A stretch of DNA of 64,000 bases, taken from contig CAWDSS010000010.1 in assembly GCA_963805065.1 (NCBI GenBank), positions 984,359-1,048,358 on the forward strand. Reading direction: 5' to 3'. The translations under genes and the position numbers were made by a program. The notes beneath the pieces are model-generated. The model searched no databases, had not been told where the DNA came from, and saw only the letters and a list, made by a program, of their open reading frames with translations. Shown piece by piece: positions 1 through 64,000 of the stretch (positions are counted from its first letter, which is position 1; each line of letters opens with the position of its first letter). The stretch comes from Candidatus Omnitrophota bacterium (GTDB lineage: Bacteria > Omnitrophota > Gorgyraeia > Gygaellales > Profunditerraquicolaceae).

Positions 1-8941: not shown

Positions 8942-10568
8942 AGTTTAATTCACTTTTAACGACCAGCTCTTTGGCTAAACGTTCCAGCAGGGGCTCTTCT
9001 TTTTGAAGCAAGTCCCGGACTTCTTTTAAACAGGACTGCATTATTTCCTGGACGTCGTTATCGAGCCTGGTTTTCATTTCTTCGGAAATAAGCGGGACAC
9101 CGCCTGTCCGTCTATAGAAATCGAGCGCATGAAAATCTCCGATAATTCCGGATTTACCCATGCCCATACGCCAAACCATGTTATGCGCTATGTATAAAGC
9201 ATTGGCAAAATCTCCTCCTACTCCGGAAGTGGTAAATCCCAGTTTTATTTTCTCAGAAGCATAGGAGCCCAGTGAGATTCTAATTTCGTTGAGCAGCTGT
9301 CTTTGGTCCTCGACAAGAATTTCTTCGCGTTCAGGTACCCAGGTTGCGCCACCCGTGTGGCCCCTGGGCGTAATGGTTATTTTAAACACATCTTTAGTCG
9401 GCGCAAGCAGGTAGGTTACAATTGCGTGGCCTGCCTCATGATAAGCGGTCTGCAGCTTTTCCTTTTCGCTCATCTTGACTCTTCTTTTTATTCCTAAGGC
9501 AATTCTTTCGCGTGCATCGTCTATATCTTTCATCGTAACAAGAGATTTCGTATTGCGTACGGCTATAAGCGCTGCTTCTCTGACGATATTAGCAATATCT
9601 GCAGGGGTGTTGCCTACGGTTATCCGCGCCAGGCGGTCTATTTTTACATCATTTTTATCATACTGGATTTTTTGAAGATAATAAGCGAATAATTTCTCGC
9701 GGTCTTCCAGGCTTGGTTTATCCACGTAAATTTTTCGGTCGAATCTTCCCGGCCGAAGCAGGGCAGCATCAAGGAATTGTTCGGACATATTGGTGGCCCC
9801 GATTAGCACGATATTAAAATCCTTTTCTTTCAGGCCGTCCATTTCTACCAGGAGTTGGTTTAATGTAGTGTTGCTTTCGGTTTGTCCGCCGAAGCCTGTG
9901 TCAGCAGCCCTTTGTGCACCCACAGCGTCAATCTCGTCGATAAAGATTAAACAACCGCCGTTTACGTCCGCTAAAATCCTGGCTTGCTTAAACAAGCTGC
10001 GGATTCGCCCCGCACCTACGCCTACAAACATCTCTACGAATTCAGAGCCTGACATGGAGATAAAGGGGAGTTTCGCTTCTGTGGCTATTGCTTTGGCAAG
10101 GTAAGTTTTACCGCATCCGGGAGGCCCAAGCATGAGTATGCCTCTTAAAATTTTTCCTCCGATACGTTGCAGTTCCGTGCGGTCCTTGATTAATTTTACT
10201 ACTTCCGATGCCTCCTGTTTCGCTTCGTCCATGCCAATGACATCATTCCAGGTAATGCCTATGTTTTCCCCGGATACCGACTTTTTGCTGGTCTGGGAGA
10301 ATGATTGCGCGCCGCGCTTAAACATCAGCCAATACCACATAAAGGTATAAACGATGCCGAATATCAACGCCATGATTGTTTGCAGGTATAGTTGCAGAGG
10401 TATCATTGCCATCTGCGACTGCCTAAGGTATGATTCCGATTCATTCCAGGCCCGCAGGCCCTTGATAACCAGAATAACCAGCGAGACGCCTAGCAGGGTA
10501 ATGGTGAAAACAATAAGTATGGTAATCCAACGTAACTTAAGGTAGAACTTTATTTTTTTCCAACTCAT
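8886..10568 (-). CDS. ftsH: FtsH-like AAA+ ATP-dependent zinc metalloprotease
   Basis: Two N-terminal TM helices, Walker A GPPGCGKT, Walker B IFIDEID, SRH, HEAGHA zinc motif. Confidence 0.85.
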   Translation of the reverse strand: MSWKKIKFYLKLRWITILIVFTITLLGVSLVILVIKGLRAWNESESYLRQSQMAMIPLQLYLQTIMALIFGIVYTFMWYWLMFKRGAQSFSQTSKKSVSGENIGITWNDVIGMDEAKQEASEVVKLIKDRTELQRIGGKILRGILMLGPPGCGKTYLAKAIATEAKLPFISMSGSEFVEMFVGVGAGRIRSLFKQARILADVNGGCLIFIDEIDAVGAQRAADTGFGGQTESNTTLNQLLVEMDGLKEKDFNIVLIGATNMSEQFLDAALLRPGRFDRKIYVDKPSLEDREKLFAYYLQKIQYDKNDVKIDRLARITVGNTPADIANIVREAALIAVRNTKSLVTMKDIDDARERIALGIKRRVKMSEKEKLQTAYHEAGHAIVTYLLAPTKDVFKITITPRGHTGGATWVPEREEILVEDQRQLLNEIRISLGSYASEKIKLGFTTSGVGGDFANALYIAHNMVWRMGMGKSGIIGDFHALDFYRRTGGVPLISEEMKTRLDNDVQEIMQSCLKEVRDLLQKEEPLLERLAKELVVKSELNYDEIEAIFKEFGKVRPSS

Positions 10569-10602
10569 AACATCTCCTTTTTTGTCTAAAATAGCATACT
10601 AA

Positions 10603-11961
<1,359 letters not shown>

Positions 11962-11964
11962 ATA

Positions 11965-12249
11965 ATGCTATCAATATTAAGAAAAGCATTCTGGCTTTTC
12001 GGTATTTCGGTTTTTCTGTTGGTAATATTTTTGCCGGGTTACACAAAGCTGCAGGAATTACGGGATAAAAACCGGGACCTGAGCGCAAAAATAAGGCGCT
12101 TAAATATAGAGAATTATCTTTTGCAGGAAGAAATAAAGCGGATACAAAGCGATCCGGTGTATCAGGAAAAAATCGCACGGGAGAAAATGGGGGTTGTGCG
12201 TAAGGGCGAGATACCCGTAAAGGTTATCCCGGAGAAGAAAAATAGATAG
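11965..12249 (+). CDS. ftsB: Septum formation initiator (FtsB/DivIC family)
   Basis: 94 aa with an N-terminal TM helix and a coiled coil. Conserved position downstream of eno. Confidence 0.6.
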   Translation: MLSILRKAFWLFGISVFLLVIFLPGYTKLQELRDKNRDLSAKIRRLNIENYLLQEEIKRIQSDPVYQEKIAREKMGVVRKGEIPVKVIPEKKNR

Positions 12250-12279
12250 ATTAATTGTTCTTTTATTGTATAATAATTT

Positions 12280-12356
12280 CGCGGGGTGGAGCAGTCCGGT
12301 AGCTCGTTAGGCTCATAACCTAAAGGTCATGCGTTCAAATCGCATCCCCGCAACCA
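12280..12356 (+). tRNA. tRNA-Met (CAT), initiator type, with encoded CCA
   Basis: Cloverleaf read by hand: cgcgggg acceptor with a C1:A72 mismatch as in E. coli tRNA-fMet, D arm gagc/gctc, anticodon loop ctCATaa, T arm atgcg-ttcaaat-cgcat, then ccccgca-a-cca. Only 2 of the 3 canonical anticodon-stem G:C pairs are present. A TATAAT box sits at 12269-12274. Confidence 0.9.
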
Positions 12357-12791
12357 TTATAATCTCTCAAACTCTAGAATGAGAGATAACGATAGCCTTG
12401 AATGCAGTAAACATTCAGGGCTATTTTTATGTAGCGATGTGTTAAACAGTTAGGGCATTATTTTTTCTGCATCATTACAGTTGTTGATTTCAAATTTTAA
12501 ACTCACCACAGGTTCGCTAAAAACAGCCAAATAAATCTCGCCCATGTATCTCTTTATCTCCAAATTGCCATTTAGTTAATGCTTTCTAGTTAATGGTTTT
12601 ATTGGCTATTTCTGCGTTATTAAGGGCAAAATTATAGGCATTAACTAGGGAATTGAGCTCATTTTATGTCCGTTTTGTCCGGTATTTAGGGGGGTGAAGA
12701 ACACATAACTATTTGGAAAATAATGGTTTATCTGTTGTCCGGTCTCCGTGAGGTGGACAAACAGCTTTAGGCGGGTTTAACTACTGTGTTT

Positions 12792-14420
12792 TTAAAGAAG
12801 CTCTTGCCACATTTGGCCCTGTTTCTTCCAGTCGGCCTCATTGATGATGGGGCGGAGCTTGTATTCGGGGATTGAACAGAGGCTTTGTGTGTCTAGGTAG
12901 ATTATCTCTTCCTGAATCTTTGGAGAAAGGAGCAGCAAGTTTAGAACTTGGTTTACTCTTGCTTCATGCATATTAAGCCACTGAGCAGCTTGTTTTGCGC
13001 TGGCTTTGCCATCCTCAAAAAGCTTCTGTAGTTGATAAGCAAGAATCAGGTTTTTGCGAACCTGAGGTTCTTTTGCGATTTCTTCTTCTTTGTGCCATTT
13101 GTTAATTGGCCGTACCTGTTTTAAATCAACGTCAAACTCAAGCCTGAGATTGTTATCTGCAAGCGTTATCCCGAGTTTCTTATTGCTCGCCGTATAATCA
13201 ACTTCTTTGAGCAATATTTTAAGGATGCGTCGTTTCTCTTCTGGATAAAGCGTATCCCAGATAGGTGATAGAAGGGCATCAATTTCTTGCTTATATTGAT
13301 GTTCGCCTTTTTTGTGGTTATCAATGAATATTTCTCTTAAACACTCAACCACGGCGTCTTCTATTGCCTTGGAATTGACGGATTTGGTGGGGCATGAGCT
13401 GTGTCCGAACTTCTGGGCATTTGTACAGGTGTAATAGCGGTATTTATGCGTTCCGTTTCTTATCGTATACGTGTGAACCATAAAGGTATTGCAAGCCTTA
13501 CAATGCAGGATATGGCTTAATAAGCCTGTACAGTCCGTATTCTTTGTAACTTTTCGTTCCCTGTGGTTTTGATCAAGTAAAGCTTGGGTCCTTTTAAATG
13601 TCTCCTCATCTATAATGGCTTCGTGTTCCCCTTCGTAAATTTGGCCATTATATCTTGCTTTTCCCGTATAAATGGCATGTCTTAGCATCCATTGAATCCT
13701 GGCAACGCTATATTTAACTCCTCCCAAGACTCTCCCATTTTTGCAGGCTATTTTGTTTGTTCTATAGTTTCTTTCATTAAAGATCTGTACTATCTTAAGC
13801 GTGGAGTTGCCTTTGAGGTAGAGATCAAAGATCTCTTTAATTACTTTAGCGCCTTCAGGGTCTATGATTATTTTTTTATTCTCTTTATCCACGCGATAGC
13901 CTAAAGGAGCTATTCCGCCTGTCCATTTGCCGCGCTTACGGGCAGCAGACATCTTATCTTTGGTCCTCTCAGAAATCAATTCTCTTTCAAACTCAGCAAA
14001 AGAAGACAAGATATGCAGCATGAGTTTGCCTGTAGAGGTACCTGTATCAATTGGTTGTGTAACTGAGGCAAAGGCTACGCCGTGTTCATCAAAGAACTTA
14101 AGGAGTTGTACAAAATCCACCAGCGAGCGGCTTAACCTATCCAATTTATAAACAATTACCATATTAACTCTGCCTTCTTTGATATCATTCAGTAATCTTT
14201 CCAGGGAAGGCCGGTTGGCATTTGATCCTGTGAAACCATTATCATCGTATCTTTCGGTTAATGGTATCCAGCCCTCATGTTTATGGCTGGCAATAAAGCT
14301 TAAGATGGCTTCATGTTGGTTTTCAATCGATCCGAAAGCCTCATCTGCGCGTTCTTCTATTGATTTTCGGCAGTAGGCTGCGCAGTAGATTAGTTTCTTG
14401 GTTTGTTTTCCCTCTTCCAT
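12792..14420 (-). CDS. Large serine recombinase (phage-integrase type)
   Basis: N-terminal resolvase domain (YCRKS catalytic serine, LDRLSRS), recombinase domain, zinc-ribbon cysteines (CKAC...C..C) and a coiled-coil C-terminus. 542 aa. Confidence 0.9.
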   Translation of the reverse strand: MEEGKQTKKLIYCAAYCRKSIEERADEAFGSIENQHEAILSFIASHKHEGWIPLTERYDDNGFTGSNANRPSLERLLNDIKEGRVNMVIVYKLDRLSRSLVDFVQLLKFFDEHGVAFASVTQPIDTGTSTGKLMLHILSSFAEFERELISERTKDKMSAARKRGKWTGGIAPLGYRVDKENKKIIIDPEGAKVIKEIFDLYLKGNSTLKIVQIFNERNYRTNKIACKNGRVLGGVKYSVARIQWMLRHAIYTGKARYNGQIYEGEHEAIIDEETFKRTQALLDQNHRERKVTKNTDCTGLLSHILHCKACNTFMVHTYTIRNGTHKYRYYTCTNAQKFGHSSCPTKSVNSKAIEDAVVECLREIFIDNHKKGEHQYKQEIDALLSPIWDTLYPEEKRRILKILLKEVDYTASNKKLGITLADNNLRLEFDVDLKQVRPINKWHKEEEIAKEPQVRKNLILAYQLQKLFEDGKASAKQAAQWLNMHEARVNQVLNLLLLSPKIQEEIIYLDTQSLCSIPEYKLRPIINEADWKKQGQMWQELL

Positions 14421-14429
14421 AGCCGCCTC

Positions 14430-14900
14430 TTAAAGATTAAAAAACAAGTATCCGTTCCAGTGCGCTCCGGTTACCTCTTTGGCAATAGCTGTAAGGCTTT
14501 TGTAGACTTTGTTGTGGTATTCAAAACCTGATTCAAGGATCTTAATCTCAAGTTTGATTCCTTTGTATTCTTTGATAATCACTGTGCCGGGAATCGGCAG
14601 TCTTTTGTCCCGGCTAAGGTCGTGCTTCTTGGGTTGATTTTCAGTGGTGGCATCAGGCCGTAACGCTTTGTTATTGATGGGGTCATATTGCTGAATTAGT
14701 TGCTGGATTTTAGTCTGGGTTTCTGTGGAAATGCCGCCGTATTCCAGCTCTTGTATCCGGTAGGCAATCTTACGCCAGAGGAATACCTTGTTATTAGACG
14801 GTGCCTGTTGGCCAGGGAATAACTCCTCGTATTTTGCCTTAAGCTCAGCGAGAGATTTTTCCTTAAGTTCCATTATTTGGGAGAGGTTGGTTTCTGGCAT
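14430..14900 (-). CDS. DUF2924-family protein (common partner of large serine recombinases)
   Basis: LAELKAKYEELFPGQQAP...FLWRKIAYRIQELEYGGIS pattern. Start chosen at MPETN (aaagga RBS) rather than the ORF-track start at 14954. Confidence 0.65.
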   Translation of the reverse strand: MPETNLSQIMELKEKSLAELKAKYEELFPGQQAPSNNKVFLWRKIAYRIQELEYGGISTETQTKIQQLIQQYDPINNKALRPDATTENQPKKHDLSRDKRLPIPGTVIIKEYKGIKLEIKILESGFEYHNKVYKSLTAIAKEVTGAHWNGYLFFNL

Positions 14901-15013
14901 AAGTGGGTTCCTTTCGTTAGTACACATATGGCCATACGATCCGAGATAAGTCAAGTTATATAAGAGATATAGCCTTTAAATATTTAACTACCGTTATGTA
15001 AGCTTAAAGTAGC

Positions 15014-15061
15014 CTACCTATATACAGAGAGTCTGTCGCGCCGTATTTCTGGGCCGCCTCA
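15014..15061 (+). repeat. Left copy of an imperfect ~50-bp direct repeat bracketing the SIR2/RT cassette
   Basis: ctacctatatacagagagtc-tgtcgcgccgtatttctgggccgcctca aligns with 18421-18472. Differences are one 4-nt indel and a few substitutions. Confidence 0.75.
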
Positions 15062-15193
15062 TGGGGTTCACCTCTCGTAATATACGATAAGACAACTTAA
15101 AAAAAGGATTTACAGTGGGGAAAAGGAGGTATAGAATGATTCTATTACAAAGAGGCGCAAATGAGATTCGCATAATAAAATTTAAGACAACTT

Positions 15194-15222
15194 AAAAAAA
15201 GCAGGCGAAAGCCTGCTTTTTT
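15194..15222. terminator. Bidirectional rho-independent terminator (A7-gcaggc-gaaa-gcctgc-T6)
   Basis: GC stem with a GAAA loop, flanked by an A run and a T run. Confidence 0.7.
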
Positions 15223-15340
15223 AATCCTAAGCGGCCAAAAAAATTACCTGGAAGGGGCGAAGCGAGGTATTTTTATAAAGATAAAGATTATCTTCCTAAT
15301 TTTAATCACAAAATAGGAAAATCTCAAATTTTCAAATGAT

Positions 15341-16789
15341 ATGCAGAAGAGCATAAATCCAATAACATTCCAGCATATATCTGAATTGATCAGAAAGAAT
15401 GAATGTGTATTCTTTATTGGGGCTGGTATTTCACATACGGACGCAGATTTTCCTAGCGGTAATATGTTAAAAGAAATATTGGCCAAAGAATTAAATCTTA
15501 ATCCCTCTCATTTTACTTTACCAAGTTTAGCAAGTAAATATCAAGCTCAATTTGATAGAGTTAGGCTAATAACTTTATTTAGAGATAATCTTGATAAAAG
15601 AATCGATATCAATAAGAAAGGCGTATGCAAGATTTTGAAGAAAATTTGTAAACTGCCCATAACGACTATAATTACAACAAATTATGATAATTTAATAGAA
15701 AGTGTATTTGAAGCAAAACAAAATGTAATAAATGTAATTAAAACTGATAAACAAATATCTACCTGGAGAGAAGACTGTGTACAGCTCTTAAAAATTCATG
15801 GAGATTTCTCTGTAGACCCGGACAAAATTGTTATAACCAATGAAGATTACAGCGCTTATATAAACAACTACAAGTCTATGATTATAAAATTACAAGATTT
15901 ATTTAATACCAAGAATATAATTTTTCTAGGATATAGTTTAAATGACGTTAATTTTAAAAGTATCCACCATATTGTGGTAGAGAATTTAGGTGGACTAAAA
16001 AGAAAATGTTATGCTTTTTCTAGAGATAGGTTACCTGAAAAAGAAATAGAAGACTGGCATATGCAAAATTTAGATATCTTGAATTCTGAAGCCTATGATT
16101 TCGTCAAAGAGTTAGTGAAACAATATTACTATATTCCTAAAAAGACAGAATCAAAAATTGAGAAAGTTATAGTTGAACCACGACCAACTATAATGCGTCC
16201 TTGTTTTAAAAATAATGGAAAATTTTTATTCAGGAAGCGGTTCGCTTTTAATATCGGAATTCGGACCGGATTTTTAAAAGATTATTATTTTTACTATATA
16301 GTTTTAGATAGCATGATTTTCGAGCCAGCTTTTCTAACTAAATCTAAACTTAATAATTTAGTTTCTGGATTTAGTGATATTCTATCTAAACGACTAACTG
16401 ATTTAAGTAGAAAAGACTACTATTTAGAAAACTTGCATCCAATTTTTGAACAAAATCAAAAAGATAGAAAAAGAATTATAAAGCATGCAAATTTAATAAT
16501 TATTCTCGTTTATGACAATCGATATTCCGGTTATATTAATTCACTATATGGACCAGTTTCAAAATGGAAAAAATTTGTTTTAATTTTGCATCGGAATTTT
16601 AACAAAAGATTAGATACCGATTTAGTGCTAATTGGTTTAAAGTCACTTGGTAATCATGTAATTTCATTTTCATCATCTTCGCTTAAGGATGACCGTATAG
16701 TTGAAGAAATTCATAGATTAATTTTATTAGAACAAAATAATAGATTACAAAGTTTAATTTTAAGTGAAAGTTTAGAAAATGAAGAATAG
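15341..16789 (+). CDS. SIR2-like (SIR2_2 family) protein with an uncharacterised C-terminal domain; candidate NADase effector
   Basis: FFIGAGIS, ITTNYDNLIE, LLKIHGD, IIFLGYSLNDVNF motifs in the first ~230 aa. C-terminal ~250 aa of unknown fold. Confidence 0.8.
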   Translation: MQKSINPITFQHISELIRKNECVFFIGAGISHTDADFPSGNMLKEILAKELNLNPSHFTLPSLASKYQAQFDRVRLITLFRDNLDKRIDINKKGVCKILKKICKLPITTIITTNYDNLIESVFEAKQNVINVIKTDKQISTWREDCVQLLKIHGDFSVDPDKIVITNEDYSAYINNYKSMIIKLQDLFNTKNIIFLGYSLNDVNFKSIHHIVVENLGGLKRKCYAFSRDRLPEKEIEDWHMQNLDILNSEAYDFVKELVKQYYYIPKKTESKIEKVIVEPRPTIMRPCFKNNGKFLFRKRFAFNIGIRTGFLKDYYFYYIVLDSMIFEPAFLTKSKLNNLVSGFSDILSKRLTDLSRKDYYLENLHPIFEQNQKDRKRIIKHANLIIILVYDNRYSGYINSLYGPVSKWKKFVLILHRNFNKRLDTDLVLIGLKSLGNHVISFSSSSLKDDRIVEEIHRLILLEQNNRLQSLILSESLENEE

Positions 16790-17162
16790 ATTAACAAATA
16801 CCTCATACGAAGTGCTATATATTTTATATCTAGTAGTAAAAAGTAAAATCCTAAATAATAAAGAAGTTTGTGAATTTCTAGGAATTTTTCCTTCACAGTT
16901 TGATGAGATTATTAAATATATGACTACTAAATTATTATTGAAGGAAGAATCAGGTAATTTACTTATAACCGAAAGAGGCGAGAAATTGATCAAAGCATTC
17001 GACTTAGTAAATTTTGAAGTCGAGAACGACGCTCTAGAAAAATTAAATATGGATCGAATGCGAAAAAGAGGGAAAAAGGTCTTTAAATTAGAAGATTTTT
17101 ATTTACCGAAAGATTTTACTGATGACATAAGAAAGGAGGGGGGAGGATTAGAGAATTCTTAG
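16779..17162 (+). CDS. Small winged-helix (MarR/ArsR-like) protein, translationally coupled to the SIR2 gene
   Basis: Start overlaps the SIR2 stop by 11 nt. YEVLYILY...NNKEVCEFLGIFPSQFDEIIKYM...LITERGEKL resembles a wHTH. Confidence 0.5.
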   Translation: MKNRLTNTSYEVLYILYLVVKSKILNNKEVCEFLGIFPSQFDEIIKYMTTKLLLKEESGNLLITERGEKLIKAFDLVNFEVENDALEKLNMDRMRKRGKKVFKLEDFYLPKDFTDDIRKEGGGLENS

Positions 17163-17330
17163 ATCGCTATTTCTGGCGAGTCGCCAGGATGATGAGAAGA
17201 TAACCTTCTCTCCCGGCATGAGCTCAATAAATTGAGCTCATGCCATTGCACTTCGCGATGCTTCGTGCAATGTCGCGATTTTGGCTCTGCCAAAATTCGC
17301 GAGCGGTTTCAATTAGTTAGTAAGAATTCT
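17152..17330 (+). ncRNA. Candidate retron msr-msd non-coding RNA
   Basis: 10-nt terminal inverted repeat: AGAATTCTTA at 17152-17161 pairs with TAAGAATTCT at 17321-17330 (a1/a2-like). A G follows a1 at 17162. Five internal hairpins, including a perfect 14-bp stem at 17215-17244. Lies immediately upstream of the RT on the same strand. Confidence 0.6.
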
Positions 17331-17349
17331 TTTGTCTTCCCTTCTTATA

Positions 17350-18369
17350 ATGAACAAAGGATTATTTTTACAAAATTTTAAAAAAGAAGCAAAATTCCTT
17401 AAAATAGATAATGGATATAAAGAAATTTGTTTGACCTATGCTAATAGGTTGCTCTCTAAAGATCTTCCGGTAATATATGATATAAAGCATTTATCTTTAC
17501 TGCTGAATATTCGAATATCTCATTTAACAAAGATGATTTACGGTAATAGTAAATTTTACAAAACCTTTTATATTAAGAAGCGAGGAAATAAATATAGAAA
17601 GATTGAAGCTCCATTGGGAAGCCTTAAAACGGTTCAACGTTGGATTCTAAGGAATATACTTGAGAAGATAAAAACCTCAGATTATTGCAAAGGTTTTAGG
17701 CCCGGTTTATCAATTTTGGATAATGCGAGGCCACATCTAAATAAAGACTATGTTGTAAATGTTGATATTCAAGATTTTTTTCCATCTATAAAATATAATA
17801 AGGTTTTTGCAGTATTTAGGAATCTCGGTTACACAAAAAAAGTTTCATATGTTTTGTCTAAGTTATGTACTTTAGAAAATAGATTACCTCAGGGAGCGCC
17901 AACAAGTCCGTATATCTCTAATATTATATCTAAAAGAATAGATAGTAGAATTGCTGGTATTTGCAAAAATTTTGGATTTGTTTTTACAAGATATGCAGAT
18001 GACATTACTATATCAGGTACTAAAAAAGTAATTTTTTTGATTAGTTTTATTGAGAAAATATTAGGAGAAAGCTCATTTTTATTAAATAGATCAAAAACAA
18101 GAATTATGAAGAAAGGAAAAAGACAAGAAATAACAGGAATAGTCGTGAATGAAAAACTTAATTGGTTGAGGCCGAATATAAGAAAATTAAGGCAAGAAAT
18201 TTATTATTGTAAAAAATATGGGGTAGAAGAACATTTGAAGAGAAAAGGAATTATTAAAGCTAATTTCAGAGAATTTATGTATGGTAAAGCTTACTATCTA
18301 AAAATGATTGATAAGCCAAAAGGAGAGAATTTTTTACGAGAGTTAGACACTATTAATTGGGCGTATTAA
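17350..18369 (+). CDS. Retron-type reverse transcriptase
   Basis: NARPH (NAxxH), VNVDIQDFFPSI, RLPQGAPTSPYISN, YADDITIS, NRSKT, ITGIVVN (VTG motif). About 340 aa with no maturase or endonuclease domains. ATG at 17350 preferred over the TTG at 17332. Confidence 0.85.
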   Translation: MNKGLFLQNFKKEAKFLKIDNGYKEICLTYANRLLSKDLPVIYDIKHLSLLLNIRISHLTKMIYGNSKFYKTFYIKKRGNKYRKIEAPLGSLKTVQRWILRNILEKIKTSDYCKGFRPGLSILDNARPHLNKDYVVNVDIQDFFPSIKYNKVFAVFRNLGYTKKVSYVLSKLCTLENRLPQGAPTSPYISNIISKRIDSRIAGICKNFGFVFTRYADDITISGTKKVIFLISFIEKILGESSFLLNRSKTRIMKKGKRQEITGIVVNEKLNWLRPNIRKLRQEIYYCKKYGVEEHLKRKGIIKANFREFMYGKAYYLKMIDKPKGENFLRELDTINWAY

Positions 18370-18383
18370 CTAATTAGAACATA

Positions 18384-18420
18384 AAAAGGCTATTGATCGG
18401 ATACGGTCAATAGCCTTTTT
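18384..18420 (+). terminator. Rho-independent terminator after the RT gene
   Basis: aaaaaggctattgatcgg-atac-ggtcaatagcc followed by ttttt. Confidence 0.7.
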
Positions 18421-18472
18421 CTACCTGTATACAGAGAGTCCTTCTGTCACGCCGTATTTCTGGGCGCCTTCA
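18421..18472 (+). repeat. Right copy of the ~50-bp direct repeat bracketing the SIR2/RT cassette
   Basis: ctacctgtatacagagagtccttctgtcacgccgtatttctgggcgccttca aligns with 15014-15061. Confidence 0.75.
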
Positions 18473-18644
18473 GCATAGATACCTTTCGCAAAATTACTTT
18501 ATTCAAAATTCAAATTAATCAAAAGAAACCGCTTTCCCAATACCCCTGTTTTAGCCTTGAACACCCCTTACCTATATGCCATACTTTTATTAATGTAAGG
18601 CTGATGAACCAATAGCCACACTAAACTAACAAAATACTAATAAA

Positions 18645-21600
18645 ATGAAAAGGTTTTTCTCTATTTTATTATGCTTTTTTCTTATCTTTGAGCAAAGCTG
18701 TTTTGCTCAAGTCCTACCCATGCAGGCAATACCTTCTTGGTCAGCGCTTCCCAGCTTACGTTACCTAAGCGTTAACTCTGCTAACCCTTACAACTACTTT
18801 AACTTCCTCCTGGACAGAGGAGACAAACCTTTTACTAAAGACAGCCTTAACTTAGAATCAAAAAAGCTTATCAATTATTTCTTTTTAGGGCTTACCCTAC
18901 CTAGTGAATCTCTCTGGGTAAACCTTCGGCCTGATGAGCCGGGAAAGATTACCTCGGATGAGCTGAGCTCGACTGACCTTGGCCGCATCCTGCTGGAAGA
19001 AGACCTGCGGCTTAAAAAGGATGGCGCCGCCTACCTTAATCCTAACAATCCCAAAGGCAAGGAATTCTGGGAGAAGCTTTATGCAGCTATCGGCAAGGAC
19101 AAGCTAAGAAGGACAGGGATTACCACCTCAAACCGCATCTGGATAGTGCCTGATGAGGCAGTGGTCATGGAAACCGAAGACGGGGCATTTGTAGCCTCTG
19201 CAAAGCTAAAGGTACTCCTGGAGAATGACTATTTGAAAGCCAACCCCAAGGATGCCACCCAGGCATTGACCGAGAAGCTGATGAAGGAAATAATTCTTCC
19301 CTGCCTGGCTAAAGATGTCAATACCTCTTCTACCTACGCACCAGTGCGCCAGATTTATTACTCTCTTATCCTGGCAGAGTGGTACAAAAGGAAGCACAAA
19401 ACCTCAAATGACGCCTATTCCTCATACATAAACAAAGGCTCAACCAAGGGCCTTGAATCAGAACTACCCTGGTCAAAACAAAAGATCTGGCAGGATTATT
19501 TAGTATCTTACCAAAAGGGAGAATACAACCTTAAGTCTGACCTTTTTGGCTTAAAGAGGATGTACTTTAGTGGAGGGATGGATTTTGTACAATTAGGCAG
19601 CAGTCCGATGATCAAGCTATCTTCTCTAGCAGAATTAACAAATCTAAAAGAAAGCTTACCAACAAATCCCGAAGCAAATAAAGAAAAATTCAACTTGTAT
19701 GTTATTACGAATCAAAATACAAAAAATCCTCTACAAATAATAGAAGGTATAAATAGCAAAGCGGTGGAAGACCATATGTTGCCTGTATTAAAGACAGGCA
19801 AGGGCATTATAGGTATTACCACTGAAGCAGCACAACTTATCTTACCTAAACGTGAAGAGGCGCTCCAGTCTGAGTTTGGTTCATCAGCCATCCAGCCTGA
19901 AAAAACGGGCGCCTCTTCAACGATCTTCGCTTCGCAGACGGAATTACTATCTAATGAACAATTAACTGATAGGATAGACCAGGCCATCAAGAGATTCCCT
20001 GCCATAAGATACACAAATTTAACGCCACGTCAAATCGTTGAATCACTATTAACTAACGACATGTTTTCCCCTGATCGTAAGAGAGCCGTTGAAGATACGC
20101 TTGAAAATATACTTGTTATTCCCACTATGCCCACGTCAGATTTAAGAGAAGAATTAGGGAAAATTCTTGAATTCGCAGATACTTATGCCGTTAATCCAGA
20201 AGCCCGTAGTTTTGTAGACAGTTTAGCGATTTTGAGTGCACGTGAACATGTTAAGGATATGAAAGATACTGATATAGCATCAAGGCCAGCATACAAATTT
20301 TTGGAAAACACCCCTCCTGGAGCAATAATCTTAGACCTTGCTAGCGGCATAAATATGGCAACCTTTATGCAGAATTTGAAAAAAGACGTCAGTTACATTT
20401 TGGTTGATAAATCGCCTTTTGTAAAAACGTATTTGCAGGAAGTAGCACGATTGTTTAACGTTAATAATGTAACAATATTGGATCAGGATGTTTTGCAATT
20501 AGCAATGCCTGGGCAGCATTTTGATGTTATTCGCGCAAAGAATGTCCCGCACTATGTGCCTGGTTTTGTTGAAAAATTACGGGAGATGAAAGAATGGGTT
20601 AAGATTGGTGGCCAGATTATAATTCAGAATGATCCCAACTGGGCACAAAGAATGCATGCTGCAGCAGACTATGGTAAATTTGCAGAAGAGCTTATTAATC
20701 AAGGCTGGAGTTTTAGTTTTAAATTAGGTCAGTTTGAAAGTTATGAATATAATGGACGCACAATGCATGATTCGGTTCTTGATAGCCTAATATTTACAAA
20801 GACAGAAGATCGTTCAAGACAATCTATCAAGACATCGCTAAAGGCTTGGGTTGATTATCTAAAGGCTAATGTTGAGGAATTACTAAGTAATATAAATCCG
20901 CAAATCTCAAGCATGACAATAAAACCCATATCTTTAGAACTGCCAAAACAGCCAGTTGTCATGATAAACGAAGATTCTCTGACAACAACCAAGCACTTGT
21001 TTGATAAGAGTAAGATTATCAATATAGATCCATCACTCTTTAGAGATCTCTATAGACCTCGATTAAACTATGCTGACTTATCCTATGCTGACATGGATCC
21101 AGAAGTATACGGAGAAGAAGAAGGAATTGCGATGCATAAAAATAGAGAAAGATTTATTTTTACTAGGTTGGGCGAGTTCCTAATCATTAATGAGAAAGGC
21201 ATAGCCAGAACCATGAAGGAAGAGGAAATCAATGATTTTCGTAAAAAAATAGAAGAACAACGAGAAAATCATACAAATAACTTAGTCCTTAAGGAACTAT
21301 ATAATAAATTTATTGATATGCAAAAAACAATAAAAAGAACCTCCGGCTCACCGTTGATAACTAAATCCGATGTGTATAATATAATGAATAATATAATTGC
21401 TACGGCAGAACAAAACCCGGGTGCACGTATTACATTTAATACTTACAGGTTTGGAGCAAATACTTTAACGCAGTGGCTAGCTCAAGCTGGATTTCAAAAT
21501 GTCAGTATATCTCCACAGCTTGCTAGTAAGCATTCATCAATTCTTACCTTGTTCTTTTTATCCATTCCGAATATGCATAAGGATAAGAGAGTATCCACCT

Positions 21601-24600
21601 TTTCATTGGAGAATGACACTTTGGTCTGGATAAAAGATGGCAATGACCTTTTTATCGTTACAGAACAAGAAGCAGTGGATGGGGGGGTGATTAGCAAAGT
21701 CTCCTCCTCGCCGCTTAAAACAGCTTTTGCAAGGCGATTAAAGGATCTTGGAATCGCGAGTCTGGGTATTTTAATGTGGGTAACCGCTGCAGGTGCTCAG
21801 GATAATACTTTAGTGCCATCCGCTCAACAGAATCAATACGTACTTAACACAAATTATAGCGATACTTTAAACGGCACTTATGCTAATGTCGATCTTGAAT
21901 TAGGAAAGCATCTAATTTTGACCGTGGGAGCTCTTAAGGGCGCAGAAGAATCCGGCCCTTATGGTCCTTATGCAGGTTTTACCTTTAATACTGTTGAGTC
22001 TAGCCAAGACTTCTTTATGAAAGGTGGTTTTGAGATATCCATGTTTAATTATCAGAACGAGATAGCACAGCAAAATAGCAGTAATTGGTTTGTGGGGAGC
22101 GCAAACTATGCTGTGGCTGAACTCTTCCCTCTGACGAAGACAGTTGATATTACTGTTGGCGGTGCGGCTAGCGTTTCTGGGTCCTATACTAATTCCGGAA
22201 ATGATATATCGGAAAACTGGAGATTCTTTAGCCCTCCGACTTTGGCAGGCAAAATTCTGTTAGGATGGAATATCTCTCCAGACAAAAGAGTCACACTCGG
22301 CCTAGATACAACTGCCTACAATGAATTTACGAATGTCCAGAGTTACAGCATGGCATTTTTTCCATATTCTAAGTTAAGACTAGGGTATTCTACAATATGT
22401 CTTCTGGGAGTTCCAACCAATTTTGGGGCAAGCTACGGAGAAGGGCCGGGTTACGGGCGAATTTTTTCAATTGATACTAAAGGGTCGCCTACACCAGGAA
22501 CCGACGTGGCAGTCGAATACCAGCAGGCAGACAAACCTACCTATGTTATTTTCCCTGAGGGCAGAAAAATAGGCCTAACTGTGGATAAACAGTTAACTAG
22601 CAGAGAAGGAGGGCCAAGGTTCTCATTGACGGCTTCAGTGGAGAAGCTTATTTATGAATGGGGCGGCCATTCTCAAACAAATAGCACAGTAGGTTTTAAG
22701 TTAATCATCCCGTTTCAGCCAACTCGTAACCTAGGCGCGGGTATGTCCGTTGAAAAAGAGGTCGGAACTCCTTTTGTTGCTAACAACTATAAAATCATTC
22801 CTTTTGAATCTCCAGCAGATTTTTCTTTTGATGAACTAAAGCAGGCTTTGGAGACAATGTCTCCTGATGAGTTTGTAAATAATTTTCTGCGTAATCGTAC
22901 TAAAGTTAAGAACTTGAATGATCTATTGCAATCAGTTGCGTATATTACAGATCAATTAGGCACATATAACTGGAGTGAAAAATCAGATCCGCTTTTTAAA
23001 GGTGTGAATATGCTTAATATTACTGACGCCCAGATGCTTAGTACTCTGGGGGAAAGCCTAAGAACTGGTGAACCAATACCAGCAGTAGTTTGTGCCGGCA
23101 TATTTTCAGCAGGATCAGACTGGATTAATGCTGCTAGGTTGCCAGGGGTTTTTGCTTTTCAAGCTTCCGTGGAAGCGGGGCATCCACAAGGCGGCCATAT
23201 CATTACAGTAGTGGTTACTCCCAAAACAATTTATTTGGTGGATTACTTCCAATACAAAATCATAGATACGGGGACTCGTAATTCTGCAGAGGCCCTCGCC
23301 TTGTATGAACGGATACAACAAAACGGCGATGCTGCTTTGACGCATGAGATTTTTCATGGAAGAAAATTCATCGGGTTCGCCGGTGGTCCATTCGATGACA
23401 ATTATGGTTCACGCGATGGCGAACTTCTTAGAAATGCTCTGACTATCGATGGGGGAAAATCGGCGGATAAGCTTTTGGAAGATGCGGTCAAGGCAGTTCA
23501 ACCTTCATTAACTGTGCCAGAACAGCCCAAAGCGACAGAGCCATCACCGAATATTAATCCTGCACCTATTCCCGAAGCACATATGCTAGCCAAAAGCGCC
23601 TCTTCGGCAATGAATAAAGATATAACTAACCGTATAAGCATTTTAAATGATCCTGATAGATACGGCAGAAAAAGAGGGAATTTATCTGAAACAGAAAGCA
23701 TGTATCAGGCTTTGCTGTCCAAATCCCTAGAAAGTGAAGGGTTTTCTTCTGGGCAAGCCAAAACTTTTTCTCTTGCCTTGATACGTTTTTATCAAGGTAC
23801 ATTAAACAATCTTGTCGAAGATGGATTTTTGTCTAGACAAGACAAAGAAGATCTTATTGAGCTGAAAGAATTCAATTTAAATAGATTCAGAACTAAAATG
23901 CAAGAAAATTACGAGGCCTACAAGAATTATACTGGCAAGGGAGGTAAGTTTGCGGAAAGTCAAATATCCTATCTTCTTTTTGCTAAGTTATTTAGTTTCC
24001 AAAGAGCCAAGGGATTAATCGATGAGGAGGGCCTGAGCAGAAACAATATAAGTATAATAGTTAGGTATGCCAATCCTGAAAAATGGTGGCAAGAGAAAAA
24101 GATTTTCCGCGATAGGCTCGTTAATGAGAAGAAATTAGAACTAGGCTATGCCACAAGAATTGTTTTGGAGCACCCCGAAGATCCTTGGGCATGGTGGGCA
24201 AGCGCTGAGGTCACCAGGGATAGATTGGTTGCAGTTGAACACTTAAATCTAACCCAAGCAAACTGGATTGTTGTTCAATATTCAAATCCAATGGAATGGT
24301 GGCAAAAGATAAAGACAATCCGTGATAGGCTAGTTGAAGGAACTGTCACGAAAACAAGCCTTTCTGGGGTCGATTTAATAAGAGACACAATTTTAAATCC
24401 AAACAATATTACAAAAGATAGTATTTGGGAAGAGGTTTCTTCAACAGAGGTGCGTTTAAAGCCAAATATTGACCTAGAACATATTGTCAGTGAAATTGCA
24501 AAGGGTGATTTTGATAAAGTTTGGCCTATTCTACAACAGGTTCTTAGAGAGGGAAAAATAAGCATAGAGGATGCCACTATGATTGTATTGCAGCACCCCA

Positions 24601-25514
24601 AAGATCCTTGGGCATGGTGGGAGAAAGTCAAGCCTGTACGTAAGAATCTGATTGAGAAAGAGCATTTAAGTCCATCAGATGCAACGCGGGTTATTATAAC
24701 ACATCCTCAAGATCCTATGAAATGGTGGATAACAAAAGCCAAACCTTTTGTCAATAAATTAATGGAGGATGGCTTGAAAGAATACGAATCAAAGCAAATG
24801 GTTTTACAACATTCTCGGGACCCGCTTAAGCGATGGGAAGAGGCTAAGGCCGTTCTGAAGGAACTAGTTGAACAAGAAGGATTAAGTAAATCTACCGCAA
24901 AAGAGATTATTAATCAACATTCCTATCCAAAAACATTGTGGTATATTGTGAAAAAAACCAGGGAAGAGCTTATTAACTTGAATCCGTCATTGCGTAAACG
25001 AGAGAAGGGCCTAGCGATTGAGTTTATAAAAAAGGATCCAAATAGATTTCAAGGAAAAGATTTTGGTATTACTGATGAACAGTTGGAAATTGTTTTGAAA
25101 CCGCTGAAAGAGTTTAAGAATAAAGAAAGCTCTGGTTCATCGCCGATAAATGACCTTTTGCCAACAGAAGAAAAACTTGGCATTGCTAAACCCGGCGGCA
25201 TCGACCTCTCCAAGATAGAACTCACGCTTAAAGATGAGAAATACATCTCAAGCCTTAGCCCTGCTGATGTAAAGGTGCTGCGTGCTGCCAAAGCCTTAAA
25301 AGACGGCTGGAACAGCTTATCGTTACTCTATGCGCATGAGGTAATGCTGATGCTAGAAGATAAGGTGGTATTAAGCATCAAGAACAAGCCAATGCTACAG
25401 GAAGTCCTTAACCAGCTTAACAGCAGAGAATGCTTAGACCCTCAAGGCCTCATCTTCTTACAAGCAATGCAATCACGCCTAGCTACCCCTGGATTAGCCG
25501 TAGTTAAACCCTAA
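18645..25514 (+). CDS. Giant secreted multidomain protein (2289 aa): signal peptide, SAM-methyltransferase-like segment, hydrophobic segment with beta-rich region, transglutaminase-like Cys-His-Asp core, C-terminal tandem repeats
   Basis: Uninterrupted 6.9-kb ORF. Signal MKRFFSILLCFFLIFEQSCFAQV. IILDLASG...ILVDKSP resembles MTase motifs I/II (~20290-20650). VVCAG...ARLPGV...GGHIITVV...YLVDY (~23070-23260). About 36-aa repeats at 24040-24990. Confidence 0.8.
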   Translation: MKRFFSILLCFFLIFEQSCFAQVLPMQAIPSWSALPSLRYLSVNSANPYNYFNFLLDRGDKPFTKDSLNLESKKLINYFFLGLTLPSESLWVNLRPDEPGKITSDELSSTDLGRILLEEDLRLKKDGAAYLNPNNPKGKEFWEKLYAAIGKDKLRRTGITTSNRIWIVPDEAVVMETEDGAFVASAKLKVLLENDYLKANPKDATQALTEKLMKEIILPCLAKDVNTSSTYAPVRQIYYSLILAEWYKRKHKTSNDAYSSYINKGSTKGLESELPWSKQKIWQDYLVSYQKGEYNLKSDLFGLKRMYFSGGMDFVQLGSSPMIKLSSLAELTNLKESLPTNPEANKEKFNLYVITNQNTKNPLQIIEGINSKAVEDHMLPVLKTGKGIIGITTEAAQLILPKREEALQSEFGSSAIQPEKTGASSTIFASQTELLSNEQLTDRIDQAIKRFPAIRYTNLTPRQIVESLLTNDMFSPDRKRAVEDTLENILVIPTMPTSDLREELGKILEFADTYAVNPEARSFVDSLAILSAREHVKDMKDTDIASRPAYKFLENTPPGAIILDLASGINMATFMQNLKKDVSYILVDKSPFVKTYLQEVARLFNVNNVTILDQDVLQLAMPGQHFDVIRAKNVPHYVPGFVEKLREMKEWVKIGGQIIIQNDPNWAQRMHAAADYGKFAEELINQGWSFSFKLGQFESYEYNGRTMHDSVLDSLIFTKTEDRSRQSIKTSLKAWVDYLKANVEELLSNINPQISSMTIKPISLELPKQPVVMINEDSLTTTKHLFDKSKIINIDPSLFRDLYRPRLNYADLSYADMDPEVYGEEEGIAMHKNRERFIFTRLGEFLIINEKGIARTMKEEEINDFRKKIEEQRENHTNNLVLKELYNKFIDMQKTIKRTSGSPLITKSDVYNIMNNIIATAEQNPGARITFNTYRFGANTLTQWLAQAGFQNVSISPQLASKHSSILTLFFLSIPNMHKDKRVSTFSLENDTLVWIKDGNDLFIVTEQEAVDGGVISKVSSSPLKTAFARRLKDLGIASLGILMWVTAAGAQDNTLVPSAQQNQYVLNTNYSDTLNGTYANVDLELGKHLILTVGALKGAEESGPYGPYAGFTFNTVESSQDFFMKGGFEISMFNYQNEIAQQNSSNWFVGSANYAVAELFPLTKTVDITVGGAASVSGSYTNSGNDISENWRFFSPPTLAGKILLGWNISPDKRVTLGLDTTAYNEFTNVQSYSMAFFPYSKLRLGYSTICLLGVPTNFGASYGEGPGYGRIFSIDTKGSPTPGTDVAVEYQQADKPTYVIFPEGRKIGLTVDKQLTSREGGPRFSLTASVEKLIYEWGGHSQTNSTVGFKLIIPFQPTRNLGAGMSVEKEVGTPFVANNYKIIPFESPADFSFDELKQALETMSPDEFVNNFLRNRTKVKNLNDLLQSVAYITDQLGTYNWSEKSDPLFKGVNMLNITDAQMLSTLGESLRTGEPIPAVVCAGIFSAGSDWINAARLPGVFAFQASVEAGHPQGGHIITVVVTPKTIYLVDYFQYKIIDTGTRNSAEALALYERIQQNGDAALTHEIFHGRKFIGFAGGPFDDNYGSRDGELLRNALTIDGGKSADKLLEDAVKAVQPSLTVPEQPKATEPSPNINPAPIPEAHMLAKSASSAMNKDITNRISILNDPDRYGRKRGNLSETESMYQALLSKSLESEGFSSGQAKTFSLALIRFYQGTLNNLVEDGFLSRQDKEDLIELKEFNLNRFRTKMQENYEAYKNYTGKGGKFAESQISYLLFAKLFSFQRAKGLIDEEGLSRNNISIIVRYANPEKWWQEKKIFRDRLVNEKKLELGYATRIVLEHPEDPWAWWASAEVTRDRLVAVEHLNLTQANWIVVQYSNPMEWWQKIKTIRDRLVEGTVTKTSLSGVDLIRDTILNPNNITKDSIWEEVSSTEVRLKPNIDLEHIVSEIAKGDFDKVWPILQQVLREGKISIEDATMIVLQHPKDPWAWWEKVKPVRKNLIEKEHLSPSDATRVIITHPQDPMKWWITKAKPFVNKLMEDGLKEYESKQMVLQHSRDPLKRWEEAKAVLKELVEQEGLSKSTAKEIINQHSYPKTLWYIVKKTREELINLNPSLRKREKGLAIEFIKKDPNRFQGKDFGITDEQLEIVLKPLKEFKNKESSGSSPINDLLPTEEKLGIAKPGGIDLSKIELTLKDEKYISSLSPADVKVLRAAKALKDGWNSLSLLYAHEVMLMLEDKVVLSIKNKPMLQEVLNQLNSRECLDPQGLIFLQAMQSRLATPGLAVVKP
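24040..24990 (+). repeat. At least 7 tandem ~36-aa protein repeats (consensus roughly a..IV.qHP.DPw.WW...k..Rd.Lv.e..Ls) inside the giant ORF
   Basis: Recurring YANPEKWWQEKKIFRDRLV, HPEDPWAWWASAEVTRDRLV, YSNPMEWWQKIKTIRDRLV, HPKDPWAWWEKVKPVRKNLI, HPQDPMKWWITKAKPFVNKLM, HSRDPLKRWEEAKAVLKELV, HSYPKTLWYIVKKTREELI. Confidence 0.8.
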
Positions 25515-25776
25515 TAAACTTTAAAATTCCCTGTTAGAGAGTTGCTCAAAACTCAGGGTTTTGTAATTACATGCTACCCCAGTAACATCACTCTTTTCAT
25601 ATAACGGGAGAGTTTAGGGACTGCCCGTGCAAAAATAGATAGCCATTTTTGCCAAATGTCACCCTCTTTAGGTGTAACACGAGTTATCTTTTTATGTTAC
25701 AAAATGTTATAAAAATCGACCTTTAAAAAAGGTGACAAAAGTGACATAAAATCTATCTCTTACGGCTCATAATTTC

Positions 25777-25804
25777 TTGACATTCGACCTATGCCCTATA
25801 TAAT
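25777..25804 (+). promoter_or_regulatory. Near-consensus sigma70 promoter (TTGACA, 16-nt spacer, TATAAT)
   Basis: TTGACA at 25777-25782 and TATAAT at 25799-25804. Confidence 0.6.
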
Positions 25805-25968
25805 ATGATTGCTTGGGTTAAGAGATAGAGTTATAAGATAAATAGACCCAGGCAACCAAATTAAAATCCCGAAGGGAAATACAGAAAGCCCCCGAATGGG
25901 GGCAACCAATTATACATTTTTTCTCACCTAATAGAGATTCCGAAAACACAAAAGAAAGCGAATAGCCG

Positions 25969-26727
25969 ATGCAGGAATCGCAGATATTAAAAATAATATT
26001 TAATGCGGCTAGCGATTGCATGCTTCTGGTGGACCCGGACACCCGTAAATTGCATTTGGGCAATAAAAGGATACCCGAGAAGCTAGGTTATGATCTGGAA
26101 GAAATAAAAAAATTAAAGATTGACGACCTGCACCCGAAAGACACCCTGCCTTATGTTTTAGGGCAATTTGACAAACTCACCAAAAAAGAAATCACAGTTT
26201 CCGAACACATTCCGATTAAAAAGAAAAATGACTCTATTTTCTATGCGGATATGACTGCATCCCATTTACAACTTCAGGATGAAGTTTATCTTTTGGTGAT
26301 TATCAGGGATGTGACCAAACGTAAGACTCCCGAAAAGAAAGCTGAGGATGAAGAGAGTAAAATCCGCACTATCTTTGATGAGACCTTTCAGTTTATCGGC
26401 CTTATGACAACCGGGGGCGTACTAATTGAGGCAAACAAAGCGGCACTGGAATTTAGCGGAGTAGAAGCATCGAGCGTTTTGAACAAGCCGTTTTGGGAAA
26501 CTCCCTGGTGGACGCATTCTAAGGAGATGCAGGAAAAACTCAAAGACGCAGTCAAAAAAGCAGCCCAGGGGCAATTCATACGTTTCGAGGCAACTCACAA
26601 GGCAAAAGACGGCTCTTTACACACGATAGATTTTTCCCTTAAGCCAGTGAGAGATAAAAGCGGCAAGGTTATTTTCCTTATCCCTGAAGGCAGGGACATC
26701 ACAAAACTTAAGACAGGCTCAGAGTAA
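25969..26727 (+). CDS. Tandem PAS-domain sensor protein with no output domain
   Basis: Two PAS-like modules (ILKIIFNAASDCMLLVD... and IRTIFDETFQFIGLMTTGGVLIEANKAAL...GRDIT). Confidence 0.7.
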   Translation: MQESQILKIIFNAASDCMLLVDPDTRKLHLGNKRIPEKLGYDLEEIKKLKIDDLHPKDTLPYVLGQFDKLTKKEITVSEHIPIKKKNDSIFYADMTASHLQLQDEVYLLVIIRDVTKRKTPEKKAEDEESKIRTIFDETFQFIGLMTTGGVLIEANKAALEFSGVEASSVLNKPFWETPWWTHSKEMQEKLKDAVKKAAQGQFIRFEATHKAKDGSLHTIDFSLKPVRDKSGKVIFLIPEGRDITKLKTGSE

Positions 26728-26826
26728 AAATGCAGCTCTTTAAAATAGTGCCGCTTTTGTCTAAAAGCGGTATAATATAGATAGCGATAAAACAATTGTT
26801 AAGGCTATTTTAAAAAGGAGGAATCT

Positions 26827-26967
26827 ATGATGCGCCCGTTTATGACGTACAATGACGTGGTTTTAAGAATGCTTGTATCATTCGGATTCATGCTCTGGTT
26901 TATACTTTTCTCTTTGCTGGTACTGCTTAGGCTGGATAAGATAATAAAGTTGCTGGAGAAGAAATAA
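26827..26967 (+). CDS. Candidate 46-aa small membrane protein (below the ORF-track length cut-off)
   Basis: aaaaaggagg SD about 7 nt upstream of the ATG. One hydrophobic helix (VSFGFMLWFILFSLLVLL). Translated by hand. Confidence 0.4.
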   Translation: MMRPFMTYNDVVLRMLVSFGFMLWFILFSLLVLLRLDKIIKLLEKK

Positions 26968-27014
26968 ATAATATTTGCCATAATCCAGTTTCATACTGTT
27001 TTTAGAGCGAGTCA

Positions 27015-27338
27015 ATGGAAAAGACAATCTATCTGTTTATTCTTATAATATTGTTAAGTGGGTGCGTTTCTGACCGCTCGATATATATGAATGCCGCTAC
27101 GATAAATTATAGTGACGGTATTAATGAGAAAGAAGCAAAATACATTGCCCAGAAATATTGTTTGGATAATGGCATCCGGGATGTGTTTGTTTCTTCCCCT
27201 GAAATTCAGGAAACATTTTCCAGTGTCCCTGCATGGGAAGTCAGGTTCGAAACAAAAAATTTGCTTGAAACCGATTATTACACGGTTATCGTAGATAAGG
27301 AAACCGGCAAAGTAACCTTTGGCGGCTACGAAAGATAA
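27015..27338 (+). CDS. Small lipoprotein, hypothetical
   Basis: Lipobox LLSGC after a signal helix. Confidence 0.55.
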   Translation: MEKTIYLFILIILLSGCVSDRSIYMNAATINYSDGINEKEAKYIAQKYCLDNGIRDVFVSSPEIQETFSSVPAWEVRFETKNLLETDYYTVIVDKETGKVTFGGYER

Positions 27339-27366
27339 TCTAGCTAATTGGCACCCATTGCATAAA

Positions 27367-27393
27367 GGCCCTCTTTAATTACAGAGGGTTTTT
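27367..27393 (+). terminator. Rho-independent terminator
   Basis: ccctct-ttaattac-agaggg followed by ttttt. Confidence 0.6.
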
Positions 27394-27444
27394 ATGTAAT
27401 TTAGCCCTTGAAAAATTATGGCCGGTATGGTAATTTAAACAATC

Positions 27445-30108
27445 ATGAAAGATAAGCTTTGGGAATTTAACAAAGATGCAGGAGAATTCCGCTCTTCCTT
27501 AGTCAATAGAATCAAGACATTGTATTTACCGCTATGTAACGATTCCATCATGTCTTCGATTTCACCGGACATGCACGGCGATATAAAGTCTAGCCTCGAT
27601 GCATTTTTGCTTACGCCTGTTTCCCGCGTTGACTTGGTTGACTCCCGGTCATCCAGAAATTTCTGGGTTTATACCAACAAAGGAAAAATTTGGTCAGCCT
27701 GCGGGGTATCCAAAGACTTAAGACAAATAGAATCCGATAAATTTAATCTCGAAGCCGGATTGTTATGGCAGAAGATTATGCGCTCAAACAGCAATATCGG
27801 CCTTAAGGCCGATATCCTTTCGTTTGTCCCTGCTTCCGCAGAGCCTGTAGAAATAATGCAGGTAACCTTCACCAATATTTCCGGCAGGAAAATCGAATTT
27901 ATCCCTTTCGCAGCAATCCCTATATATGGACGTAACGCAGGAAACCTTCGCGACCATCGTCACGTGACTTCTTTACTGCAAAGAATTTCCCGCCATAAAT
28001 ACGGGATACTAGTCAAGCCGACTTTATCTTTTGACGAATCGAGGCACAAACCCAACAATAATATTTATTTTGTTTTAGGCTGGAGTGAAAATTCCAGCGC
28101 CCCGCAATATATTTATCCTACCCAGGAGATGTTTTGCGGTGAGCCAGGGGATTTGGAAGCGCCAAACAGCGTAATAAACAATATCTTGCCGGAAAAGAAA
28201 GCGCATATCCAGGGCAAAGAAGCAATGGGGGCCTTGCGTTTCAGAAATACGGCCTTAAGACCGGGTAAGGCCTGTTCTTATATTATCGTGATGGGAATAA
28301 CTAAGAACAGTTTTAAGATTAACAAAATTATAAATAATTTTAACAGTCTGAAAAGAGTCAGGCTGTCATTCCAGAAGACCCGTAAATTTTGGAATGAAAC
28401 AAGTTCTAAGGTCAGTTTATCTACCGAAGATTACGATTTTGATAATTGGTTTCGCTGGGTTAGTATCCAGCCGGCTTTAAGAAAAATATTCGGCTGTTCG
28501 TTCCTGCCGGATTTTGATTACGGAAAAGGCGGCCGCGGCTGGCGGGATTTGTGGCAGGATTGCCTGGGGCTTATATTAAATGAACCGCACAAAGTCCGTA
28601 AGGCGCTGATTAATAATTTTTCCGGAGTGAGGATCGACGGCTCTAACGCAACCATTATAGGTAAGAATCCGGGTGAGTTCATTTCAGACAGAAATAATAT
28701 CAGCCGCGTATGGATGGATCACGGCGTCTGGCCTTTAATCACCCTGGATTTATACCTTAATGAAACAGGGGATCTCGATATTTTATTTGAACAAGCCTCA
28801 TATTTTAGGAATCATGAAATTTGTAGAGCCAGGGCAGTTGACCAGAAATGGGATAAATCCTACGGTAATAAACTTAAGGCGGCTTCGGGGAAGATTTATC
28901 AAGGCAGTATCTTTGAGCATCTATTGGTAGAAAACCTGGTGCAATTTTTTAATGTAGGGGCTCATAATTTTATCCGTCTGGAGGGCGCAGATTGGAATGA
29001 CGGACTTGATATGGCAAAGGAACACGGAGAAAGCATTGCTTTTAGCGCAATGTACGCGGGTAACCTTAAGCTTTTATCGGAATGGCTATTAAAAACTAAA
29101 ATCAAAGAAATTAAAATTGCTAAAGAGCTAAATCTGCTTTTAGGCAAAGTTGATTATAACAGCATCAAGCCCAAGAATAACGTCTTAGAAAATTATTTTG
29201 CTAAAACAAAAGAAACGGTTTGCGGGGATAAGTTGGTTGTTGATGCTGTTGAGCTTGCCGAAGATTTAGAATCAAAATCCGCATGGATCACGGAGCATAT
29301 TCGAAAAGCAGCCTGGTTAAAACAAGGTTTCTTTAATGGATATTATGATAATAAAAAAGTGCCGGTAGAGGGCAACAAAAAAGGCGTAATCAGAATGATG
29401 CTGCAGTCGCAGGTGTTTGCCATTATGGGTGGGGCTGCGTTAAATTGGCAGGTTGACGCCGTTATTAAGTCTGCTGATAAGTATCTTTGGGATAACAAGC
29501 TTAAGGGTTATCATTTGAATACGGATTTTAAAACAGAACAGCATAATTTAGGCCGGGCATTTTCTTTTGTTTACGGAGATAAGGAAAACGGGGCATTTTT
29601 TAACCACATGACAGTAATGTTTGCCTTTGCCTTGTATAAACAGGGTTACGCAAAGCATGCCTGGAAGGCATTAAGCTCTGTGTATAATATGGCTGTTGAT
29701 TCTGCGGTCAGCAAGATTTATCCCTGCCTTCCTGAATATTTTAATTTAGAAGGAAGAGGCATGTATTCCTACCTTACCGGCTCTGCCAGCTGGTTTGTGC
29801 TGACTGTTTTGACTCAGGCTTTTGGAGCAAGAGGCAAAGACGGTAACCTGGTTATTGAGCCGAAATTATACTCCCAACAATTTAAAAATAATACTATCAG
29901 TATAAACAGGAATTTTGCCGGCAAACCACTGTGCATAAAATTTTCTAACCCTAGGAAGCTCGATTACGGCCGGTATAGTATAAAAAGAGCCAGCCTGAAT
30001 TCGGGCATTATTACTTCGTTTGATTCTAATCAGGTAATTATTGACCGCAGAACCATTCTTAATCTGCCTTCCCAAAAAATCAATACAATCCATATCCTTT
30101 TAGGCTAG
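27445..30108 (+). CDS. GH94/GT36-like glycoside phosphorylase family protein (cellobiose/chitobiose-phosphorylase-like)
   Basis: 887 aa. The EGADWNDGLD motif and overall size and layout resemble the (alpha/alpha)6 GH94 catalytic domain. Assignment from motif memory only. Confidence 0.5.
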   Translation: MKDKLWEFNKDAGEFRSSLVNRIKTLYLPLCNDSIMSSISPDMHGDIKSSLDAFLLTPVSRVDLVDSRSSRNFWVYTNKGKIWSACGVSKDLRQIESDKFNLEAGLLWQKIMRSNSNIGLKADILSFVPASAEPVEIMQVTFTNISGRKIEFIPFAAIPIYGRNAGNLRDHRHVTSLLQRISRHKYGILVKPTLSFDESRHKPNNNIYFVLGWSENSSAPQYIYPTQEMFCGEPGDLEAPNSVINNILPEKKAHIQGKEAMGALRFRNTALRPGKACSYIIVMGITKNSFKINKIINNFNSLKRVRLSFQKTRKFWNETSSKVSLSTEDYDFDNWFRWVSIQPALRKIFGCSFLPDFDYGKGGRGWRDLWQDCLGLILNEPHKVRKALINNFSGVRIDGSNATIIGKNPGEFISDRNNISRVWMDHGVWPLITLDLYLNETGDLDILFEQASYFRNHEICRARAVDQKWDKSYGNKLKAASGKIYQGSIFEHLLVENLVQFFNVGAHNFIRLEGADWNDGLDMAKEHGESIAFSAMYAGNLKLLSEWLLKTKIKEIKIAKELNLLLGKVDYNSIKPKNNVLENYFAKTKETVCGDKLVVDAVELAEDLESKSAWITEHIRKAAWLKQGFFNGYYDNKKVPVEGNKKGVIRMMLQSQVFAIMGGAALNWQVDAVIKSADKYLWDNKLKGYHLNTDFKTEQHNLGRAFSFVYGDKENGAFFNHMTVMFAFALYKQGYAKHAWKALSSVYNMAVDSAVSKIYPCLPEYFNLEGRGMYSYLTGSASWFVLTVLTQAFGARGKDGNLVIEPKLYSQQFKNNTISINRNFAGKPLCIKFSNPRKLDYGRYSIKRASLNSGIITSFDSNQVIIDRRTILNLPSQKINTIHILLG

Positions 30109-30150
30109 GGACACCCTTAAATTTAAAGCTAAGGGTGTCCCCTAATTTTG
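30108..30150 (+). terminator. Terminator hairpin gggacaccctta-N10-taagggtgtccc plus T-rich tail; member of a dispersed hairpin family (second copy at 57590-57623)
   Basis: 12-bp perfect stem starting at the stop codon, followed by ctaattttgtttg. Confidence 0.7.
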
Positions 30151-30230
30151 TTTGCTAAAAGGCTTTATTTTTGCTATAATACTTTTCCTTGTTGAACAAA
30201 AGCCTGCCTGACGGCAGGCAGGGAGCTTCC

Positions 30231-31523
30231 ATGATTGAACGTTACAGCCTTCCAAAAATGTCCGGCATATGGCAGGAAGAATTCAAGTTTAACACTATGC
30301 TTGCCATAGAGATACTCGCCTTAGAAGCACTCGCTTTGCAAAAAAAAGTCCCGCAAGCAGCAGTCAGTAAAATTAAGAAAAAAGCAAAATTTAATTTAGC
30401 AGAAATCAAAAAGATCGAAGAGAAGACACAACATGATGTGGTGGCCTTTGTGAATAATGTGGCAGGAAATATTGGGCCCGAAGCCAAATACCTGCATATG
30501 GGCCTGACTTCTTCCGACGTCCTGGACACTACCCTTGGTGTCCAGCTTAAGGAAGCATCCGGTATACTAATTGATGATCTCAATAAACTGCTGGTTGTCC
30601 TTGCAAAGAAAGCCAAGAAATACAAAGACATGGTTTGTATGGGCAGGACCCATGGCATACATGCAGAACCTACTACATTCGGCCTAAAATTAGCGCTTTG
30701 GTATGATGAAACCGGGCGGAATCTAGAGCGATTGATACGCGTTAGAGAAGAAATAGCAACGGGAAAGATTTCCGGAGCAGTCGGCACATTCTCCAATATT
30801 GATCCGGCAGTTGAAACATACGTTTGCAGGAAACTTGGGCTTAGGCCGGCAAAAATTTCTACACAGGTAATACAAAGAGATATATATGCACAATTCTTGG
30901 TTACTTTGGCAGTTATCGGTTCTTCCCTGGAGAAATTTGCTACTGAAATAAGGCATCTTCAGAGGACAGAAGTTTTAGAAGTAGAGGAACCCTTTGGCAA
31001 AGGCCAGAAGGGTTCCTCTGCCATGCCGCATAAGCGAAATCCTGTAATCTGCGAAAGGATATGCGGTTTAAGCAGAATCCTGCGCGGTAATGCCCTGGCT
31101 GCTATGGAGAACGTTGCCTTATGGCACGAGCGCGATATCAGTCATTCATCGGTTGAGCGTGTGATTATGCCGGATTCTACAATTGCCCTGGACTATATGT
31201 TGAATAAATTCATGGAAGTAATTGGCGGCTTGAATGTATATCCTGATAACATGCTGATGAATTTGGCGCGCACGCACGGCCTGATATTTTCGCAAAGGGC
31301 GCTTTTAGAATTGATGAACAGGGGTTTAGCCCGTCCCAAAGCCTATGATTTAGTGCAAAGATGTGCCATGAGGACATGGAAGCAGGGCAGTGATTTTAAG
31401 CAGAATCTCCTTGAGGACAAACTCGTTTTAAAGTACCTGAATAAAAAAGATTTGGATAAAATTTTTGACTTAGATTATTACCTACGTAACGTAAGTAAGA
31501 TTTACCGAAAAGTAGGTTTATAG
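30231..31523 (+). CDS. purB: Adenylosuccinate lyase
   Basis: MIERYSLPKM..., SSAMPHKRNP signature. Start moved to the ATG at 30231 because the ORF-track 5' extension runs through a palindromic repeat. Confidence 0.9.
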   Translation: MIERYSLPKMSGIWQEEFKFNTMLAIEILALEALALQKKVPQAAVSKIKKKAKFNLAEIKKIEEKTQHDVVAFVNNVAGNIGPEAKYLHMGLTSSDVLDTTLGVQLKEASGILIDDLNKLLVVLAKKAKKYKDMVCMGRTHGIHAEPTTFGLKLALWYDETGRNLERLIRVREEIATGKISGAVGTFSNIDPAVETYVCRKLGLRPAKISTQVIQRDIYAQFLVTLAVIGSSLEKFATEIRHLQRTEVLEVEEPFGKGQKGSSAMPHKRNPVICERICGLSRILRGNALAAMENVALWHERDISHSSVERVIMPDSTIALDYMLNKFMEVIGGLNVYPDNMLMNLARTHGLIFSQRALLELMNRGLARPKAYDLVQRCAMRTWKQGSDFKQNLLEDKLVLKYLNKKDLDKIFDLDYYLRNVSKIYRKVGL

Positions 31524-31555
31524 TCCCACCGTAAAAACTTCTAATATTTTTTGTC

Positions 31556-34503
31556 ATGGTTTATAAAATTGAGGTCAAAGAAAAAGCCGGTATTTTTGAT
31601 GCTGTGGGAGAAGGCATCAAAAAGGACATACTGGACTTGGGGATAAATTCTGTCCGCGATGTCCGTTTCATTCAGATTTTTACCATTGAAGGAAACGTCT
31701 CGCAAGACCAGATAGAAAAAATCTGCCAGGAATTGCTTGCCGATAGAATTTCCCAGGAATATCAAATTGACGAGTCAGTGAGTCAGCGAGTCAACAAGTC
31801 AACGGAATTTCTCGTTGAAGTTGCCTATAACCCGGCAGTCACGGATCCTGTTGAAGAATCAACCTTAAAGGGTATTCGCGACTTAGGGATAGAAAGCGTA
31901 ACATCAGTCAAGACAGCCAGGAAATATCTTATCAAGGGTAAACTCACCGATACCCAGCTTAAAACAATTTCAGAAAAGCTGCTTTACAATAAGTTAATAC
32001 AACATGTTGTAAACCCGTTAGCTTTCAGCTTTCAGCTCTCAGCTCTCAGCGAACCAGATTATCAACTCAAATTAATTACAGTAAGCCTGATTAATGCATC
32101 GGATAGAGAATTGCAGAAAATCAGTAAGAATGGTCAGTTATTTTTGGATCTTACTGAAATGCGCCAGATACAGAAATACTTCCAGAGATTAAAACGTAAT
32201 CCCACGGACTGTGAATTGGAAACTATTGCCCAGACCTGGTCAGAGCATTGCTGGCATAAGACGTTTCGGGGAAAAATAAGATACTCTGAGAGGTTATCGG
32301 TTCTAGGTTCTAGGTTCTCGCAAAAACCCAGAACCCAGAATCCAAAACCCAAGTTAATTAATAATCTTCTCAAATCCACTATAATGAAAGTTACCAAAGA
32401 GCTGAATAAGCCCTGGTGCGTTTCGGTATTTAAGGATAATTCCGGCGTGATACGTTTTGACGATAAACATAATGTTTGTTTTAAAGTGGAAACCCATAAT
32501 CATCCTTCTGCATTGGAGCCATTTGGCGGAGCAAATACGGGAATTGGCGGCGTGATCAGGGATCCCCTGGGCACAGGTTTAGGGGCAAAGCCGATACTTA
32601 ATACCGATGTATTTTGTTTTGCGCCACCCGATTATCCGTTTAGTAAATTGCCTTCAGGCACACTGCATCCCAAACGCATCATGAAAGGCGTAGTTTCCGG
32701 CGTGCGTGATTACGGAAATAAAATGGGAATCCCTACTGTCAACGGCGCAATTCTTTTCCACGAAAGATTTATCGGAAATCCGCTGGTTTATTGCGGCACC
32801 GTCGGGATTATGCCCAAAGATAAATCTTTTAAACAGTCAAAGACAGGAGACCTTATTGTCGTAGTAGGCGGCAGGACCGGCAGAGATGGTATTCACGGCG
32901 CAACATTTTCATCGGGAGAATTAACCCATGAATCCGAAACAATCTCCAGCGGCGCAGTGCAGATAGGCAACCCCATTCAGGAAAAAAAGATGGTTGATAC
33001 CATATTACAGGCGCGCGATTTGAATTTATACAATGCTATCACGGATTGCGGAGCAGGCGGATTATCCAGCGCAGTGGGAGAAATGGGCGCTGATTTAGGC
33101 GCGCAAGTTTATTTAGAAAAAGTTCCCTTAAAATATTCGGGTTTATCATATACGGAAATCTGGATTTCCGAATCCCAGGAAAGAATGGTGCTTTCTGTGC
33201 CGAAAGACAAAATCAATTCCCTGATAGAAGTTTTTGAAAAAGAGAATGTTGAGGCTACGGTAATCGGCGAATTTACGGACACTAAAACGCTCAAGCTTTA
33301 TTATAAAGATAATCTGGTTTGCGACCTGGATATGCAATTTTTACACGAAGGCCTGCCCAAAGATAGAGAAAAAAGCGGAATTTATTCAATCCAGGCATAT
33401 AGAGCCAAAATTTGACTGCCCAAAAGACCTGACAAATTATGTTTTGAAATTGCTTTCCAGATACGACATCTGCTCTAAGGAATGGGTAATCAGGCAATAT
33501 GACCATGAGGTGCAGGGAGGCTCGGTATTAAAGCCGTTAGTCGGTATTGTAAATGACGGGCCATCTGATGCCAGCGTGGTCAGGCCTGTTTTAGGGTCCA
33601 GAGCGCGGGATAATCATATCTTGCGGCATAAATTTCAGATTCGGGTTTATTGATCCTTATTGGATGGCGGCATCCTGTATTGATGAAGCATTGCGGCAGA
33701 TAATCGCAGTTGGCGGTTCATTGGAAGAGGTAGCGATTCTGGATAATTTCTGCTGGGGAAATCCCGATAAGCCCGACAGGTTAGGCGGTTTAGTAAGGGC
33801 AGCCTATGGTTGTTATGATATTGCTAAGGCATTTGGCGTGCCGTTTATTTCCGGCAAGGATAGCCTTTATAATGAATATACAGTTAATCATAAGTCTATA
33901 TCAATTCCCGGCACACTCTTAATTTCAGCTATTGCAGTTATGCCAGATGTATTTAAAGCAGTTTCTATGTACGCAAAAAACGCCGGAGACCTCTTATATA
34001 TAGTGGGTAAGACTTATAATGAATTGGGAGGCTCGCATTATTACGATTTACAGGGCAGTTTAGGTAATAATGTGCCTCGCGTTAAACCACAATACGCAAA
34101 AAATACCTTTGCTGCATTAAGCCAGGCTTCATCTTGTGGCCTTATCAAAGCCATGCATGATTGTTCAGAAGGTGGGATTGCAGTTAGCCTGGCAGAGATG
34201 GCATTTGCCGGTGGGTTGGGTGCGGAAATATTTTTATCAGAAGTGCCATATCAGGAGCTCTCAGCTAAAAGGAATGATTCTGTATTATTCTCGGAGTCAA
34301 ATTCCAGGTTTATTGTGGAAGTAGAAAAGAAAAATCAAAAACAGTTTGAAAAAATACTCAACTTAAAAAAAGTATCTTTTGGTTTAATGGGCTGCCTTAC
34401 TAAAGGCAATGAATTTAAAGCCTATGGACTAGACGGAAAAATCTGTATTAATAGCCGCATAGCCGCATTGAAAGAGGCGTGGCTAAAACCATTGAGGTGG
34501 TAG
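31556..34503 (+). pseudogene. purL: PurS-PurS-PurL fusion (FGAM synthase II) interrupted by two apparent +1 frameshifts (near 33369-33375 and 33599-33607). Either a pseudogene or assembly indels.
   Basis: Three consecutive ORF fragments (31556-33415, 33444-33653, 33664-34503) in frames 2, 0 and 1 read as one continuous PurL (WSEHCWHK, ETHNHPSALEPFGGANTGIGGVIRD, SKEWVIRQYDHEVQG, DPYWMAASCIDEALRQI). Confidence 0.8.
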
Positions 34504-34504
34504 A

Positions 34505-35158
34505 ATGAGAGATCTAAAGCCTAAGGAAGATTTTACGCAGGAAGATACCTGGCGTATATTTCGCATCATGTCGGAATTTGTGGAAGGGTTTGAAGTGCTT
34601 TCCCGGGTCGGTAAAGCAGTTTCCATATTCGGTTCTAGCCGTACCAAGCCGGGAACAAAATATTATAAATTAGCCGAAGAGATTGCCTATCTTTTAGCCA
34701 AGGAGGGCTATGTTATTATTACCGGAAGCGGACCGGGCCTTATGGAAGCGGCTAACAAGGGAGCTAAATTTGCCAATGGCAAGTCCGTAGGTTTAAATAT
34801 ACAACTTCCTTTGCAGCAAGAGCCCAATAAATACGTGGATTTGCTTTTGGATTTTCGCTATTTCTTTGTGAGAAAAGTCATGTTCGTAAAATACGCCAAG
34901 GCATTTGTGATTCTCCCCGGAGGTTACGGTACGCTGGATGAGTTTACTGAGGCCATAAACCTTATTCAGACACAAAGAATCCCGGAATTCCCGGTAGTTT
35001 TGTTTAACAGCGAATATTGGAAAGGCATGCTGGATTGGCTAAAAGACAAGGTTTTAAAAAACGGTTGCATCAGTAAACAGGACTTAAATATATTTAGCGT
35101 AGTGGATACGCCTAGAGAAGTGGTAAAAGTAATAAAGAAATTTTATGAAAAAGCCTAA
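34505..35158 (+). CDS. LOG-family (TIGR00730) nucleotide 5'-monophosphate nucleosidase-like protein
   Basis: GSGPGLMEAAN and PGGYGTLDE motifs. Confidence 0.8.
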   Translation: MRDLKPKEDFTQEDTWRIFRIMSEFVEGFEVLSRVGKAVSIFGSSRTKPGTKYYKLAEEIAYLLAKEGYVIITGSGPGLMEAANKGAKFANGKSVGLNIQLPLQQEPNKYVDLLLDFRYFFVRKVMFVKYAKAFVILPGGYGTLDEFTEAINLIQTQRIPEFPVVLFNSEYWKGMLDWLKDKVLKNGCISKQDLNIFSVVDTPREVVKVIKKFYEKA

Positions 35159-35939
35159 AGTATGCGTATTAAGGACAGCAGGCACTAATTGCGATAAGGA
35201 GACCGTATTTGCCTTTCAAAAGTCAGGCGCTGATACAGAGCTTGTGCATATTAACAGCCTGATTAATGCCGAAAAAAATCTTTCCAGTTATCAGATTTTA
35301 GCTATTCCCGGCGGATTTTCTTACGGAGATGATATAGCCGCAGGAAAAATTTTTGCCAATGAATTAAAGAATAAGCTTGCAGATGACCTCAAGAAATTTA
35401 TTGCAGAGGGAAAGCTTATTATCGGCATTTGCAACGGCTTCCAAATTCTGGTTAAAAGCGGATTATTGCCGGGGAATCCTCAATTAAAACAGGATACAAG
35501 CCTTATTATAAACGATTCAGGCAAATTCGAGGACCGCTGGGTGTATTTAAGGCAAAAGGAAAAAGGCAAAAGGCAAAACTGTGTATGGACAAGAAATATT
35601 CCGGAAATAATTTATCTTCCGGTGGCGCACGGAGAAGGAAAATTTATTACACAGGATAAAGCGCTGCTGGGAAAATTAAAGAGAAATCATCAGATTGTTT
35701 TTCAGTATTGTGACGAAAAAGGAAAACTAGCAGGTTACCCATATAATCCTAATGGCTCAACAGATAACATCGCAGGCATCTGTGATGAAACCGGAAGGAT
35801 CCTGGGGCTTATGCCGCATCCGGAGAGGCATATTGATATTCGTCAGCATCCCCGGTGGGCGTCATCAAAAAATAAAAAACAAGGAGACGGATTCGCGATT
35901 TTTAAAAACGGGGTGGAATATGCAAAAAATATTTTGTGA
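35145..35939 (+). CDS. purQ: FGAM synthase I, glutaminase subunit
   Basis: Class I amidotransferase motifs: GICNGFQ (nucleophile Cys) and MPHPER. Confidence 0.9.
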   Translation: MKKPKVCVLRTAGTNCDKETVFAFQKSGADTELVHINSLINAEKNLSSYQILAIPGGFSYGDDIAAGKIFANELKNKLADDLKKFIAEGKLIIGICNGFQILVKSGLLPGNPQLKQDTSLIINDSGKFEDRWVYLRQKEKGKRQNCVWTRNIPEIIYLPVAHGEGKFITQDKALLGKLKRNHQIVFQYCDEKGKLAGYPYNPNGSTDNIAGICDETGRILGLMPHPERHIDIRQHPRWASSKNKKQGDGFAIFKNGVEYAKNIL

Positions 35940-37362
35940 CGATAAACCCAAAGAATATTGCGGTTTATTCGGAATTATAAATAACAGGCACGCCAGTTGG
36001 TTAACGTATCTGGGCTTGTATGCGCTGCAGCACCGTGGCCAGGAAGCCTGTGGGATAGTAGCCAATAAAAACGGCATTTTGAATATACATAAAGGCATGG
36101 GGTTAGTGAGCGATGTGTTTGACGAGCAGGTCTTGGGCAAATTAAAAGGTGATATCGCCGTCGGCCATGTGCGTTATTCTACTACCGGTTCAAGCGTTTT
36201 AAAAAACTCCCAGCCCCTTCTGATTGATTATGCTAAAGGCTCAATATGCATTGCGCATAACGGCAATCTGGTTAATTCATTGGAGCTTAGGCAATCCCTG
36301 GAAAAAAGCGGCTCAATATTCCAGACCACTACTGATTCCGAAATTATCATACACTTAATGGCACACGCAAAATCGCAAAACTTAAAACAAAGCCTGATTT
36401 ATGCGCTTAAGAGGGTTAAAGGGGCTTATTCTTTGATTATGATGGATAACCGCACGCTTATCGGCACAAGAGACCCCTTCGGGTTTAGGCCTCTTTCTTT
36501 GGGAAAAGTAGGCAATTCTTTTTGCCTGGCATCAGAAACTTGCGCCTTTGATTTAATCGGAGCAAAATTCATCCGTGATATTGAGCCGGGAGAAATAGTT
36601 TTCATAACTAAATATGGCATAAAATCAATTAAGCCAAAAGTTTTAAAGGTTAACGCAAGGTTGGCATTCTGTACCTTTGAGCACGTTTATTTTGCGCGGC
36701 CTGATTCTGTGGTGTTTGGAGAAACTGTGCATACTGTAAGGCGCAGGCTGGGAGAACAATTAGCAAAGGAATATCCTATAAATGCAGATTTTGTGGTGCC
36801 TGTGCCTGATTCGGGATTTTCCGCAGCATTGGGTTATTCCCAGGAGTCCGGCATTCCTTTAGAAATGGGCATTATTCGTAACCATTACGTAGGAAGGACC
36901 TTTATTCAGCCGGCCCAGGATGCGCGCGACCTGGGCGTGAGAGTTAAATTTAATTTGCTGAAGGATGTTTTAAAAGGCAAGCGCATAGTTATTGTGGATG
37001 ATTCCATAGTCCGCGGGACAACTTCAAAAATACGCGTGCGCAATTTACGCAAAGCCGGTGTAAAAGAAGTGCATTTACGGATTTCTTGCCCCGCGCACAG
37101 GTTTCCCTGTTTTTACGGGATTGATTTCCATAAAGCATCGGAATTAATCGCCAATAGATATGAATCGCTGGATAAAATAAGAGAATACCTGGAAGTCGAT
37201 AGTTTAGGTTATTTAAGTTTAGAAGGGATGCTTTCCTGCTTGAAACATTCAGAAGATCATTATTGTACTGCTTGCTGGACAGGCAAATACCCGGTTATGG
37301 CAGAAAAAGAACACGGAAAGTTTTCCCTTGAAATGCGTTGCTGTGGACAGGGAGACATATAA
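35920..37362 (+). CDS. purF: Amidophosphoribosyltransferase
   Basis: Short propeptide then CGLFGI Ntn cysteine, PRTase motif VIVDDSIVRGTT, C-terminal Fe-S cysteines. Start set at the ATG at 35920 because the upstream ORF-track extension overlaps purQ. Confidence 0.9.
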   Translation: MQKIFCDDKPKEYCGLFGIINNRHASWLTYLGLYALQHRGQEACGIVANKNGILNIHKGMGLVSDVFDEQVLGKLKGDIAVGHVRYSTTGSSVLKNSQPLLIDYAKGSICIAHNGNLVNSLELRQSLEKSGSIFQTTTDSEIIIHLMAHAKSQNLKQSLIYALKRVKGAYSLIMMDNRTLIGTRDPFGFRPLSLGKVGNSFCLASETCAFDLIGAKFIRDIEPGEIVFITKYGIKSIKPKVLKVNARLAFCTFEHVYFARPDSVVFGETVHTVRRRLGEQLAKEYPINADFVVPVPDSGFSAALGYSQESGIPLEMGIIRNHYVGRTFIQPAQDARDLGVRVKFNLLKDVLKGKRIVIVDDSIVRGTTSKIRVRNLRKAGVKEVHLRISCPAHRFPCFYGIDFHKASELIANRYESLDKIREYLEVDSLGYLSLEGMLSCLKHSEDHYCTACWTGKYPVMAEKEHGKFSLEMRCCGQGDI

Positions 37363-38378
37363 TGAATAAGTTAACCTATAAAAAAGCAGGGGTAGATATT
37401 TGTTCTGCAAATATCTTTAAGGGTAAGATAAAAACCTTAGTGAGAAAATCTTTCAGGCAGGAGGTATTGAAGGACATTGGCGGCTTCGGAAGTTTCTTTC
37501 GCATGCCAAAAGATAAATACAAGAATCCGGTTTTGGTTTCCTCTTCTGACGGAGTGGGCACAAAATTAAAGATAGCTAACCTGGTAAATAAGCACGATAC
37601 TGTGGGAATTGATGCAGTAGCCATGAATGTGAATGATATTCTTTGCACGGGCGCAGAGCCGTTATTCTTTCTGGACTACATTGCTTACAGCAAAGTAAAT
37701 CCCGAAGTATTATTTGAAGTGGTTAAAGGCTTGAATTCAGGTTGTATTGAGTCAGGGTGTTCTTTAATCGGCGGTGAAACAGCGCAAATGCCCGGCATGT
37801 ACAAGTTTGGAGAATACGATTTAGCGGGTTTTTGCGTGGGGGTAGTTGAGAGAAAGGCCATTATTGACGGCTCTAAGATTAAAGCGGGAGACCTGGTTAT
37901 AGGGCTTGAATCCAGCGGAATACATTCTAATGGTTATTCGTTGGTGAGAAAAATATTTTCTAATAATGAATTAAGGCGCATGAGCAAAGAATTACTTAAG
38001 CCTACAAGAATCTATGTCAAACCCGTACTATCTTTATTACGACCATCGACCATCGACCATCGACCATCGATTACCGGTATTGCTCATATTACAGGCGGGG
38101 CCTTTTACGATAAGATAAAACGTATATTACCAAATGATGTAAATGTCTGGATAAACAAAAATTCCTGGCCTGTGCCAAAAATATTTAAACTAATTCAGAA
38201 CAAAGGCAATATACAGGACAAAGAAATGTATCATACCTTTAATATGGGAATAGGTATGGTTTTGGTAGTTGAGCCTAGGATATCAAAAAATATAATAAAT
38301 AAACTTGCTCAATTTAAATTGAAGTCCTGGATTATTGGAGAAATATTGGCAGGCAAAAGGCAGGTAGAGATAGTTTAA
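37362..38378 (+). CDS. purM: Phosphoribosylformylglycinamidine cyclo-ligase (AIR synthase)
   Basis: LTYKKAGVDI, DGVGTK, DYIA, GGETAQMPG, AHITGGAF. Confidence 0.9.
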   Translation: MNKLTYKKAGVDICSANIFKGKIKTLVRKSFRQEVLKDIGGFGSFFRMPKDKYKNPVLVSSSDGVGTKLKIANLVNKHDTVGIDAVAMNVNDILCTGAEPLFFLDYIAYSKVNPEVLFEVVKGLNSGCIESGCSLIGGETAQMPGMYKFGEYDLAGFCVGVVERKAIIDGSKIKAGDLVIGLESSGIHSNGYSLVRKIFSNNELRRMSKELLKPTRIYVKPVLSLLRPSTIDHRPSITGIAHITGGAFYDKIKRILPNDVNVWINKNSWPVPKIFKLIQNKGNIQDKEMYHTFNMGIGMVLVVEPRISKNIINKLAQFKLKSWIIGEILAGKRQVEIV

Positions 38379-38577
38379 GTGAGGACATAAGTTATGGAGT
38401 CTTATATCCAAGGTAATGTAAAATGACATAACTTATATGTCCGAACTTATCCTTGACACGTAAGATTCAAAATGCGTGTCATCGAATTCGTGTCAAGGAT
38501 CTAATTCGCGCAGATAACCCAGCACATAAATTATGTGCTGGGTTATGCGCTCATTAAAAAAAGAGGGAGGGGTAAAA

Positions 38578-39447
38578 ATGAACTTATTTTATTCTTTACT
38601 GGGAGTGACGATATTTATATTTCTTATCGGGATCAGGATAGTCAGGCCTACGCATAGAGGCTTAATTGAAAGGTTCGGCAAATATAACCGCTTTGCCCAG
38701 CCTGGATTTAACTGGATTATGCCTATTGTAGAAGTCATGTATCAGGTAAATATAACCGAACAGATGGTTGATGCAGAGCCGCAGGAGATTATCACTAATG
38801 ATAACCTTAATGCTAAAGTAGATGCCCAGGTTTATTTTAAGGTTAAGGCTGATGAGGCAGATGTCAAGAGCTCCATTTACAATGTGAATAACTATCAGTG
38901 GCAGATAGTGAATTTGGCCCGCACAACCTTAAGAAACATTATCGGCACGCTTACTTTAAAATCCGCGAACAGCGAAAGAGGAAAGATTAATGCTGAGTTG
39001 CACAACACTCTTTGCCTTGAAACTGCAAACTGGGGATTAGAGATTGTGCGCACGGAATTAAAAGAGATTGATCCTCCAAAAGATGTCCAGGAAACAATGA
39101 ATAAGGTAGTTAAGGCAGAGAATGAGAAAATTGCGGCAATTGATTTTGCTACTGCTACTGAAACCGCTGCTGACGGGCAAAAGAGGGCAGAGATCAAGAA
39201 GGCCGAGGGCATAAAGCAGGCGCGTATTTTAGAGGCAGAAGGAGAAGCATTGGCGATTAAGTTGGTAAATGAAGCGGCAGAAAAATATTTTGTAGGAAAT
39301 GCCCAAGTGTTGCGAAAACTGGAGGCGGTTGAAAAGTCGTTGCAGAATAACGCAAAGATTGTGGTTCCCGCAAATACTGAGTTAGTCAATGTAATCGGTG
39401 AAATGGCCGGTTTTTTGCCGTTGAAGAAAGAAAAAGAATCGAAGTAA
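38578..39447 (+). CDS. SPFH/band-7 (stomatin/prohibitin-like) membrane protein
   Basis: N-terminal TM helix, SPFH core and an Ala/Glu-rich coiled tail. Start at MNLFY after gagggagggg, because the ORF-track start lies inside a 16-bp palindrome. Confidence 0.8.
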   Translation: MNLFYSLLGVTIFIFLIGIRIVRPTHRGLIERFGKYNRFAQPGFNWIMPIVEVMYQVNITEQMVDAEPQEIITNDNLNAKVDAQVYFKVKADEADVKSSIYNVNNYQWQIVNLARTTLRNIIGTLTLKSANSERGKINAELHNTLCLETANWGLEIVRTELKEIDPPKDVQETMNKVVKAENEKIAAIDFATATETAADGQKRAEIKKAEGIKQARILEAEGEALAIKLVNEAAEKYFVGNAQVLRKLEAVEKSLQNNAKIVVPANTELVNVIGEMAGFLPLKKEKESK

Positions 39448-39509
39448 AATAGATACCGTATTTGAAGTTTGCTCTTTGTAATGAATCTGTCGTTTTTCTT
39501 GCTCTATCG

Positions 39510-39685
39510 ATTTTGTGGGTCCTGCCGAGGCTTGTTTTCGCAGCATCGCTCGATTTTCCCCAGCGTGGAAAATCTTCGCTCAAGCTGAAGCCTTCGCTCT
39601 TGGTAAGTTCCCCTAAACGAGGCAAACCATGCCCGCTCCGGCTTCCTTATGTGCTGCTCAAATCAAGCCTCGTCACCCACAAAAT
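39510..39685. other. Long-range hairpin element A (176 nt), a candidate structured RNA or MITE
   Basis: attttgtgggt...gaggcttg (39510-39534) pairs with caagcctc...acccacaaaat (39664-39685). Further nested pairings: gcagca/tgctgc, gattttcc/ggaaaatc, gaagcc/ggcttc. Confidence 0.45.
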
Positions 39686-39817
39686 GAAGCAAGTGTCTTG
39701 AAAGCGAGTTAATAAAAATAATTAATGTTTCAAAGAAATAGTAAATAGGAGTTTAGCTATTAAAAACTTACTTTCTTTTAACCATTTAGATGATACTCAA
39801 TTTGAAGAATTTTATGC

Positions 39818-39979
39818 GTTTCGCTGAAGGCACATTAGAAAATTTTCGGCACAGCTATTAGTAGCAGTGCGCAAGGAATTACGCCGAACGAAAGGCAGCG
39901 CTTAAGCGTAAGTCACCATGACCGAAAGTGAGGCGTAAGCCGCAGCGCACGGCGAAAATTTTCAGTGCCGAAGCGAAAC
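39818..39979. other. Long-range hairpin element B (162 nt), ending 22 nt before the purD start
   Basis: gtttcgc..ggcac..gaaaattttc (39818-39848) pairs with gaaaattttc..gtgcc..gcgaaac (39953-39979). Internal gtgcgc/gcgcac and gcgcttaagcg hairpins. Confidence 0.45.
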
Positions 39980-40000
39980 CATAAAATTAAATTCGATAAT

Positions 40001-41275
40001 ATGAGAATATTAGTTATTGGATCTGGTGGCAGGGAGCATGCGCTGGTGTGGAAAATCGCGCAGTCTAAATTAGCGGATAAGATTTTTTGTGCTTCCGGAA
40101 ATGCCGGAATAGCGCAAATTGCCGAATGCATTGATATAAGAGCCGACGACATTCCGGGATTAATAGATTTTGCCAGAAGAGAAAAAATAGATTTGACTGT
40201 GGTCGGGCCAGAAGTCCCCTTAGCTTTAGGCATTGTAGATGAATTCAGCAATTATAAATTAAGGATATTCGGCCCGAATAAAAAAGCAGCGCAATTGGAG
40301 GGAAGTAAGGTATTTGCCAAGCAGTTAATGGCAAAATACAAAGTCCCTACCGCTGATTTTAAAGTTTTTGAGAGTGCAGATGAGTCCAAGAAGTATATAG
40401 AAAAAATCGGCGCTCCTTGTGTAGTAAAAGCCGATGGATTGGCGCAAGGTAAGGGCGTAGTAGTAGCTAAAACCATTGATGAGGCGAAACAGGCAGTAGA
40501 GTCCATGATGCAGCATAAGATATTCGGCGACGCAGGCAACAAGGTAATAATAGAGGAATGCCTTCAGGGCCAGGAAGCCTCAATACTGGTGATTACGGAT
40601 TCTAAAGAAGTTATTGCTTTAGCCTCAGCCCAGGATCATAAACGGGTGTTTGATAATGATCAGGGTCCTAATACTGGCGGGATGGGTGCATATTCCCCTG
40701 CCTCCGTAGTAACTAAAGAATTATTCAAAGAAATTTTAGACAAAATAGTATACCGCACAATAGATGGTTTAGTAAAAGAGGGCATAGATTACCGCGGAGT
40801 TTTGTATGCGGGAGTAATGCTTACTAAAGATGGCCCGAAGACTTTAGAATTTAATGTGCGTTTTGGCGATCCTGAAACACAGACGATTCTGCCCAGATTA
40901 AAATCGGATTTACTGGAAATAATGCTGGCGACAGCTGAACAAAAATTAAACCGTGTAAGAAATCTTGAATGGGATAACCGCGCTTGTGTCTGCGTGGTTT
41001 GCGCTGCAGGGGGCTATCCGGGAAATTATACAAAAGGAGAAGACATCTTTGGCTTAGATAAAGTAGACAAGATGAAAGATATTGTAGTTTTTCATGCAGG
41101 CACTAAGTTGCAGAATAATAAAGTTACCACTAATGGCGGGCGCGTCCTGGGAGTAACCGGTTTAGGCAACACCATAAAAGAGGCAATTGATAATACCTAT
41201 TTAGCATTAAACGAGATAAGCTTTAAGGGAATGCATTATAGGAAAGATATAGGTAGCAGGGCATTGCAAAGTTAA
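40001..41275 (+). CDS. purD: Phosphoribosylamine-glycine ligase
   Basis: MRILVIGSGGREHAL, ATP-grasp motifs, GPNTGGMGAY, RFGDPE. Confidence 0.9.
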   Translation: MRILVIGSGGREHALVWKIAQSKLADKIFCASGNAGIAQIAECIDIRADDIPGLIDFARREKIDLTVVGPEVPLALGIVDEFSNYKLRIFGPNKKAAQLEGSKVFAKQLMAKYKVPTADFKVFESADESKKYIEKIGAPCVVKADGLAQGKGVVVAKTIDEAKQAVESMMQHKIFGDAGNKVIIEECLQGQEASILVITDSKEVIALASAQDHKRVFDNDQGPNTGGMGAYSPASVVTKELFKEILDKIVYRTIDGLVKEGIDYRGVLYAGVMLTKDGPKTLEFNVRFGDPETQTILPRLKSDLLEIMLATAEQKLNRVRNLEWDNRACVCVVCAAGGYPGNYTKGEDIFGLDKVDKMKDIVVFHAGTKLQNNKVTTNGGRVLGVTGLGNTIKEAIDNTYLALNEISFKGMHYRKDIGSRALQS

Positions 41276-41367
41276 AAGTAAAAAGCCAAAAGGAAAAAGT
41301 GTAAGTAAAAAGTAAAAACTTTTAAATTTTAACTTAAACTTTTACCTTTTTGCTTTTAACTTTTGAC
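41271..41367. repeat. Imperfect hairpin built from heptamer units gNNaaaa (6-7 per arm). The right arm (41333-41364) is the exact reverse complement of 45099-45130.
   Basis: Read directly: gttaaaa gtaaaaa gccaaaa ggaaaaa gtgtaa gtaaaaa gtaaaaa / cttttaaatttt / reverse-complement arm. Confidence 0.8.
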
Positions 41368-41383
41368 TTTAATGGGAGGTATT

Positions 41384-41869
41384 ATGAAAAATTCCATCAG
41401 CATAATCATGGGAAGCCAATCGGATTTAGAAACAGTAAATGAGGCGATTAATTTATTGAAGGAATTCAAGGCGGCATTTGAAATAAAGGTTTTATCTGCG
41501 CATAGGACGCCTAAGGAATTGGCTCAATATGTAGAAAACGCGCAAAAAAATGGGATTAAGGTTTTTATTGCTGCTGCCGGCGGAGCTGCTGCCTTGGCAG
41601 GGGTCGTTGCTTCGCATACCACTTTACCGGTAATCGGCATACCTATTGAAACCAAAAGCCTAAAAGGCCTGGATTCATTGCTATCCACGGTGCAGATGCC
41701 CGCCGGTATTCCGGTTGCCAGCATGGCAATAGGCAAGGCCGGTGCTAAGAATGCAGCGATATTCGCACTGGAGATTCTGGGTGTTACAGACCGAAAGATA
41801 GAATCAAAACTACTGAAATACAAAAAAGAAATGAAAATAAAAATAAGAAAGCTGAAAGTTAATAGCTAA
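41384..41869 (+). CDS. purE: N5-carboxyaminoimidazole ribonucleotide mutase
   Basis: IIMGSQSDL, SAHRTP, AAGGAAALAGVVA motifs. Confidence 0.9.
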   Translation: MKNSISIIMGSQSDLETVNEAINLLKEFKAAFEIKVLSAHRTPKELAQYVENAQKNGIKVFIAAAGGAAALAGVVASHTTLPVIGIPIETKSLKGLDSLLSTVQMPAGIPVASMAIGKAGAKNAAIFALEILGVTDRKIESKLLKYKKEMKIKIRKLKVNS

Positions 41870-41871
41870 AA

Positions 41872-42933
41872 ATGACCTCCACCAAAATAGTAAAGCTTGA
41901 TCCGAGTCAGCCTGATTTAAACAGCATCAAACAAGCAGGCTCTATTTTAAAGAATGGTGGATTAGTGATTATGCCTACAGAAACCGTATACGGCATAGCA
42001 GCGAATAACTTAAATAAAAAAGCCATTGAAAGGCTATATGTAATCAAGAACAGGCCTAAGGATAAACTTTTTTCCCTGCATATCGATGATAAAAGAAAAA
42101 TTGAGGATTTCGCCACGGCTATACCGGTTTGCGCGTATAAGCTAATTGATAAATTCTGGCCCGGGCCTTTAACCATTATACTTAAATCAAAAAATAACGG
42201 AGGAATCGGCATACGTATGCCCGATGAGAAAATCGCCTTGAAAGTTATTGCTGAAGCAGGCGTTCCGTTGGTTTGTCCCTCTGCGAATATTTCCGGAGAG
42301 CCTGCGCCAAAGAATTTTGCGCAAGCCATAAAAGATTTGAACGGATTAGTTGATTTTGCCATAGATTCTGGTCCTACAAAAATAGGTATTGAATCCACAG
42401 TAGTGGACTTAACGCAAGACCCGCCTCGTGTTTTACGGGAGGGAGCAATAAAAAATGACGATATTCACGCGGTTGTCAGTAAAAAAATAGTTACCTTTGT
42501 CTGTACGGGTAATTCCTGCCGTTCTGTAATGGCTAAAGCGCTCTTGGAGAAAAAACTGGCAGAAAAAAATAGAAACGACGTAGAAGTCCTGTCTGCCGGA
42601 TTAATGCCGGTAGCAGGTTTTAGCGCAACAGAAGAAACAAAGACAGCCTTAAGGCAGGAAGGCATGGATGTTTCCTCTCACCGTTCCCAACGATTGACCT
42701 GGGATATGGCGGAAAAGTCAGACTTGATTCTGGTTATGGAAAAAGTACACGAAGAAAAAATCCTGGAGATGGCCCCGGATGTAAAAAATAGGCTTTTTTT
42801 ATTAAAGGAATTTGCTAAAATAAACAATAATAGCCTTGATATAGCTGACCCAATAGGAAAATCACAGGAATTTTACGGTCAGACATTTTTGATAATCAAA
42901 GAGGCGGTAGAAAGGGTGAGTAATTTAATATGA
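41872..42933 (+). CDS. tsaC: Fusion of L-threonylcarbamoyladenylate synthase (TsaC/Sua5 YrdC domain) with a low-molecular-weight protein phosphatase domain
   Basis: N-terminal PTETVYGIAAN and SAN.SG YrdC motifs. C-terminal VCTGNSCRS P-loop and a DP motif typical of LMW-PTP/arginine phosphatases. Confidence 0.75.
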   Translation: MTSTKIVKLDPSQPDLNSIKQAGSILKNGGLVIMPTETVYGIAANNLNKKAIERLYVIKNRPKDKLFSLHIDDKRKIEDFATAIPVCAYKLIDKFWPGPLTIILKSKNNGGIGIRMPDEKIALKVIAEAGVPLVCPSANISGEPAPKNFAQAIKDLNGLVDFAIDSGPTKIGIESTVVDLTQDPPRVLREGAIKNDDIHAVVSKKIVTFVCTGNSCRSVMAKALLEKKLAEKNRNDVEVLSAGLMPVAGFSATEETKTALRQEGMDVSSHRSQRLTWDMAEKSDLILVMEKVHEEKILEMAPDVKNRLFLLKEFAKINNNSLDIADPIGKSQEFYGQTFLIIKEAVERVSNLI

Positions 42934-43391
42934 GCCGAATAGCCATAGCTTGCGACCATGCAGGTTTCTTTTTAAAAGAAAAATTGAAGTCATACCTTAC
43001 TAAAAAGGGCATGAAAGTAAAAGATTTAGGCACGTATTCAAAAGAACGCTGCGATTATCCTGATTTTGCTTATGCATTAGCCAAGGAAGTTTCCCTCTCA
43101 AAAGTAAAACGGGGCATTTTAATATGTAAGAGCGGCATTGGCAATTCCATAGTAGCTAACAGACTCCCGGGTGTGCGTGCAGCATTATGCTATAACATAA
43201 AGGCAGCTAGGCTTTCGCGGGAGCATAATGATAGCAACGTCCTGGCGTTAGGTTCAGCTTTTGTAAATGAGAGTTTGGCAAAAAGAATTACTGCCGCCTG
43301 GCTTGCAGCCGGATTCAAAGGAGGCAGGCACAGAAGAAGACTTAATAAGATACGAAAAATCGAGAAAAAGATAAGGAGTGGATTAAAGTGA
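42930..43391 (+). CDS. rpiB: Ribose-5-phosphate isomerase B
   Basis: [40 protein letters not shown]. Confidence 0.85.
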
Positions 43392-44635
43392 AACATATCA
43401 AGGCAGTTGATCCGGAAATTTATCAGGTAATAAAGAACGAAATTAAAAGGCAGGATGATAACTTAGAGCTGATTGCTTCAGAGAATTTTACTTCCCTGGC
43501 AGTGCTGGAAGCGCAAGGATCTGTGCTTACTAATAAATACGCGGAAGGTTACCCTCGTCATCGCTGGTACGGCGGTTGCGAATATGTTGATGAAGCAGAG
43601 CATTTGGCAATTGAGCGGGCAAGAAAATTATTCCAGGCAGAACATGTTAATGTTCAGGCGCACTCCGGGACGCAGGCTAACATGGCGGTTTATTTTGCAG
43701 CACTGAATCTCGGGGATACGGTGTTAGCCATGGACTTGTCAGCAGGCGGTCATTTAACGCACGGCCATCCGCATAATTTTTCCGGAATGTTTTTTAATGT
43801 TATAGGCTACAGCGTAGACCGTAAGACAGAAATGCTGGACTACGATAAAATCCTGGACTTGGCAAAGAGGCATAAGCCAAAAATGATTCTGGCAGGTGCA
43901 TCAGCATACCCCAGAAAGATTGATTTTAAGAAATTCCGCCTGATTTGCGATAAAGTGGGCGCGTATCTTTTTGTGGATATGGCGCATATCGCAGGCTTAG
44001 TGGCAGCCGGCATACATATGTCGCCTGTGCCTTATGCAGAATTCGTTACTTCCACTACGCATAAGACGCTTCGCGGGCCTCGAGGGGGATTTGTTATCTG
44101 CAGAAAAGAGTTTGCCAAGAAAATCGATATGCAGATTTTCCCCGGAATCCAGGGCGGGCCGTTAATGCATGTTATTGCTGCAAAGGCAATAGCTTTTAAA
44201 GAAGCAATGAGCCCGAAATTTAAAGCATACCAGAGGCAAATTGTGAAAAATTCCAAAGAGCTCAGCAAAGCCTTGGCAAAGAAAGGATTCCGTATTGTTT
44301 CAGGCGGCACAGATACGCATTTGTTGCTTGTAGATTTAAGCAATAAAAGAATTACCGGAAGTGATGCCTCCAGGGTTCTGGAACAGGCAGGCATTACGGT
44401 CAATAAAAACCTCATACCTTTTGACCAGAAAAGCGCAGGTGTCACCAGCGGCATACGGCTGGGCACTGCTGCAGTTACAACCCGCGGGATGAAGGAAATA
44501 CACATGAGAAAGATTGCCCAGTTTCTAAGTAGCGCCATAGATTATAGCGATAATCCTGAGGAATTAAGCAAAATTAAATCAGAGGTATTAAGTTTAAACA
44601 AAAGATTTCCTTTGTATCCAGAGTTACAAAAATAG
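43388..44635 (+). CDS. glyA: Serine hydroxymethyltransferase
   Basis: [30 protein letters not shown]. Confidence 0.95.
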
Positions 44636-44637
44636 AT

Positions 44638-45129
44638 ATGAAGAAAACTACACAACAAAGGCCTAGCTGGGATGAATATTTTTTAGAAGTAGCGCATTTA
44701 GTGGCTAAAAGGTCGACCTGCCTACGGCGTAGCGTGGGTGCAGTCTTAGTCAAGGATAAAAGAATCCTGGCTACGGGTTACAATGGCGCTCCATCAGGGC
44801 TTAAGCATTGTGTTGATATTGGTTGCCTGCGTCAAAAGCTTAATATCCCATCAGGCGAGCGCCACGAATTATGCAGGGCTTTACACGCAGAGCAGAATGC
44901 GCTTATCCAGGCTTCGCTTTACGGTATAAGTGTCAAGGACAGCATTCTTTATGCCACTAATCAGCCCTGTGTTATTTGCGCTAAGATGTTAATTAATGCC
45001 GGGATAAAGGAAATTGTTATAGCTTCAGGATATCCGGATAAGTTGGCGATGGACTTTTTGAAGGAAGCTAAGATTAGAATAAGAAACACAGAAAAGTTAA
45101 AAGTTAAAAGCAAAAAGGTAAAAGTTTAA
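44638..45129 (+). CDS. dCMP deaminase (ComEB family). The C-terminal 12 aa are encoded by a heptamer-repeat tract.
   Basis: HAEQNA and PCVICAK zinc motifs. The tail [12 protein letters not shown] is encoded by 45091-45130. Confidence 0.85.
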
Positions 45130-45130
45130 G
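45091..45130 (+). repeat. Heptamer tract (gaaaagt taaaagt taaaagc aaaaagg taaaagt ttaag). 45099-45130 is identical to the reverse complement of 41333-41364.
   Basis: 32-nt exact match read by hand. Confidence 0.8.
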
Positions 45131-45136
45131 ATAGAG

Positions 45137-45207
45137 GAAGAAAAGGGGACGTTTCTATTTTTAACGTCTCCGGTTTAACAGAAAAATAGAAACGTCCCCT
45201 TTTCTTC
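45137..45207. repeat. Perfect 26-bp-stem hairpin with a 19-nt loop
   Basis: gaagaaaaggggacgtttctattttt (45137-45162) and its exact reverse complement (45182-45207). Confidence 0.85.
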
Positions 45208-45259
45208 TGGCTTTAGGCTGAGGAATATTCATTTCTTTAGTTTGAGGAGCGAAGCGACG

Positions 45260-45739
45260 ATGAAGTGTCCATTTTGCGGTTATAAGGAAGACAAGGTAGT
45301 TGATTCGCGTTCGACCGCCGAAGAGTCGGCAGTCAGGCGAAGGAGAGAATGCCTTAAGTGCGGCAAACGTTTTACTACTTATGAATATGTAGAAGAAGTT
45401 TCGCTTATGGTGATAAAAAAAGACGGCAGGCGCGAGCCGTTTGACCGAAAGAAAATTTTGTCAGGGATAATAAAGGCTTGCGAGAAAAGGCCTGTTAGCA
45501 TAGAGAAGATGGAGGATGTCTTAACGCAGGTAGAGCGCGCCATTCAGAAGAAGTCCGATAGAGAAATATCTGCTTCCCGCATCGGAGAGCTAGTAATGGA
45601 AAAGTTAAAATCGCTGGATGATGTGGCCTATGTGAGGTTTGCTTCGGTTTACAGGCAATTTAAGGATGTCGGCCAATTCATGCAGGAATTAAAAGATATG
45701 CTGGATAAGGAAAAATCGGTTTTGAAAAGGAGAAATTAA
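45260..45739 (+). CDS. nrdR: Transcriptional repressor NrdR
   Basis: MKCPFCG...C.KCG zinc ribbon plus ATP-cone. Confidence 0.9.
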   Translation: MKCPFCGYKEDKVVDSRSTAEESAVRRRRECLKCGKRFTTYEYVEEVSLMVIKKDGRREPFDRKKILSGIIKACEKRPVSIEKMEDVLTQVERAIQKKSDREISASRIGELVMEKLKSLDDVAYVRFASVYRQFKDVGQFMQELKDMLDKEKSVLKRRN

Positions 45740-45742
45740 TAT

Positions 45743-46153
45743 ATGGTAGAAATGGAATTGAATAAAATAGTTATTGATGAGAAAAGGCATGACCAGCTTA
45801 TCGTGCTAAAGGAAAAAGAAGGTGTCCGGGTTTTGCCCATTGTCATAGGCTTGGCTGAGGCCTCAGCCATAAAATTAAAGATTAGCGGTTTTAACCCGCC
45901 CCGCCCCCTGACTCACGATTTGCTGCATTCAACGATAGAGAATCTGGAAGCCAGCATCGAGAAAATTATTATCGACAAATTAGAAGAAAACACCTTCCAT
46001 GCAAAAATCGTCCTTAAGACCGCAAATAATTCCACCAAAATTATCGATGCGCGTCCCTCTGACAGCATTGCCCTGGCAGTAAGGGCACATGCGCCCATAT
46101 TTGTCGAAGACGAAATTATCAAACAATCAGAAATCTTTAATAAACAGAAATAA
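45743..46153 (+). CDS. Bifunctional nuclease family protein (DUF151)
   Basis: LPIVIG..EA, RPLTHDL and ARPSDSIALA motifs. Confidence 0.7.
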   Translation: MVEMELNKIVIDEKRHDQLIVLKEKEGVRVLPIVIGLAEASAIKLKISGFNPPRPLTHDLLHSTIENLEASIEKIIIDKLEENTFHAKIVLKTANNSTKIIDARPSDSIALAVRAHAPIFVEDEIIKQSEIFNKQK

Positions 46154-46170
46154 ACAGCAAGGTATCTATT

Positions 46171-47604
46171 ATGAACTTTTCCCCAAAGGACAAACAACTG
46201 CTTAAGAATATTTATCTTTTTGCTTTGCCAAGAAAGGTGAAGCTGTATCTTGTCGGGGGAATCCTACGCGATATTTTATTGGGCAGAGAAAAAGAAAATC
46301 CTGATTTTGATTTCTGCCTGAAAGGCAATGCCATAGGCTTCGCAAAAAAACTTTCTAAAGAGCTCAAAGCAGGATTCGTAGTTTTAGATAAGGAACACGG
46401 AGCCTGCAGGCTGGTAAAGAAAACCAAAGACAAAATTTATACACTGGATTTTACGGATTTTCGCGGGAAGAATTTAGAAGATGACCTCTTGCACCGAGAC
46501 TTTACCATAAATGCCATGGCACTGGATTTGGAAAAAGTTTTTAGCAAAGAAGATTTAAATGATTCTTTATTGGATCCTTATAACGGCAGGCTGGATTTAA
46601 AACATAAGCTCATAAAGGTAGTAAATAAAAAATCTTTTGCCGAAGATCCTTTAAGGATACTGCGTTCATTTAGTTTCTCGTCGCTATTGGGATTTAAAAT
46701 AGACAAGCCAACCCTAAGTTTAGCCGGTGTTTACAAAGCCAAATTATCGCAAGTATCTTTTGAAAGAATACGCGATGAATTGTTTAAGATTTTTGACAGC
46801 CGCAAGGCTTTTGACTGCCTGGTGGTGTTGGACAAAATGCGGATTCTTAAAATAATTTTTCCCGAAATTGAGAGAATGCGCGGGTTGAAACAAGGCCCGT
46901 ATCATCATTTAGATATCTGGCGGCATAGCTTAGAAACGGTCAGGCAGCTAGAGTTGTTGTTTGTACAGCTTAAAAACAAGCAGGATATTCAGGATTATTT
47001 AAACGAAGTCATCTCTTCGCAAAGGCGGCGTTTTTCCCTGATGAAACTAGGCGCGCTTTTGCATGATATAGGAAAACCGCAAGCTTTGCGTAGGGAAAAA
47101 GGAAAAATCAAATTCCACGGGCATGAAAAAATAGGTTCCGAGATTATAAGAGAAATCGTCAAGCGCCTGAAACTTTCCAATGATGAGTCGGATTGTTTAG
47201 AAAAGATGGTTTTCTTTCATTTAAGGCCGGGATATCTGGGGGACAATGAAACCGTAAGCAAAAGGGCCGCATTTCGATATTTTCGCGATACAGGCAAAGA
47301 GGCGGTTAGCACTCTTCTGATTTCCATTGCCGACCAGCGCTCTACCAGAGGTAGATTAACCACAGAAGAATCCAGGGTTCAGCATGAAAAAACCTGTTTT
47401 AGCCTGATAAAAGAATTCTTCCGGAAACAAAAAGAAAAGAAGCTGCCGCGTTTAATAAACGGGGATGACCTTAAACGAAAGTTCAAATTAGAGCCTTCGC
47501 CGCTAATAGGCAAAATCTTGGCAGAAATCGAAGAATTGCAGGCCATAGGTAAAATCAGTAGTAAACAACAGGCCTTCAAGATAGCCAAGAGTATCCTCCC
47601 ATGA
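46171..47604 (+). CDS. cca: CCA-adding enzyme / poly(A) polymerase family nucleotidyltransferase with an HD domain
   Basis: LVGGILRD.LLG, DFD, RDFTINA head domain. HD motif LLHDIGKP...HGHE. Confidence 0.75.
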   Translation: MNFSPKDKQLLKNIYLFALPRKVKLYLVGGILRDILLGREKENPDFDFCLKGNAIGFAKKLSKELKAGFVVLDKEHGACRLVKKTKDKIYTLDFTDFRGKNLEDDLLHRDFTINAMALDLEKVFSKEDLNDSLLDPYNGRLDLKHKLIKVVNKKSFAEDPLRILRSFSFSSLLGFKIDKPTLSLAGVYKAKLSQVSFERIRDELFKIFDSRKAFDCLVVLDKMRILKIIFPEIERMRGLKQGPYHHLDIWRHSLETVRQLELLFVQLKNKQDIQDYLNEVISSQRRRFSLMKLGALLHDIGKPQALRREKGKIKFHGHEKIGSEIIREIVKRLKLSNDESDCLEKMVFFHLRPGYLGDNETVSKRAAFRYFRDTGKEAVSTLLISIADQRSTRGRLTTEESRVQHEKTCFSLIKEFFRKQKEKKLPRLINGDDLKRKFKLEPSPLIGKILAEIEELQAIGKISSKQQAFKIAKSILP

Positions 47605-49823
47605 AAAAAATAATTATAATCCTGGTAATCTTCGTTTTATTATCCACTGCAGCGATAATTTATCTGAACAATGTGGTTCTGCCTACCAGGATTAAATCCC
47701 TAATTGTTAAAGGATTGCAGGAACAAACACATAAAAACGTAAGCCTGGAGTCAGTGCAATTCAATATTTTTAAGGGGCTGGTTCTAAGGAACCTGGTGAT
47801 TTATGACAATAATGAAACATTCGCCACTTTTAGAGAAAGTTCATTTACATTCTTAATCTGGCCGATTTTTAAGAAAATGATTATTATACCTAATGTCAGG
47901 CTTCGCTCGCCTGTAATTTTATTGGAAAGAAAGAAAGACGGTTCTTTTAACCTGCAGGATTTATTTGTCGATAAAACCAGCCAACCGAAGCCGCAACCTT
48001 TTAATATCTTAATCTATAAAGTAAGCGTCATTGAAGCAACAGTGCATTTTAAGGACGATGCCCTCGATGAACCTTTTGTCAAAGATATAGAACATATTAA
48101 TTTGAGAATTCAATTGGCTTTGCCTGCTAAAGTAAAATTTAACCTTAAGTCGCAAATCTCAGGCTTACCTGTAATAAAAATTAATGCACAGGGAGAATTT
48201 AAAATACCCCAGCAGGAATTAACAGCCAAGATTTCAGTACAGGATCTTTCTCCTTTACAGTTTATGCCTTATTATAAAAATTCAGGGATTAACATTAGCA
48301 ATGGGCAAGTGGATGCTTCTGTAGACTTGAGAGTAAAAGATAACACTATCTCTGCGGATGTATTGGCCAGGGCAAGAAATATGGAATTAACAAAAGATAA
48401 AACAGCTTTAGAGCTAAATTCGGATATTCAATCAAGCCTGCAGTATAGCTTGAAAGATAAGCAACTAAAATGTTTCGGGAAAGCAAAAATCATTGATTTT
48501 GCCATTAAGACGGCTGCCGCGGATATAATCGGCAAGGGAAATTTATCTTTGACAGTTGCTACTAAAGTTCTTGCAGCAGGTCCTATAGAGCTGTCCGGTG
48601 ATTTTGAAATGATTGATACGGTTTTAAAGTCAAAAAATTTAAATTCCTTAATACAAAATATCAACGGCAGGCTGGAGTTTAACTTGGAAAGCCTTAAATG
48701 GTCGGATTTGAATTTCCAATATCTGGATGTGCCGTATAAGACGACTGGAAGCATAACTAATTTTCCCTCACCCCAAGTCCAATTACAATTAACCTCTAAA
48801 GACTTATTCTTGGAATCGGGTTTCTCAATTAGTAATGGGTTGATTGACATAACCCAGTTTTCGGGAAAATATATTAATTCAACCCTTTCACTCAAAGGCA
48901 AGGTCGATACTGCTAATTTAGAATCGGATTTAAACGCAGAACTTAACTTTGATTTACAAGATACAAAACAAGCATTTAAAAAATTTAAGGACCGATTAGA
49001 GCAAATCAAACTCATAGGCATACTTAACTTGCAGTTATCACTTAAGGGTAAGCTCAATGATTTTAAATCCTGCCTCATCAAAGGTAATGTTTCTAGCGCA
49101 GAAATTTCTGTTTTCGGCTTAAAAACCCAGGATCTTTCTTTAATTTTTAATCAGGCAGATGGATCAGCAGATATTTCTTCTTTCCATTTATCTTTATATG
49201 ACGGATTAGTAAACGGAAAAGCAAACATTGATCTTAATTCCCCAAATATTCCTTATGGAATTGAAGCTGATTTACAGGGCCTTAAGCTGGAAAAGCTAAA
49301 GCAAGATACTCCCCTAAAAACAAAGGACCTTGCCGGGACTTTACAAGCCCATGTTAAACTAAACGGGATGTATAGTGACCTTGCCAAATTAAATGGTTGC
49401 GGTAATATTGCTATCACAGATGGAAAACTCTGGCAGCTAAATTTATTCCAGGGCCTGGGTTCATTGCTATTTGCCAAAGATTTTGCCAACATTGTGTTTA
49501 GCGAGGGCTCATGCGGATTTACAGTGCAAGATAAGCATGTGTTTAGTGATAATCTAAGCCTCAAGAGTAACATCATTGGCTTAAGCGGAACGGTAAATAT
49601 CGGCTTTGACAGCTCTATTGATTCTTCTATTGATGTGCAGGTAAAAGATGAAATGGTGCCTTTAACCGGAACGCTTAAGGATTTTACCACCGCAGTAATC
49701 GGCCAGGGAGGAAAATTCGGAGTTATAAAAATCAGTGGTACCCTAAAAAAGCCCAAATATAAATTTAAACCCGCTGTTACGGATATAATTAAGGGAATTA
49801 CAAACGCAATTTTTGGCCAGTAG
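47601..49823 (+). CDS. AsmA-family / TamB-like envelope protein
   Basis: N-terminal anchor helix followed by a long beta-rich repetitive body, 740 aa. Confidence 0.5.
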   Translation: MKKIIIILVIFVLLSTAAIIYLNNVVLPTRIKSLIVKGLQEQTHKNVSLESVQFNIFKGLVLRNLVIYDNNETFATFRESSFTFLIWPIFKKMIIIPNVRLRSPVILLERKKDGSFNLQDLFVDKTSQPKPQPFNILIYKVSVIEATVHFKDDALDEPFVKDIEHINLRIQLALPAKVKFNLKSQISGLPVIKINAQGEFKIPQQELTAKISVQDLSPLQFMPYYKNSGINISNGQVDASVDLRVKDNTISADVLARARNMELTKDKTALELNSDIQSSLQYSLKDKQLKCFGKAKIIDFAIKTAAADIIGKGNLSLTVATKVLAAGPIELSGDFEMIDTVLKSKNLNSLIQNINGRLEFNLESLKWSDLNFQYLDVPYKTTGSITNFPSPQVQLQLTSKDLFLESGFSISNGLIDITQFSGKYINSTLSLKGKVDTANLESDLNAELNFDLQDTKQAFKKFKDRLEQIKLIGILNLQLSLKGKLNDFKSCLIKGNVSSAEISVFGLKTQDLSLIFNQADGSADISSFHLSLYDGLVNGKANIDLNSPNIPYGIEADLQGLKLEKLKQDTPLKTKDLAGTLQAHVKLNGMYSDLAKLNGCGNIAITDGKLWQLNLFQGLGSLLFAKDFANIVFSEGSCGFTVQDKHVFSDNLSLKSNIIGLSGTVNIGFDSSIDSSIDVQVKDEMVPLTGTLKDFTTAVIGQGGKFGVIKISGTLKKPKYKFKPAVTDIIKGITNAIFGQ

Positions 49824-49825
49824 AC

Positions 49826-50473
49826 GTGAGCGCAGTCTTAAAAACTCTTAAATTAATCGAAAAACAAATCCAGCCATTTAAAATCCCTTCGGTAACTGTT
49901 GTTTCGCAGAAAAATGATCCCTATCAAGTTTTGATTTCCTGCATATTGAGCCTGCGCACTAAAGACAAAACCACAATTGAGGCAAGCCATAGATTATTTA
50001 AGGTTGCGGATAACCCGAAAGATATGGTAAAATTGCCTAGAGCGCGGATACAAAAAATAATTTATCCGGTGGGGTTCTATCGTAATAAAGCCGCAGTTAT
50101 TTCGGGCATTAGTAAAAGGATTCTGGAAGAATTTTGCGGTAAGGTACCCAACCGGTTAGAAGACCTGCTGAAATTAAAGGGCGTAGGCAGAAAAACCGCT
50201 AATTTAGTTTTGGGCCTGGGTTTTAATATCCCGGCAATTTGCGTGGATATTCACGTGCATAGGATATCAAATCGCCTGGGATGGGTAAGAACCAAGGCGC
50301 CTAAGGATTCAGAAGAGGCCTTAAAGAAAATTATCCCAAAAGCGCGCTGGATAGATTTAAATACAACGCTTGTGACGTTCGGCCAGAATATTTGTCTGCC
50401 GGTTTCGCCTTTCTGTAGTAGGTGTTTAGTCTATAAATTTTGCCAGAGAGTAGGCGTAGGTAGGTCCCGTTAA
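49826..50473 (+). CDS. nth: Endonuclease III
   Basis: HhH-GPD motif LKGVGRKTANLVL and a C-terminal 4Cys cluster C..C..C..C-like (CLPVSPFCSRCLVYKFC). Confidence 0.85.
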   Translation: MSAVLKTLKLIEKQIQPFKIPSVTVVSQKNDPYQVLISCILSLRTKDKTTIEASHRLFKVADNPKDMVKLPRARIQKIIYPVGFYRNKAAVISGISKRILEEFCGKVPNRLEDLLKLKGVGRKTANLVLGLGFNIPAICVDIHVHRISNRLGWVRTKAPKDSEEALKKIIPKARWIDLNTTLVTFGQNICLPVSPFCSRCLVYKFCQRVGVGRSR

Positions 50474-50482
50474 TCAAAGGAG

Positions 50483-51862
50483 ATGATCATGCAACCAAGA
50501 AAAATTTTGCTTAGAGAAGAGGATATCCCAAGGAAATGGTATAATTTGGCCGCGGATTTACCAGGCGCACTTCAGCCTCCGCTTGGCCCGGATGGCAATC
50601 CCATTAAACCTGAAATGCTGGCAAAGGTATTTCCCATGAATTTAATCGAACAGGAAGTATCGCGCGAGCGTTGGATTGACATACCCGAAGAAATTATTGA
50701 AATATTATACCGCTGGAGGCCGGTGCCTTTGCGTCGTGCAGTATACCTGGAAGAATATTTAAAAACTCCTGCCGAAATCTATTATAAAGACGAAAGTGTC
50801 AGCCCTCCGGGAAGCCATAAGCCCAATACCGCAGTTGCCCAGGCATGGTATAACAAGCAATTCGGGATTAAAAGATTAACTACTGAGACCGGCGCAGGGC
50901 AGTGGGGATGCGCTTTGGCTTTTGCCTGTAATCTTTTAGGGTTAGAATGCAAGGTTTATATGGTGAGAATCAGTTTTGACCAGAAACCCTTAAGAAAGAC
51001 CATGATGGCGGTGTGGGGTGCAGAATGCATACCCAGCCCAAGTAATGAGACAAATGCAGGAAGAAAAATTCTAAAAGATACTCCTGATACCCCGGGCAGC
51101 CTGGGAATAGCAATCAGCGAGGCTGTGGAAGCAGCTGTAAGTGACTCTTCCGGCAAGACGCGCTATTCGCTGGGCAGTGTATTGAATCATGTGCTATTGC
51201 ATCAGACCATAACCGGGTTAGAAGCAAAAAAACAACTGGAGTCAGTAGGGATAAAAAATCCCGACATCGTTATCGGCTGCGTAGGCGGGGGAAGTAATTT
51301 TGCCGGCATAGCCTTTCCTTTTGTCTATGACAAAATTAACGGAGCAAAGATAAAAATTATTCCGGTTGAACCCACCGCTTGTCCGACTATGACAAGAGGT
51401 TTATTTGCTTATGATTATGGTGATGTAGCCGGTTTCACCCCGCTTCTTGCTATGTATACACTGGGCCATAAGTTTATACCAGCTCCCATACACGCAGGAG
51501 GCTTGCGTTATCATGGATTATCGCCTTTATTAAGCCAGGCAATTGTTGATGGATTGCTTGAGCCGCGAGCATACGACCAGATAAAGTGTTATGAGTCTGC
51601 AATGCTGTGGTCAAAGACTGAAGGCACGATTTGCGCCCCTGAAACCAGCCATGCCATTGCCTGCGTGATTGATGAAGCATTGAAAGCAAAAGAAGAAGGC
51701 AGGAAAAAAGTGATTTTATTCAATTACAGCGGCCATGGCCTGATGGATTTACTGGGTTATGAAAAATTTCTTTCGGGAAAACTTAGCGATTATTCTTTGC
51801 CTGAGGATGACTTACAGAGATGTTTAGAATCTATAAAGGATTTCCCCAAGCCTAAACATTAA
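50483..51862 (+). CDS. trpB: TrpB-like PLP-dependent enzyme (tryptophan synthase beta type 2)
   Basis: SHKPNTA lysine motif, [11 protein letters not shown], long TrpB2-type N-terminus. Confidence 0.8.
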
Positions 51863-51870
51863 TCCGCCGG

Positions 51871-52554
51871 ATGAGAACAATAATATTTTTTATGATTTTC
51901 TTTGGGTGTGCCAGCCTGCTTCGCGCGGACACGGTTTATCTTAAGAACGGCCGCAGCATCGAAGGGTTGATTAAATCTCAAGATATTAATGGTCTTGAGT
52001 TGGAAGTTTGTTCAGGTGTAGTAACATTTCGTAACATTGAGATTGAAAAAATAAAAAAATCAGATCCGCAGGAAATTTTGATGATACGTAAGAAGTGGGA
52101 ACAGGAAAAGCTGAAGAACTTCGAGAACCTGACAGTGCAGCAGCAAAAAGCAGAGCAGGAATCCAAAAAAATAGAATTTACGCCGGATTCCCAGAATATC
52201 ATTGTCGGGGTAACCTTAAATAAAAAGGTTGAAGTTAAATTAGTGCTGGATACCGGAGCCACAACCGTAGTGCTAAAGAAAAGCATTGCTAAGGACTTAG
52301 GAGTAAACTTAGACAACATTAAATCTGAAGCAAAAGTAACTGTTGCCGACGGCCGTAACACGAAGGCAAAAGTTATTGTTTTGGACAGCGTAAAGACGCA
52401 GGGCGTTGAAGCACGCAATGTGAAAGCAGTTATCTTAGCGGATGAAGAAAGCCCGGGAATAGGAGACGGGCTTTTGGGCATGTCTTTCTTGAAGAAATTT
52501 AATTTTAAGGTTGACCGTAAAAACAAGAAATTGATTCTGGAGAAGCTGGAATGA
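51871..52554 (+). CDS. Retropepsin-like (clan AA) aspartic protease, exported
   Basis: Signal peptide, LVLDTGATTVVL active-site motif, GLLGMSFLKKF. Confidence 0.65.
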   Translation: MRTIIFFMIFFGCASLLRADTVYLKNGRSIEGLIKSQDINGLELEVCSGVVTFRNIEIEKIKKSDPQEILMIRKKWEQEKLKNFENLTVQQQKAEQESKKIEFTPDSQNIIVGVTLNKKVEVKLVLDTGATTVVLKKSIAKDLGVNLDNIKSEAKVTVADGRNTKAKVIVLDSVKTQGVEARNVKAVILADEESPGIGDGLLGMSFLKKFNFKVDRKNKKLILEKLE

Positions 52555-53501
52555 AAATAAAAAATACCGAAATAAGAATCGCAAGGGGTGATATTACGCA
52601 ATCCGACGCCGATGCCATTGTCAATGCAGCTAATAACGAACTGGAAATGGGCGGCGGCGTTGCCGGAGCAATAAAACGAAAAGGCGGAGAAATTATTGAG
52701 AAGGAAGCCATAAAATTAGGGCCGATAAAAATAGGGGATGCAGTTTATACGTCTGCCGGAAAATTAAAGGCAAAATATGTGATTCATGCCGCTACCATGG
52801 GCATGGATTTTCGAACTGATGAAATAAAGATAAGGAATTCCTGTAAAAATTCTTTGGCTGTGGCAGAAAAACTAAAGATTAAGTCTATTGCCTTTCCTGC
52901 GTTAGGTTGCGGGGTGGGGGGATTCCCGCTTTTAGCCTCGGCAAAGATTATGGCGCAGGAGGTATTCAGACACTTAAAAGAAAATAATGCAAGCAGCTTA
53001 AAAGAGGTAATTTTCTGCCTGCGCGATAAAGAAGCATACGAAATATTTCAAAAAGGAGTTACTTCTTATCTGGAATATATTATTCATAAATTGCAAAACG
53101 GGCCGTTTACTACAGTAGATGCGATAATCGAAGTAGAGGGCGGAATTGTAATTATTGAAAGAAGCAACCCGCCATTTGGCTTCGCTTTGCCCGGAGGTTT
53201 TGTGGATTACGGGGAAAGCCTGGAAGATGCAGTGAAGCGTGAGGCAAAAGAAGAGACCGATTTGGATATAACTGATTTAAAACAATTCCATACTTACTCA
53301 AATCCTCAGAGAGACCCGCGTTTTCATACCATTGGCACAGTATTTATTGCTAAGGCAAAAGGTTCGCCTCGGGCAGGTGATGATGCTGCGGGTTTAAAAG
53401 TAGTAAGTTTGAGTGAAGCAGAAAAGCTGAATTTCGCTTTTGACCACAAGCAAATTATTCTGGACTATATAAAGCATAAACAAGGCAAGAACCCGTTTTA
53501 A
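52551..53501 (+). CDS. Macro domain - NUDIX hydrolase fusion protein
   Basis: N-terminal GDITQSDADAIVNAANNELEMGGGVAGAI macro motif. C-terminal Nudix box GGFVDYGESLEDAVKREAKEETDL. Confidence 0.8.
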   Translation: MKIKNTEIRIARGDITQSDADAIVNAANNELEMGGGVAGAIKRKGGEIIEKEAIKLGPIKIGDAVYTSAGKLKAKYVIHAATMGMDFRTDEIKIRNSCKNSLAVAEKLKIKSIAFPALGCGVGGFPLLASAKIMAQEVFRHLKENNASSLKEVIFCLRDKEAYEIFQKGVTSYLEYIIHKLQNGPFTTVDAIIEVEGGIVIIERSNPPFGFALPGGFVDYGESLEDAVKREAKEETDLDITDLKQFHTYSNPQRDPRFHTIGTVFIAKAKGSPRAGDDAAGLKVVSLSEAEKLNFAFDHKQIILDYIKHKQGKNPF

Positions 53502-55378
53502 CCTTCCCGTAATTGTTTCTCCGCATCCACAACATCCCTGTTGATTACTCTGATAGTTTCTTTTATTCTGTCGCTTAACACAGGAGAGCAGATATCCGTG
53601 CAATTTATTTCTCTTAATATTTGAATTGCCATCCGGAAATATCTCACTACTTCGCCTTCATCCGTATCGCTAAATTGCAGTGTCTTTGCGAAATTCGTGC
53701 CTCGCAGCCACGCTTCCACTGCAGAGCTCAAATGAAAGTAAGGAAGTTTGCTAAAAGGGTATATTTTGTATCTTTCTTCTTTGTGTTTTATGGTATCGTA
53801 AATTTCTTCGCAAGTCCTTTTGATCTTTCGGCAATTTTTTGATAACCCTAAGGGAAGGCGCTGGTTTTTTCTCGGCTCAAATACTATGGCAGTAGTAATA
53901 ATGCCTAGCCCGAACTCATCCAACTGCTCTAATATCTCCTGGTCGAAGAGTTCAGCCATTATCAGCTCATATCCATAAACGGTTTTGGCGAATTTACCCT
54001 TGGTAGTCAGCTCGCCATTATGAATATAGCCTAATTCTTTTAACAGTTTTAATTTTGCTTCAATGAGCCTTAAGGCTTCTTTTTGCTCGTTCTTACGGCA
54101 TTGGAAATAATGCAAAGATAGAGGATAAATCTTAACCAAATCTTCTTTATGTTTTTCATAGAGGTTAAGGATAGTAGCGTAGGAAGTGTTAAACTGGCTG
54201 TTTACCTCTTCGGGCTTGCTGAAGATAATACGTTTCACATCATCCGGATTGATTCTTCGCGTATTCACCCGGCAATAAACAAATCCTTCTGAATCAATCC
54301 CGCGGCGGCCTGCGCGCCCAGCCATCTGGTAGAAATCACGGGTTTTTAAATTACGCACATAGCGGCCGTAGAATTTTCTTAATTCATCGAAGCACACGGA
54401 ACGGCTGGGCATGTTTATGCCTAAGGCAAAAGTTTCCGTGGTAAAAATGACTTTTAAGAGCCGGCTGGTAAATAACCTTTCTATTACTTCTTTAAGCGTA
54501 GGTAGCATTCCGGCATGATGGTAGGCAATGCCTTTTTGTATCAGAAGATACATTTTTTGAGCAGTCATGTCGTTTTTTAAATCAAAGCGCTGGCAAAGAG
54601 CAGTGTAGAGCTCGGTAATTTGCGCCTTTTCATTATTGTTTAAGAAATTGAAATTGTTTAACTCAAATGCCAAATCTTCCGCGCGCCTTCTGCCGAATAC
54701 AAAATATATGCAAGGCAAGCCTTCGTTTTGGCGCAGGTAACCGATCAGCGAACTTAATTTGTTGGGACGGAAGTTCCTTAATCTTTTTAATTTGTCCACA
54801 TGGTCTACTATTTCATTCTGGCAATGGAAAAAGAAATGCAGGGGCACAGGCCGTTTTTCCTCGATTACGGTTTTAATCGGCTTATGGTGTACGGATTCAA
54901 TCCAGGAGGCAAGCTGTTTTATATTGGGAATGGTTGCTGAAAGCCCAAGTAGAGTCATGTGTTGGGGAAGAAACATCAATGATTCCTCCCAGACAGTACC
55001 GCGTTCGGGATTATCGATATAGTGGATTTCGTCAAAAATTATCCAGGAATATTTCTGGAGGCTCTCTGGTTCATCGAGTACTTTATTGCGGAATATCTCT
55101 GTGGTCATGATTAAAACCGGGGCAAAAGGGTTTATGCATACATCACCGGTTAATATGCCGATATTGTCGCCGTATTGACTCTGGAAATCGCGGAATTTCT
55201 GGTTAGAAAGTGCTTTGATAGGGGCTGTGTAGATTACGCCCAGATTCTTTTCAATGGATGAGGTGATGATGTGTTCGGCAATGGCGGTTTTACCAGCGCC
55301 TGTGGGAGCGGAAACAATTACAGAATAACCCTCATTTATATAATCAAATGCTTCTTGTTGAAAACGGTCATAGATCAT
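53498..55378 (-). CDS. Ski2-like DEAD/DEAH-box helicase
   Basis: APTGAGKT, DEIH, SAT, AYHHAGM, QMAGRAGRRG motifs. Confidence 0.8.
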   Translation of the reverse strand: MIYDRFQQEAFDYINEGYSVIVSAPTGAGKTAIAEHIITSSIEKNLGVIYTAPIKALSNQKFRDFQSQYGDNIGILTGDVCINPFAPVLIMTTEIFRNKVLDEPESLQKYSWIIFDEIHYIDNPERGTVWEESLMFLPQHMTLLGLSATIPNIKQLASWIESVHHKPIKTVIEEKRPVPLHFFFHCQNEIVDHVDKLKRLRNFRPNKLSSLIGYLRQNEGLPCIYFVFGRRRAEDLAFELNNFNFLNNNEKAQITELYTALCQRFDLKNDMTAQKMYLLIQKGIAYHHAGMLPTLKEVIERLFTSRLLKVIFTTETFALGINMPSRSVCFDELRKFYGRYVRNLKTRDFYQMAGRAGRRGIDSEGFVYCRVNTRRINPDDVKRIIFSKPEEVNSQFNTSYATILNLYEKHKEDLVKIYPLSLHYFQCRKNEQKEALRLIEAKLKLLKELGYIHNGELTTKGKFAKTVYGYELIMAELFDQEILEQLDEFGLGIITTAIVFEPRKNQRLPLGLSKNCRKIKRTCEEIYDTIKHKEERYKIYPFSKLPYFHLSSAVEAWLRGTNFAKTLQFSDTDEGEVVRYFRMAIQILREINCTDICSPVLSDRIKETIRVINRDVVDAEKQLREG

Positions 55379-55471
55379 GCGAATATTATAATGTAAACAG
55401 GCGGGATAGTAAAGGAAAGAGAGAAAGCCAAAGATATTGATTTATCGCGGAAAAATAGTACAATAAAATCA

Positions 55472-56023
55472 ATGGGTTACGAAGTTGCCATAAATAAAGC
55501 CTGGCAGGATTTGGCAGAATTAAATCCCGGCAAGAATCTCTCGGTTAAATTCCTGGCTGATGAATACAGCCTGGATTTGAGGCAGAAAAAAGTATTGTCT
55601 TTGTCCTGCAATATTGCTGTAAAAGACTTCACTGCCATTCTAATTTTGCACTATCTTATTCAGGAAATAAAAGGGCTGCCGGAATTAACCAACGAGTGGG
55701 TTACCTTCAAGGAAATATCAGCTATTGAGGGTTATTACCCGGCTTTTAGAAAACGTTCTATTGAGCCGATAATCAGGAAATACGGGAATAAACCGGAAGC
55801 AATATTAGAAGATTTGGACAGGTTGCCGGCTAAAAGGGTTGACCAGGGCGACATCGGGATTGTTATCGAGGCTTTTAAGGGTGTGCCGATTTTAGTTAAC
55901 CTGTGGCGCAAAGACGAAGAGTTTGCAGCTGATGCAAACATACTTTTTGACAAAAGTATTGGCAAAATATTCTGCACAGAAGATATAGTAGTCTTGGCAG
56001 GAATGGTTGCTGCAAGTTTATAG
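55472..56023 (+). CDS. Hypothetical protein (possibly DUF3786-like)
   Basis: ORF of plausible composition. Family assignment from weak memory of the N-terminal pattern only. Confidence 0.4.
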   Translation: MGYEVAINKAWQDLAELNPGKNLSVKFLADEYSLDLRQKKVLSLSCNIAVKDFTAILILHYLIQEIKGLPELTNEWVTFKEISAIEGYYPAFRKRSIEPIIRKYGNKPEAILEDLDRLPAKRVDQGDIGIVIEAFKGVPILVNLWRKDEEFAADANILFDKSIGKIFCTEDIVVLAGMVAASL

Positions 56024-56230
56024 TTCAATGAGCAATGATGAGAAATATCAATTATTCAAAAATTAGGCAGGCGCGCTTATCAATTTACCAGGAATTTAGT
56101 AGAAGGCAAGCGCGTGAGAATCAGCGGGGATTGTGGAAATAAAAGAAATATTGGAGAGATCCTGTGCATAGCACAGGATAAATTAACGCAAAACGCCAGA
56201 GGCAGCGTTAATTTAATTTAGGAGGTTATT

Positions 56231-57271
56231 ATGTTAAGATGTTTAACCGCAGGTGAGTCGCATGGCAAAGGTTTAGTTGCCATTTTAGAGGGCATGCCGG
56301 CAGGTTTAAAAGTTGATGCCGCAAAAATAAACGCTGAATTAAAGCGCAGGCAAAAGGGATTTGGCCGCGGGAAACGCATGCAGATAGAAAAAGATTCAGC
56401 TAAGATACTTTCCGGGTTAAAGAATAATACAACCCTGGGCAGCCCCATTGCCTTGCTGATTGAAAATAAGGATTTTAGCATTGAGAAATTAAAAAAAGTA
56501 ATTTCTCCTCGGCCCGGCCATGCGGATTTAGCCGGGTTTTTAAAATACGGGTTCGGTGACATAAGAGAAGTTCTGGAGCGCGCCTCGGCAAGAAGCACTG
56601 CGGCAACCGTAGGGATAGGTGCAGTATGTAAAATATTTTTGCAGGAGTTTGGCATATCAATATCAAGCAAGGTGTTATCTATAGGTGGAGAAAATACAAA
56701 ACAATCCATGATGCGTAAGATTAAGGAAGCCATGGATAAGAAAGACACAGTAGGAGGAATTTTTGAGATTGTTGCTAAAAAAGTGCCAGTGGGATTAGGA
56801 AGCTACGTGCAGCCGGACAGGCGCCTGGATTCAAGGTTGGCTGCAGGCATAATGTCAATTCCCGGAATTAAGGCTGTAGAAATCGGCTTAGGGATTGGTT
56901 ATGCTGTTAGTTTTGGCTCTGAGGTGCATGATGCGATTTATTACAACAAAGGCAAAGGATATTTTCGCAAAACCAATAATGCCGGCGGTATTGAAGGCGG
57001 AATCTCTAACGGAGAAAACATAATATTGCGTGGCTGCATGAAGCCGATATGCACACTGCTTACGCCGCTGGATTCGGTCAATGTAATTACCAAGAAGCCT
57101 GCCAAGGCTGCGGTTGAGCGTTCGGATATATGCGTAGTAGAAGCAGCAGGGGTAGTGGCTGAGTCAGCCTGCGCATATGTGTTGGCTGATGCTTTCCTGG
57201 AGAAATTCGCAGGGGATTGCCTTTCTGATATAAAGGTAAGCCTGAAAAATTATTTAAAAAGAACCTGTTAG
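56231..57271 (+). CDS. aroC: Chorismate synthase
   Basis: LTAGESHG, GRGKRM, RPGHAD, SARSTA, NNAGGIEGGISNGE. Confidence 0.9.
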   Translation: MLRCLTAGESHGKGLVAILEGMPAGLKVDAAKINAELKRRQKGFGRGKRMQIEKDSAKILSGLKNNTTLGSPIALLIENKDFSIEKLKKVISPRPGHADLAGFLKYGFGDIREVLERASARSTAATVGIGAVCKIFLQEFGISISSKVLSIGGENTKQSMMRKIKEAMDKKDTVGGIFEIVAKKVPVGLGSYVQPDRRLDSRLAAGIMSIPGIKAVEIGLGIGYAVSFGSEVHDAIYYNKGKGYFRKTNNAGGIEGGISNGENIILRGCMKPICTLLTPLDSVNVITKKPAKAAVERSDICVVEAAGVVAESACAYVLADAFLEKFAGDCLSDIKVSLKNYLKRTC

Positions 57272-57276
57272 ATTAT

Positions 57277-57313
57277 ATCACCTCTTTCGTCTATTAGATT
57301 AGAAGGAGGTGAT
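57277..57313 (+). promoter_or_regulatory. Hairpin pairing an anti-SD (atcacctc) with the spoVG Shine-Dalgarno (gaggtgat)
   Basis: 8-bp complementary arms at 57277-57284 and 57306-57313. The ATG is at 57318. Confidence 0.45.
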
Positions 57314-57317
57314 TTAC

Positions 57318-57575
57318 ATGGTAGCAGGTGAAGATTTAAAGGTAGTAAGGCTGCATCGTTTGGAGGGAGATTCAAAAACCAAAGCCTTTGCGGATGTTTG
57401 CATTGGCGATTTTGTGGTTAAGGGTTTACGCATTGTTCAGGGCCAAAAAGGGTTATTTCTGGCTATGCCGCAGGAAAAAGGCAAAGACGGCAAATGGTAC
57501 AATGTGTTTTACCCCATGACTAAAGAAGCTAAACAGGATCTTTCTGATCTAGTTTTAGCAGCATTCCAAGAGTGA
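57318..57575 (+). CDS. spoVG: SpoVG family protein
   Basis: KAFADVCIGDFVVKGLRIV.G..GLF.AMP pattern. Confidence 0.8.
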   Translation: MVAGEDLKVVRLHRLEGDSKTKAFADVCIGDFVVKGLRIVQGQKGLFLAMPQEKGKDGKWYNVFYPMTKEAKQDLSDLVLAAFQE

Positions 57576-57589
57576 GGTTAAAGGATACG

Positions 57590-57623
57590 GGGACACCCTT
57601 AGCTTCAAATTAATGGGTGTCCC
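57590..57623. repeat. Second copy of the gggacaccc / gggtgtccc hairpin family
   Basis: Same stem sequence and same 3' flank (cctaat) as 30108-30141. Confidence 0.7.
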
Positions 57624-57633
57624 TAATCTGAAG

Positions 57634-58143
57634 ATGAAAAACATTTATTTGGTGGGATTTATGGGTACAGGCAAAACTTCTGTTGGCAAGCTCCTTGCCA
57701 AAAATAAAAAATGGCAGTTCCTAGATTTGGATGAATTGATCGAGCTTAGGGAGAAAAGAAGCATCTCTGATATTTTTAGCCAAGACGGGGAACCTTACTT
57801 TCGTAAGTTAGAAAAAAGGGCATTAAAGCAGGTAAGCCAGGAGAAAAAATTTGTGGTTGCCTGTGGAGGAGGGATTGTTTTAGATAAAGAGAATATTAAG
57901 ATAATGAAAGCAACAGGCAAGGTTATTTGTTTGACTGCCTTGCCTGATGTAATATTAAGCAGGACCTGCGGATATGCGCACCGGCCGCTTTTAAACGTGA
58001 CTGACCCCAAAAAGCAGATTGAATTATTGCTTAAATTACGCGCTCCATTTTACGCCCAGGCAGACAAAACCATCGACACCTCCAAAATCCCCGTAAAAAA
58101 AGTCGTAGAAAAGATTACCCGGATTATTACCAGGAAAAAATGA
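57634..58143 (+). CDS. aroK: Shikimate kinase
   Basis: MKNIYLVGFMGTGKTSVG, LDLDE, GGG motifs. The ORF-track start at 57613 lies inside the hairpin. Confidence 0.85.
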   Translation: MKNIYLVGFMGTGKTSVGKLLAKNKKWQFLDLDELIELREKRSISDIFSQDGEPYFRKLEKRALKQVSQEKKFVVACGGGIVLDKENIKIMKATGKVICLTALPDVILSRTCGYAHRPLLNVTDPKKQIELLLKLRAPFYAQADKTIDTSKIPVKKVVEKITRIITRKK

Positions 58144-59207
58144 CCCGACAGGAAGCATTGGTTGGCTTGAATATGATTTACGATATCGGAAGCGTAAGGC
58201 TTACCCAGCTTTTGGCAGCCTTTGGCGCGCCGGAGAAAATTTTTCGCGCTCCCCATAACGAATTATTGCAAGTATTTGGGATAGGCGAAGAAATCGCCTG
58301 CCAAATCTCACTCTTTAAACAAGATGATTTAAAAAAAGAGTTCGCGCTGGTTAAAAAACATAATTTGAAAATCATCACTCTAGACGATGAAGATTATCCT
58401 GAACAGCTTAAGAATATTCCCGGAGCGCCCATCGTGCTTTATGTTAAAGGAGAAATGCAACAGACCGATAAATTGGCAATCGGCATTGTGGGATCGCGCA
58501 GGGCTTCTTATTATGGTTTAAACAATGCACAGAAGCTCGCCTATGATTTATCGCAAAAAGGATTTACCATTGTTTCTGGGATGGCGCGCGGAATAGATAC
58601 CTACGCGCATAAAGGAGCTTTAAAAGCAGGCGGCAGGACAATCGCAGTAATGGGAAGCGGTTTTAACAATATTTATCCCGAGGAGAATAAAAAATTAGCA
58701 GAAGAGATTTCTCGTAACGGTGCTGTGATTTCAGAGTTTCCTGTAGATGCCTTGCCTCTTAAGCAAAACTTTCCCCGTAGAAACCGCATCATCAGCGGAC
58801 TGAGTTTAGGGCTGCTAGTAGCCGAGGCAGCTAGAAATAGCGGAGCGCTTATTACAGCTGATTTTGCGCTGGAGCAGGGTAGAGAAGTTTTTGCCTTGCC
58901 GGGAAAACTGGATTCAGGCACCTCTTTCGGCACAAATGAGTTAATAAAACAGGGAGCAAAATTAGTTACCTGCGTAGAGGACATCATCGAAGAATTCGGA
59001 TTTGTTGAAGAAAATCCCCGGGTTTATCATAAGTTTGAAGAGGGAGAGGACAAATTGCTAAATCTGATTAATCATGAGTCAATACAATTAGATGAACTTG
59101 TAGAAAAGACAAATCTGGATATTCCCAGAATTTCTGATATACTTTTAAGGTTGCAGTTAAAGAAACTGATAAAACAATTACCAGGAAGACAATTTGTAAG
59201 GGTTTAA
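58140..59207 (+). CDS. dprA: DNA-processing protein DprA
   Basis: IVGSRRAS.YG, SGMARGIDT.AH, FP.RNRIISGLS motifs. Confidence 0.85.
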   Translation: MTRQEALVGLNMIYDIGSVRLTQLLAAFGAPEKIFRAPHNELLQVFGIGEEIACQISLFKQDDLKKEFALVKKHNLKIITLDDEDYPEQLKNIPGAPIVLYVKGEMQQTDKLAIGIVGSRRASYYGLNNAQKLAYDLSQKGFTIVSGMARGIDTYAHKGALKAGGRTIAVMGSGFNNIYPEENKKLAEEISRNGAVISEFPVDALPLKQNFPRRNRIISGLSLGLLVAEAARNSGALITADFALEQGREVFALPGKLDSGTSFGTNELIKQGAKLVTCVEDIIEEFGFVEENPRVYHKFEEGEDKLLNLINHESIQLDELVEKTNLDIPRISDILLRLQLKKLIKQLPGRQFVRV

Positions 59208-59208
59208 G

Positions 59209-61191
59209 ATGAAAGAAAAAAATTTAGTCATAGTGGAATCGCCCACAAAGGCAAAAACCATAAGCAAGATATTGGGAGATAATTATAGCGTTATTTCCTC
59301 AATGGGCCACATTATTGATTTGCCGCAGAAGGAATTAGGCGTGGATATAGAAAAAGGGTTTACCCCGGATTATGTGGTAATCACCGGAAGAAAAAAGATT
59401 TTGGACAGCATAAAAAAGGAAAGCAAGGACAAAGATAATATTTACGTGGCTACAGACCCTGACCGGGAAGGAGAAGCCATTGGTTGGCAGATTAAGGACA
59501 AGGTATTAAAAAAGAAAATTGTTTACCGGGTTACATTTCACGAAATCACCCCTGCTGCGGTAAAGGATGCATTTAAACATGCGCGTGATTTTGACCACAA
59601 CATGATTGAAGCGCAGGTCGGGCGAAGGGTATTAGATAGGATAGTAGGTTATTTCTTAAGCCCCTTGCTTTGGAAAAAGATTGCCCGAGGTTTAAGCGCC
59701 GGTAGGGTCCAGTCAGTAGCCTTGAAATTAATCGTAGAAAGAGAAAAGGAGATTCAAAAGTTTGTTCCCCGGGAATACTGGGAGATAGAAGCAGAGTTAC
59801 AGAAATCATCCGCTGATTCCGGGCCTTTTTTAGCCAAGTTAGAAAAAATAGATGATAAAAAAGCCGAGATAAATAATCAGGAATCCGCAGAAAAATTAGT
59901 TGATGATTTAAAAACTAAGCAATTTATCGTCTCGGAAATTAAAAAGACAGAGAAAAAGCGTTACGCAGACCCGCCTTTTATCACCAGCACCCTGCAGCAG
60001 GAAGCATTCAATAAATTAAGGTTCAGCGCTACCAAGACCATGATAGTGGCGCAGCAGCTTTATGAAGGCATTGATATTGGCGAGGAAAACCCTGTCGGCT
60101 TGATTACTTATATGCGTACGGATTCTCCCAGAGTGGCGCCTGAAGCAATAAAAGAGGTAAGAAACCATATTGCCAAAATTTTTGGCAAAGAATATCTGCC
60201 TGAAAGCCCCAATGTTTACAAAGTAAAAAAACTTGCCCAGGAAGCGCATGAAGCCATCAGGCCAACTTTAATTTCCAGCCCTGCAGAAAGCTTAAAAGAA
60301 TTTTTAAGCCCCGACCAATATAAATTGTACGAATTAATTTATAACCGATTTATGGCCAGCCAGATGACTCCTGCGCGGTATTTATCAACCTCTGTGGATA
60401 TCCTGGCAGGCAAATATTTATTTACGGCTTCCGGAAGCACTCTTATCTTTGACGGATTTAGCGCAGTCTATAATAAGAATGGAGATGAGAAAGAAAAAAA
60501 TACCATTCCGGAATTAGAAAAAGATGAAATATTAAAATTATTAAAATTGACTCCTTCACAGCATTTTACCAAGCCTCCGCCCAGATTCTCGGACAGTTCC
60601 TTGGTTAAGGCTTTGGAAGAAGAGGGTATTGGCCGGCCTTCTACTTATGCTCCCATAATTTACACGCTGGTATTGCGCGATTATATACGCAGGATCAAAG
60701 GATATCTTAACCCTACTGAATTAGGGTTTAAGGTTTGCGATTTACTGGTTGAATATTTTCCTAAGATAATGGATGTAAAGTTTACCGCCGCTATGGAAGA
60801 AGAGCTGGATGAGATTGAAGAAGGCCGCATTGATAAAATAAAAGTCTTGCAGGATTTTTACGCTCCGTTTAAAGAAAGCCTGGATTTTGCGCAGGCAAAT
60901 ATCAAGAAAGAAGTAATCGTTTCTAATGAAATTTGCGATAAATGCGGCAAGCCCATGGTCGTCAAATGGGGCCGCCGGGGAAAATTTTTAAGCTGCTCTG
61001 ATTTTCCCAGGTGCAAGAATTCCAAATCAATTACCAGCGGCGTAAAATGCCCTGAGCCCGGCTGCGGCGGAGAATTGATTGAGCGCCGTTCCAAAAGAGG
61101 TTTTTTCTACGGTTGTTCCAATTTTCCCAAATGCACGTTTACTTCCAAAACCCTGCCTCAAGATAAAGATGGTGATGAAGCAGAAGAGTGA
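59209..61191 (+). CDS. topA: DNA topoisomerase I
   Basis: TOPRIM (LVIVESPTKAKTI, DPDREGE), catalytic YMRTDS, C-terminal zinc ribbons. Confidence 0.95.
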   Translation: MKEKNLVIVESPTKAKTISKILGDNYSVISSMGHIIDLPQKELGVDIEKGFTPDYVVITGRKKILDSIKKESKDKDNIYVATDPDREGEAIGWQIKDKVLKKKIVYRVTFHEITPAAVKDAFKHARDFDHNMIEAQVGRRVLDRIVGYFLSPLLWKKIARGLSAGRVQSVALKLIVEREKEIQKFVPREYWEIEAELQKSSADSGPFLAKLEKIDDKKAEINNQESAEKLVDDLKTKQFIVSEIKKTEKKRYADPPFITSTLQQEAFNKLRFSATKTMIVAQQLYEGIDIGEENPVGLITYMRTDSPRVAPEAIKEVRNHIAKIFGKEYLPESPNVYKVKKLAQEAHEAIRPTLISSPAESLKEFLSPDQYKLYELIYNRFMASQMTPARYLSTSVDILAGKYLFTASGSTLIFDGFSAVYNKNGDEKEKNTIPELEKDEILKLLKLTPSQHFTKPPPRFSDSSLVKALEEEGIGRPSTYAPIIYTLVLRDYIRRIKGYLNPTELGFKVCDLLVEYFPKIMDVKFTAAMEEELDEIEEGRIDKIKVLQDFYAPFKESLDFAQANIKKEVIVSNEICDKCGKPMVVKWGRRGKFLSCSDFPRCKNSKSITSGVKCPEPGCGGELIERRSKRGFFYGCSNFPKCTFTSKTLPQDKDGDEAEE

Positions 61192-61196
61192 AAGTA

Positions 61197-62066
61197 ATGG
61201 AAAAATATATCGAGAAATTTATTCGGTATTTGGAAATTGAGAAGAATTACTCAAAGCATACGATTCTAAATTACAAGCTGGATTTGCAAGATTTTAAGAA
61301 GTTTCTCGCAGAAACTTCCCCTGAAAAAGTAGACTACCTTACCTTAAGAAAATATCTGGCAATTTTAAAGGGAAAAACCTTAGGCTCAAGGACGATTAAC
61401 CGCAGGCTTTCGGCATTGAGGAGCTTCTTTAAGTTCCTTACTCGAGAGAGTTATATTAAGACTAATCCTACATTGGTCCTATCCAGCCCCAAACTGGAAA
61501 AACATCTGCCCTCCTTTATGACCGAAGAAGAAGTCGCTAAGTTAATCGAAGCTGCGTTTCAGAAAGATGAATTTGATGAAATGGGGCTTAGGGACAGGGC
61601 GATCCTGGAAACTTTTTATTCCACGGGCTTAAGAATTTCTGAACTTGTGGGGCTAAGTATAGATGATATGGATTTTATCAGCGGTATTGTAAAAATCATG
61701 GGCAAGGGTAAAAAAGAAAGAATAGTGCCGATTGGAGAAGCAGCTATCCAGGCGATTAGGAGATACTTGGATAAAAGGAAGAAACAAAACAAGGCTGTAT
61801 TTTTAAATAAAAACGGCACGCGTATTACATCTAGGGGGGTGCGCGGTATTGTGGAAAAATATATCCATATAGCAGGCATCAGGCAGGGAGTTTCGCCTCA
61901 TACATTCAGGCATAGTTTTGCCACGCATCTTTTAAACCGCGGAGCGGATCTACGCACGGTTCAGGAATTATTAGGGCATGCGAATTTATCTACGACCCAG
62001 ATATATACGCACCTTACCACTGAAAGGTTAAAGAGCGTGTATGATAAGGCACATCCCCACGCATAA
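61197..62066 (+). CDS. xerC: Tyrosine recombinase XerC/XerD
   Basis: GLRISEL, HTFRHSFATHLL, LGHANLSTTQIYTH. Confidence 0.85.
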   Translation: MEKYIEKFIRYLEIEKNYSKHTILNYKLDLQDFKKFLAETSPEKVDYLTLRKYLAILKGKTLGSRTINRRLSALRSFFKFLTRESYIKTNPTLVLSSPKLEKHLPSFMTEEEVAKLIEAAFQKDEFDEMGLRDRAILETFYSTGLRISELVGLSIDDMDFISGIVKIMGKGKKERIVPIGEAAIQAIRRYLDKRKKQNKAVFLNKNGTRITSRGVRGIVEKYIHIAGIRQGVSPHTFRHSFATHLLNRGADLRTVQELLGHANLSTTQIYTHLTTERLKSVYDKAHPHA

Positions 62067-62070
62067 ATTT

Positions 62071-62099
62071 GTGTAATGTGTAACGTGTAATGTGTAATG
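62071..62099 (+). repeat. Four tandem heptamers (gtgtaat gtgtaac gtgtaat gtgtaat)
   Basis: Read directly. Intergenic between xerC and waaA. Confidence 0.85.
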
Positions 62100-62106
62100 A
62101 AAAATT

Positions 62107-63390
62107 ATGTTTATAATTTATGACTTAATATTCTTAATATTTTCCATTGTTTGGCTACCGGTGTATTTATTTAAAAGAAAATTCCATCCCGGGTTTTCTT
62201 CGCGCCTGGGGAATCTCCCTAAAGATTTAAAATTAAACAGGCCTATCTGGATACACGCCGTTAGCGTGGGAGAGGTAATGGCAGTAAGAATATTGGTTGA
62301 ACAACTAAGAAGCATCTATCCCACTAAGCAGTTCGTAATCTCAACCGTGACTCCCACTGGAAATAAAATCGCTAAAAGCTTAGCTAAAAATGATTTTGTC
62401 ACATATTTGCCGTTAGATTTCAGCTTTATTGTTAAAAAAGTCATAGATAGGATTAATCCTTGTATTTTCATTATTGCGGAAACTGAAATCTGGCCTAATC
62501 TTATTTCTTATTTATATAAAAAGGATATTCCTGTCATTACTGTGAACGGGAGGATATCCGATTCTTCATTACGCGGATACCTGGCGATAAAGTTTTTCAT
62601 AAAGAATGTTTTAAGAAAAGTGACCCTGCTTTGCGTCCAGTCACAGCGCGATGCCGATAGGCTGTGTTCTCTAGGCGTTAAAACAGATAAAATTGCCGTG
62701 ACCGGGAACATGAAGTTTGACACCACGCCTGCCTGCCGGCAGGCAGGCCTGCCTGCCGGACAGGCAGGGATTACCACGGATTTAAAAAATAAATTGGGAT
62801 TAAGAAAAGAAGATAGAATTTTTATCGCTGCCAGCACCCATCCGGGAGAAGAGGAGATTATTCTAAAAGCCTATCAAAGTTTATTAGCTGATTTTGGGGA
62901 TTTGAATCTTATAATCGCACCCCGGCATCCGGAAAGAGGTAAAGAGGTGTCAAAAGTTGTCTCAGAAGCGCATTTTTGCAGCAGCTTGTTTTCTCAACCG
63001 CCCAAAGCTTTCCCCTGCGTAACTAAAACCGTGTTTATCCTGGATGTTATAGGCCAGTTGCTCGATTTTTATCATATTGCTGATATCGTATTTGTGGGTG
63101 GCAGCCTGATAAAAAAAGGCGGGCATAATATACTAGAGCCGGCAGCCTTGGCAAAACCTATAATATTTGGTCCCCATATGTTCAATTTCAGTGATATTGC
63201 AGATTTATTTTTATCCCATAGAGCAGCAATTTTGGTAACTAACGAAGAGGAGATCGCAAGTACTACAAAACAGATATTATCAGATTCTACGAAGGCACTA
63301 GCATTGGGAAAGCGCGCTAGAGGGCTGGTGCAGCAAAATCAGGGTGCCACAAAAAGAAATTTAGAATATATAAGAAAATTTGTTGTTTGA
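62107..63390 (+). CDS. waaA: 3-deoxy-D-manno-octulosonic acid (KDO) transferase
   Basis: IWIHAVSVGE, ETEIWPN, GNMKFD, STHPGEEE, GGSL...GGHN.LEPA. Confidence 0.85.
   Translation: MFIIYDLIFLIFSIVWLPVYLFKRKFHPGFSSRLGNLPKDLKLNRPIWIHAVSVGEVMAVRILVEQLRSIYPTKQFVISTVTPTGNKIAKSLAKNDFVTYLPLDFSFIVKKVIDRINPCIFIIAETEIWPNLISYLYKKDIPVITVNGRISDSSLRGYLAIKFFIKNVLRKVTLLCVQSQRDADRLCSLGVKTDKIAVTGNMKFDTTPACRQAGLPAGQAGITTDLKNKLGLRKEDRIFIAASTHPGEEEIILKAYQSLLADFGDLNLIIAPRHPERGKEVSKVVSEAHFCSSLFSQPPKAFPCVTKTVFILDVIGQLLDFYHIADIVFVGGSLIKKGGHNILEPAALAKPIIFGPHMFNFSDIADLFLSHRAAILVTNEEEIASTTKQILSDSTKALALGKRARGLVQQNQGATKRNLEYIRKFVV
62727..62769 (+). repeat. Two tandem 21-nt palindromic units (cctgcctgccggcaggcagg-like) inside waaA, in frame. 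A related single unit is at 30202-30223.
   Basis: Read directly. Encodes ACRQAGLPAGQAG after the GNMKFD motif. Confidence 0.85.
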
Positions 63391-63419
63391 ATTAGAACCT
63401 TGTGATAACATTATAAACT

Positions 63420-64000
63420 ATGGAAATAAAAGCAAGGCAAAAAAATAACGTCATAATCCTGGATTTGGCCGGGCGTATTGATGTAGATTCCGCCAACCTT
63501 GTAGAGATTGTCGGCCAGTGTGTGCGCGACGGATACGATGAGATCGTAGGCAATTTTGAGGAAGTGGATTTTATAGATTACATGGGTATTTCTGTAATAG
63601 TTATCGCCTATAAGGAAGTCATAAATAATAGCGGCAGGATGAAATTCTGCGCTATCCCGGCGCATCTTAAAGGCTTGTTTTCCGTTTCCGGGTTAGATAA
63701 AGTTATTGAAATATACCCTACCGAGGAATTGGCGGTAGACAGCTTTAAGGAAGATAAGATTATCGAGAAGATTAAGAAAATGCAGCTGCGGCGCAGGTTC
63801 AAGAGGCTGCCCATTGAAATTAAAATAGAATTAAAAGCCAAGAATGAATTGAGCCCCGTGTGCATGAAGCTGGATATCCTCAATTTAAGCGCGGTGGGAG
63901 CTTATATCTACGGCTGCGATAAATTTAAATTGGGTGATGCGGTAGTTTTAAAGATGAAGCTTCCTCCCAAGAATGAAGAAATGGAATTAGATGCAAAGGT
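63420..64000 (+). CDS. STAS (anti-sigma antagonist-like) - PilZ domain fusion protein, 3' end truncated by the window
   Basis: Hand translation: MEIKARQKNNVIILDLAGRIDVDSA...FIDYMGISVI... (STAS), then RRRFKRLP...LNLSAVGAYI (PilZ RxxxR and D/NxSxxG motifs). Absent from the ORF track because it has no stop in the window. Confidence 0.6.
   Translation, partial: MEIKARQKNNVIILDLAGRIDVDSANLVEIVGQCVRDGYDEIVGNFEEVDFIDYMGISVIVIAYKEVINNSGRMKFCAIPAHLKGLFSVSGLDKVIEIYPTEELAVDSFKEDKIIEKIKKMQLRRRFKRLPIEIKIELKAKNELSPVCMKLDILNLSAVGAYIYGCDKFKLGDAVVLKMKLPPKNEEMELDAK

Follow-up and report, generated by a model that had tools for sequence, protein, structure and literature searches.

Defence systems cluster in hotspots, and, to our knowledge, the sequences that delimit and move individual cassettes have been identified in only a few systems, for example integrons, SCC elements, and the hotspots of phages or satellites, nearly always in cultured Proteobacteria and Firmicutes. 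The Omnitrophota are mostly uncultured, ultra-small bacteria. In a 64,000-nt stretch of the genome of a Candidatus Omnitrophota bacterium (GCA_963805065.1, contig CAWDSS010000010.1; hereafter, the window), a cassette encoding a SIR2 protein, a winged-helix (wHTH) protein, a noncoding RNA (ncRNA), and a reverse transcriptase (RT) lies between two imperfect direct repeats. What are these repeats, and do they take part in the exchange of the DNA between them? The original prediction offered two answers: a target-site or attachment-site duplication left behind when a ~3.4-kb cassette inserted, or a recurrent docking site at which defence cassettes are swapped. We find that the repeats are copies of an undescribed intergenic repeat that, in genomic islands of Omnitrophota, marks the borders of accessory-gene modules that are probably swappable.

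Results

Two diverged repeat copies bracket a retron

The ~50-bp direct repeats are real and lie where they had been predicted (Table 1). Their cores, CTACCTaTATACAGAGAGTC----TGTCgCGCCGTATTTCTGGGcCGCCT on the left and CTACCTgTATACAGAGAGTCCTTCTGTCaCGCCGTATTTCTGGG-CGCCT on the right, are identical at 45 of 50 columns of a local alignment and, in agreement with the prediction, differ by a 4-nt indel and a few (three) substitutions, to which one 1-nt indel has to be added. Within the window, blastn-short recovered the second copy at E = 4e-6 and no third copy on either strand, and the 15-mer CGCCGTATTTCTGGG occurs exactly twice (0.07 occurrences expected). Given that a fainter likeness runs for ~20 nt beyond the 3' ends of the cores (...GGTTCACCTCTCG and ...GATACCTTTCG), each copy, hereafter a unit, is really ~75 nt long. 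The right core begins, as foreseen, at the base following the RT terminator, a hairpin that stands behind the RT stop codon and is flanked by an A-run and a T-run.

Table 1. Coordinates of the features at the locus, in positions of the 64,000-nt window.
Feature	Position	Strand	Evidence or remark
tRNA-Met, left landmark of the variable island	12280..12356	+	ARAGORN; Rfam RF00005, 62 bits
Large serine recombinase (LSR), 542 aa	12792..14420	-	Pfam Resolvase, Recombinase, Zn_ribbon_recom
DUF2924 protein P0001, 156 aa as called in public data	14430..14900	-	Pfam PF11149, E = 1e-39
Conserved leader/promoter region of the DUF2924-LSR module	14901..14976	-	Upstream-region comparison
Left junction unit	15008..15085 (core 15014-15061)	+	nhmmer, 59 bits
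Leader, probably a degenerate second unit	15086..15228	+	Homologous to L101 2143-2290
SIR2-domain effector, 482 aa	15341..16789	+	Pfam SIR2_2, E = 1e-27; PADLOC ThsA SIR2 region, E = 9e-32
Winged-helix accessory protein, 127 aa	16779..17162	+	PADLOC WH_III-A, E = 3e-9
Retron ncRNA (msr-msd)	17141..17341	+	Inverted repeats; fold
Retron reverse transcriptase	17332..18369	+	PADLOC RT_III-A, E = 1e-133
Hairpin, bidirectional terminator shape	18383..18420		Inverted repeat; 17-nt arms, 94% complementary
Right junction unit	18416..18495 (core 18421-18472)	+	nhmmer, 66 bits; alignment with L098, L102, L111
Giant secreted protein, 2289 aa	18645..25514	+	ORF list; methyltransferase domain
Degenerate junction pieces ACGGGAGAGTTTAG and CTGCCCGTGCAAAAAT	25604..25636	+	Word matches only, weak evidence

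The cassette has the features of a type III-A retron: an RT of the III-A clade, which also matches NCBIfam retron_St85_RT at 242 bits (cut-off 235 bits); an adjacent ncRNA with a1 and a2 arms (17141-17161 and 17321-17341), a perfect 14-bp hairpin (17215-17244), and a fold energy of -102.8 kcal/mol (z = -9.8); and a winged-helix protein, which also matches Pfam wHTH-PRTase_assc under the cut-off (E = 6e-4). It resembles known type III-A retrons (PRTase, wHTH, and RT; PMC7736814) in its RT, its separate winged-helix protein, and the ncRNA placed directly upstream of the RT, but differs in its effector. Type III retrons are defined by a PRTase (Mestre et al. 2020, PMC7736814), and SIR2 is unmentioned in that classification; here, a PRTase-like effector is absent, and the SIR2_2 protein found instead has no PRTase match in Pfam or PADLOC. 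With a GC content of 0.29 (vs 0.40) and closest RT homologues at most 49% identical, the named ones mostly from Firmicutes, the cassette looks foreign. Neither Pfam nor PADLOC revealed a transposase or integrase encoded within it.

Immediately inside the left unit lies a leader with two exact copies of TAAGACAACTTAAAAAAAG (15088-15106 and 15183-15201), embedded in a 34-nt repeat with 82% identity. These copies had been described as framing a micro-ORF and a terminator. They do frame the micro-ORF (15138-15197), together with a promoter-like TTTACA-17-TAGAAT (15109-15137), whereas the terminator (~15201-15222) lies 3' of the second copy. The homologous stretch of L101 stands before a different cargo and does not keep the micro-ORF.

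Same slot, different cargo

The retron sits in a variable island beside tRNA-Met that starts with the LSR and DUF2924 genes; in relatives, this module begins directly 3' of the tRNA. DUF2924, the first gene of the operon, has 1088 homologues at E <= 1e-20, with 74-91% identity among the 120 matches listed, of which those named are mostly from Omnitrophota. The top NCBIfam matches of the LSR are CcrB, XisF, and CcrC, all far under their cut-offs, and an SCC-type Ccr identity was rejected on scores of 170 (CcrB), 140 (CcrC), and 126 bits (CcrA) against cut-offs of 900, 900, and 700 bits.

We compared the regions upstream of DUF2924 in L111, L113-L120, L123, L130, L133, and L137-140. Conservation shared by all module-bearing loci stops near position 14976, and homology to L111, L130, L137, and L139 reaches the 3' end of the left unit and breaks off there. 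L130 and L137-140 carry a single orthologue of the left copy beside DUF2924, with neither the retron nor a second copy; ArsR or NikR operons follow the unit in such relatives. The left unit is the resident allele carrying the 4-nt deletion, which is also present in the copy of L139, and its 3' domain is closer to that of L139 than to that of the right copy; given both features, there is no trace of a crossover within the left copy. In one clade, according to these alignments, the DUF2924-LSR module includes the left copy as a resident part. In nine other DUF2924-LSR islands the cargo varies and the unit is absent, so that units are dispensable for cargo turnover beside the module.

On the right, homology to L098, L102, and L111 begins ~15 nt ahead of the hairpin, and homologous hairpins stand before the unit after the three unrelated cargos of these loci. 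The right unit is near the family consensus and, with the conserved hairpin, heads the module of the giant gene. In L111 the order is LSR, DUF2924 (76% identity), unit, ImmA/M78 with DUF4411, homologous hairpin and unit, and a homologue of the giant gene (43% identity), that is, collinear with the window on both sides of a different cargo. Just 3' of the giant gene, the words ACGGGAGAGTTTAG and CTGCCCGTGCAAAAAT, which stand beside the hairpin or the unit in L098, L102, and L107, may represent degenerate junction pieces. The foreign retron fills the slot between the left and right units. The predicted docking site is borne out as far as differing cargo is concerned, in L111 and at four further loci where other cassettes lie between two units, but no truly empty allele, in which a lone unit would separate DUF2924 from the giant gene, was found among the relatives compared. 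Conservation regardless of the cassette, which the original prediction had named as evidence against itself, was indeed found; yet alternative-cargo alleles exist.

An oriented repeat family at module starts

A 19-base pattern scan of public metagenome contigs yielded 23 loci; the full 46-75-nt element is common to 16 of them, although conservation of the core is partly a matter of ascertainment, because the loci were picked by an exact 19-mer. A hidden Markov model (HMM) built from the metagenome copies found two units in the window, one (L063) in 1.10 Mb of Omnitrophota ftsB neighbourhoods, and further copies adjoining DUF2924 in relatives. The unit recurs at some 20 further loci in Omnitrophota, either alone or with two to three diverged units in an array, and has a consensus of ctaCCTGTATACAGAGAG-tctttctgtcgcgccgtatttc-TGGGCGTCCTTAccGGGgaTaCCTCTCAAATTT (~75-80 nt) and 85-100% identity between loci. 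It contains the half-site-like words CAGAGA ... TTTCTG ... TTTCTG and a dyad of only 5 bp, with no palindrome and no terminal inverted repeats. REP units are high-copy and palindromic, and MITEs have terminal inverted repeats and a target-site duplication; both classes were rejected on these grounds and on copy number (two in 64 kb, one in 1.10 Mb of related loci).

In Omnitrophota islands, the unit stands at the 5' border of modules of accessory genes, past the terminator of the preceding module and before the sigma-70-like promoter of the next (TTGACA-17-TATAAT type, 14-200 nt downstream). Of 21 cases that could be assessed, the unit and the gene that follows share a strand in 19. Ten copies have 1.3 kb or more of flanking sequence upstream, and for five of these a second unit lies within 1.3-3.5 kb, against a chance expectation of ~0.4% at a density of ~1 per Mb. 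The five cassettes bracketed in this way (1.3-3.5 kb) comprise the retron, ImmA/M78 with DUF4411, a Fic/DOC toxin-antitoxin system (RHH, Fic/DOC, and DUF6941), a Ppl-like ATPase, and a STAND/AAA NTPase, and none encodes a recombinase; Shedu SduA and an Avs-like STAND protein also occur between or just before units.

Discussion

The reading that we favour, at about even odds (roughly 0.5), is that the unit is a module-junction element and that recombination at the unit swaps cargo. Recombination is proposed because units are 85-100% identical between loci. A crossover between two units would swap, insert, or delete the intervening DNA, most simply by RecA-dependent homologous recombination, in which a circle with a single unit could also enter in Campbell fashion or loop out, and it would account both for cassettes bracketed by units and for the varying cargo of one slot. 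The primary role of the unit, the weakest step of this proposal, is probably to bind a protein that acts in trans where modules start; such predicted binding would explain the conservation and the fixed orientation. Several observations count against exchange: no empty allele was seen among the relatives compared, nine DUF2924-LSR islands vary their cargo with no unit present, the left copy looks wholly resident, homologous recombination is inefficient over lengths as short as 46-75 bp, and the fixed orientation and position before promoters fit a purely regulatory element equally well.

That alternative, in which the unit acts as a protein-binding site or an insulator before the promoters of many accessory operons and has no part in cassette movement, is possible but doubtful. 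Besides the constant orientation and the short distance to strong promoters, it draws on single units that precede regulator-led operons (Fur, TetR three times, ArsR, NikR, and GAF-ANTAR), on the retention of the unit before the related TetR-RND operons of L063 and L112 (70% and 91% amino acid identity for TetR and RND, respectively), and on the half-site-like words; two copies would flank the retron simply because the retron and giant-gene modules each own one. However, units differ in how far they lie from the promoter and in number (1 to 3), the downstream genes share no evident function, and units are near-identical across loci with unrelated flanks. Moreover, regulation alone gives no reason to expect pairs of units around short foreign cassettes, yet half of the copies that could be assessed are paired in this way.

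A second alternative, which we consider unlikely, holds that the units, or hairpin and unit together, are att sites of a recombinase acting in trans, be it the DUF2924-LSR enzyme or another, that, as in SCC elements, excises cassettes lacking a recombinase and integrates them in tandem next to the gene encoding it. LSR att sites are quasi-palindromic, ~40-50 bp long, and present at both island ends, and they normally share a 2-bp core. In one clade (the window, L111, L130, and L137-140) the LSR does adjoin the first unit, the cassettes lack any recombinase, and the ~46-bp core and the 38-bp near-palindromic hairpin are within the size range of LSR sites. Yet units are paired in L101, L107, and L110 with no LSR in the available flanks, nine DUF2924-LSR islands have no unit, and a repeat sharing 46 bp rather than a 2-bp core, with a dyad of just 5 bp, is not of the usual kind; the 4-nt deletion in the dyad spacer of the left copy and of L139 should disable a crossover site. 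Nor does a further unit occur at the tRNA side of the island, in the stretch from tRNA-Met to the LSR, or anywhere else in the window; the units were accordingly rejected as attL/attR of the DUF2924-LSR island itself. Precedent exists in composite SCC/SCCmec islands, where Ccr recombinases mobilise tandem ccr-less defence cassettes bounded by Ccr att sites (PMC11470126), and the best, albeit sub-threshold, matches of our LSR include CcrB and CcrC. The locus resembles these islands in having an LSR gene at one end of the accessory region beside a conserved chromosomal landmark, and recombinase-less, defence-enriched cassettes with imperfect direct repeats in the same orientation whose cargo varies between relatives. 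It differs in its landmark (tRNA-Met, rather than rlmH), in an LSR paired with DUF2924 and far under the Ccr cut-off, and in a repeat of 46-75 nt that lacks dyad symmetry, is found far from any LSR as well, and is missing from most of the islands that carry this type of LSR. SCC cassettes are bounded by direct repeats and excised as circles by their recombinase; direct repeats are present here. The bolder form of the idea, in which hairpin-unit arrays would serve as att sites of an undescribed Omnitrophota cassette system that moves circles through a trans-acting recombinase, with DUF2924-LSR as the candidate, seems to us an outside chance; its proposed cargo, captured and released, would be recombinase-less defence, toxin-antitoxin, and metal-resistance modules.

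Among known systems, integrons also have co-oriented promoter-distal cassettes that end in a conserved hairpin-bearing repeat of ~60-140 nt (attC, including Vibrio VCRs), a recombinase gene divergent from the first site, and many toxin-antitoxin and defence cargos. The cassettes described here, in contrast, have their own promoters and terminators, several are multi-gene, and no array was seen to exceed a single cassette. In attC sites, R'' (RYYYAAC) and R' (GTTRRRY) bound an imperfect palindrome of 57-141 nt; no such pair was found on either strand of six hairpin-unit regions. The neighbouring recombinase is of the serine type, not a tyrosine IntI, and the sole tyrosine recombinase, 11 kb away, scores 45 bits against the TIGR02249 cut-off of 265. 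In Neisseria intergenic mosaic or minimal mobile elements and P2/P4-like defence hotspots, short conserved repeats or flanks delimit slots whose alternative cassettes are exchanged by homologous recombination, and the repeats are mosaics of sub-units. Our locus may resemble these systems, but the sequence family is unrelated, the phylum is a different one, and the flank is a single oriented 75-nt unit, where those systems have conserved genes or dRS3-bounded repeats.

The units could, in principle, encode a small ncRNA or structured RNA on either strand, repeated at module boundaries, for instance a reverse-strand sRNA ending at the conserved hairpin, whose A-run and T-run flanks mean that it could terminate such transcripts. 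The strong primary-sequence conservation over ~75 nt and the L063 variant, in which a 43-nt insertion forms extra perfect hairpins and which folds with z = -4.2, fit this notion, which is nevertheless improbable: canonical units fold like shuffled sequence (z from -0.6 to +0.7), RNAalifold gave no consensus structure for 22 units that are too alike for covariation (-3.3 and -0.7 kcal/mol by strand), no consistent promoter was found on either strand, and no Rfam 15 covariance model matched over the units at the gathering score or E <= 1-5, so that membership of a known RNA family was rejected. Finally, the duplication originally predicted, arising from insertion of this very cassette, can practically be set aside: the copies do share one orientation and closely bracket a cassette of low GC, as such an insertion would have it, but the same sequence stands at ~20 unrelated loci, the left copy is present singly in the retron-less L130 and L137-140, the copies differ at 5 of 50 columns with the left deletion recurring in L139, the hairpin and right unit are common to three other cargos, the cassette has no transposase or integrase, and 50-75 bp is too long. 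Transposition target-site duplications are short exact repeats of 2-15 bp that are absent from uninserted sites, and we know of none that reaches 50-75 bp.

In Omnitrophota, then, a short, oriented, highly conserved repeat marks cassette edges, and whether the module-junction element drives exchange or is regulatory, the SIR2, wHTH, and type III-A RT retron is a foreign cassette in a pre-existing slot. If the unit is regulatory, it points to a trans-acting factor controlling many horizontally acquired modules. Were the trans-acting recombinase real, an uncultured phylum would have its own serine-recombinase counterpart of integrons and SCC elements. Should the unit drive exchange, it would be a testable recombination substrate, and a 75-nt HMM would offer a simple handle on new defence cargo in Omnitrophota genomes.

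Direct repeats around a complete retron

The two direct repeats of ~50 bp described in the original prediction were recovered at the positions it named, both on the plus strand, and align with 45 identities in 50 columns, one 4-nt and one 1-nt indel (local alignment). In a sensitive blastn search of the whole window, the sole match of each copy was the other (E = 4e-6), with no third copy on either strand, and the 15-mer CGCCGTATTTCTGGG common to both occurs twice against 0.07 expected. Weaker similarity continues for ~20 nt more on the 3' side, and we refer to the entire intergenic repeat as the unit (see table). As predicted, the right copy directly abuts the terminator of the reverse transcriptase (RT) gene, starting one base past a hairpin with 17-bp arms that lies 3' of the RT stop codon. 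A coding role was rejected, since the unit has no start codon and the two copies differ by a 4-nt indel.

The segment between the copies is a complete retron. Its GC content is 0.29 versus 0.40-0.42 in the flanks, and the closest RT homologues among 5.8 billion proteins searched are at most 49% identical, the named ones mostly from Firmicutes; the cargo is therefore foreign. A second occurrence of the same retron, sought as a test of co-movement with the unit, was not found, the best relative being at 49% identity. Here, the partner of the type III-A RT and the winged-helix protein is a SIR2-domain effector; published type III retrons have a PRTase-like protein, and the 2020 classification makes no mention of SIR2 (PMC7736814).

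Coordinates of features in the window and in compared loci
Feature	Locus	Position	Strand	Detail
Small serine recombinase (188 aa), Xer-like tyrosine recombinase (354 aa)	window	1688-4224		adjoin ankyrin-repeat protein
tRNA-Met	window	12280-12356		intron-free
DUF2924-LSR module	window	12357-14976		adjoins tRNA-Met on its 3' side
Conserved hairpin ATCTCTC...GAGAGAT	window	12364-12389		
Large serine recombinase (LSR)	window	12792-14420	-	
DUF2924	window	14430-14900	-	
Left unit	window	15008-15085	+	~50-bp repeat at 15014-15061
Inner repeat pair	window	15088-15106, 15183-15201		exact, 19 nt
SIR2-domain protein	window	15341-16789		first retron gene; retron genes span 15341-18369
Small winged-helix protein	window	16779-17162		PADLOC WH_III-A, E = 3e-9
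Retron ncRNA	window	17141-17341		a1/a2 arms, perfect 14-bp hairpin, fold z = -9.8
Retron RT	window	17332-18369		PADLOC RT_III-A, E = 1e-133
Terminator hairpin	window	18383-18420		
Right unit	window	18416-18495	+	~50-bp repeat at 18421-18472
Secreted protein (giant gene)	window	18645-25514	+	2289 aa
Putative decayed junction element	window	25604-25636		
TAAGACAACT pair	L101	2150-2260		
Rve-type transposase gene	L110	5235-6296		opposite strand, next to a consensus unit
Group I intron in tRNA-Met	L063	10383-10604		

A repeat family at the starts of modules

Public metagenome contigs were scanned for the 19-base pattern TGTCNCGCCGTATTTCTGGG, yielding 23 loci, 7 of them chance matches to the 19 bases and 16 carrying the whole element. 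The agreement among these 16 extends beyond the pattern used for selection, by 24 nt on its 5' side and often by 30 nt on its 3' side, and gives the consensus ctaCCTGTATACAGAGAG / tctttctgtcgcgccgtatttc / TGGGCGTCCTTAccGGGgaTaCCTCTCAAATTT. At four loci (L112, L101, L102, and L097), one or two diverged units follow head-to-tail, with the outer parts kept and the middle parts replaced by others that themselves recur. A hidden Markov model of the unit (HMM) found 2 copies in the window and pairs or tandems in L101, L107, L110, L111, and L112. Omnitrophota ftsB neighbourhoods totalling 1.10 Mb contained a single copy, in L063, with tRNA-Met on one side and a TetR-RND operon on the other. An exact scan of viral contigs for the core gave no match, and the unit is absent beside the DUF2924 relatives of viral contigs (33-40% identical). 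Neither the literature searched nor Rfam held a match to such a repeat in Omnitrophota, and the family appears to be undescribed.

In 19 of 21 assessable cases, the unit is co-oriented with the next gene, and it follows a terminator, with a strong promoter of the TTGACA-17-TATAAT type 14-200 nt downstream of it. Collectively, these results show that an oriented, conserved unit marks the starts of modules. The operons behind units very often open with a regulator, namely Fur, TetR (three times), ArsR, NikR, GAF-ANTAR, ImmA, or RHH (drawn from L090, L063, L106, L112, L130, L137, L097, L111, and L107), which could be a functional clue or merely typical of accessory modules. In L110, a consensus unit is followed directly not by the expected co-oriented operon but by an rve-type transposase gene on the opposite strand, which may represent an insertion sequence that entered the junction.

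Units also come in pairs. Upstream sequence of 1.3 kb or more is available for 10 copies, and in 5 of these another co-oriented unit lies 1.3-3.5 kb upstream, the share expected from the density in unselected loci being ~0.4%. Enclosed between units are the retron of the window, an ImmA/IrrE M78 peptidase with DUF4411 (L111), RHH with Fic/DOC and DUF6941 (L107), a PHP-ATPase with a Ppl-like C-terminus (L101), and an AAA/STAND NTPase (L110). Three further proteins end shortly 5' of a unit: Shedu SduA in L102, an unknown protein of 363 aa in L098, and an Avs-like STAND protein in L091. None of the bracketed cassettes encodes a recombinase, and unit pairs are seen to bracket foreign cassettes devoid of such a gene.

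A variable island and the slot beside DUF2924

In this Candidatus Omnitrophota member, the retron has to its left enolase, ftsB/divIC, and tRNA-Met, followed by the minus-strand LSR and DUF2924 genes, and to its right the gene for the giant secreted protein. Across 80 related genomes the order is ftsH-enolase-ftsB-(tRNA-Met), a variable stretch of 0.2 to 8 kb, and GH94-purB; the window from ~12.4 to 27.4 kb is thus a variable island. A direct repeat of the tRNA 3' end, sought as the island boundary, was not found, so that the right end is set by synteny alone, near GH94/ADSL.

The DUF2924-LSR module is widespread, with 1088 DUF2924 homologues at E <= 1e-20, the best 120 of the 1088 being 74-91% identical. 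It adjoins the 3' end of tRNA-Met in L113, L118 (Velamenicoccus archaeovorus), L119, L126, L129, and L130, each with different cargo, including restriction-modification, a DISARM-like set (helicases and a methyltransferase), efflux pumps, and arsenic resistance. Cargo differs again in L115, L120, and L123, where the module occupies other or unknown contexts (in L123, type I restriction-modification with Kiwa). An exact LSR protein match returned solely a 2.6-kb contig, and the literature on DUF2924 yielded Wolbachia prophage papers only. A conserved hairpin marks the tRNA-Met/module junction in the window and its relatives; the L119 recombinase has shrunk to a 92-aa remnant. In L063, the anticodon loop of the tRNA-Met that follows ftsB is interrupted by a group I intron (Rfam RF00028, 45 bits, E = 3e-10), and by eye the same holds for L118 and L130. 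Elsewhere in the window, two further recombinase genes adjoin an ankyrin-repeat protein, and relatives have an equal-sized tyrosine recombinase at the matching position beside an MFS gene.

The slot beside DUF2924 carries different cargo in different relatives. In L111, DUF2924 (76% identity, with LSR) is followed by a unit, ImmA and DUF4411, a hairpin with a second unit, and a homologue of the giant gene (43%). In L130 (DUF2924 86%), the upstream region and unit are near-identical to the left copy of the window, and this single unit in 10 kb precedes a promoter and an ArsR/ars operon. L137, L138, and L140 (DUF2924 88%) have one unit and then a NikR-like gene, and L139, whose DUF2924 protein is the same as that of L137, has a unit with the 4-nt deletion of the window's left copy. 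Given these single units, the left copy is resident in one DUF2924-LSR clade and older than the retron, and the deletion shared with L139 makes its origin at retron insertion unlikely.

On the left side, homology to L111, L130, L137, and L139 stops at the 3' end of the unit. The following 170 nt are homologous to L101 despite different cargo and comprise a promoter-like site, two copies of TAAGACAACT flanking it, and a terminator. The TAAGACAACT pair is the inner repeat of the original prediction, confirmed as exact over 19 nt. The 19-codon micro-ORF between its copies is not conserved, as L101 lacks the ATG and has a 1-nt indel, and the pair looks like operator-like sites or a degenerate unit rather than a gene. 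On the right side, homology among the window, L111, L098, and L102 starts ~15 nt 5' of the hairpin and continues through the unit. The break-points are several and mosaic, with no single fixed crossover. The words ACGGGAGAGTTTAG and CTGCCCGTGCAAAAAT, associated with hairpin and unit in L098, L102, and L107, recur directly 3' of the giant gene and may mark a degenerate junction closing the giant-gene module as well, a third and decayed element.

Discussion

We favor a reading, to which we assign a probability of about one half, in which the unit is a module-start element and candidate protein-binding site, with cargo exchanged by recombination between units. Such recombination would insert, delete, and swap the intervening cargo; the simplest route would be homologous recombination, with Campbell-type entry of a one-unit circle as one form. 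The units are near-identical across loci, and the hairpin and neighbouring units extend them to 100-300 bp. Conservation and orientation suggest that the primary role of the unit is to bind a protein, the step of which we are least sure.

A purely regulatory element, to which the module-start position would belong but not the exchange of cargo, is an unlikely though serious alternative. Sigma-54 and dif/Xer consensus sequences, sought in the unit by eye, gave no convincing match.

We give rather poor odds to an SCC-like system, in which the neighbouring LSR would act on the units site-specifically as in a serine-recombinase cassette system. The staphylococcal SCC region, in which large serine recombinases (Ccr) move tandem defence cassettes that lack ccr and are bounded by att repeats (PMC11470126), is the closest working analogue. 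However, the LSR scores 170 bits against the 900-bit CcrB cut-off, tRNA-Met serves as landmark, and the repeat is different in kind, so that the island does not belong to SCC. Nor is the unit an obvious LSR site: its dyad measures only 5 bp, two alleles carry a 4-nt deletion in the dyad spacer, and neither the tRNA end of the island nor most islands of this LSR family contain the unit. An integron-like attI of the LSR-DUF2924 platform was rejected, as the unit is absent from 9 other DUF2924-LSR islands, in which the conserved block stops at ~14976 of the window. Hybrid attL/attR sites with distinct 3' domains were likewise rejected, those domains being mutually homologous and the left copy wholly resident. 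Integrons are alike in layout but not in attC cores or recombinase class: a regex search found no R''/R' cores, and IntI is missing.

An RNA gene is less probable still. Rfam families gave no match over the units even at permissive thresholds, canonical units fold like shuffled sequence, and 22 aligned units, too alike for a covariation test, gave no consensus structure on either strand. With its 43-nt insertion, which forms hairpins, the L063 variant keeps an RNA role conceivable. A reverse-strand sRNA ending at the hairpin was rejected, the reverse strand offering a single weak promoter-like site, in L097, among the four regions scanned.

The insertion duplication put forward in the original prediction can practically be set aside, the left copy predating the retron; of the prediction, the recurrent slot stands and the insertion scar does not.

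Neisseria mosaic repeats and minimal mobile elements follow a logic similar to that of the unit-bracketed slots. Cassettes bounded by the unit emerge as a variation on the defence-hotspot theme in an uncultured phylum.

Follow-up and report, generated by a model that had tools for sequence, protein, structure and literature searches.

Heptamer tracts of about four copies, in frame at shared positions of purine-biosynthesis enzymes in Omnitrophota

The STRR repeats of heterocyst-forming cyanobacteria are heptanucleotide arrays that are mainly intergenic and often longer than the tracts described here; in 2008, Elhai and colleagues reportedly found small palindromic dispersed repeats nested within them. 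STRRs are the closest described relatives of the tracts that we have characterized in 64,000 nt of a Candidatus Omnitrophota contig (this whole stretch is referred to as the window). To go by its title, Vioque 1997 placed cyanobacterial heptanucleotide tandem repeats in the RNase P RNA gene, and heptamer repeats are on record for Nostoc and Calothrix and, with the unit GGGAATC, for Xanthomonas (PMC4692102). That paper also refers to a 2007 survey (its reference 33, taken here from that mention) for an excess of heptameric simple sequence repeats across bacterial genomes, and it suggests that the 7-nt preference may be linked to the length of DNA that a polymerase grips. An earlier, sequence-only reading of the window knew of no described element class with this design, a statement that goes too far in view of these reports.

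The Omnitrophota tracts resemble STRRs in their tandem 7-nt units (period 7 dominates, with period 8 second), their short arrays, the occurrence of inverted pairs and, it may be, several unrelated unit families per genome; as in the RNase P RNA gene, the repeats are tolerated inside functional genes. They differ in their host, which is not a heterocyst-forming cyanobacterium, and in that they often lie in protein-coding genes, in frame, in four copies and at positions that a phylum-level clade conserves. With heptamer repeats of bacteria in general, they share the 7-nt preference, inverted pairs, and a length and sequence that vary between close relatives at conserved positions. However, those repeats are intergenic, and the ones from Xanthomonas and Nostoc are G-rich and quadruplex-capable, whereas the units found here are translated and diverse, and their coding strand is often rich in A and C. 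Rickettsia palindromic elements (RPE) are palindromic, about 100-150 nt long and similar in sequence across the family. The sequence-only reading had likened the tracts to them, and the likeness holds insofar as both are non-coding-type repeats sitting in frame in tolerated surface regions of conserved genes; it fails on size and palindromic design, as single Omnitrophota tracts are about 30 nt long, are not palindromic, share no common sequence and have no fold.

Tandem Repeats Finder (TRF; at least 3 copies and a score of at least 36) returned eight period-7 tracts and one period-8 tract in the window, and no period besides 7 and 8 was represented when periods 4-14 were scanned. The tracts and tract pairs are as follows.

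31771-31802, + strand: octamer tract CGAGTCAG (period 8, 3.9 copies by TRF, which puts it at 31771-31801), in frame, in the linker 3' of the first PurS domain of a PurS-PurS-PurL fusion (tract aa 71-84; Pfam PurS aa 4-71).
32020-32050, + strand: heptamer tract, AGCTTTC x2 then AGCTCTC x2.4 (period 7, 4.4 copies by TRF), in frame, aa 153-168, between the second PurS-like domain and the FGAR-AT_linker (aa 186-235).
32291-32351, + strand: inverted heptamer pair, AGGTTCT x4 then AACCCAG x3.9 (TRF; arms 32291-32318 and 32325-32351), in frame, aa 245-268 of PurL, between the FGAR-AT linker and AIRS.
35549-35578, + strand: heptamer tract AAGGCAA x4.3 (TRF) in PurQ, in frame, aa 136-147 inside GATase_5, encoding KEKGKRQN.
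38040-38070, + strand: perfect heptamer tract CGACCAT x4.4 (TRF) in PurM, in frame, encoding RPSTIDHRPS directly before ITGIAHITGG.
41265-41370, + strand: degenerate non-coding inverted pair, AAAGTAA x7.4 then AACTTTT x7.9 (TRF), between the purD stop and the purE start.
45092-45126, + strand: heptamer tract AAAAGTT x5 (TRF) at the very C-terminal end of a dCMP deaminase gene (Pfam), with a unit reverse-complementary to that of 41317-41370.
62070-62099, + strand: non-coding heptamer tract TGTGTAA x4.3 (TRF), flanked by a XerC/D-type recombinase gene and a Kdo transferase gene (Pfam).

Every tract named in the sequence-only reading, including the intergenic one at 62070-62099, was recovered by TRF, and its coordinates and peptides were right with one exception, the second tract, which had been put at 32029-32059, about 9 nt too far to the right. 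Both arms of the 41265-41370 pair and the tract at 45092-45126 were absent from its list. Single tracts are 28-33 nt long, and their units are unrelated between tracts. All of the coding tracts of the window are in frame, with the host reading frames intact, as had been described. Against the observed eight plus one tracts, dinucleotide shuffles (n = 100) gave 0.01-0.03 tracts per period per window, a several hundred-fold difference that bears out, at the scale of the window, the enrichment over shuffled controls that had been expected, and a chance origin is excluded. That the pattern reflects assembly error might be argued from the likely indel errors in purL of the window's assembly; however, the tracts are shorter than a sequencing read, and more than 100 independent assemblies, produced in many projects, share the architecture site for site. 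Chance and artifact are refuted by the shuffles and by the PurM orthologue cores described below, and we give such a reading practically no weight.

At each of the five coding sites, orthologues from other Omnitrophota have a four-copy tract of heptamers or octamers at the identical position, mostly with a different unit. The positions are common to more than 100 related genomes, and most Omnitrophota orthologues carry tracts there, so that the sites are old and their units have been replaced in place; the sites probably trace to the common ancestor of a large Omnitrophota clade. The closest relatives were Candidatus Omnitrophota assemblies without exception, the best of them being at most 78-79% identical to the window in PurM. 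(One strain fragment is 99.6% identical to the window; it covers no tract.) At the octamer site after the first PurS domain, orthologues have different tracts; at the site equivalent to window 32020-32050, locus L010 also has the AGCTYTC unit; at the inverted-pair site in PurL, orthologues have related AACCCAG, AACCTAA or AACTCCG tracts; and at the PurQ site, they have different four-copy tracts, with a shorter loop in distant relatives. Other genomes also have a tract site in PurD. Outgroups have a short loop at the tract positions, and at the PurM site the two cyanobacterial loci, L061 and L069, are tract-free. Relative to outgroups the tracts are extra residues, placed in inter-domain linkers or in a helix-to-strand loop, and three of the coding tract sites are domain borders. 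The proposal that the tracts are lineage-specific insertions in loops therefore stands as regards the added residues, but the insertions are not private, since the same positions are used across Omnitrophota. Similar tracts were found outside the phylum in Atribacterota, in one Elusimicrobia bin and in phage contigs.

The PurM site was compared across 116 distinct orthologue cores, whose lengths fall into classes of 30/36 nt (no tract), 42-48 nt (four heptamers) and 51-54 nt (four octamers); no seven-copy allele was present among these 116. The net gain over tract-free PurM alleles varies (+12, +15, +18 or +21 nt), which is not what a fixed block would give. Mapping of the insert onto solved PurM chains, a check put forward with the sequence-only reading, placed it as anticipated: 2BTU and 1CLI are 6 residues shorter exactly at the tract. 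The tract is predicted to be a coil flanked by a helix and a strand. The PurM structure model is of low confidence (mean pLDDT 62), and our reading of it is therefore confined to secondary structure and to its alignment with solved PurMs. From a practical viewpoint, hypervariable 10-residue loops of this kind are a potential source of error in the alignment, gene calling and strain typing of Omnitrophota genomes.

Within a tract, units agree at 0.92, versus 0.49 between orthologues in the same phase, which indicates concerted evolution; the conserved unit positions are C1 and A7. At the PurM site, tract boundaries and unit phase are conserved despite the differing units (TTA, then CG....CG, then ATA AAA GG). 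Unit similarity shows a weak positive relation to flank similarity (Mantel test, with the observed value reached in 16 of 2000 permutations). The four copies change jointly, as seen in CGCGGTA versus CGCAATA at 88% flank identity and in the heptamer GAACACT versus the octamer ACGAACTC at 93% flank identity. The latter kind of switch, from 7 to 8 nt in all four copies, needs either out-of-frame intermediates or a rebuild in one step, and is beyond plain stepwise slippage. The frame-neutral periods 6 and 9 are almost unrepresented; selection within genes would favor just these units, so the 7-8-nt step belongs to the mutation process rather than to selection, a clean argument for its mutational origin. 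Diversity-generating retroelements consist of a template/variable repeat pair beside a reverse transcriptase and produce adenine-specific changes. Such an element was considered and set aside: no pair of template and variable repeats was found, and tract differences show no adenine specificity. A reverse transcriptase is encoded at 17317-18366, 14 kb upstream of the tracts.

Copy number is fixed sharply at 4.x in coding tracts and is not so fixed in non-coding ones. By copy class, 23 coding tracts fall at 2.x, 30 at 3.x, 76 at 4.x and 3 at 5.x, while the non-coding tracts, which span 2-9 copies, number 8, 8, 8, 4 and 1 in the same class order (Fisher p = 0.004 for the 4.x class and 2e-5 for at least 5 copies). 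This agrees with the earlier argument that the frame is kept by selection on length. We also considered whether four copies might be an intrinsic block size; since non-coding and phage tracts spread over 2-6 copies without a sharp mode, this was rejected, and the explanation by a frame filter was kept. Between loci L015 and L147, which are 99.8% identical, the non-coding tract that precedes purM is longer in one than in the other by exactly one unit (7 nt), whereas the coding tract is identical. The strain comparison suggested with the sequence-only reading thus revealed variation by whole units in one non-coding tract, but coding tracts were invariant between the close strains compared, so that turnover within genes is read solely from divergent comparisons.

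Head-to-tail copies above chance and concerted evolution are features of microsatellites, and we consider the tracts to be, on balance, probably coding microsatellites with a 7-nt (sometimes 8-nt) unit, STRR-like in kind, which occupy permissive linkers and loops and are both old and fast-evolving by slippage. Their homes would be permissive spots, namely, linkers and surface loops, in the parts of FGAM synthase (PurS, PurL and PurQ), in PurM and, elsewhere, in PurD. A mutational process with an intrinsic 7-8-nt step, either replication slippage or template switching, would build and reshuffle the copies; the same process would homogenize copies within a tract while the unit drifts between lineages (concerted evolution), and may occasionally copy tract sequence from one site to another. 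Each unit gained or lost would shift the frame by one base and leave the enzyme intact only at 1, 4, 7... copies, a natural system in which the reading frame quantizes microsatellite copy number to these values. Slippage filtered by frame fits because the smallest in-frame expansion is 1 + 3 units, and only with four copies would a tract keep the frame and yet offer enough repetition for further slippage; this would explain why about four copies are seen. The encoded peptide, which would read the three frames of the unit in turn, may be a by-product tolerated in the loop. Slippage itself is what we infer from these patterns, and the tract peptides are presumably neutral.

Repeats of a non-triplet unit are expected either to be purged from essential genes or to be used as on/off switches, yet here they persist in frame, at fixed positions, in housekeeping enzymes throughout an entire clade of a little-known phylum, with their sequence repeatedly renewed. 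Contingency loci, such as those in Haemophilus, Neisseria and Helicobacter genes, have 1-7-nt repeats in many copies, lie mostly in surface or restriction-modification genes and show on/off alleles among strains. The Omnitrophota tracts have the classic phase-variable design, with repeats inside ORFs and a unit that is not a multiple of three, where a one-unit slip breaks the frame. Possibly, then, one-unit slips switch purine genes off and on, allowing host-dependent nanobacteria to skip costly synthesis while using a partner's purines; a host-dependent lifestyle has been proposed for Omnitrophota (PMC10066038). The variation by one unit of non-coding tracts directly before the purM ribosome-binding site would fit such a role, as would the concentration in pur genes. 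Within the window, pur genes hold six of the seven coding tract sites on 15.6% of the ORF length (p = 9e-5). Across 51 sequences (50 Omnitrophota loci plus the window), the figure is 46 of 65 tracts in 32% of the sequence, a count in which enrichment outside the window is biased, because purM served as the anchor for retrieving the loci, and in which orthologous sites do not count independently. Among syntenic families, 4 of 7 pur families carry tracts versus 1 of 8 others; this is not significant by a rough estimate, and we therefore regard the enrichment as suggestive. The pur concentration lies outside the slippage model, except as a historical cluster. A switching role nevertheless appears very unlikely. 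Contrary to what contingency loci show, the tracts have four copies, which is short for a high switching rate, and lie in housekeeping enzymes, where five separate switches in one pathway would be redundant; the PurM tract was out of frame in 0 of 131 assemblies, and the purS-L, purQ and purD frames that carry tracts are intact in nearly all loci. Six PurM orthologues missed by our search pattern were considered as off alleles, but proved to be motif variants (ANITGG), all six in frame.

A role in the pur operon at the level of RNA or DNA, such as that of periodic hairpins acting in mRNA stability, processing or translation pauses at domain borders, where three of the coding sites lie, could be imagined from the inverted pairs. 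The pair in PurL, which had been described as self-complementary, does fold strongly (-22.6 kcal/mol, z = -4.3), as 6-bp helices with 1x1 mismatches between them. The purD-purE pair forms a long periodic RNA hairpin (-36.9 kcal/mol, z = -6.05), the arms of which remain complementary although the units inside each arm have diverged, and inverted tract pairs recur between pur genes in L021, L022 and L013. Single tracts, however, have no structure beyond that of shuffles (z = -0.9 for PurM and +1.2 for the 62070 tract), the unrelated unit sequences at different sites make a common binding partner implausible, and many PurM-site orthologues are tract-free with no visible compensation. A known RNA family was also sought, and an Rfam gathering search of 27-47 kb gave no match. 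We regard a role of this kind as highly improbable.

The coding-microsatellite reading that we favor must also accommodate the recurrence of units at distant sites. Between sites of one genome that lie over 100 nt apart, units are shared exactly in 7.8% of cases, versus 0.67% between genomes (p = 9e-9; 12-fold; about 20 kb per genome were compared), and shared units are inverted as often as direct. Examples are purQ versus purM in L014 (inverted), four sites in L021, three in L153 and 41317 versus 45092 in the window; likewise, the window, L010 and L013 have AGCTYTC units at sites that differ. The earlier description of units as locus specific holds for the coding tracts of the window, but other genomes reuse units at distant sites on either strand. 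Locus L127 has an identical 57-nt composite (tract, palindrome, tract) in two unrelated genes, those for MiaB and PurM, in the same frame, which requires copying between sites besides slippage in place.

The palindrome is a second element, of which the window has the following copies.

30203-30222, + strand: palindrome CCTGCCTGCCGGCAGGCAGG, one copy with 1 mismatch, just upstream of the likely purB start.
62728-62768, + strand: 21-nt GC-rich palindrome (CCTGCCTGCCGGCAGGCAGG plus 1 nt), two tandem copies, in frame in the Kdo transferase gene.

In other genomes, and also in phage contigs, it is found repeatedly in the middle of tracts, in the third unit of a four-copy tract; together with the recurrence of units at distant sites, this indicates copying between sites. 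One may therefore ask whether the tracts are tiny mobile cassettes, pre-formed blocks of about 30 nt (four units), with or without the 21-nt palindrome, that are inserted or copied by a machinery indifferent to the unit, into new sites or over existing tracts and in either orientation, with slippage as later noise only. In Omnitrophota, they would then correspond to the families of dispersed STRRs and small dispersed repeats that Nostocales have. The unit sharing in both orientations and the L127 composite speak for this, as do the comparison of L026 with L041, where tract and no tract differ by 21 nt at 92% flank identity, and the presence of the identical 20-nt palindrome in several Omnitrophota genomes and in high-GC phage contigs. 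On the other hand, units are mostly unrelated among the tracts of a genome (in 85% of within-genome pairs, two or more positions differ), the conserved boundaries and unit phase at PurM look like change in place, the net length gain there is variable, and non-coding copy numbers are spread. Neither a target-site duplication nor an associated enzyme was found; among the proteins scanned (the window and 10 kb or less of flank on either side), there was no Y1 or RAYT-type transposase. On this evidence, cassettes seem a serious but unlikely alternative.

Somewhat more speculatively, and with real doubt on our part, heptamer tracts and palindrome might form one hitherto undescribed, enzyme-driven system of tiny mobile DNA in Omnitrophota, other uncultured phyla and their phages. 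Such a system would, on this tentative view, write tracts of about four units regardless of unit sequence and put the palindrome at their centers. It might also, with the same reservation, enter proteins, tRNAs and intergenic DNA that tolerate some 7-10 residues or a hairpin, with the pur operon as a preferred or ancestral landing zone. Long-unexplained cyanobacterial heptamer repeats are tied by the present tracts to similar elements in unrelated phyla and phages, along with a conserved 21-nt palindrome, and if one machinery underlies both tracts and palindrome, comparative genomics could find it.

Searches of cultured plasmids and phages gave only chance-level matches to the palindrome, and nothing relevant to it was found in the papers searched. 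SDRs have been grouped with REPINs as short interspersed palindromes (PMC3116915), and the palindrome resembles the REP/REPIN/SDR class in being a tiny GC-rich hairpin with identical dispersed copies, variable presence at orthologous sites and tandem doublets. It differs from that class in occurring in frame in proteins, in a tRNA variable arm and at heptamer-tract centers, and in being common to low-GC Omnitrophota and high-GC phage contigs. The doublet at 62728-62768 folds at -39.7 kcal/mol.

All tracts reported by the sequence-only reading, which had proposed in-frame heptamer tracts in purine-biosynthesis enzymes, are present in the sequence, and the peptides quoted for them are those of the open reading frames. 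Their coordinates were reproduced, apart from those of the second tract, which lies at 32020-32050 instead of 32029-32059. We also found three tracts that had been overlooked, namely both arms of a 106-nt inverted pair (41265-41370) and a tract at 45092-45126. These results confirm the observation and extend it. With a fixed threshold, eight tracts of period 7 and one of period 8 were counted in the window (G+C content, 40%), compared with 0.01 to 0.03 tracts per period in dinucleotide shuffles, and a scan of periods 4 to 14 revealed no tract of any other period. The closest relatives of its PurM are without exception from Candidatus Omnitrophota assemblies, at identities of no more than 79%.

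The region from 30.2 to 45.7 kb begins with purB, a purS-purS-purL fusion, a LOG-family gene, purQ, purF and purM and continues with a band-7 gene, purD, purE, tsaC, rpiB, glyA, a dCMP deaminase gene and nrdR. In terms of Pfam domains, the three tract sites of the fusion fall between domains (one follows PurS, one precedes the FGAR-AT linker domain and one separates the latter from AIRS), and those of PurQ and PurM lie inside domains. The LOG-family (lysine-decarboxylase-like) gene, at 34505-35158 between purL and purQ, keeps its position in many Omnitrophota loci. In the window, two +1 shifts, at 33366-33372 (an A-run) and 33598-33599 (GGGTCC), neither of them at a tract, break purL into three reading frames. 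The second is missing from strain contig L081, which is 99.6% identical; the shifts are probably assembly indel errors, although purL is possibly a decaying gene.

We consider it fairly probable that the tracts are old coding microsatellites resembling the STRRs (short tandemly repeated repetitive heptanucleotide sequences) of cyanobacteria, homogenized by slippage or template switching, whose copy number the reading frame quantizes to four. Slippage or template switching would keep the copies of one tract alike, and the reading frame would limit coding tracts to four copies. Copying between sites and a palindrome at tract centers also play a real part. Neither the Omnitrophota papers nor the wider full-text literature that we searched mentions such tracts.

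Among Omnitrophota loci around purM (80 of metagenomic origin, 50 from genome assemblies), each of the five coding sites is occupied in most orthologues by four copies of a heptamer or octamer at the matching alignment position, usually with a different unit. In more distant relatives (Veillonella, Atribacterota and cyanobacteria), as well as in some Omnitrophota, the loop at these positions is short. The PurM site falls into discrete length classes.

PurM site: length classes of the 116 distinct sequences
30 or 36 nt: without tract
42-48 nt: four heptamers; the 48-nt class is the mode (44 sequences)
51-54 nt: four octamers
66-69 nt: four-copy tract plus a 21-nt palindrome

No seven-copy allele was found among these 116 sequences. 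In the protein alignment the tract appears as 10 hypervariable columns, the rest of the enzyme being 75% identical. In solved PurM structures (2BTU and 1CLI), the chain is 6 residues shorter precisely at this point, which a low-confidence model predicts to be a coil linking a helix to a strand. Tracts were also seen outside the phylum: the Elusimicrobia bin L058 has a CGCTATA tract in the same PurM loop, and Atribacterota loci L052 to L055 have intergenic heptamer or octamer tracts of ca. 4.2 to 4.9 copies, for example directly 3′ of purF.

The preference for four copies is a property of coding sequence. Of 120 coding tracts detected in 1.41 Mb of Omnitrophota DNA, 91 had 4.x copies and only 4 had at least five, whereas at least five copies were found in 9 of 26 noncoding tracts (Fisher p = 2e-5 for the excess). 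With a more sensitive detector, the coding counts were 23 (2.x), 30 (3.x), 76 (4.x) and 3 (5.x) and the noncoding counts 8 (2.x), 8 (3.x), 8 (4.x), 4 (5.x) and 1 (six or more), the 4.x class differing between the two (p = 0.004). Because each 7- or 8-nt unit shifts the frame by one base, the in-frame states are 1, 4 and 7 copies, and four is the smallest that is still repetitive. Frame-neutral periods of 6 and 9 are nearly missing; the 7- to 8-nt step therefore belongs to the mutational process, in agreement with the general excess of heptamer repeats reported for bacteria (PMC4692102). Loci L015 and L147, which are 99.8% identical, differ by exactly one unit in a noncoding tract directly upstream of the purM ribosome-binding site and share the same coding octamer tract, and none of 131 assemblies carried an out-of-frame PurM tract allele. 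It is also possible, with little to speak for it, that the tracts serve phase variation of purine synthesis.

The way in which units diverge points to concerted evolution. In the PurM 48-nt class, units agree at 92% of positions within a tract versus 49% between orthologues compared in the same phase; most units keep C at position 1 and A at position 7, and the tract boundaries (TTA/CG and CG/ATA AAA GG) are fixed. The closer two flanks are in sequence, the more alike their units tend to be, a weak trend (Mantel test; the observed value was attained in 16 of 2000 permutations). Relatives with 88% flank identity carry CGCGGTA versus CGCAATA, one change common to all copies, and at 93% flank identity a heptamer in one stands opposite a related octamer in the other throughout the four copies. 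When L013 and L026 (86% identical) are aligned, the gaps and low-identity hot spots are the tract sites, and at one PurL site four copies of AGCTYTC stand opposite 4.7 copies of AAAATTC. Their PurM tracts are identical, and those at the PurS and PurL sites are entirely different. These two loci are pur-operon copies on separate contigs of one bin (JBDRLC01), as are L042 and L046 (JADHWR01), and represent either co-binned strains or paralogous operons.

Two results speak for copying from site to site. Within a genome, 7.8% of comparisons of sites separated by over 100 nt show the exact same unit, versus 0.67% between genomes (p = 9e-9), with inverted and direct orientations equally frequent. 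The claim that units are locus specific holds for the coding tracts of the window, since its sole distant sharing pair is 41317-41370 with 45092-45126; it does not extend to other genomes, where a unit may recur at distant sites. In locus L127, a 57-nt block (CTATCCG repeats, palindrome, CGCTATC repeats, TTAAA) occurs identically and in the same frame at 602-660 and 4689-4745, within a MiaB-like gene and purM of the same contig, and encodes LSAIRYPCLAGRQALSAIK in both of these mutually unrelated genes.

The palindrome, CCTGCCTGCCGGCAGGCAGG, is a GC-rich 21-nt insert for which we found no description in the literature searched. It occurs at two places in the window.

30203-30222: single copy upstream of purB
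62728-62768: two tandem copies, in frame, in a Kdo transferase gene

In other genomes it interrupts the third unit of four-copy tracts, namely in purM (L012/L143, L120 and L127), purQ (L035) and the MiaB gene, and lengthens the tract by exactly 21 nt; in a junction-periodicity test, 0.4% of random positions reach the level of the palindrome junctions. The exact 20-mer is also present in 35 stretches of IMG/VR contigs (L162 to L196), of which the scanned examples encode terminase and portal protein. The palindrome is common to low-GC Omnitrophota and high-GC phage contigs (59% G+C overall; 54 to 67% for tract-bearing contigs). Heptamer tracts often flank it there, 30 of 45 tandem repeats having a period of 7. 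Cultured plasmids and phages yielded only chance-level matches. A tandem many-copy array of the 21-nt variant CATGCCTACCGGCAGGCAGGC in L195 (3916-4125) shows that head-to-tail amplification of the palindrome itself is possible, as with the two copies in the window. In phage-like contig L186 (2239-2330), ARAGORN calls a tRNA-Met gene whose long variable arm is made up of the palindrome; in L193 the palindrome breaks an apparent tRNA D-loop, at a spot where ARAGORN calls no tRNA.

Action of the tracts at the RNA level is a further possibility, again with little in its favor. Inverted tract pairs fold as RNA into hairpins in which 6-bp helices alternate with single mismatches, both inside purL (−22.6 kcal/mol; z = −4.3) and between purD and purE (−36.9 kcal/mol; z = −6.05). 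Single tracts showed no folding, and an Rfam search of 27-47 kb gave no match. The pur genes make up 15.6% of ORF length in the window yet hold 6 of the 7 coding tract sites (p = 9e-5), and when the 50 genome loci are taken together with the window, pur genes account for 32% of the sequence and for 46 of 65 tracts. Orthologous sites are nonindependent as counts, and purM served as the anchor of the loci; we treat this enrichment as suggestive.

Elsewhere in the window, 12795-25511 is a mobile- or defense-like island, in which a template/variable repeat pair was looked for and not found.

12795-14429, minus strand: serine recombinase
15317-16786: SIR2-like protein
17317-18366: reverse transcriptase
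18630-25511: 2294-residue ORF with internal repeats (24066-24621)

Finally, the ORF at 426-1289 contains an array (569-1187) of 5.4 copies of a 99-nt (33-residue) repeat at ca. 73% identity, which, to judge from the repeat length, may be of the ankyrin type.

Follow-up and report, generated by a model that had tools for sequence, protein, structure and literature searches.

The window (the whole 64-kb stretch of DNA that was analysed) contains a pur cluster extending from 33.6 to 43.4 kb (Table 1), and the largest gap within this cluster separates purD from an SPFH/Band-7 gene, which is not itself a pur gene. The SPFH ORF ends at 39447 and the ATG of purD lies at 40001, which leaves a spacer of 553 nt (39448-40000), compared with 154 and 87 nt for the gaps next door. 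The closest relatives of PurD are 81-82% identical, and all of them come from Candidatus Omnitrophota MAGs, which places the window in this phylum. An earlier note on this DNA had described the interval as non-coding, approx. 550 nt long, and the largest in the cluster, which is correct, and as GC-richer than its neighbourhood, which applies to its parts to different degrees: the GC content is 0.48-0.51 for one structured element (A) and 0.42-0.48 for the other (B), approx. 0.40 in the surroundings, and 0.27 in the stretch that separates A from B (39700-39800).

Two features of the neighbouring genes should also be mentioned. The pur cluster includes a gene of the LOG/SLOG family ('possible lysine decarboxylase'), which separates purQ from the purL part. 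In addition, a perfect 16-bp palindrome (ATAACCCAGCACATAA/TTATGTGCTGGGTTAT) at 38514-38546 extends across the start codon of the SPFH gene (38533) and could be an operator-like site. Promoter-like and terminator-like sites between 38300 and 40300 occur at chance level (five sites in a generic scan vs. 4.3 expected).

Table 1. Genes and elements in and around the spacer between the SPFH gene and purD, with copies of the related G core; positions are those of the window unless a locus is named.
Feature	Position	Strand	Basis or remark
purL part	33664-34503		
LOG/SLOG-family gene	34505-35158		
purQ	35145-35939		
purF	35752-37362		
purM	37338-38378		
SPFH/Band-7 gene, 5' neighbour of the gap	38533-39447	+	Pfam Band_7, 1.8e-38
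Terminal module X1 of the A unit (AATGAATCTGTCGTTTTTCTTGCTC…)	39480-39510	+	motif recurs beside A, B, and G cores
Element A core	39511-39684	-	helices, family HMM, alignments, covariation
A closing helix	39510-39520/39675-39685		11 bp, perfect
A inner closing helix	39523-38/39660-75		16 nt at 88%
A P2 helix, gcagca/tgctgc	39540-45/39652-57		
A P3 hairpin, gattttcc/ggaaaatc	39552-59/39567-74		
A helix, gaagcc/ggcttc	39587-92/39640-45		
A variable hairpin	~39600-39625		
A CGCTC/TGCTC motifs (n=5)	39547, 39577, 39595, 39634, 39655		minus strand reads GAGCG/GAGCA
Decayed outer flank of the A unit	39685-39712		AAAGCGAG is a module remnant
AT-rich spacer between A and B	39713-39787		GC 0.27; small inverted repeat 39724-38/39772-86
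Probable decayed X2 module before B (GATGATACTCAATTTGAAG; consensus AATGAAYCTGGCG..TTTCGAGCGAAT)	39788-39806	+	by-eye comparison
Element B core, rod-like hairpin	39807-39988	+	family of 13-14 members
B helix	39808-16/39980-88		
B helix	39818-25/39972-79		
B helix	39838-48/39953-63		11 bp, perfect
Conserved B motif GCAAGGAATTACGCC	39871-85		
Conserved B motif GGCGTAAGCCGCAGC	39932-46		
purD (GARS), 3' neighbour of the gap	40001-41275	+	Pfam GARS_A/N/C
purE	41363-41869		
Sua5 fusion	41872-42933		
rpiB	42930-43391		
G core copies	L118 3424-3687; L106 3841-4055; L012 9579-9798		
G core copies	L155 1643-1853; L168 2354-2577; L190 1292-1527		

Two structured elements between the SPFH gene and purD

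The reading of A and B as structured hairpins of approx. 175 nt is borne out: both fold far better than shuffled sequences (z -5.4 to -8.4), and every helix that had been named for them is present at its coordinates. The folding energy of A is -66.1 on the plus strand (z -5.4) and -79.5 on the minus strand (z -5.95), whereas that of B is -76.5 (z -8.4) and -69.0 (z -5.9), respectively, and each beats 200 dinucleotide shuffles. The better-structured strand in the window is therefore the minus strand for A and the plus strand for B.

The extent of A had been given as 39510-39685. The helices do occupy this span, but the unit reaches farther to the left, up to 39480, where a conserved terminal module begins. 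The window retains this left module in intact form (39480-39504), and related elements carry the same module in inverted form at the opposite end. The right flank of the window copy (39685-39712) differs from intact X modules in that the terminal CAGRTTCAT is absent; its GCAAG pairs with CTTGC at 39499-39503, and a fold that includes the flanks lengthens the helix. The AT-rich spacer beyond this flank (39713-39787) has no homolog elsewhere. It is followed by a short stretch which, compared by eye with three other loci (L175, L141, and L152) in which an intact X2 module precedes B, may tentatively be regarded as a decayed X2. The 3' end of the B core lies 12 nt before the purD ATG.

The two ORFs that overlap this region, 39462-39701 (+) and 39386-39625 (-), of 79 aa each, are present but, as already suspected, non-coding. 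In the case of A, the lengths of family members are spread evenly over the three classes modulo 3 and the variation within helices is compensatory, which argues that the element does not encode a protein. Open frames are frequent on the C-rich strand (82-84%), equally so for either direction of the neighbouring gene, so that neither translational coupling nor a peptide is indicated. Several other roles were considered and rejected. For the ATG in the X module to serve as a start codon, a ribosome-binding site would be expected, but A and T predominate at positions -12 to -6, G is rare there, no purine-rich site is discernible, and the variation 3' of the ATG is non-synonymous. The X module was also considered as a promoter, because a TAnAAT-like hexamer is often found across the junction; however, the flanks are AT-rich anyway, and no -35 element is conserved. 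Finally, A and B are not convincing as the ends of a composite transposon, as the outer X modules are inconsistently present.

Distribution, ends, and age of families A, B, and G

The earlier note had proposed a BLASTN search for additional copies. The 64-kb window contains no further copy of A or B (blastn and nhmmer), but many copies were found in Omnitrophota loci and metagenomes. A comparison set of 80 purD loci from Omnitrophota and from outside this phylum, searched with blastn and then nhmmer, yielded ten full-length A copies in nine other purD loci (L001, L003, L004, L012, L013 with two copies, L019, L022, L026, and L033), at varied distances from purD and on both strands; among these 80 loci, no A homolog occurred in those from outside Omnitrophota. 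A search pattern of three conserved blocks (AGCGGSCANGG…CWCGSNGGG…SRWRCGNNSCYGMRA), which retrieves all 11 known copies, matched at least 120 metagenome stretches. When nhmmer was applied to 200 loci plus the window (1.84 Mb), 150 hits were obtained, 101 of them full length; there are three in each of L088, L098, and L129 and two in each of 13 other loci. Viral contigs contained no match to either the A or the B pattern, and the two matches to the X1 pattern in these contigs were chance occurrences without an element. A plasmid collection searched by blastn in distant mode likewise gave no match.

The copies of A are intergenic, and because the gaps that harbour them can be as small as 184-200 nt, A often fills the whole gap. 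The flanking genes mostly have no homolog in the 64-kb window; those whose sequences were read are presumably ordinary genes, encoding, for example, a RuvB-like protein or a probable radical-SAM enzyme. Where both neighbours are co-directional, A has the same orientation as the genes in 46 cases and the opposite one in 20, so that approx. 70% of copies (46/66) have their better-structured strand antisense to the adjoining genes. Eight copies adjoin an SPFH gene, and all eight lie immediately 3' of it in one orientation, even though their sequences fall into different subtypes; one old insertion may have given rise to all of them, or the site may be a hot spot.

Element B belongs to a second family, of 13-14 members, whose copies adjoin unrelated genes on either strand. 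A third core, designated G (TTTTAGCCAAAGCAGCTTGAGC…), is bounded by AATGAAYCTG modules and is often located directly beside an A copy. In all 12 loci, including the window, that carry A and B no more than 800 nt apart, A is followed by B in the same order and relative orientation, at a spacing of 0-763 nt, although these loci may not all be independent. None of the families of Rfam 15 was detected, whether in the whole window at gathering thresholds or in the gap and 13 related loci at permissive ones; the permissive noise consisted of Ocean-V (18 bits vs. a gathering threshold of 75) plus miRNA and scaRNA fragments. A literature search for repeats, MITEs, or ncRNAs of Omnitrophota found nothing. 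The A/B/G superfamily is previously undescribed and has so far been seen only in Omnitrophota.

The core of A measures 162-203 nt (median 170) and ends in TTTWGCGGGTG…CACCCGCWAAA, and in most copies nothing is conserved farther out. A subset carries an extra module on each side, which reads AATGAAYCTG(K)CG, then TTTTC, and then either CTCGCTC (X1) or GAGCG (X2). Many A copies have no X module, whereas in 13 complete units, 211-264 nt long, inverted AATGAAYCTG…CAGRTTCATT forms the boundaries. The same X module flanks B cores in four loci (L175, L141, L152, and L160) and G cores in six (L012, L106, L118, L155, L168, and L190). Given these common ends and different interiors, the three families are mosaics.

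Related genomes indicate that A and B at purD are insertions. In five loci (L007, L008, L009, L014, and L020), the SPFH gene and purD are separated by only 0-18 nt and no element is present, and in L003, which is among the closest relatives, the distance is 92 nt, again with no element. The 92-nt spacer of L003 (9908-10000) has a 14-nt inverted repeat of its own (gggacggttctcaa…ttgagaaccgtccc), unrelated to A or B. At another site, both L013 and L003 have an A copy between an ORF of 136-139 aa and the next gene, whereas the equivalent site of the window (46153/46171) is empty and has a spacer of 17 nt (46154-46170). In L026, an internally deleted A is found directly 5' of purD (9900-9985); it retains the outer helix and P2 but has lost the interior.

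MITEs are defined as small elements that lack a transposase gene and have terminal inverted repeats and flanking target duplications (PMC3184786). The suggestion in the earlier note that the elements might be MITEs fits this definition in part: the copies are dispersed and found in both orientations, empty sites exist, and terminal inverted repeats are present, but no duplication could be discerned, and the copies are old and diverged. Both the cores and the complete units are small and contain no transposase gene. The inverted repeats comprise the core ends and, in the 13 complete units, the X module, and copies occur in at least 120 stretches and in diverse contexts, with up to three hits per contig. 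No consistent direct repeat could be discerned beyond a possible TA, in flanks that are AT-rich, and the comparison of occupied with empty sites revealed no clear duplication of fixed length. There is no transposase among the ORFs flanking A copies, and no autonomous partner, sought as an X…X pair 340-6000 nt apart, was found in 1.8 Mb. Nor were near-identical copies seen within a genome, as those on the same contig share 49-83% identity (eight pairs, a small sample), compared with a mean of 64% between contigs. Thus, there is no sign of a recent burst or recent transposition; either the copies are old and the fold has been kept in each, or they come from long-diverged master lineages.

Conserved fold and competing interpretations

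Covariation in A was assessed on an alignment (A4) of 79 non-redundant copies with a model of 49 pairs; RNAalifold was also run. Under the model, 91.5% of cells are paired, as opposed to 74.8% in column shuffles and 33-46% with slid partners. Changes on both sides have occurred in 39 of the 49 pairs, with 563 compensatory cells, and all five pairing measures lie above 500/500 shuffles and all slid controls. The consensus structure of B has 29 pairs, nine of which covary. Both A and B therefore possess a covariation-backed consensus, as is required of a structured RNA family. It should be noted, however, that covariation is evidence for a conserved fold of one strand and does not show that this strand is RNA.

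As for which strand is folded, 98 of 101 A copies have the more stable fold on the reverse strand (mean -80.2 vs. -70.6 kcal/mol), and 68 of 79 keep a U·G pair on this strand; in B, all 13 copies out of 13 favour the forward strand. Five GAGCG motifs follow each other in a row on one strand of A and constitute conserved purine-rich internal loops. According to a reading of the alignment, facing motifs would pair as G-C/C-G, with G·A and A·G oppositions on either side. When A and B are oriented by X1 and X2, they agree, the purine-loop strand running from X2 to X1 in both. The frequency of G·U relative to A·C was abandoned as a strand test, because the two are about equal in well-aligned helices (approx. 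34 vs. 26 cells in a manual tally); the strand call therefore rests on the G·A loops, the U·G pair, and the energies. The interior junction of A is more conserved than its termini, a pattern opposite to that of typical MITEs and like that of a functional RNA.

Taken together, the most probable reading, to which we assign a probability of approx. 0.7, is that the gap harbours A and B as members of a hairpin-forming, non-coding, MITE/ERIC-like repeat superfamily and that they are old, non-autonomous passengers. The elements would be, or would once have been, non-autonomous MITE/ERIC-type repeats, and the enzyme that moves them would act in trans and be encoded elsewhere. A and B would have landed in a spacer between the SPFH gene and purD that was once very short, and B-type units would tend to land beside A-type units. 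If this spacer is cotranscribed with the SPFH gene and purD, two very stable stem-loops would be added to the transcript, the end of B being so close to the purD start codon, and the message might be processed or translated differently or change in stability. The strand specificity of the GAGCG·GAGCG loops suggests, in addition, that one single strand (RNA or DNA) is recognised by a protein.

An unlikely alternative is that A and B are functional structured RNAs that act in cis on processing or stability or that bind a protein. Selection would then keep the loci, mobility would be incidental or long past, and the GAGCG strand would be the active one. The very strong covariation of A, its junction sequences conserved above the termini, and the retained U·G wobble are what such a role would predict, but the better-structured strand is mostly antisense to its neighbours, and G·U hardly exceeds A·C in the clear helices. 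Similarly, same-contig copies still fold despite their divergence, and the SPFH-adjacent copies share one position and orientation, yet the presence of the elements varies among close relatives, neither a conserved promoter nor a conserved terminator was recognised, and some elements fill gaps of 184-200 nt. The antisense bias in approx. 70% of copies argues in particular against a simple role in mRNA. Nonetheless, one single strand, whether RNA or DNA, may be the functional species, given that the junction is conserved above the ends and the loop motif is strand specific.

It is conceivable, although doubtful, that A, B, and G represent a new class of rod-shaped elements in which one strand shows tandem G·A loops of the GAGCG·GAGCG type to a dedicated protein. 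If this were true, the elements would be dispersed protein-binding or self-processing RNAs, or else an element mobilised via an RNA or single-stranded DNA intermediate; the mobilising enzyme would be one not yet linked to such substrates, and the elements would be more than cut-and-paste MITEs.

Movement as single-stranded DNA, comparable to that of REPIN/RAYT or of palindromes derived from IS200/IS605, with the strand-specific fold as the substrate of the enzyme, appears improbable. Such a fold, with its conserved mismatched loops, would be suitable for this purpose, but a multi-branch structure of 170 nt is far above the size of a REP hairpin. Different modules adjoin each other in a mosaic, as they do in BIMEs, although the units have true terminal inverted repeats, which are absent from IS200/IS605 ends, and no HUH or RAYT gene was seen among the ORFs flanking the copies. 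The 46:20 orientation bias against gene direction could reflect the direction of replication; however, assuming that the genes are co-oriented with replication, the bias would be opposite to that expected for insertion into the lagging-strand template.

The proposal of a novel purine-pathway leader, in which B, alone or with A, would be a purD-specific leader or riboswitch for a purine-pathway metabolite, has a negligible likelihood. B is indeed strongly folded and located directly 5' of purD on the same strand, but it occupies this position in the window only and is absent from it in the other 31 Omnitrophota purD loci, and its homologs are found beside unrelated genes on either strand. Six of these 31 loci have an A copy no more than 1.2 kb 5' of purD, on either strand. 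A conserved purD leader is therefore ruled out, since B is never found 5' of purD in the 31 other loci and A is found there in only six; both elements are located mostly beside unrelated genes. Moreover, Rfam gave no match at either gathering or permissive thresholds, purine, ZTP, PRPP, and THF riboswitches included, in agreement with the comparison in the earlier note. We infer that A and B do not sense purines. The other proposal, that A or B represents 6S RNA or some different housekeeping sRNA present in single copy, might be prompted by their approx. 180 nt, rod-like shape, and long closing stem, but it can be dismissed for practical purposes, as no Rfam 6S match was obtained even at E up to 10, nor in 13 further loci, and the elements are multi-copy, variably present, and tightly packed between genes, with no promoter or terminator signal standing out.

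Relation to known repeats and other elements in the window

Among known systems, the closest analogue in behaviour is, by comparison of features, ERIC, which is old, diverged, and structure-preserving and occurs in either orientation in transcribed spacers. ERIC sequences, or IRUs, of Enterobacteriaceae are imperfect palindromes of approx. 127 bp that are classed as MITEs (PMC3184786). MITEs in general can form a long stem-loop as RNA and are often located 3' of genes and co-transcribed with them (PMC3184786). The present elements resemble ERIC in that they are intergenic, often just 3' of genes and in either orientation, form a long stem-loop, and are variably present between relatives as old, diverged copies. 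Wilson and Sharp are said to have described in 2006 that pairing in ERIC is maintained by compensatory change. Unlike ERIC, to which they are unrelated in sequence, the elements occur in another phylum, measure 162-264 nt rather than 127, branch repeatedly in the interior, where GAGCG·GAGCG loops are conserved, and combine several cores with one terminal module; furthermore, no flanking TA duplication could be discerned for them.

Correia elements of Neisseria (CREE/NEMIS) likewise form a hairpin at the RNA level and can be located between co-transcribed genes (PMC3184786). With these and other bacterial MITEs (RUP, Nezha, and Chunjie), the present elements share the non-coding character, a length below 300 bp, terminal inverted repeats, numerous dispersed copies, and insertion polymorphism. 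They differ from them in that no clear duplication, partner transposase, or near-identical copies were found and in that the interior is conserved above the ends. REP units of approx. 35 nt and REPINs of approx. 100 nt are both simple hairpins and presumably act single-stranded. The elements are similar to REP, BIME, and REPIN sequences in being palindromic, strand-asymmetric, and extragenic and in forming mosaics of adjoining module types; however, they have true terminal inverted repeats, and neither a RAYT gene nor a head of the GTAG type was observed. Compared with 6S RNA, size and rod shape are similar, but the elements are multi-copy and match no covariance model. With purine-pathway riboswitches they have in common a position 5' of a pur gene, although they are tied to no gene class and occur on either strand.

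The recognition of A and B as inserted repeats removes a false lead, as the region 5' of purD is no riboswitch candidate and the pur cluster is split by two inserted repeats. In addition, at least three related families (A, B, and G) with a common terminal module, which are absent from Rfam, have been defined, and their alignments could seed covariance models and thus improve the annotation of Omnitrophota MAGs. The elements create spurious ORFs, such as the two of 79 aa at this locus, and likely contribute to contig breaks. Among MITEs, it is unusual to find a strand-specific, covariation-backed fold in which tandem G·A loops recur; this fold offers a handle on the protein that would recognise it.

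The window contains other repeats as well. A 210-nt element at 17136-17345, between the ORFs 16779-17162 and 17332-18369, is closed by a helix of approx. 30 bp that encloses five near-perfect hairpins (MFE -103.6 kcal/mol, z -9.9); it has no Rfam match and no homolog in the 200 loci. The spacer between purD and purE contains an AT-rich palindrome with 46-nt arms (41268-41363), which has relatives at 45093-45133 of the window, at 9537-9638 of L006, and at 3071-3130 of L010; these form another small family, which is not related to either A or B. At 45137-45207, a 19-nt loop is enclosed by a perfect inverted repeat of 26 bp, which lies between the ORFs 44638-45129 and 45242-45739, and has a weak homolog at 556-616 of L002.

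Recombination genes and a tRNA gene are located at 1688-2254, 3160-4224, 12280-12353, 12792-14420, and 14430-14954. These genes encode a small serine resolvase, a tyrosine integrase, and a large serine recombinase with a DUF2924 protein, beside the only tRNA of the window, which suggests that one or two integrated mobile elements are present in the first 15 kb. Farther along, positions 18645-25514 are taken up by a single ORF of 2289 aa.
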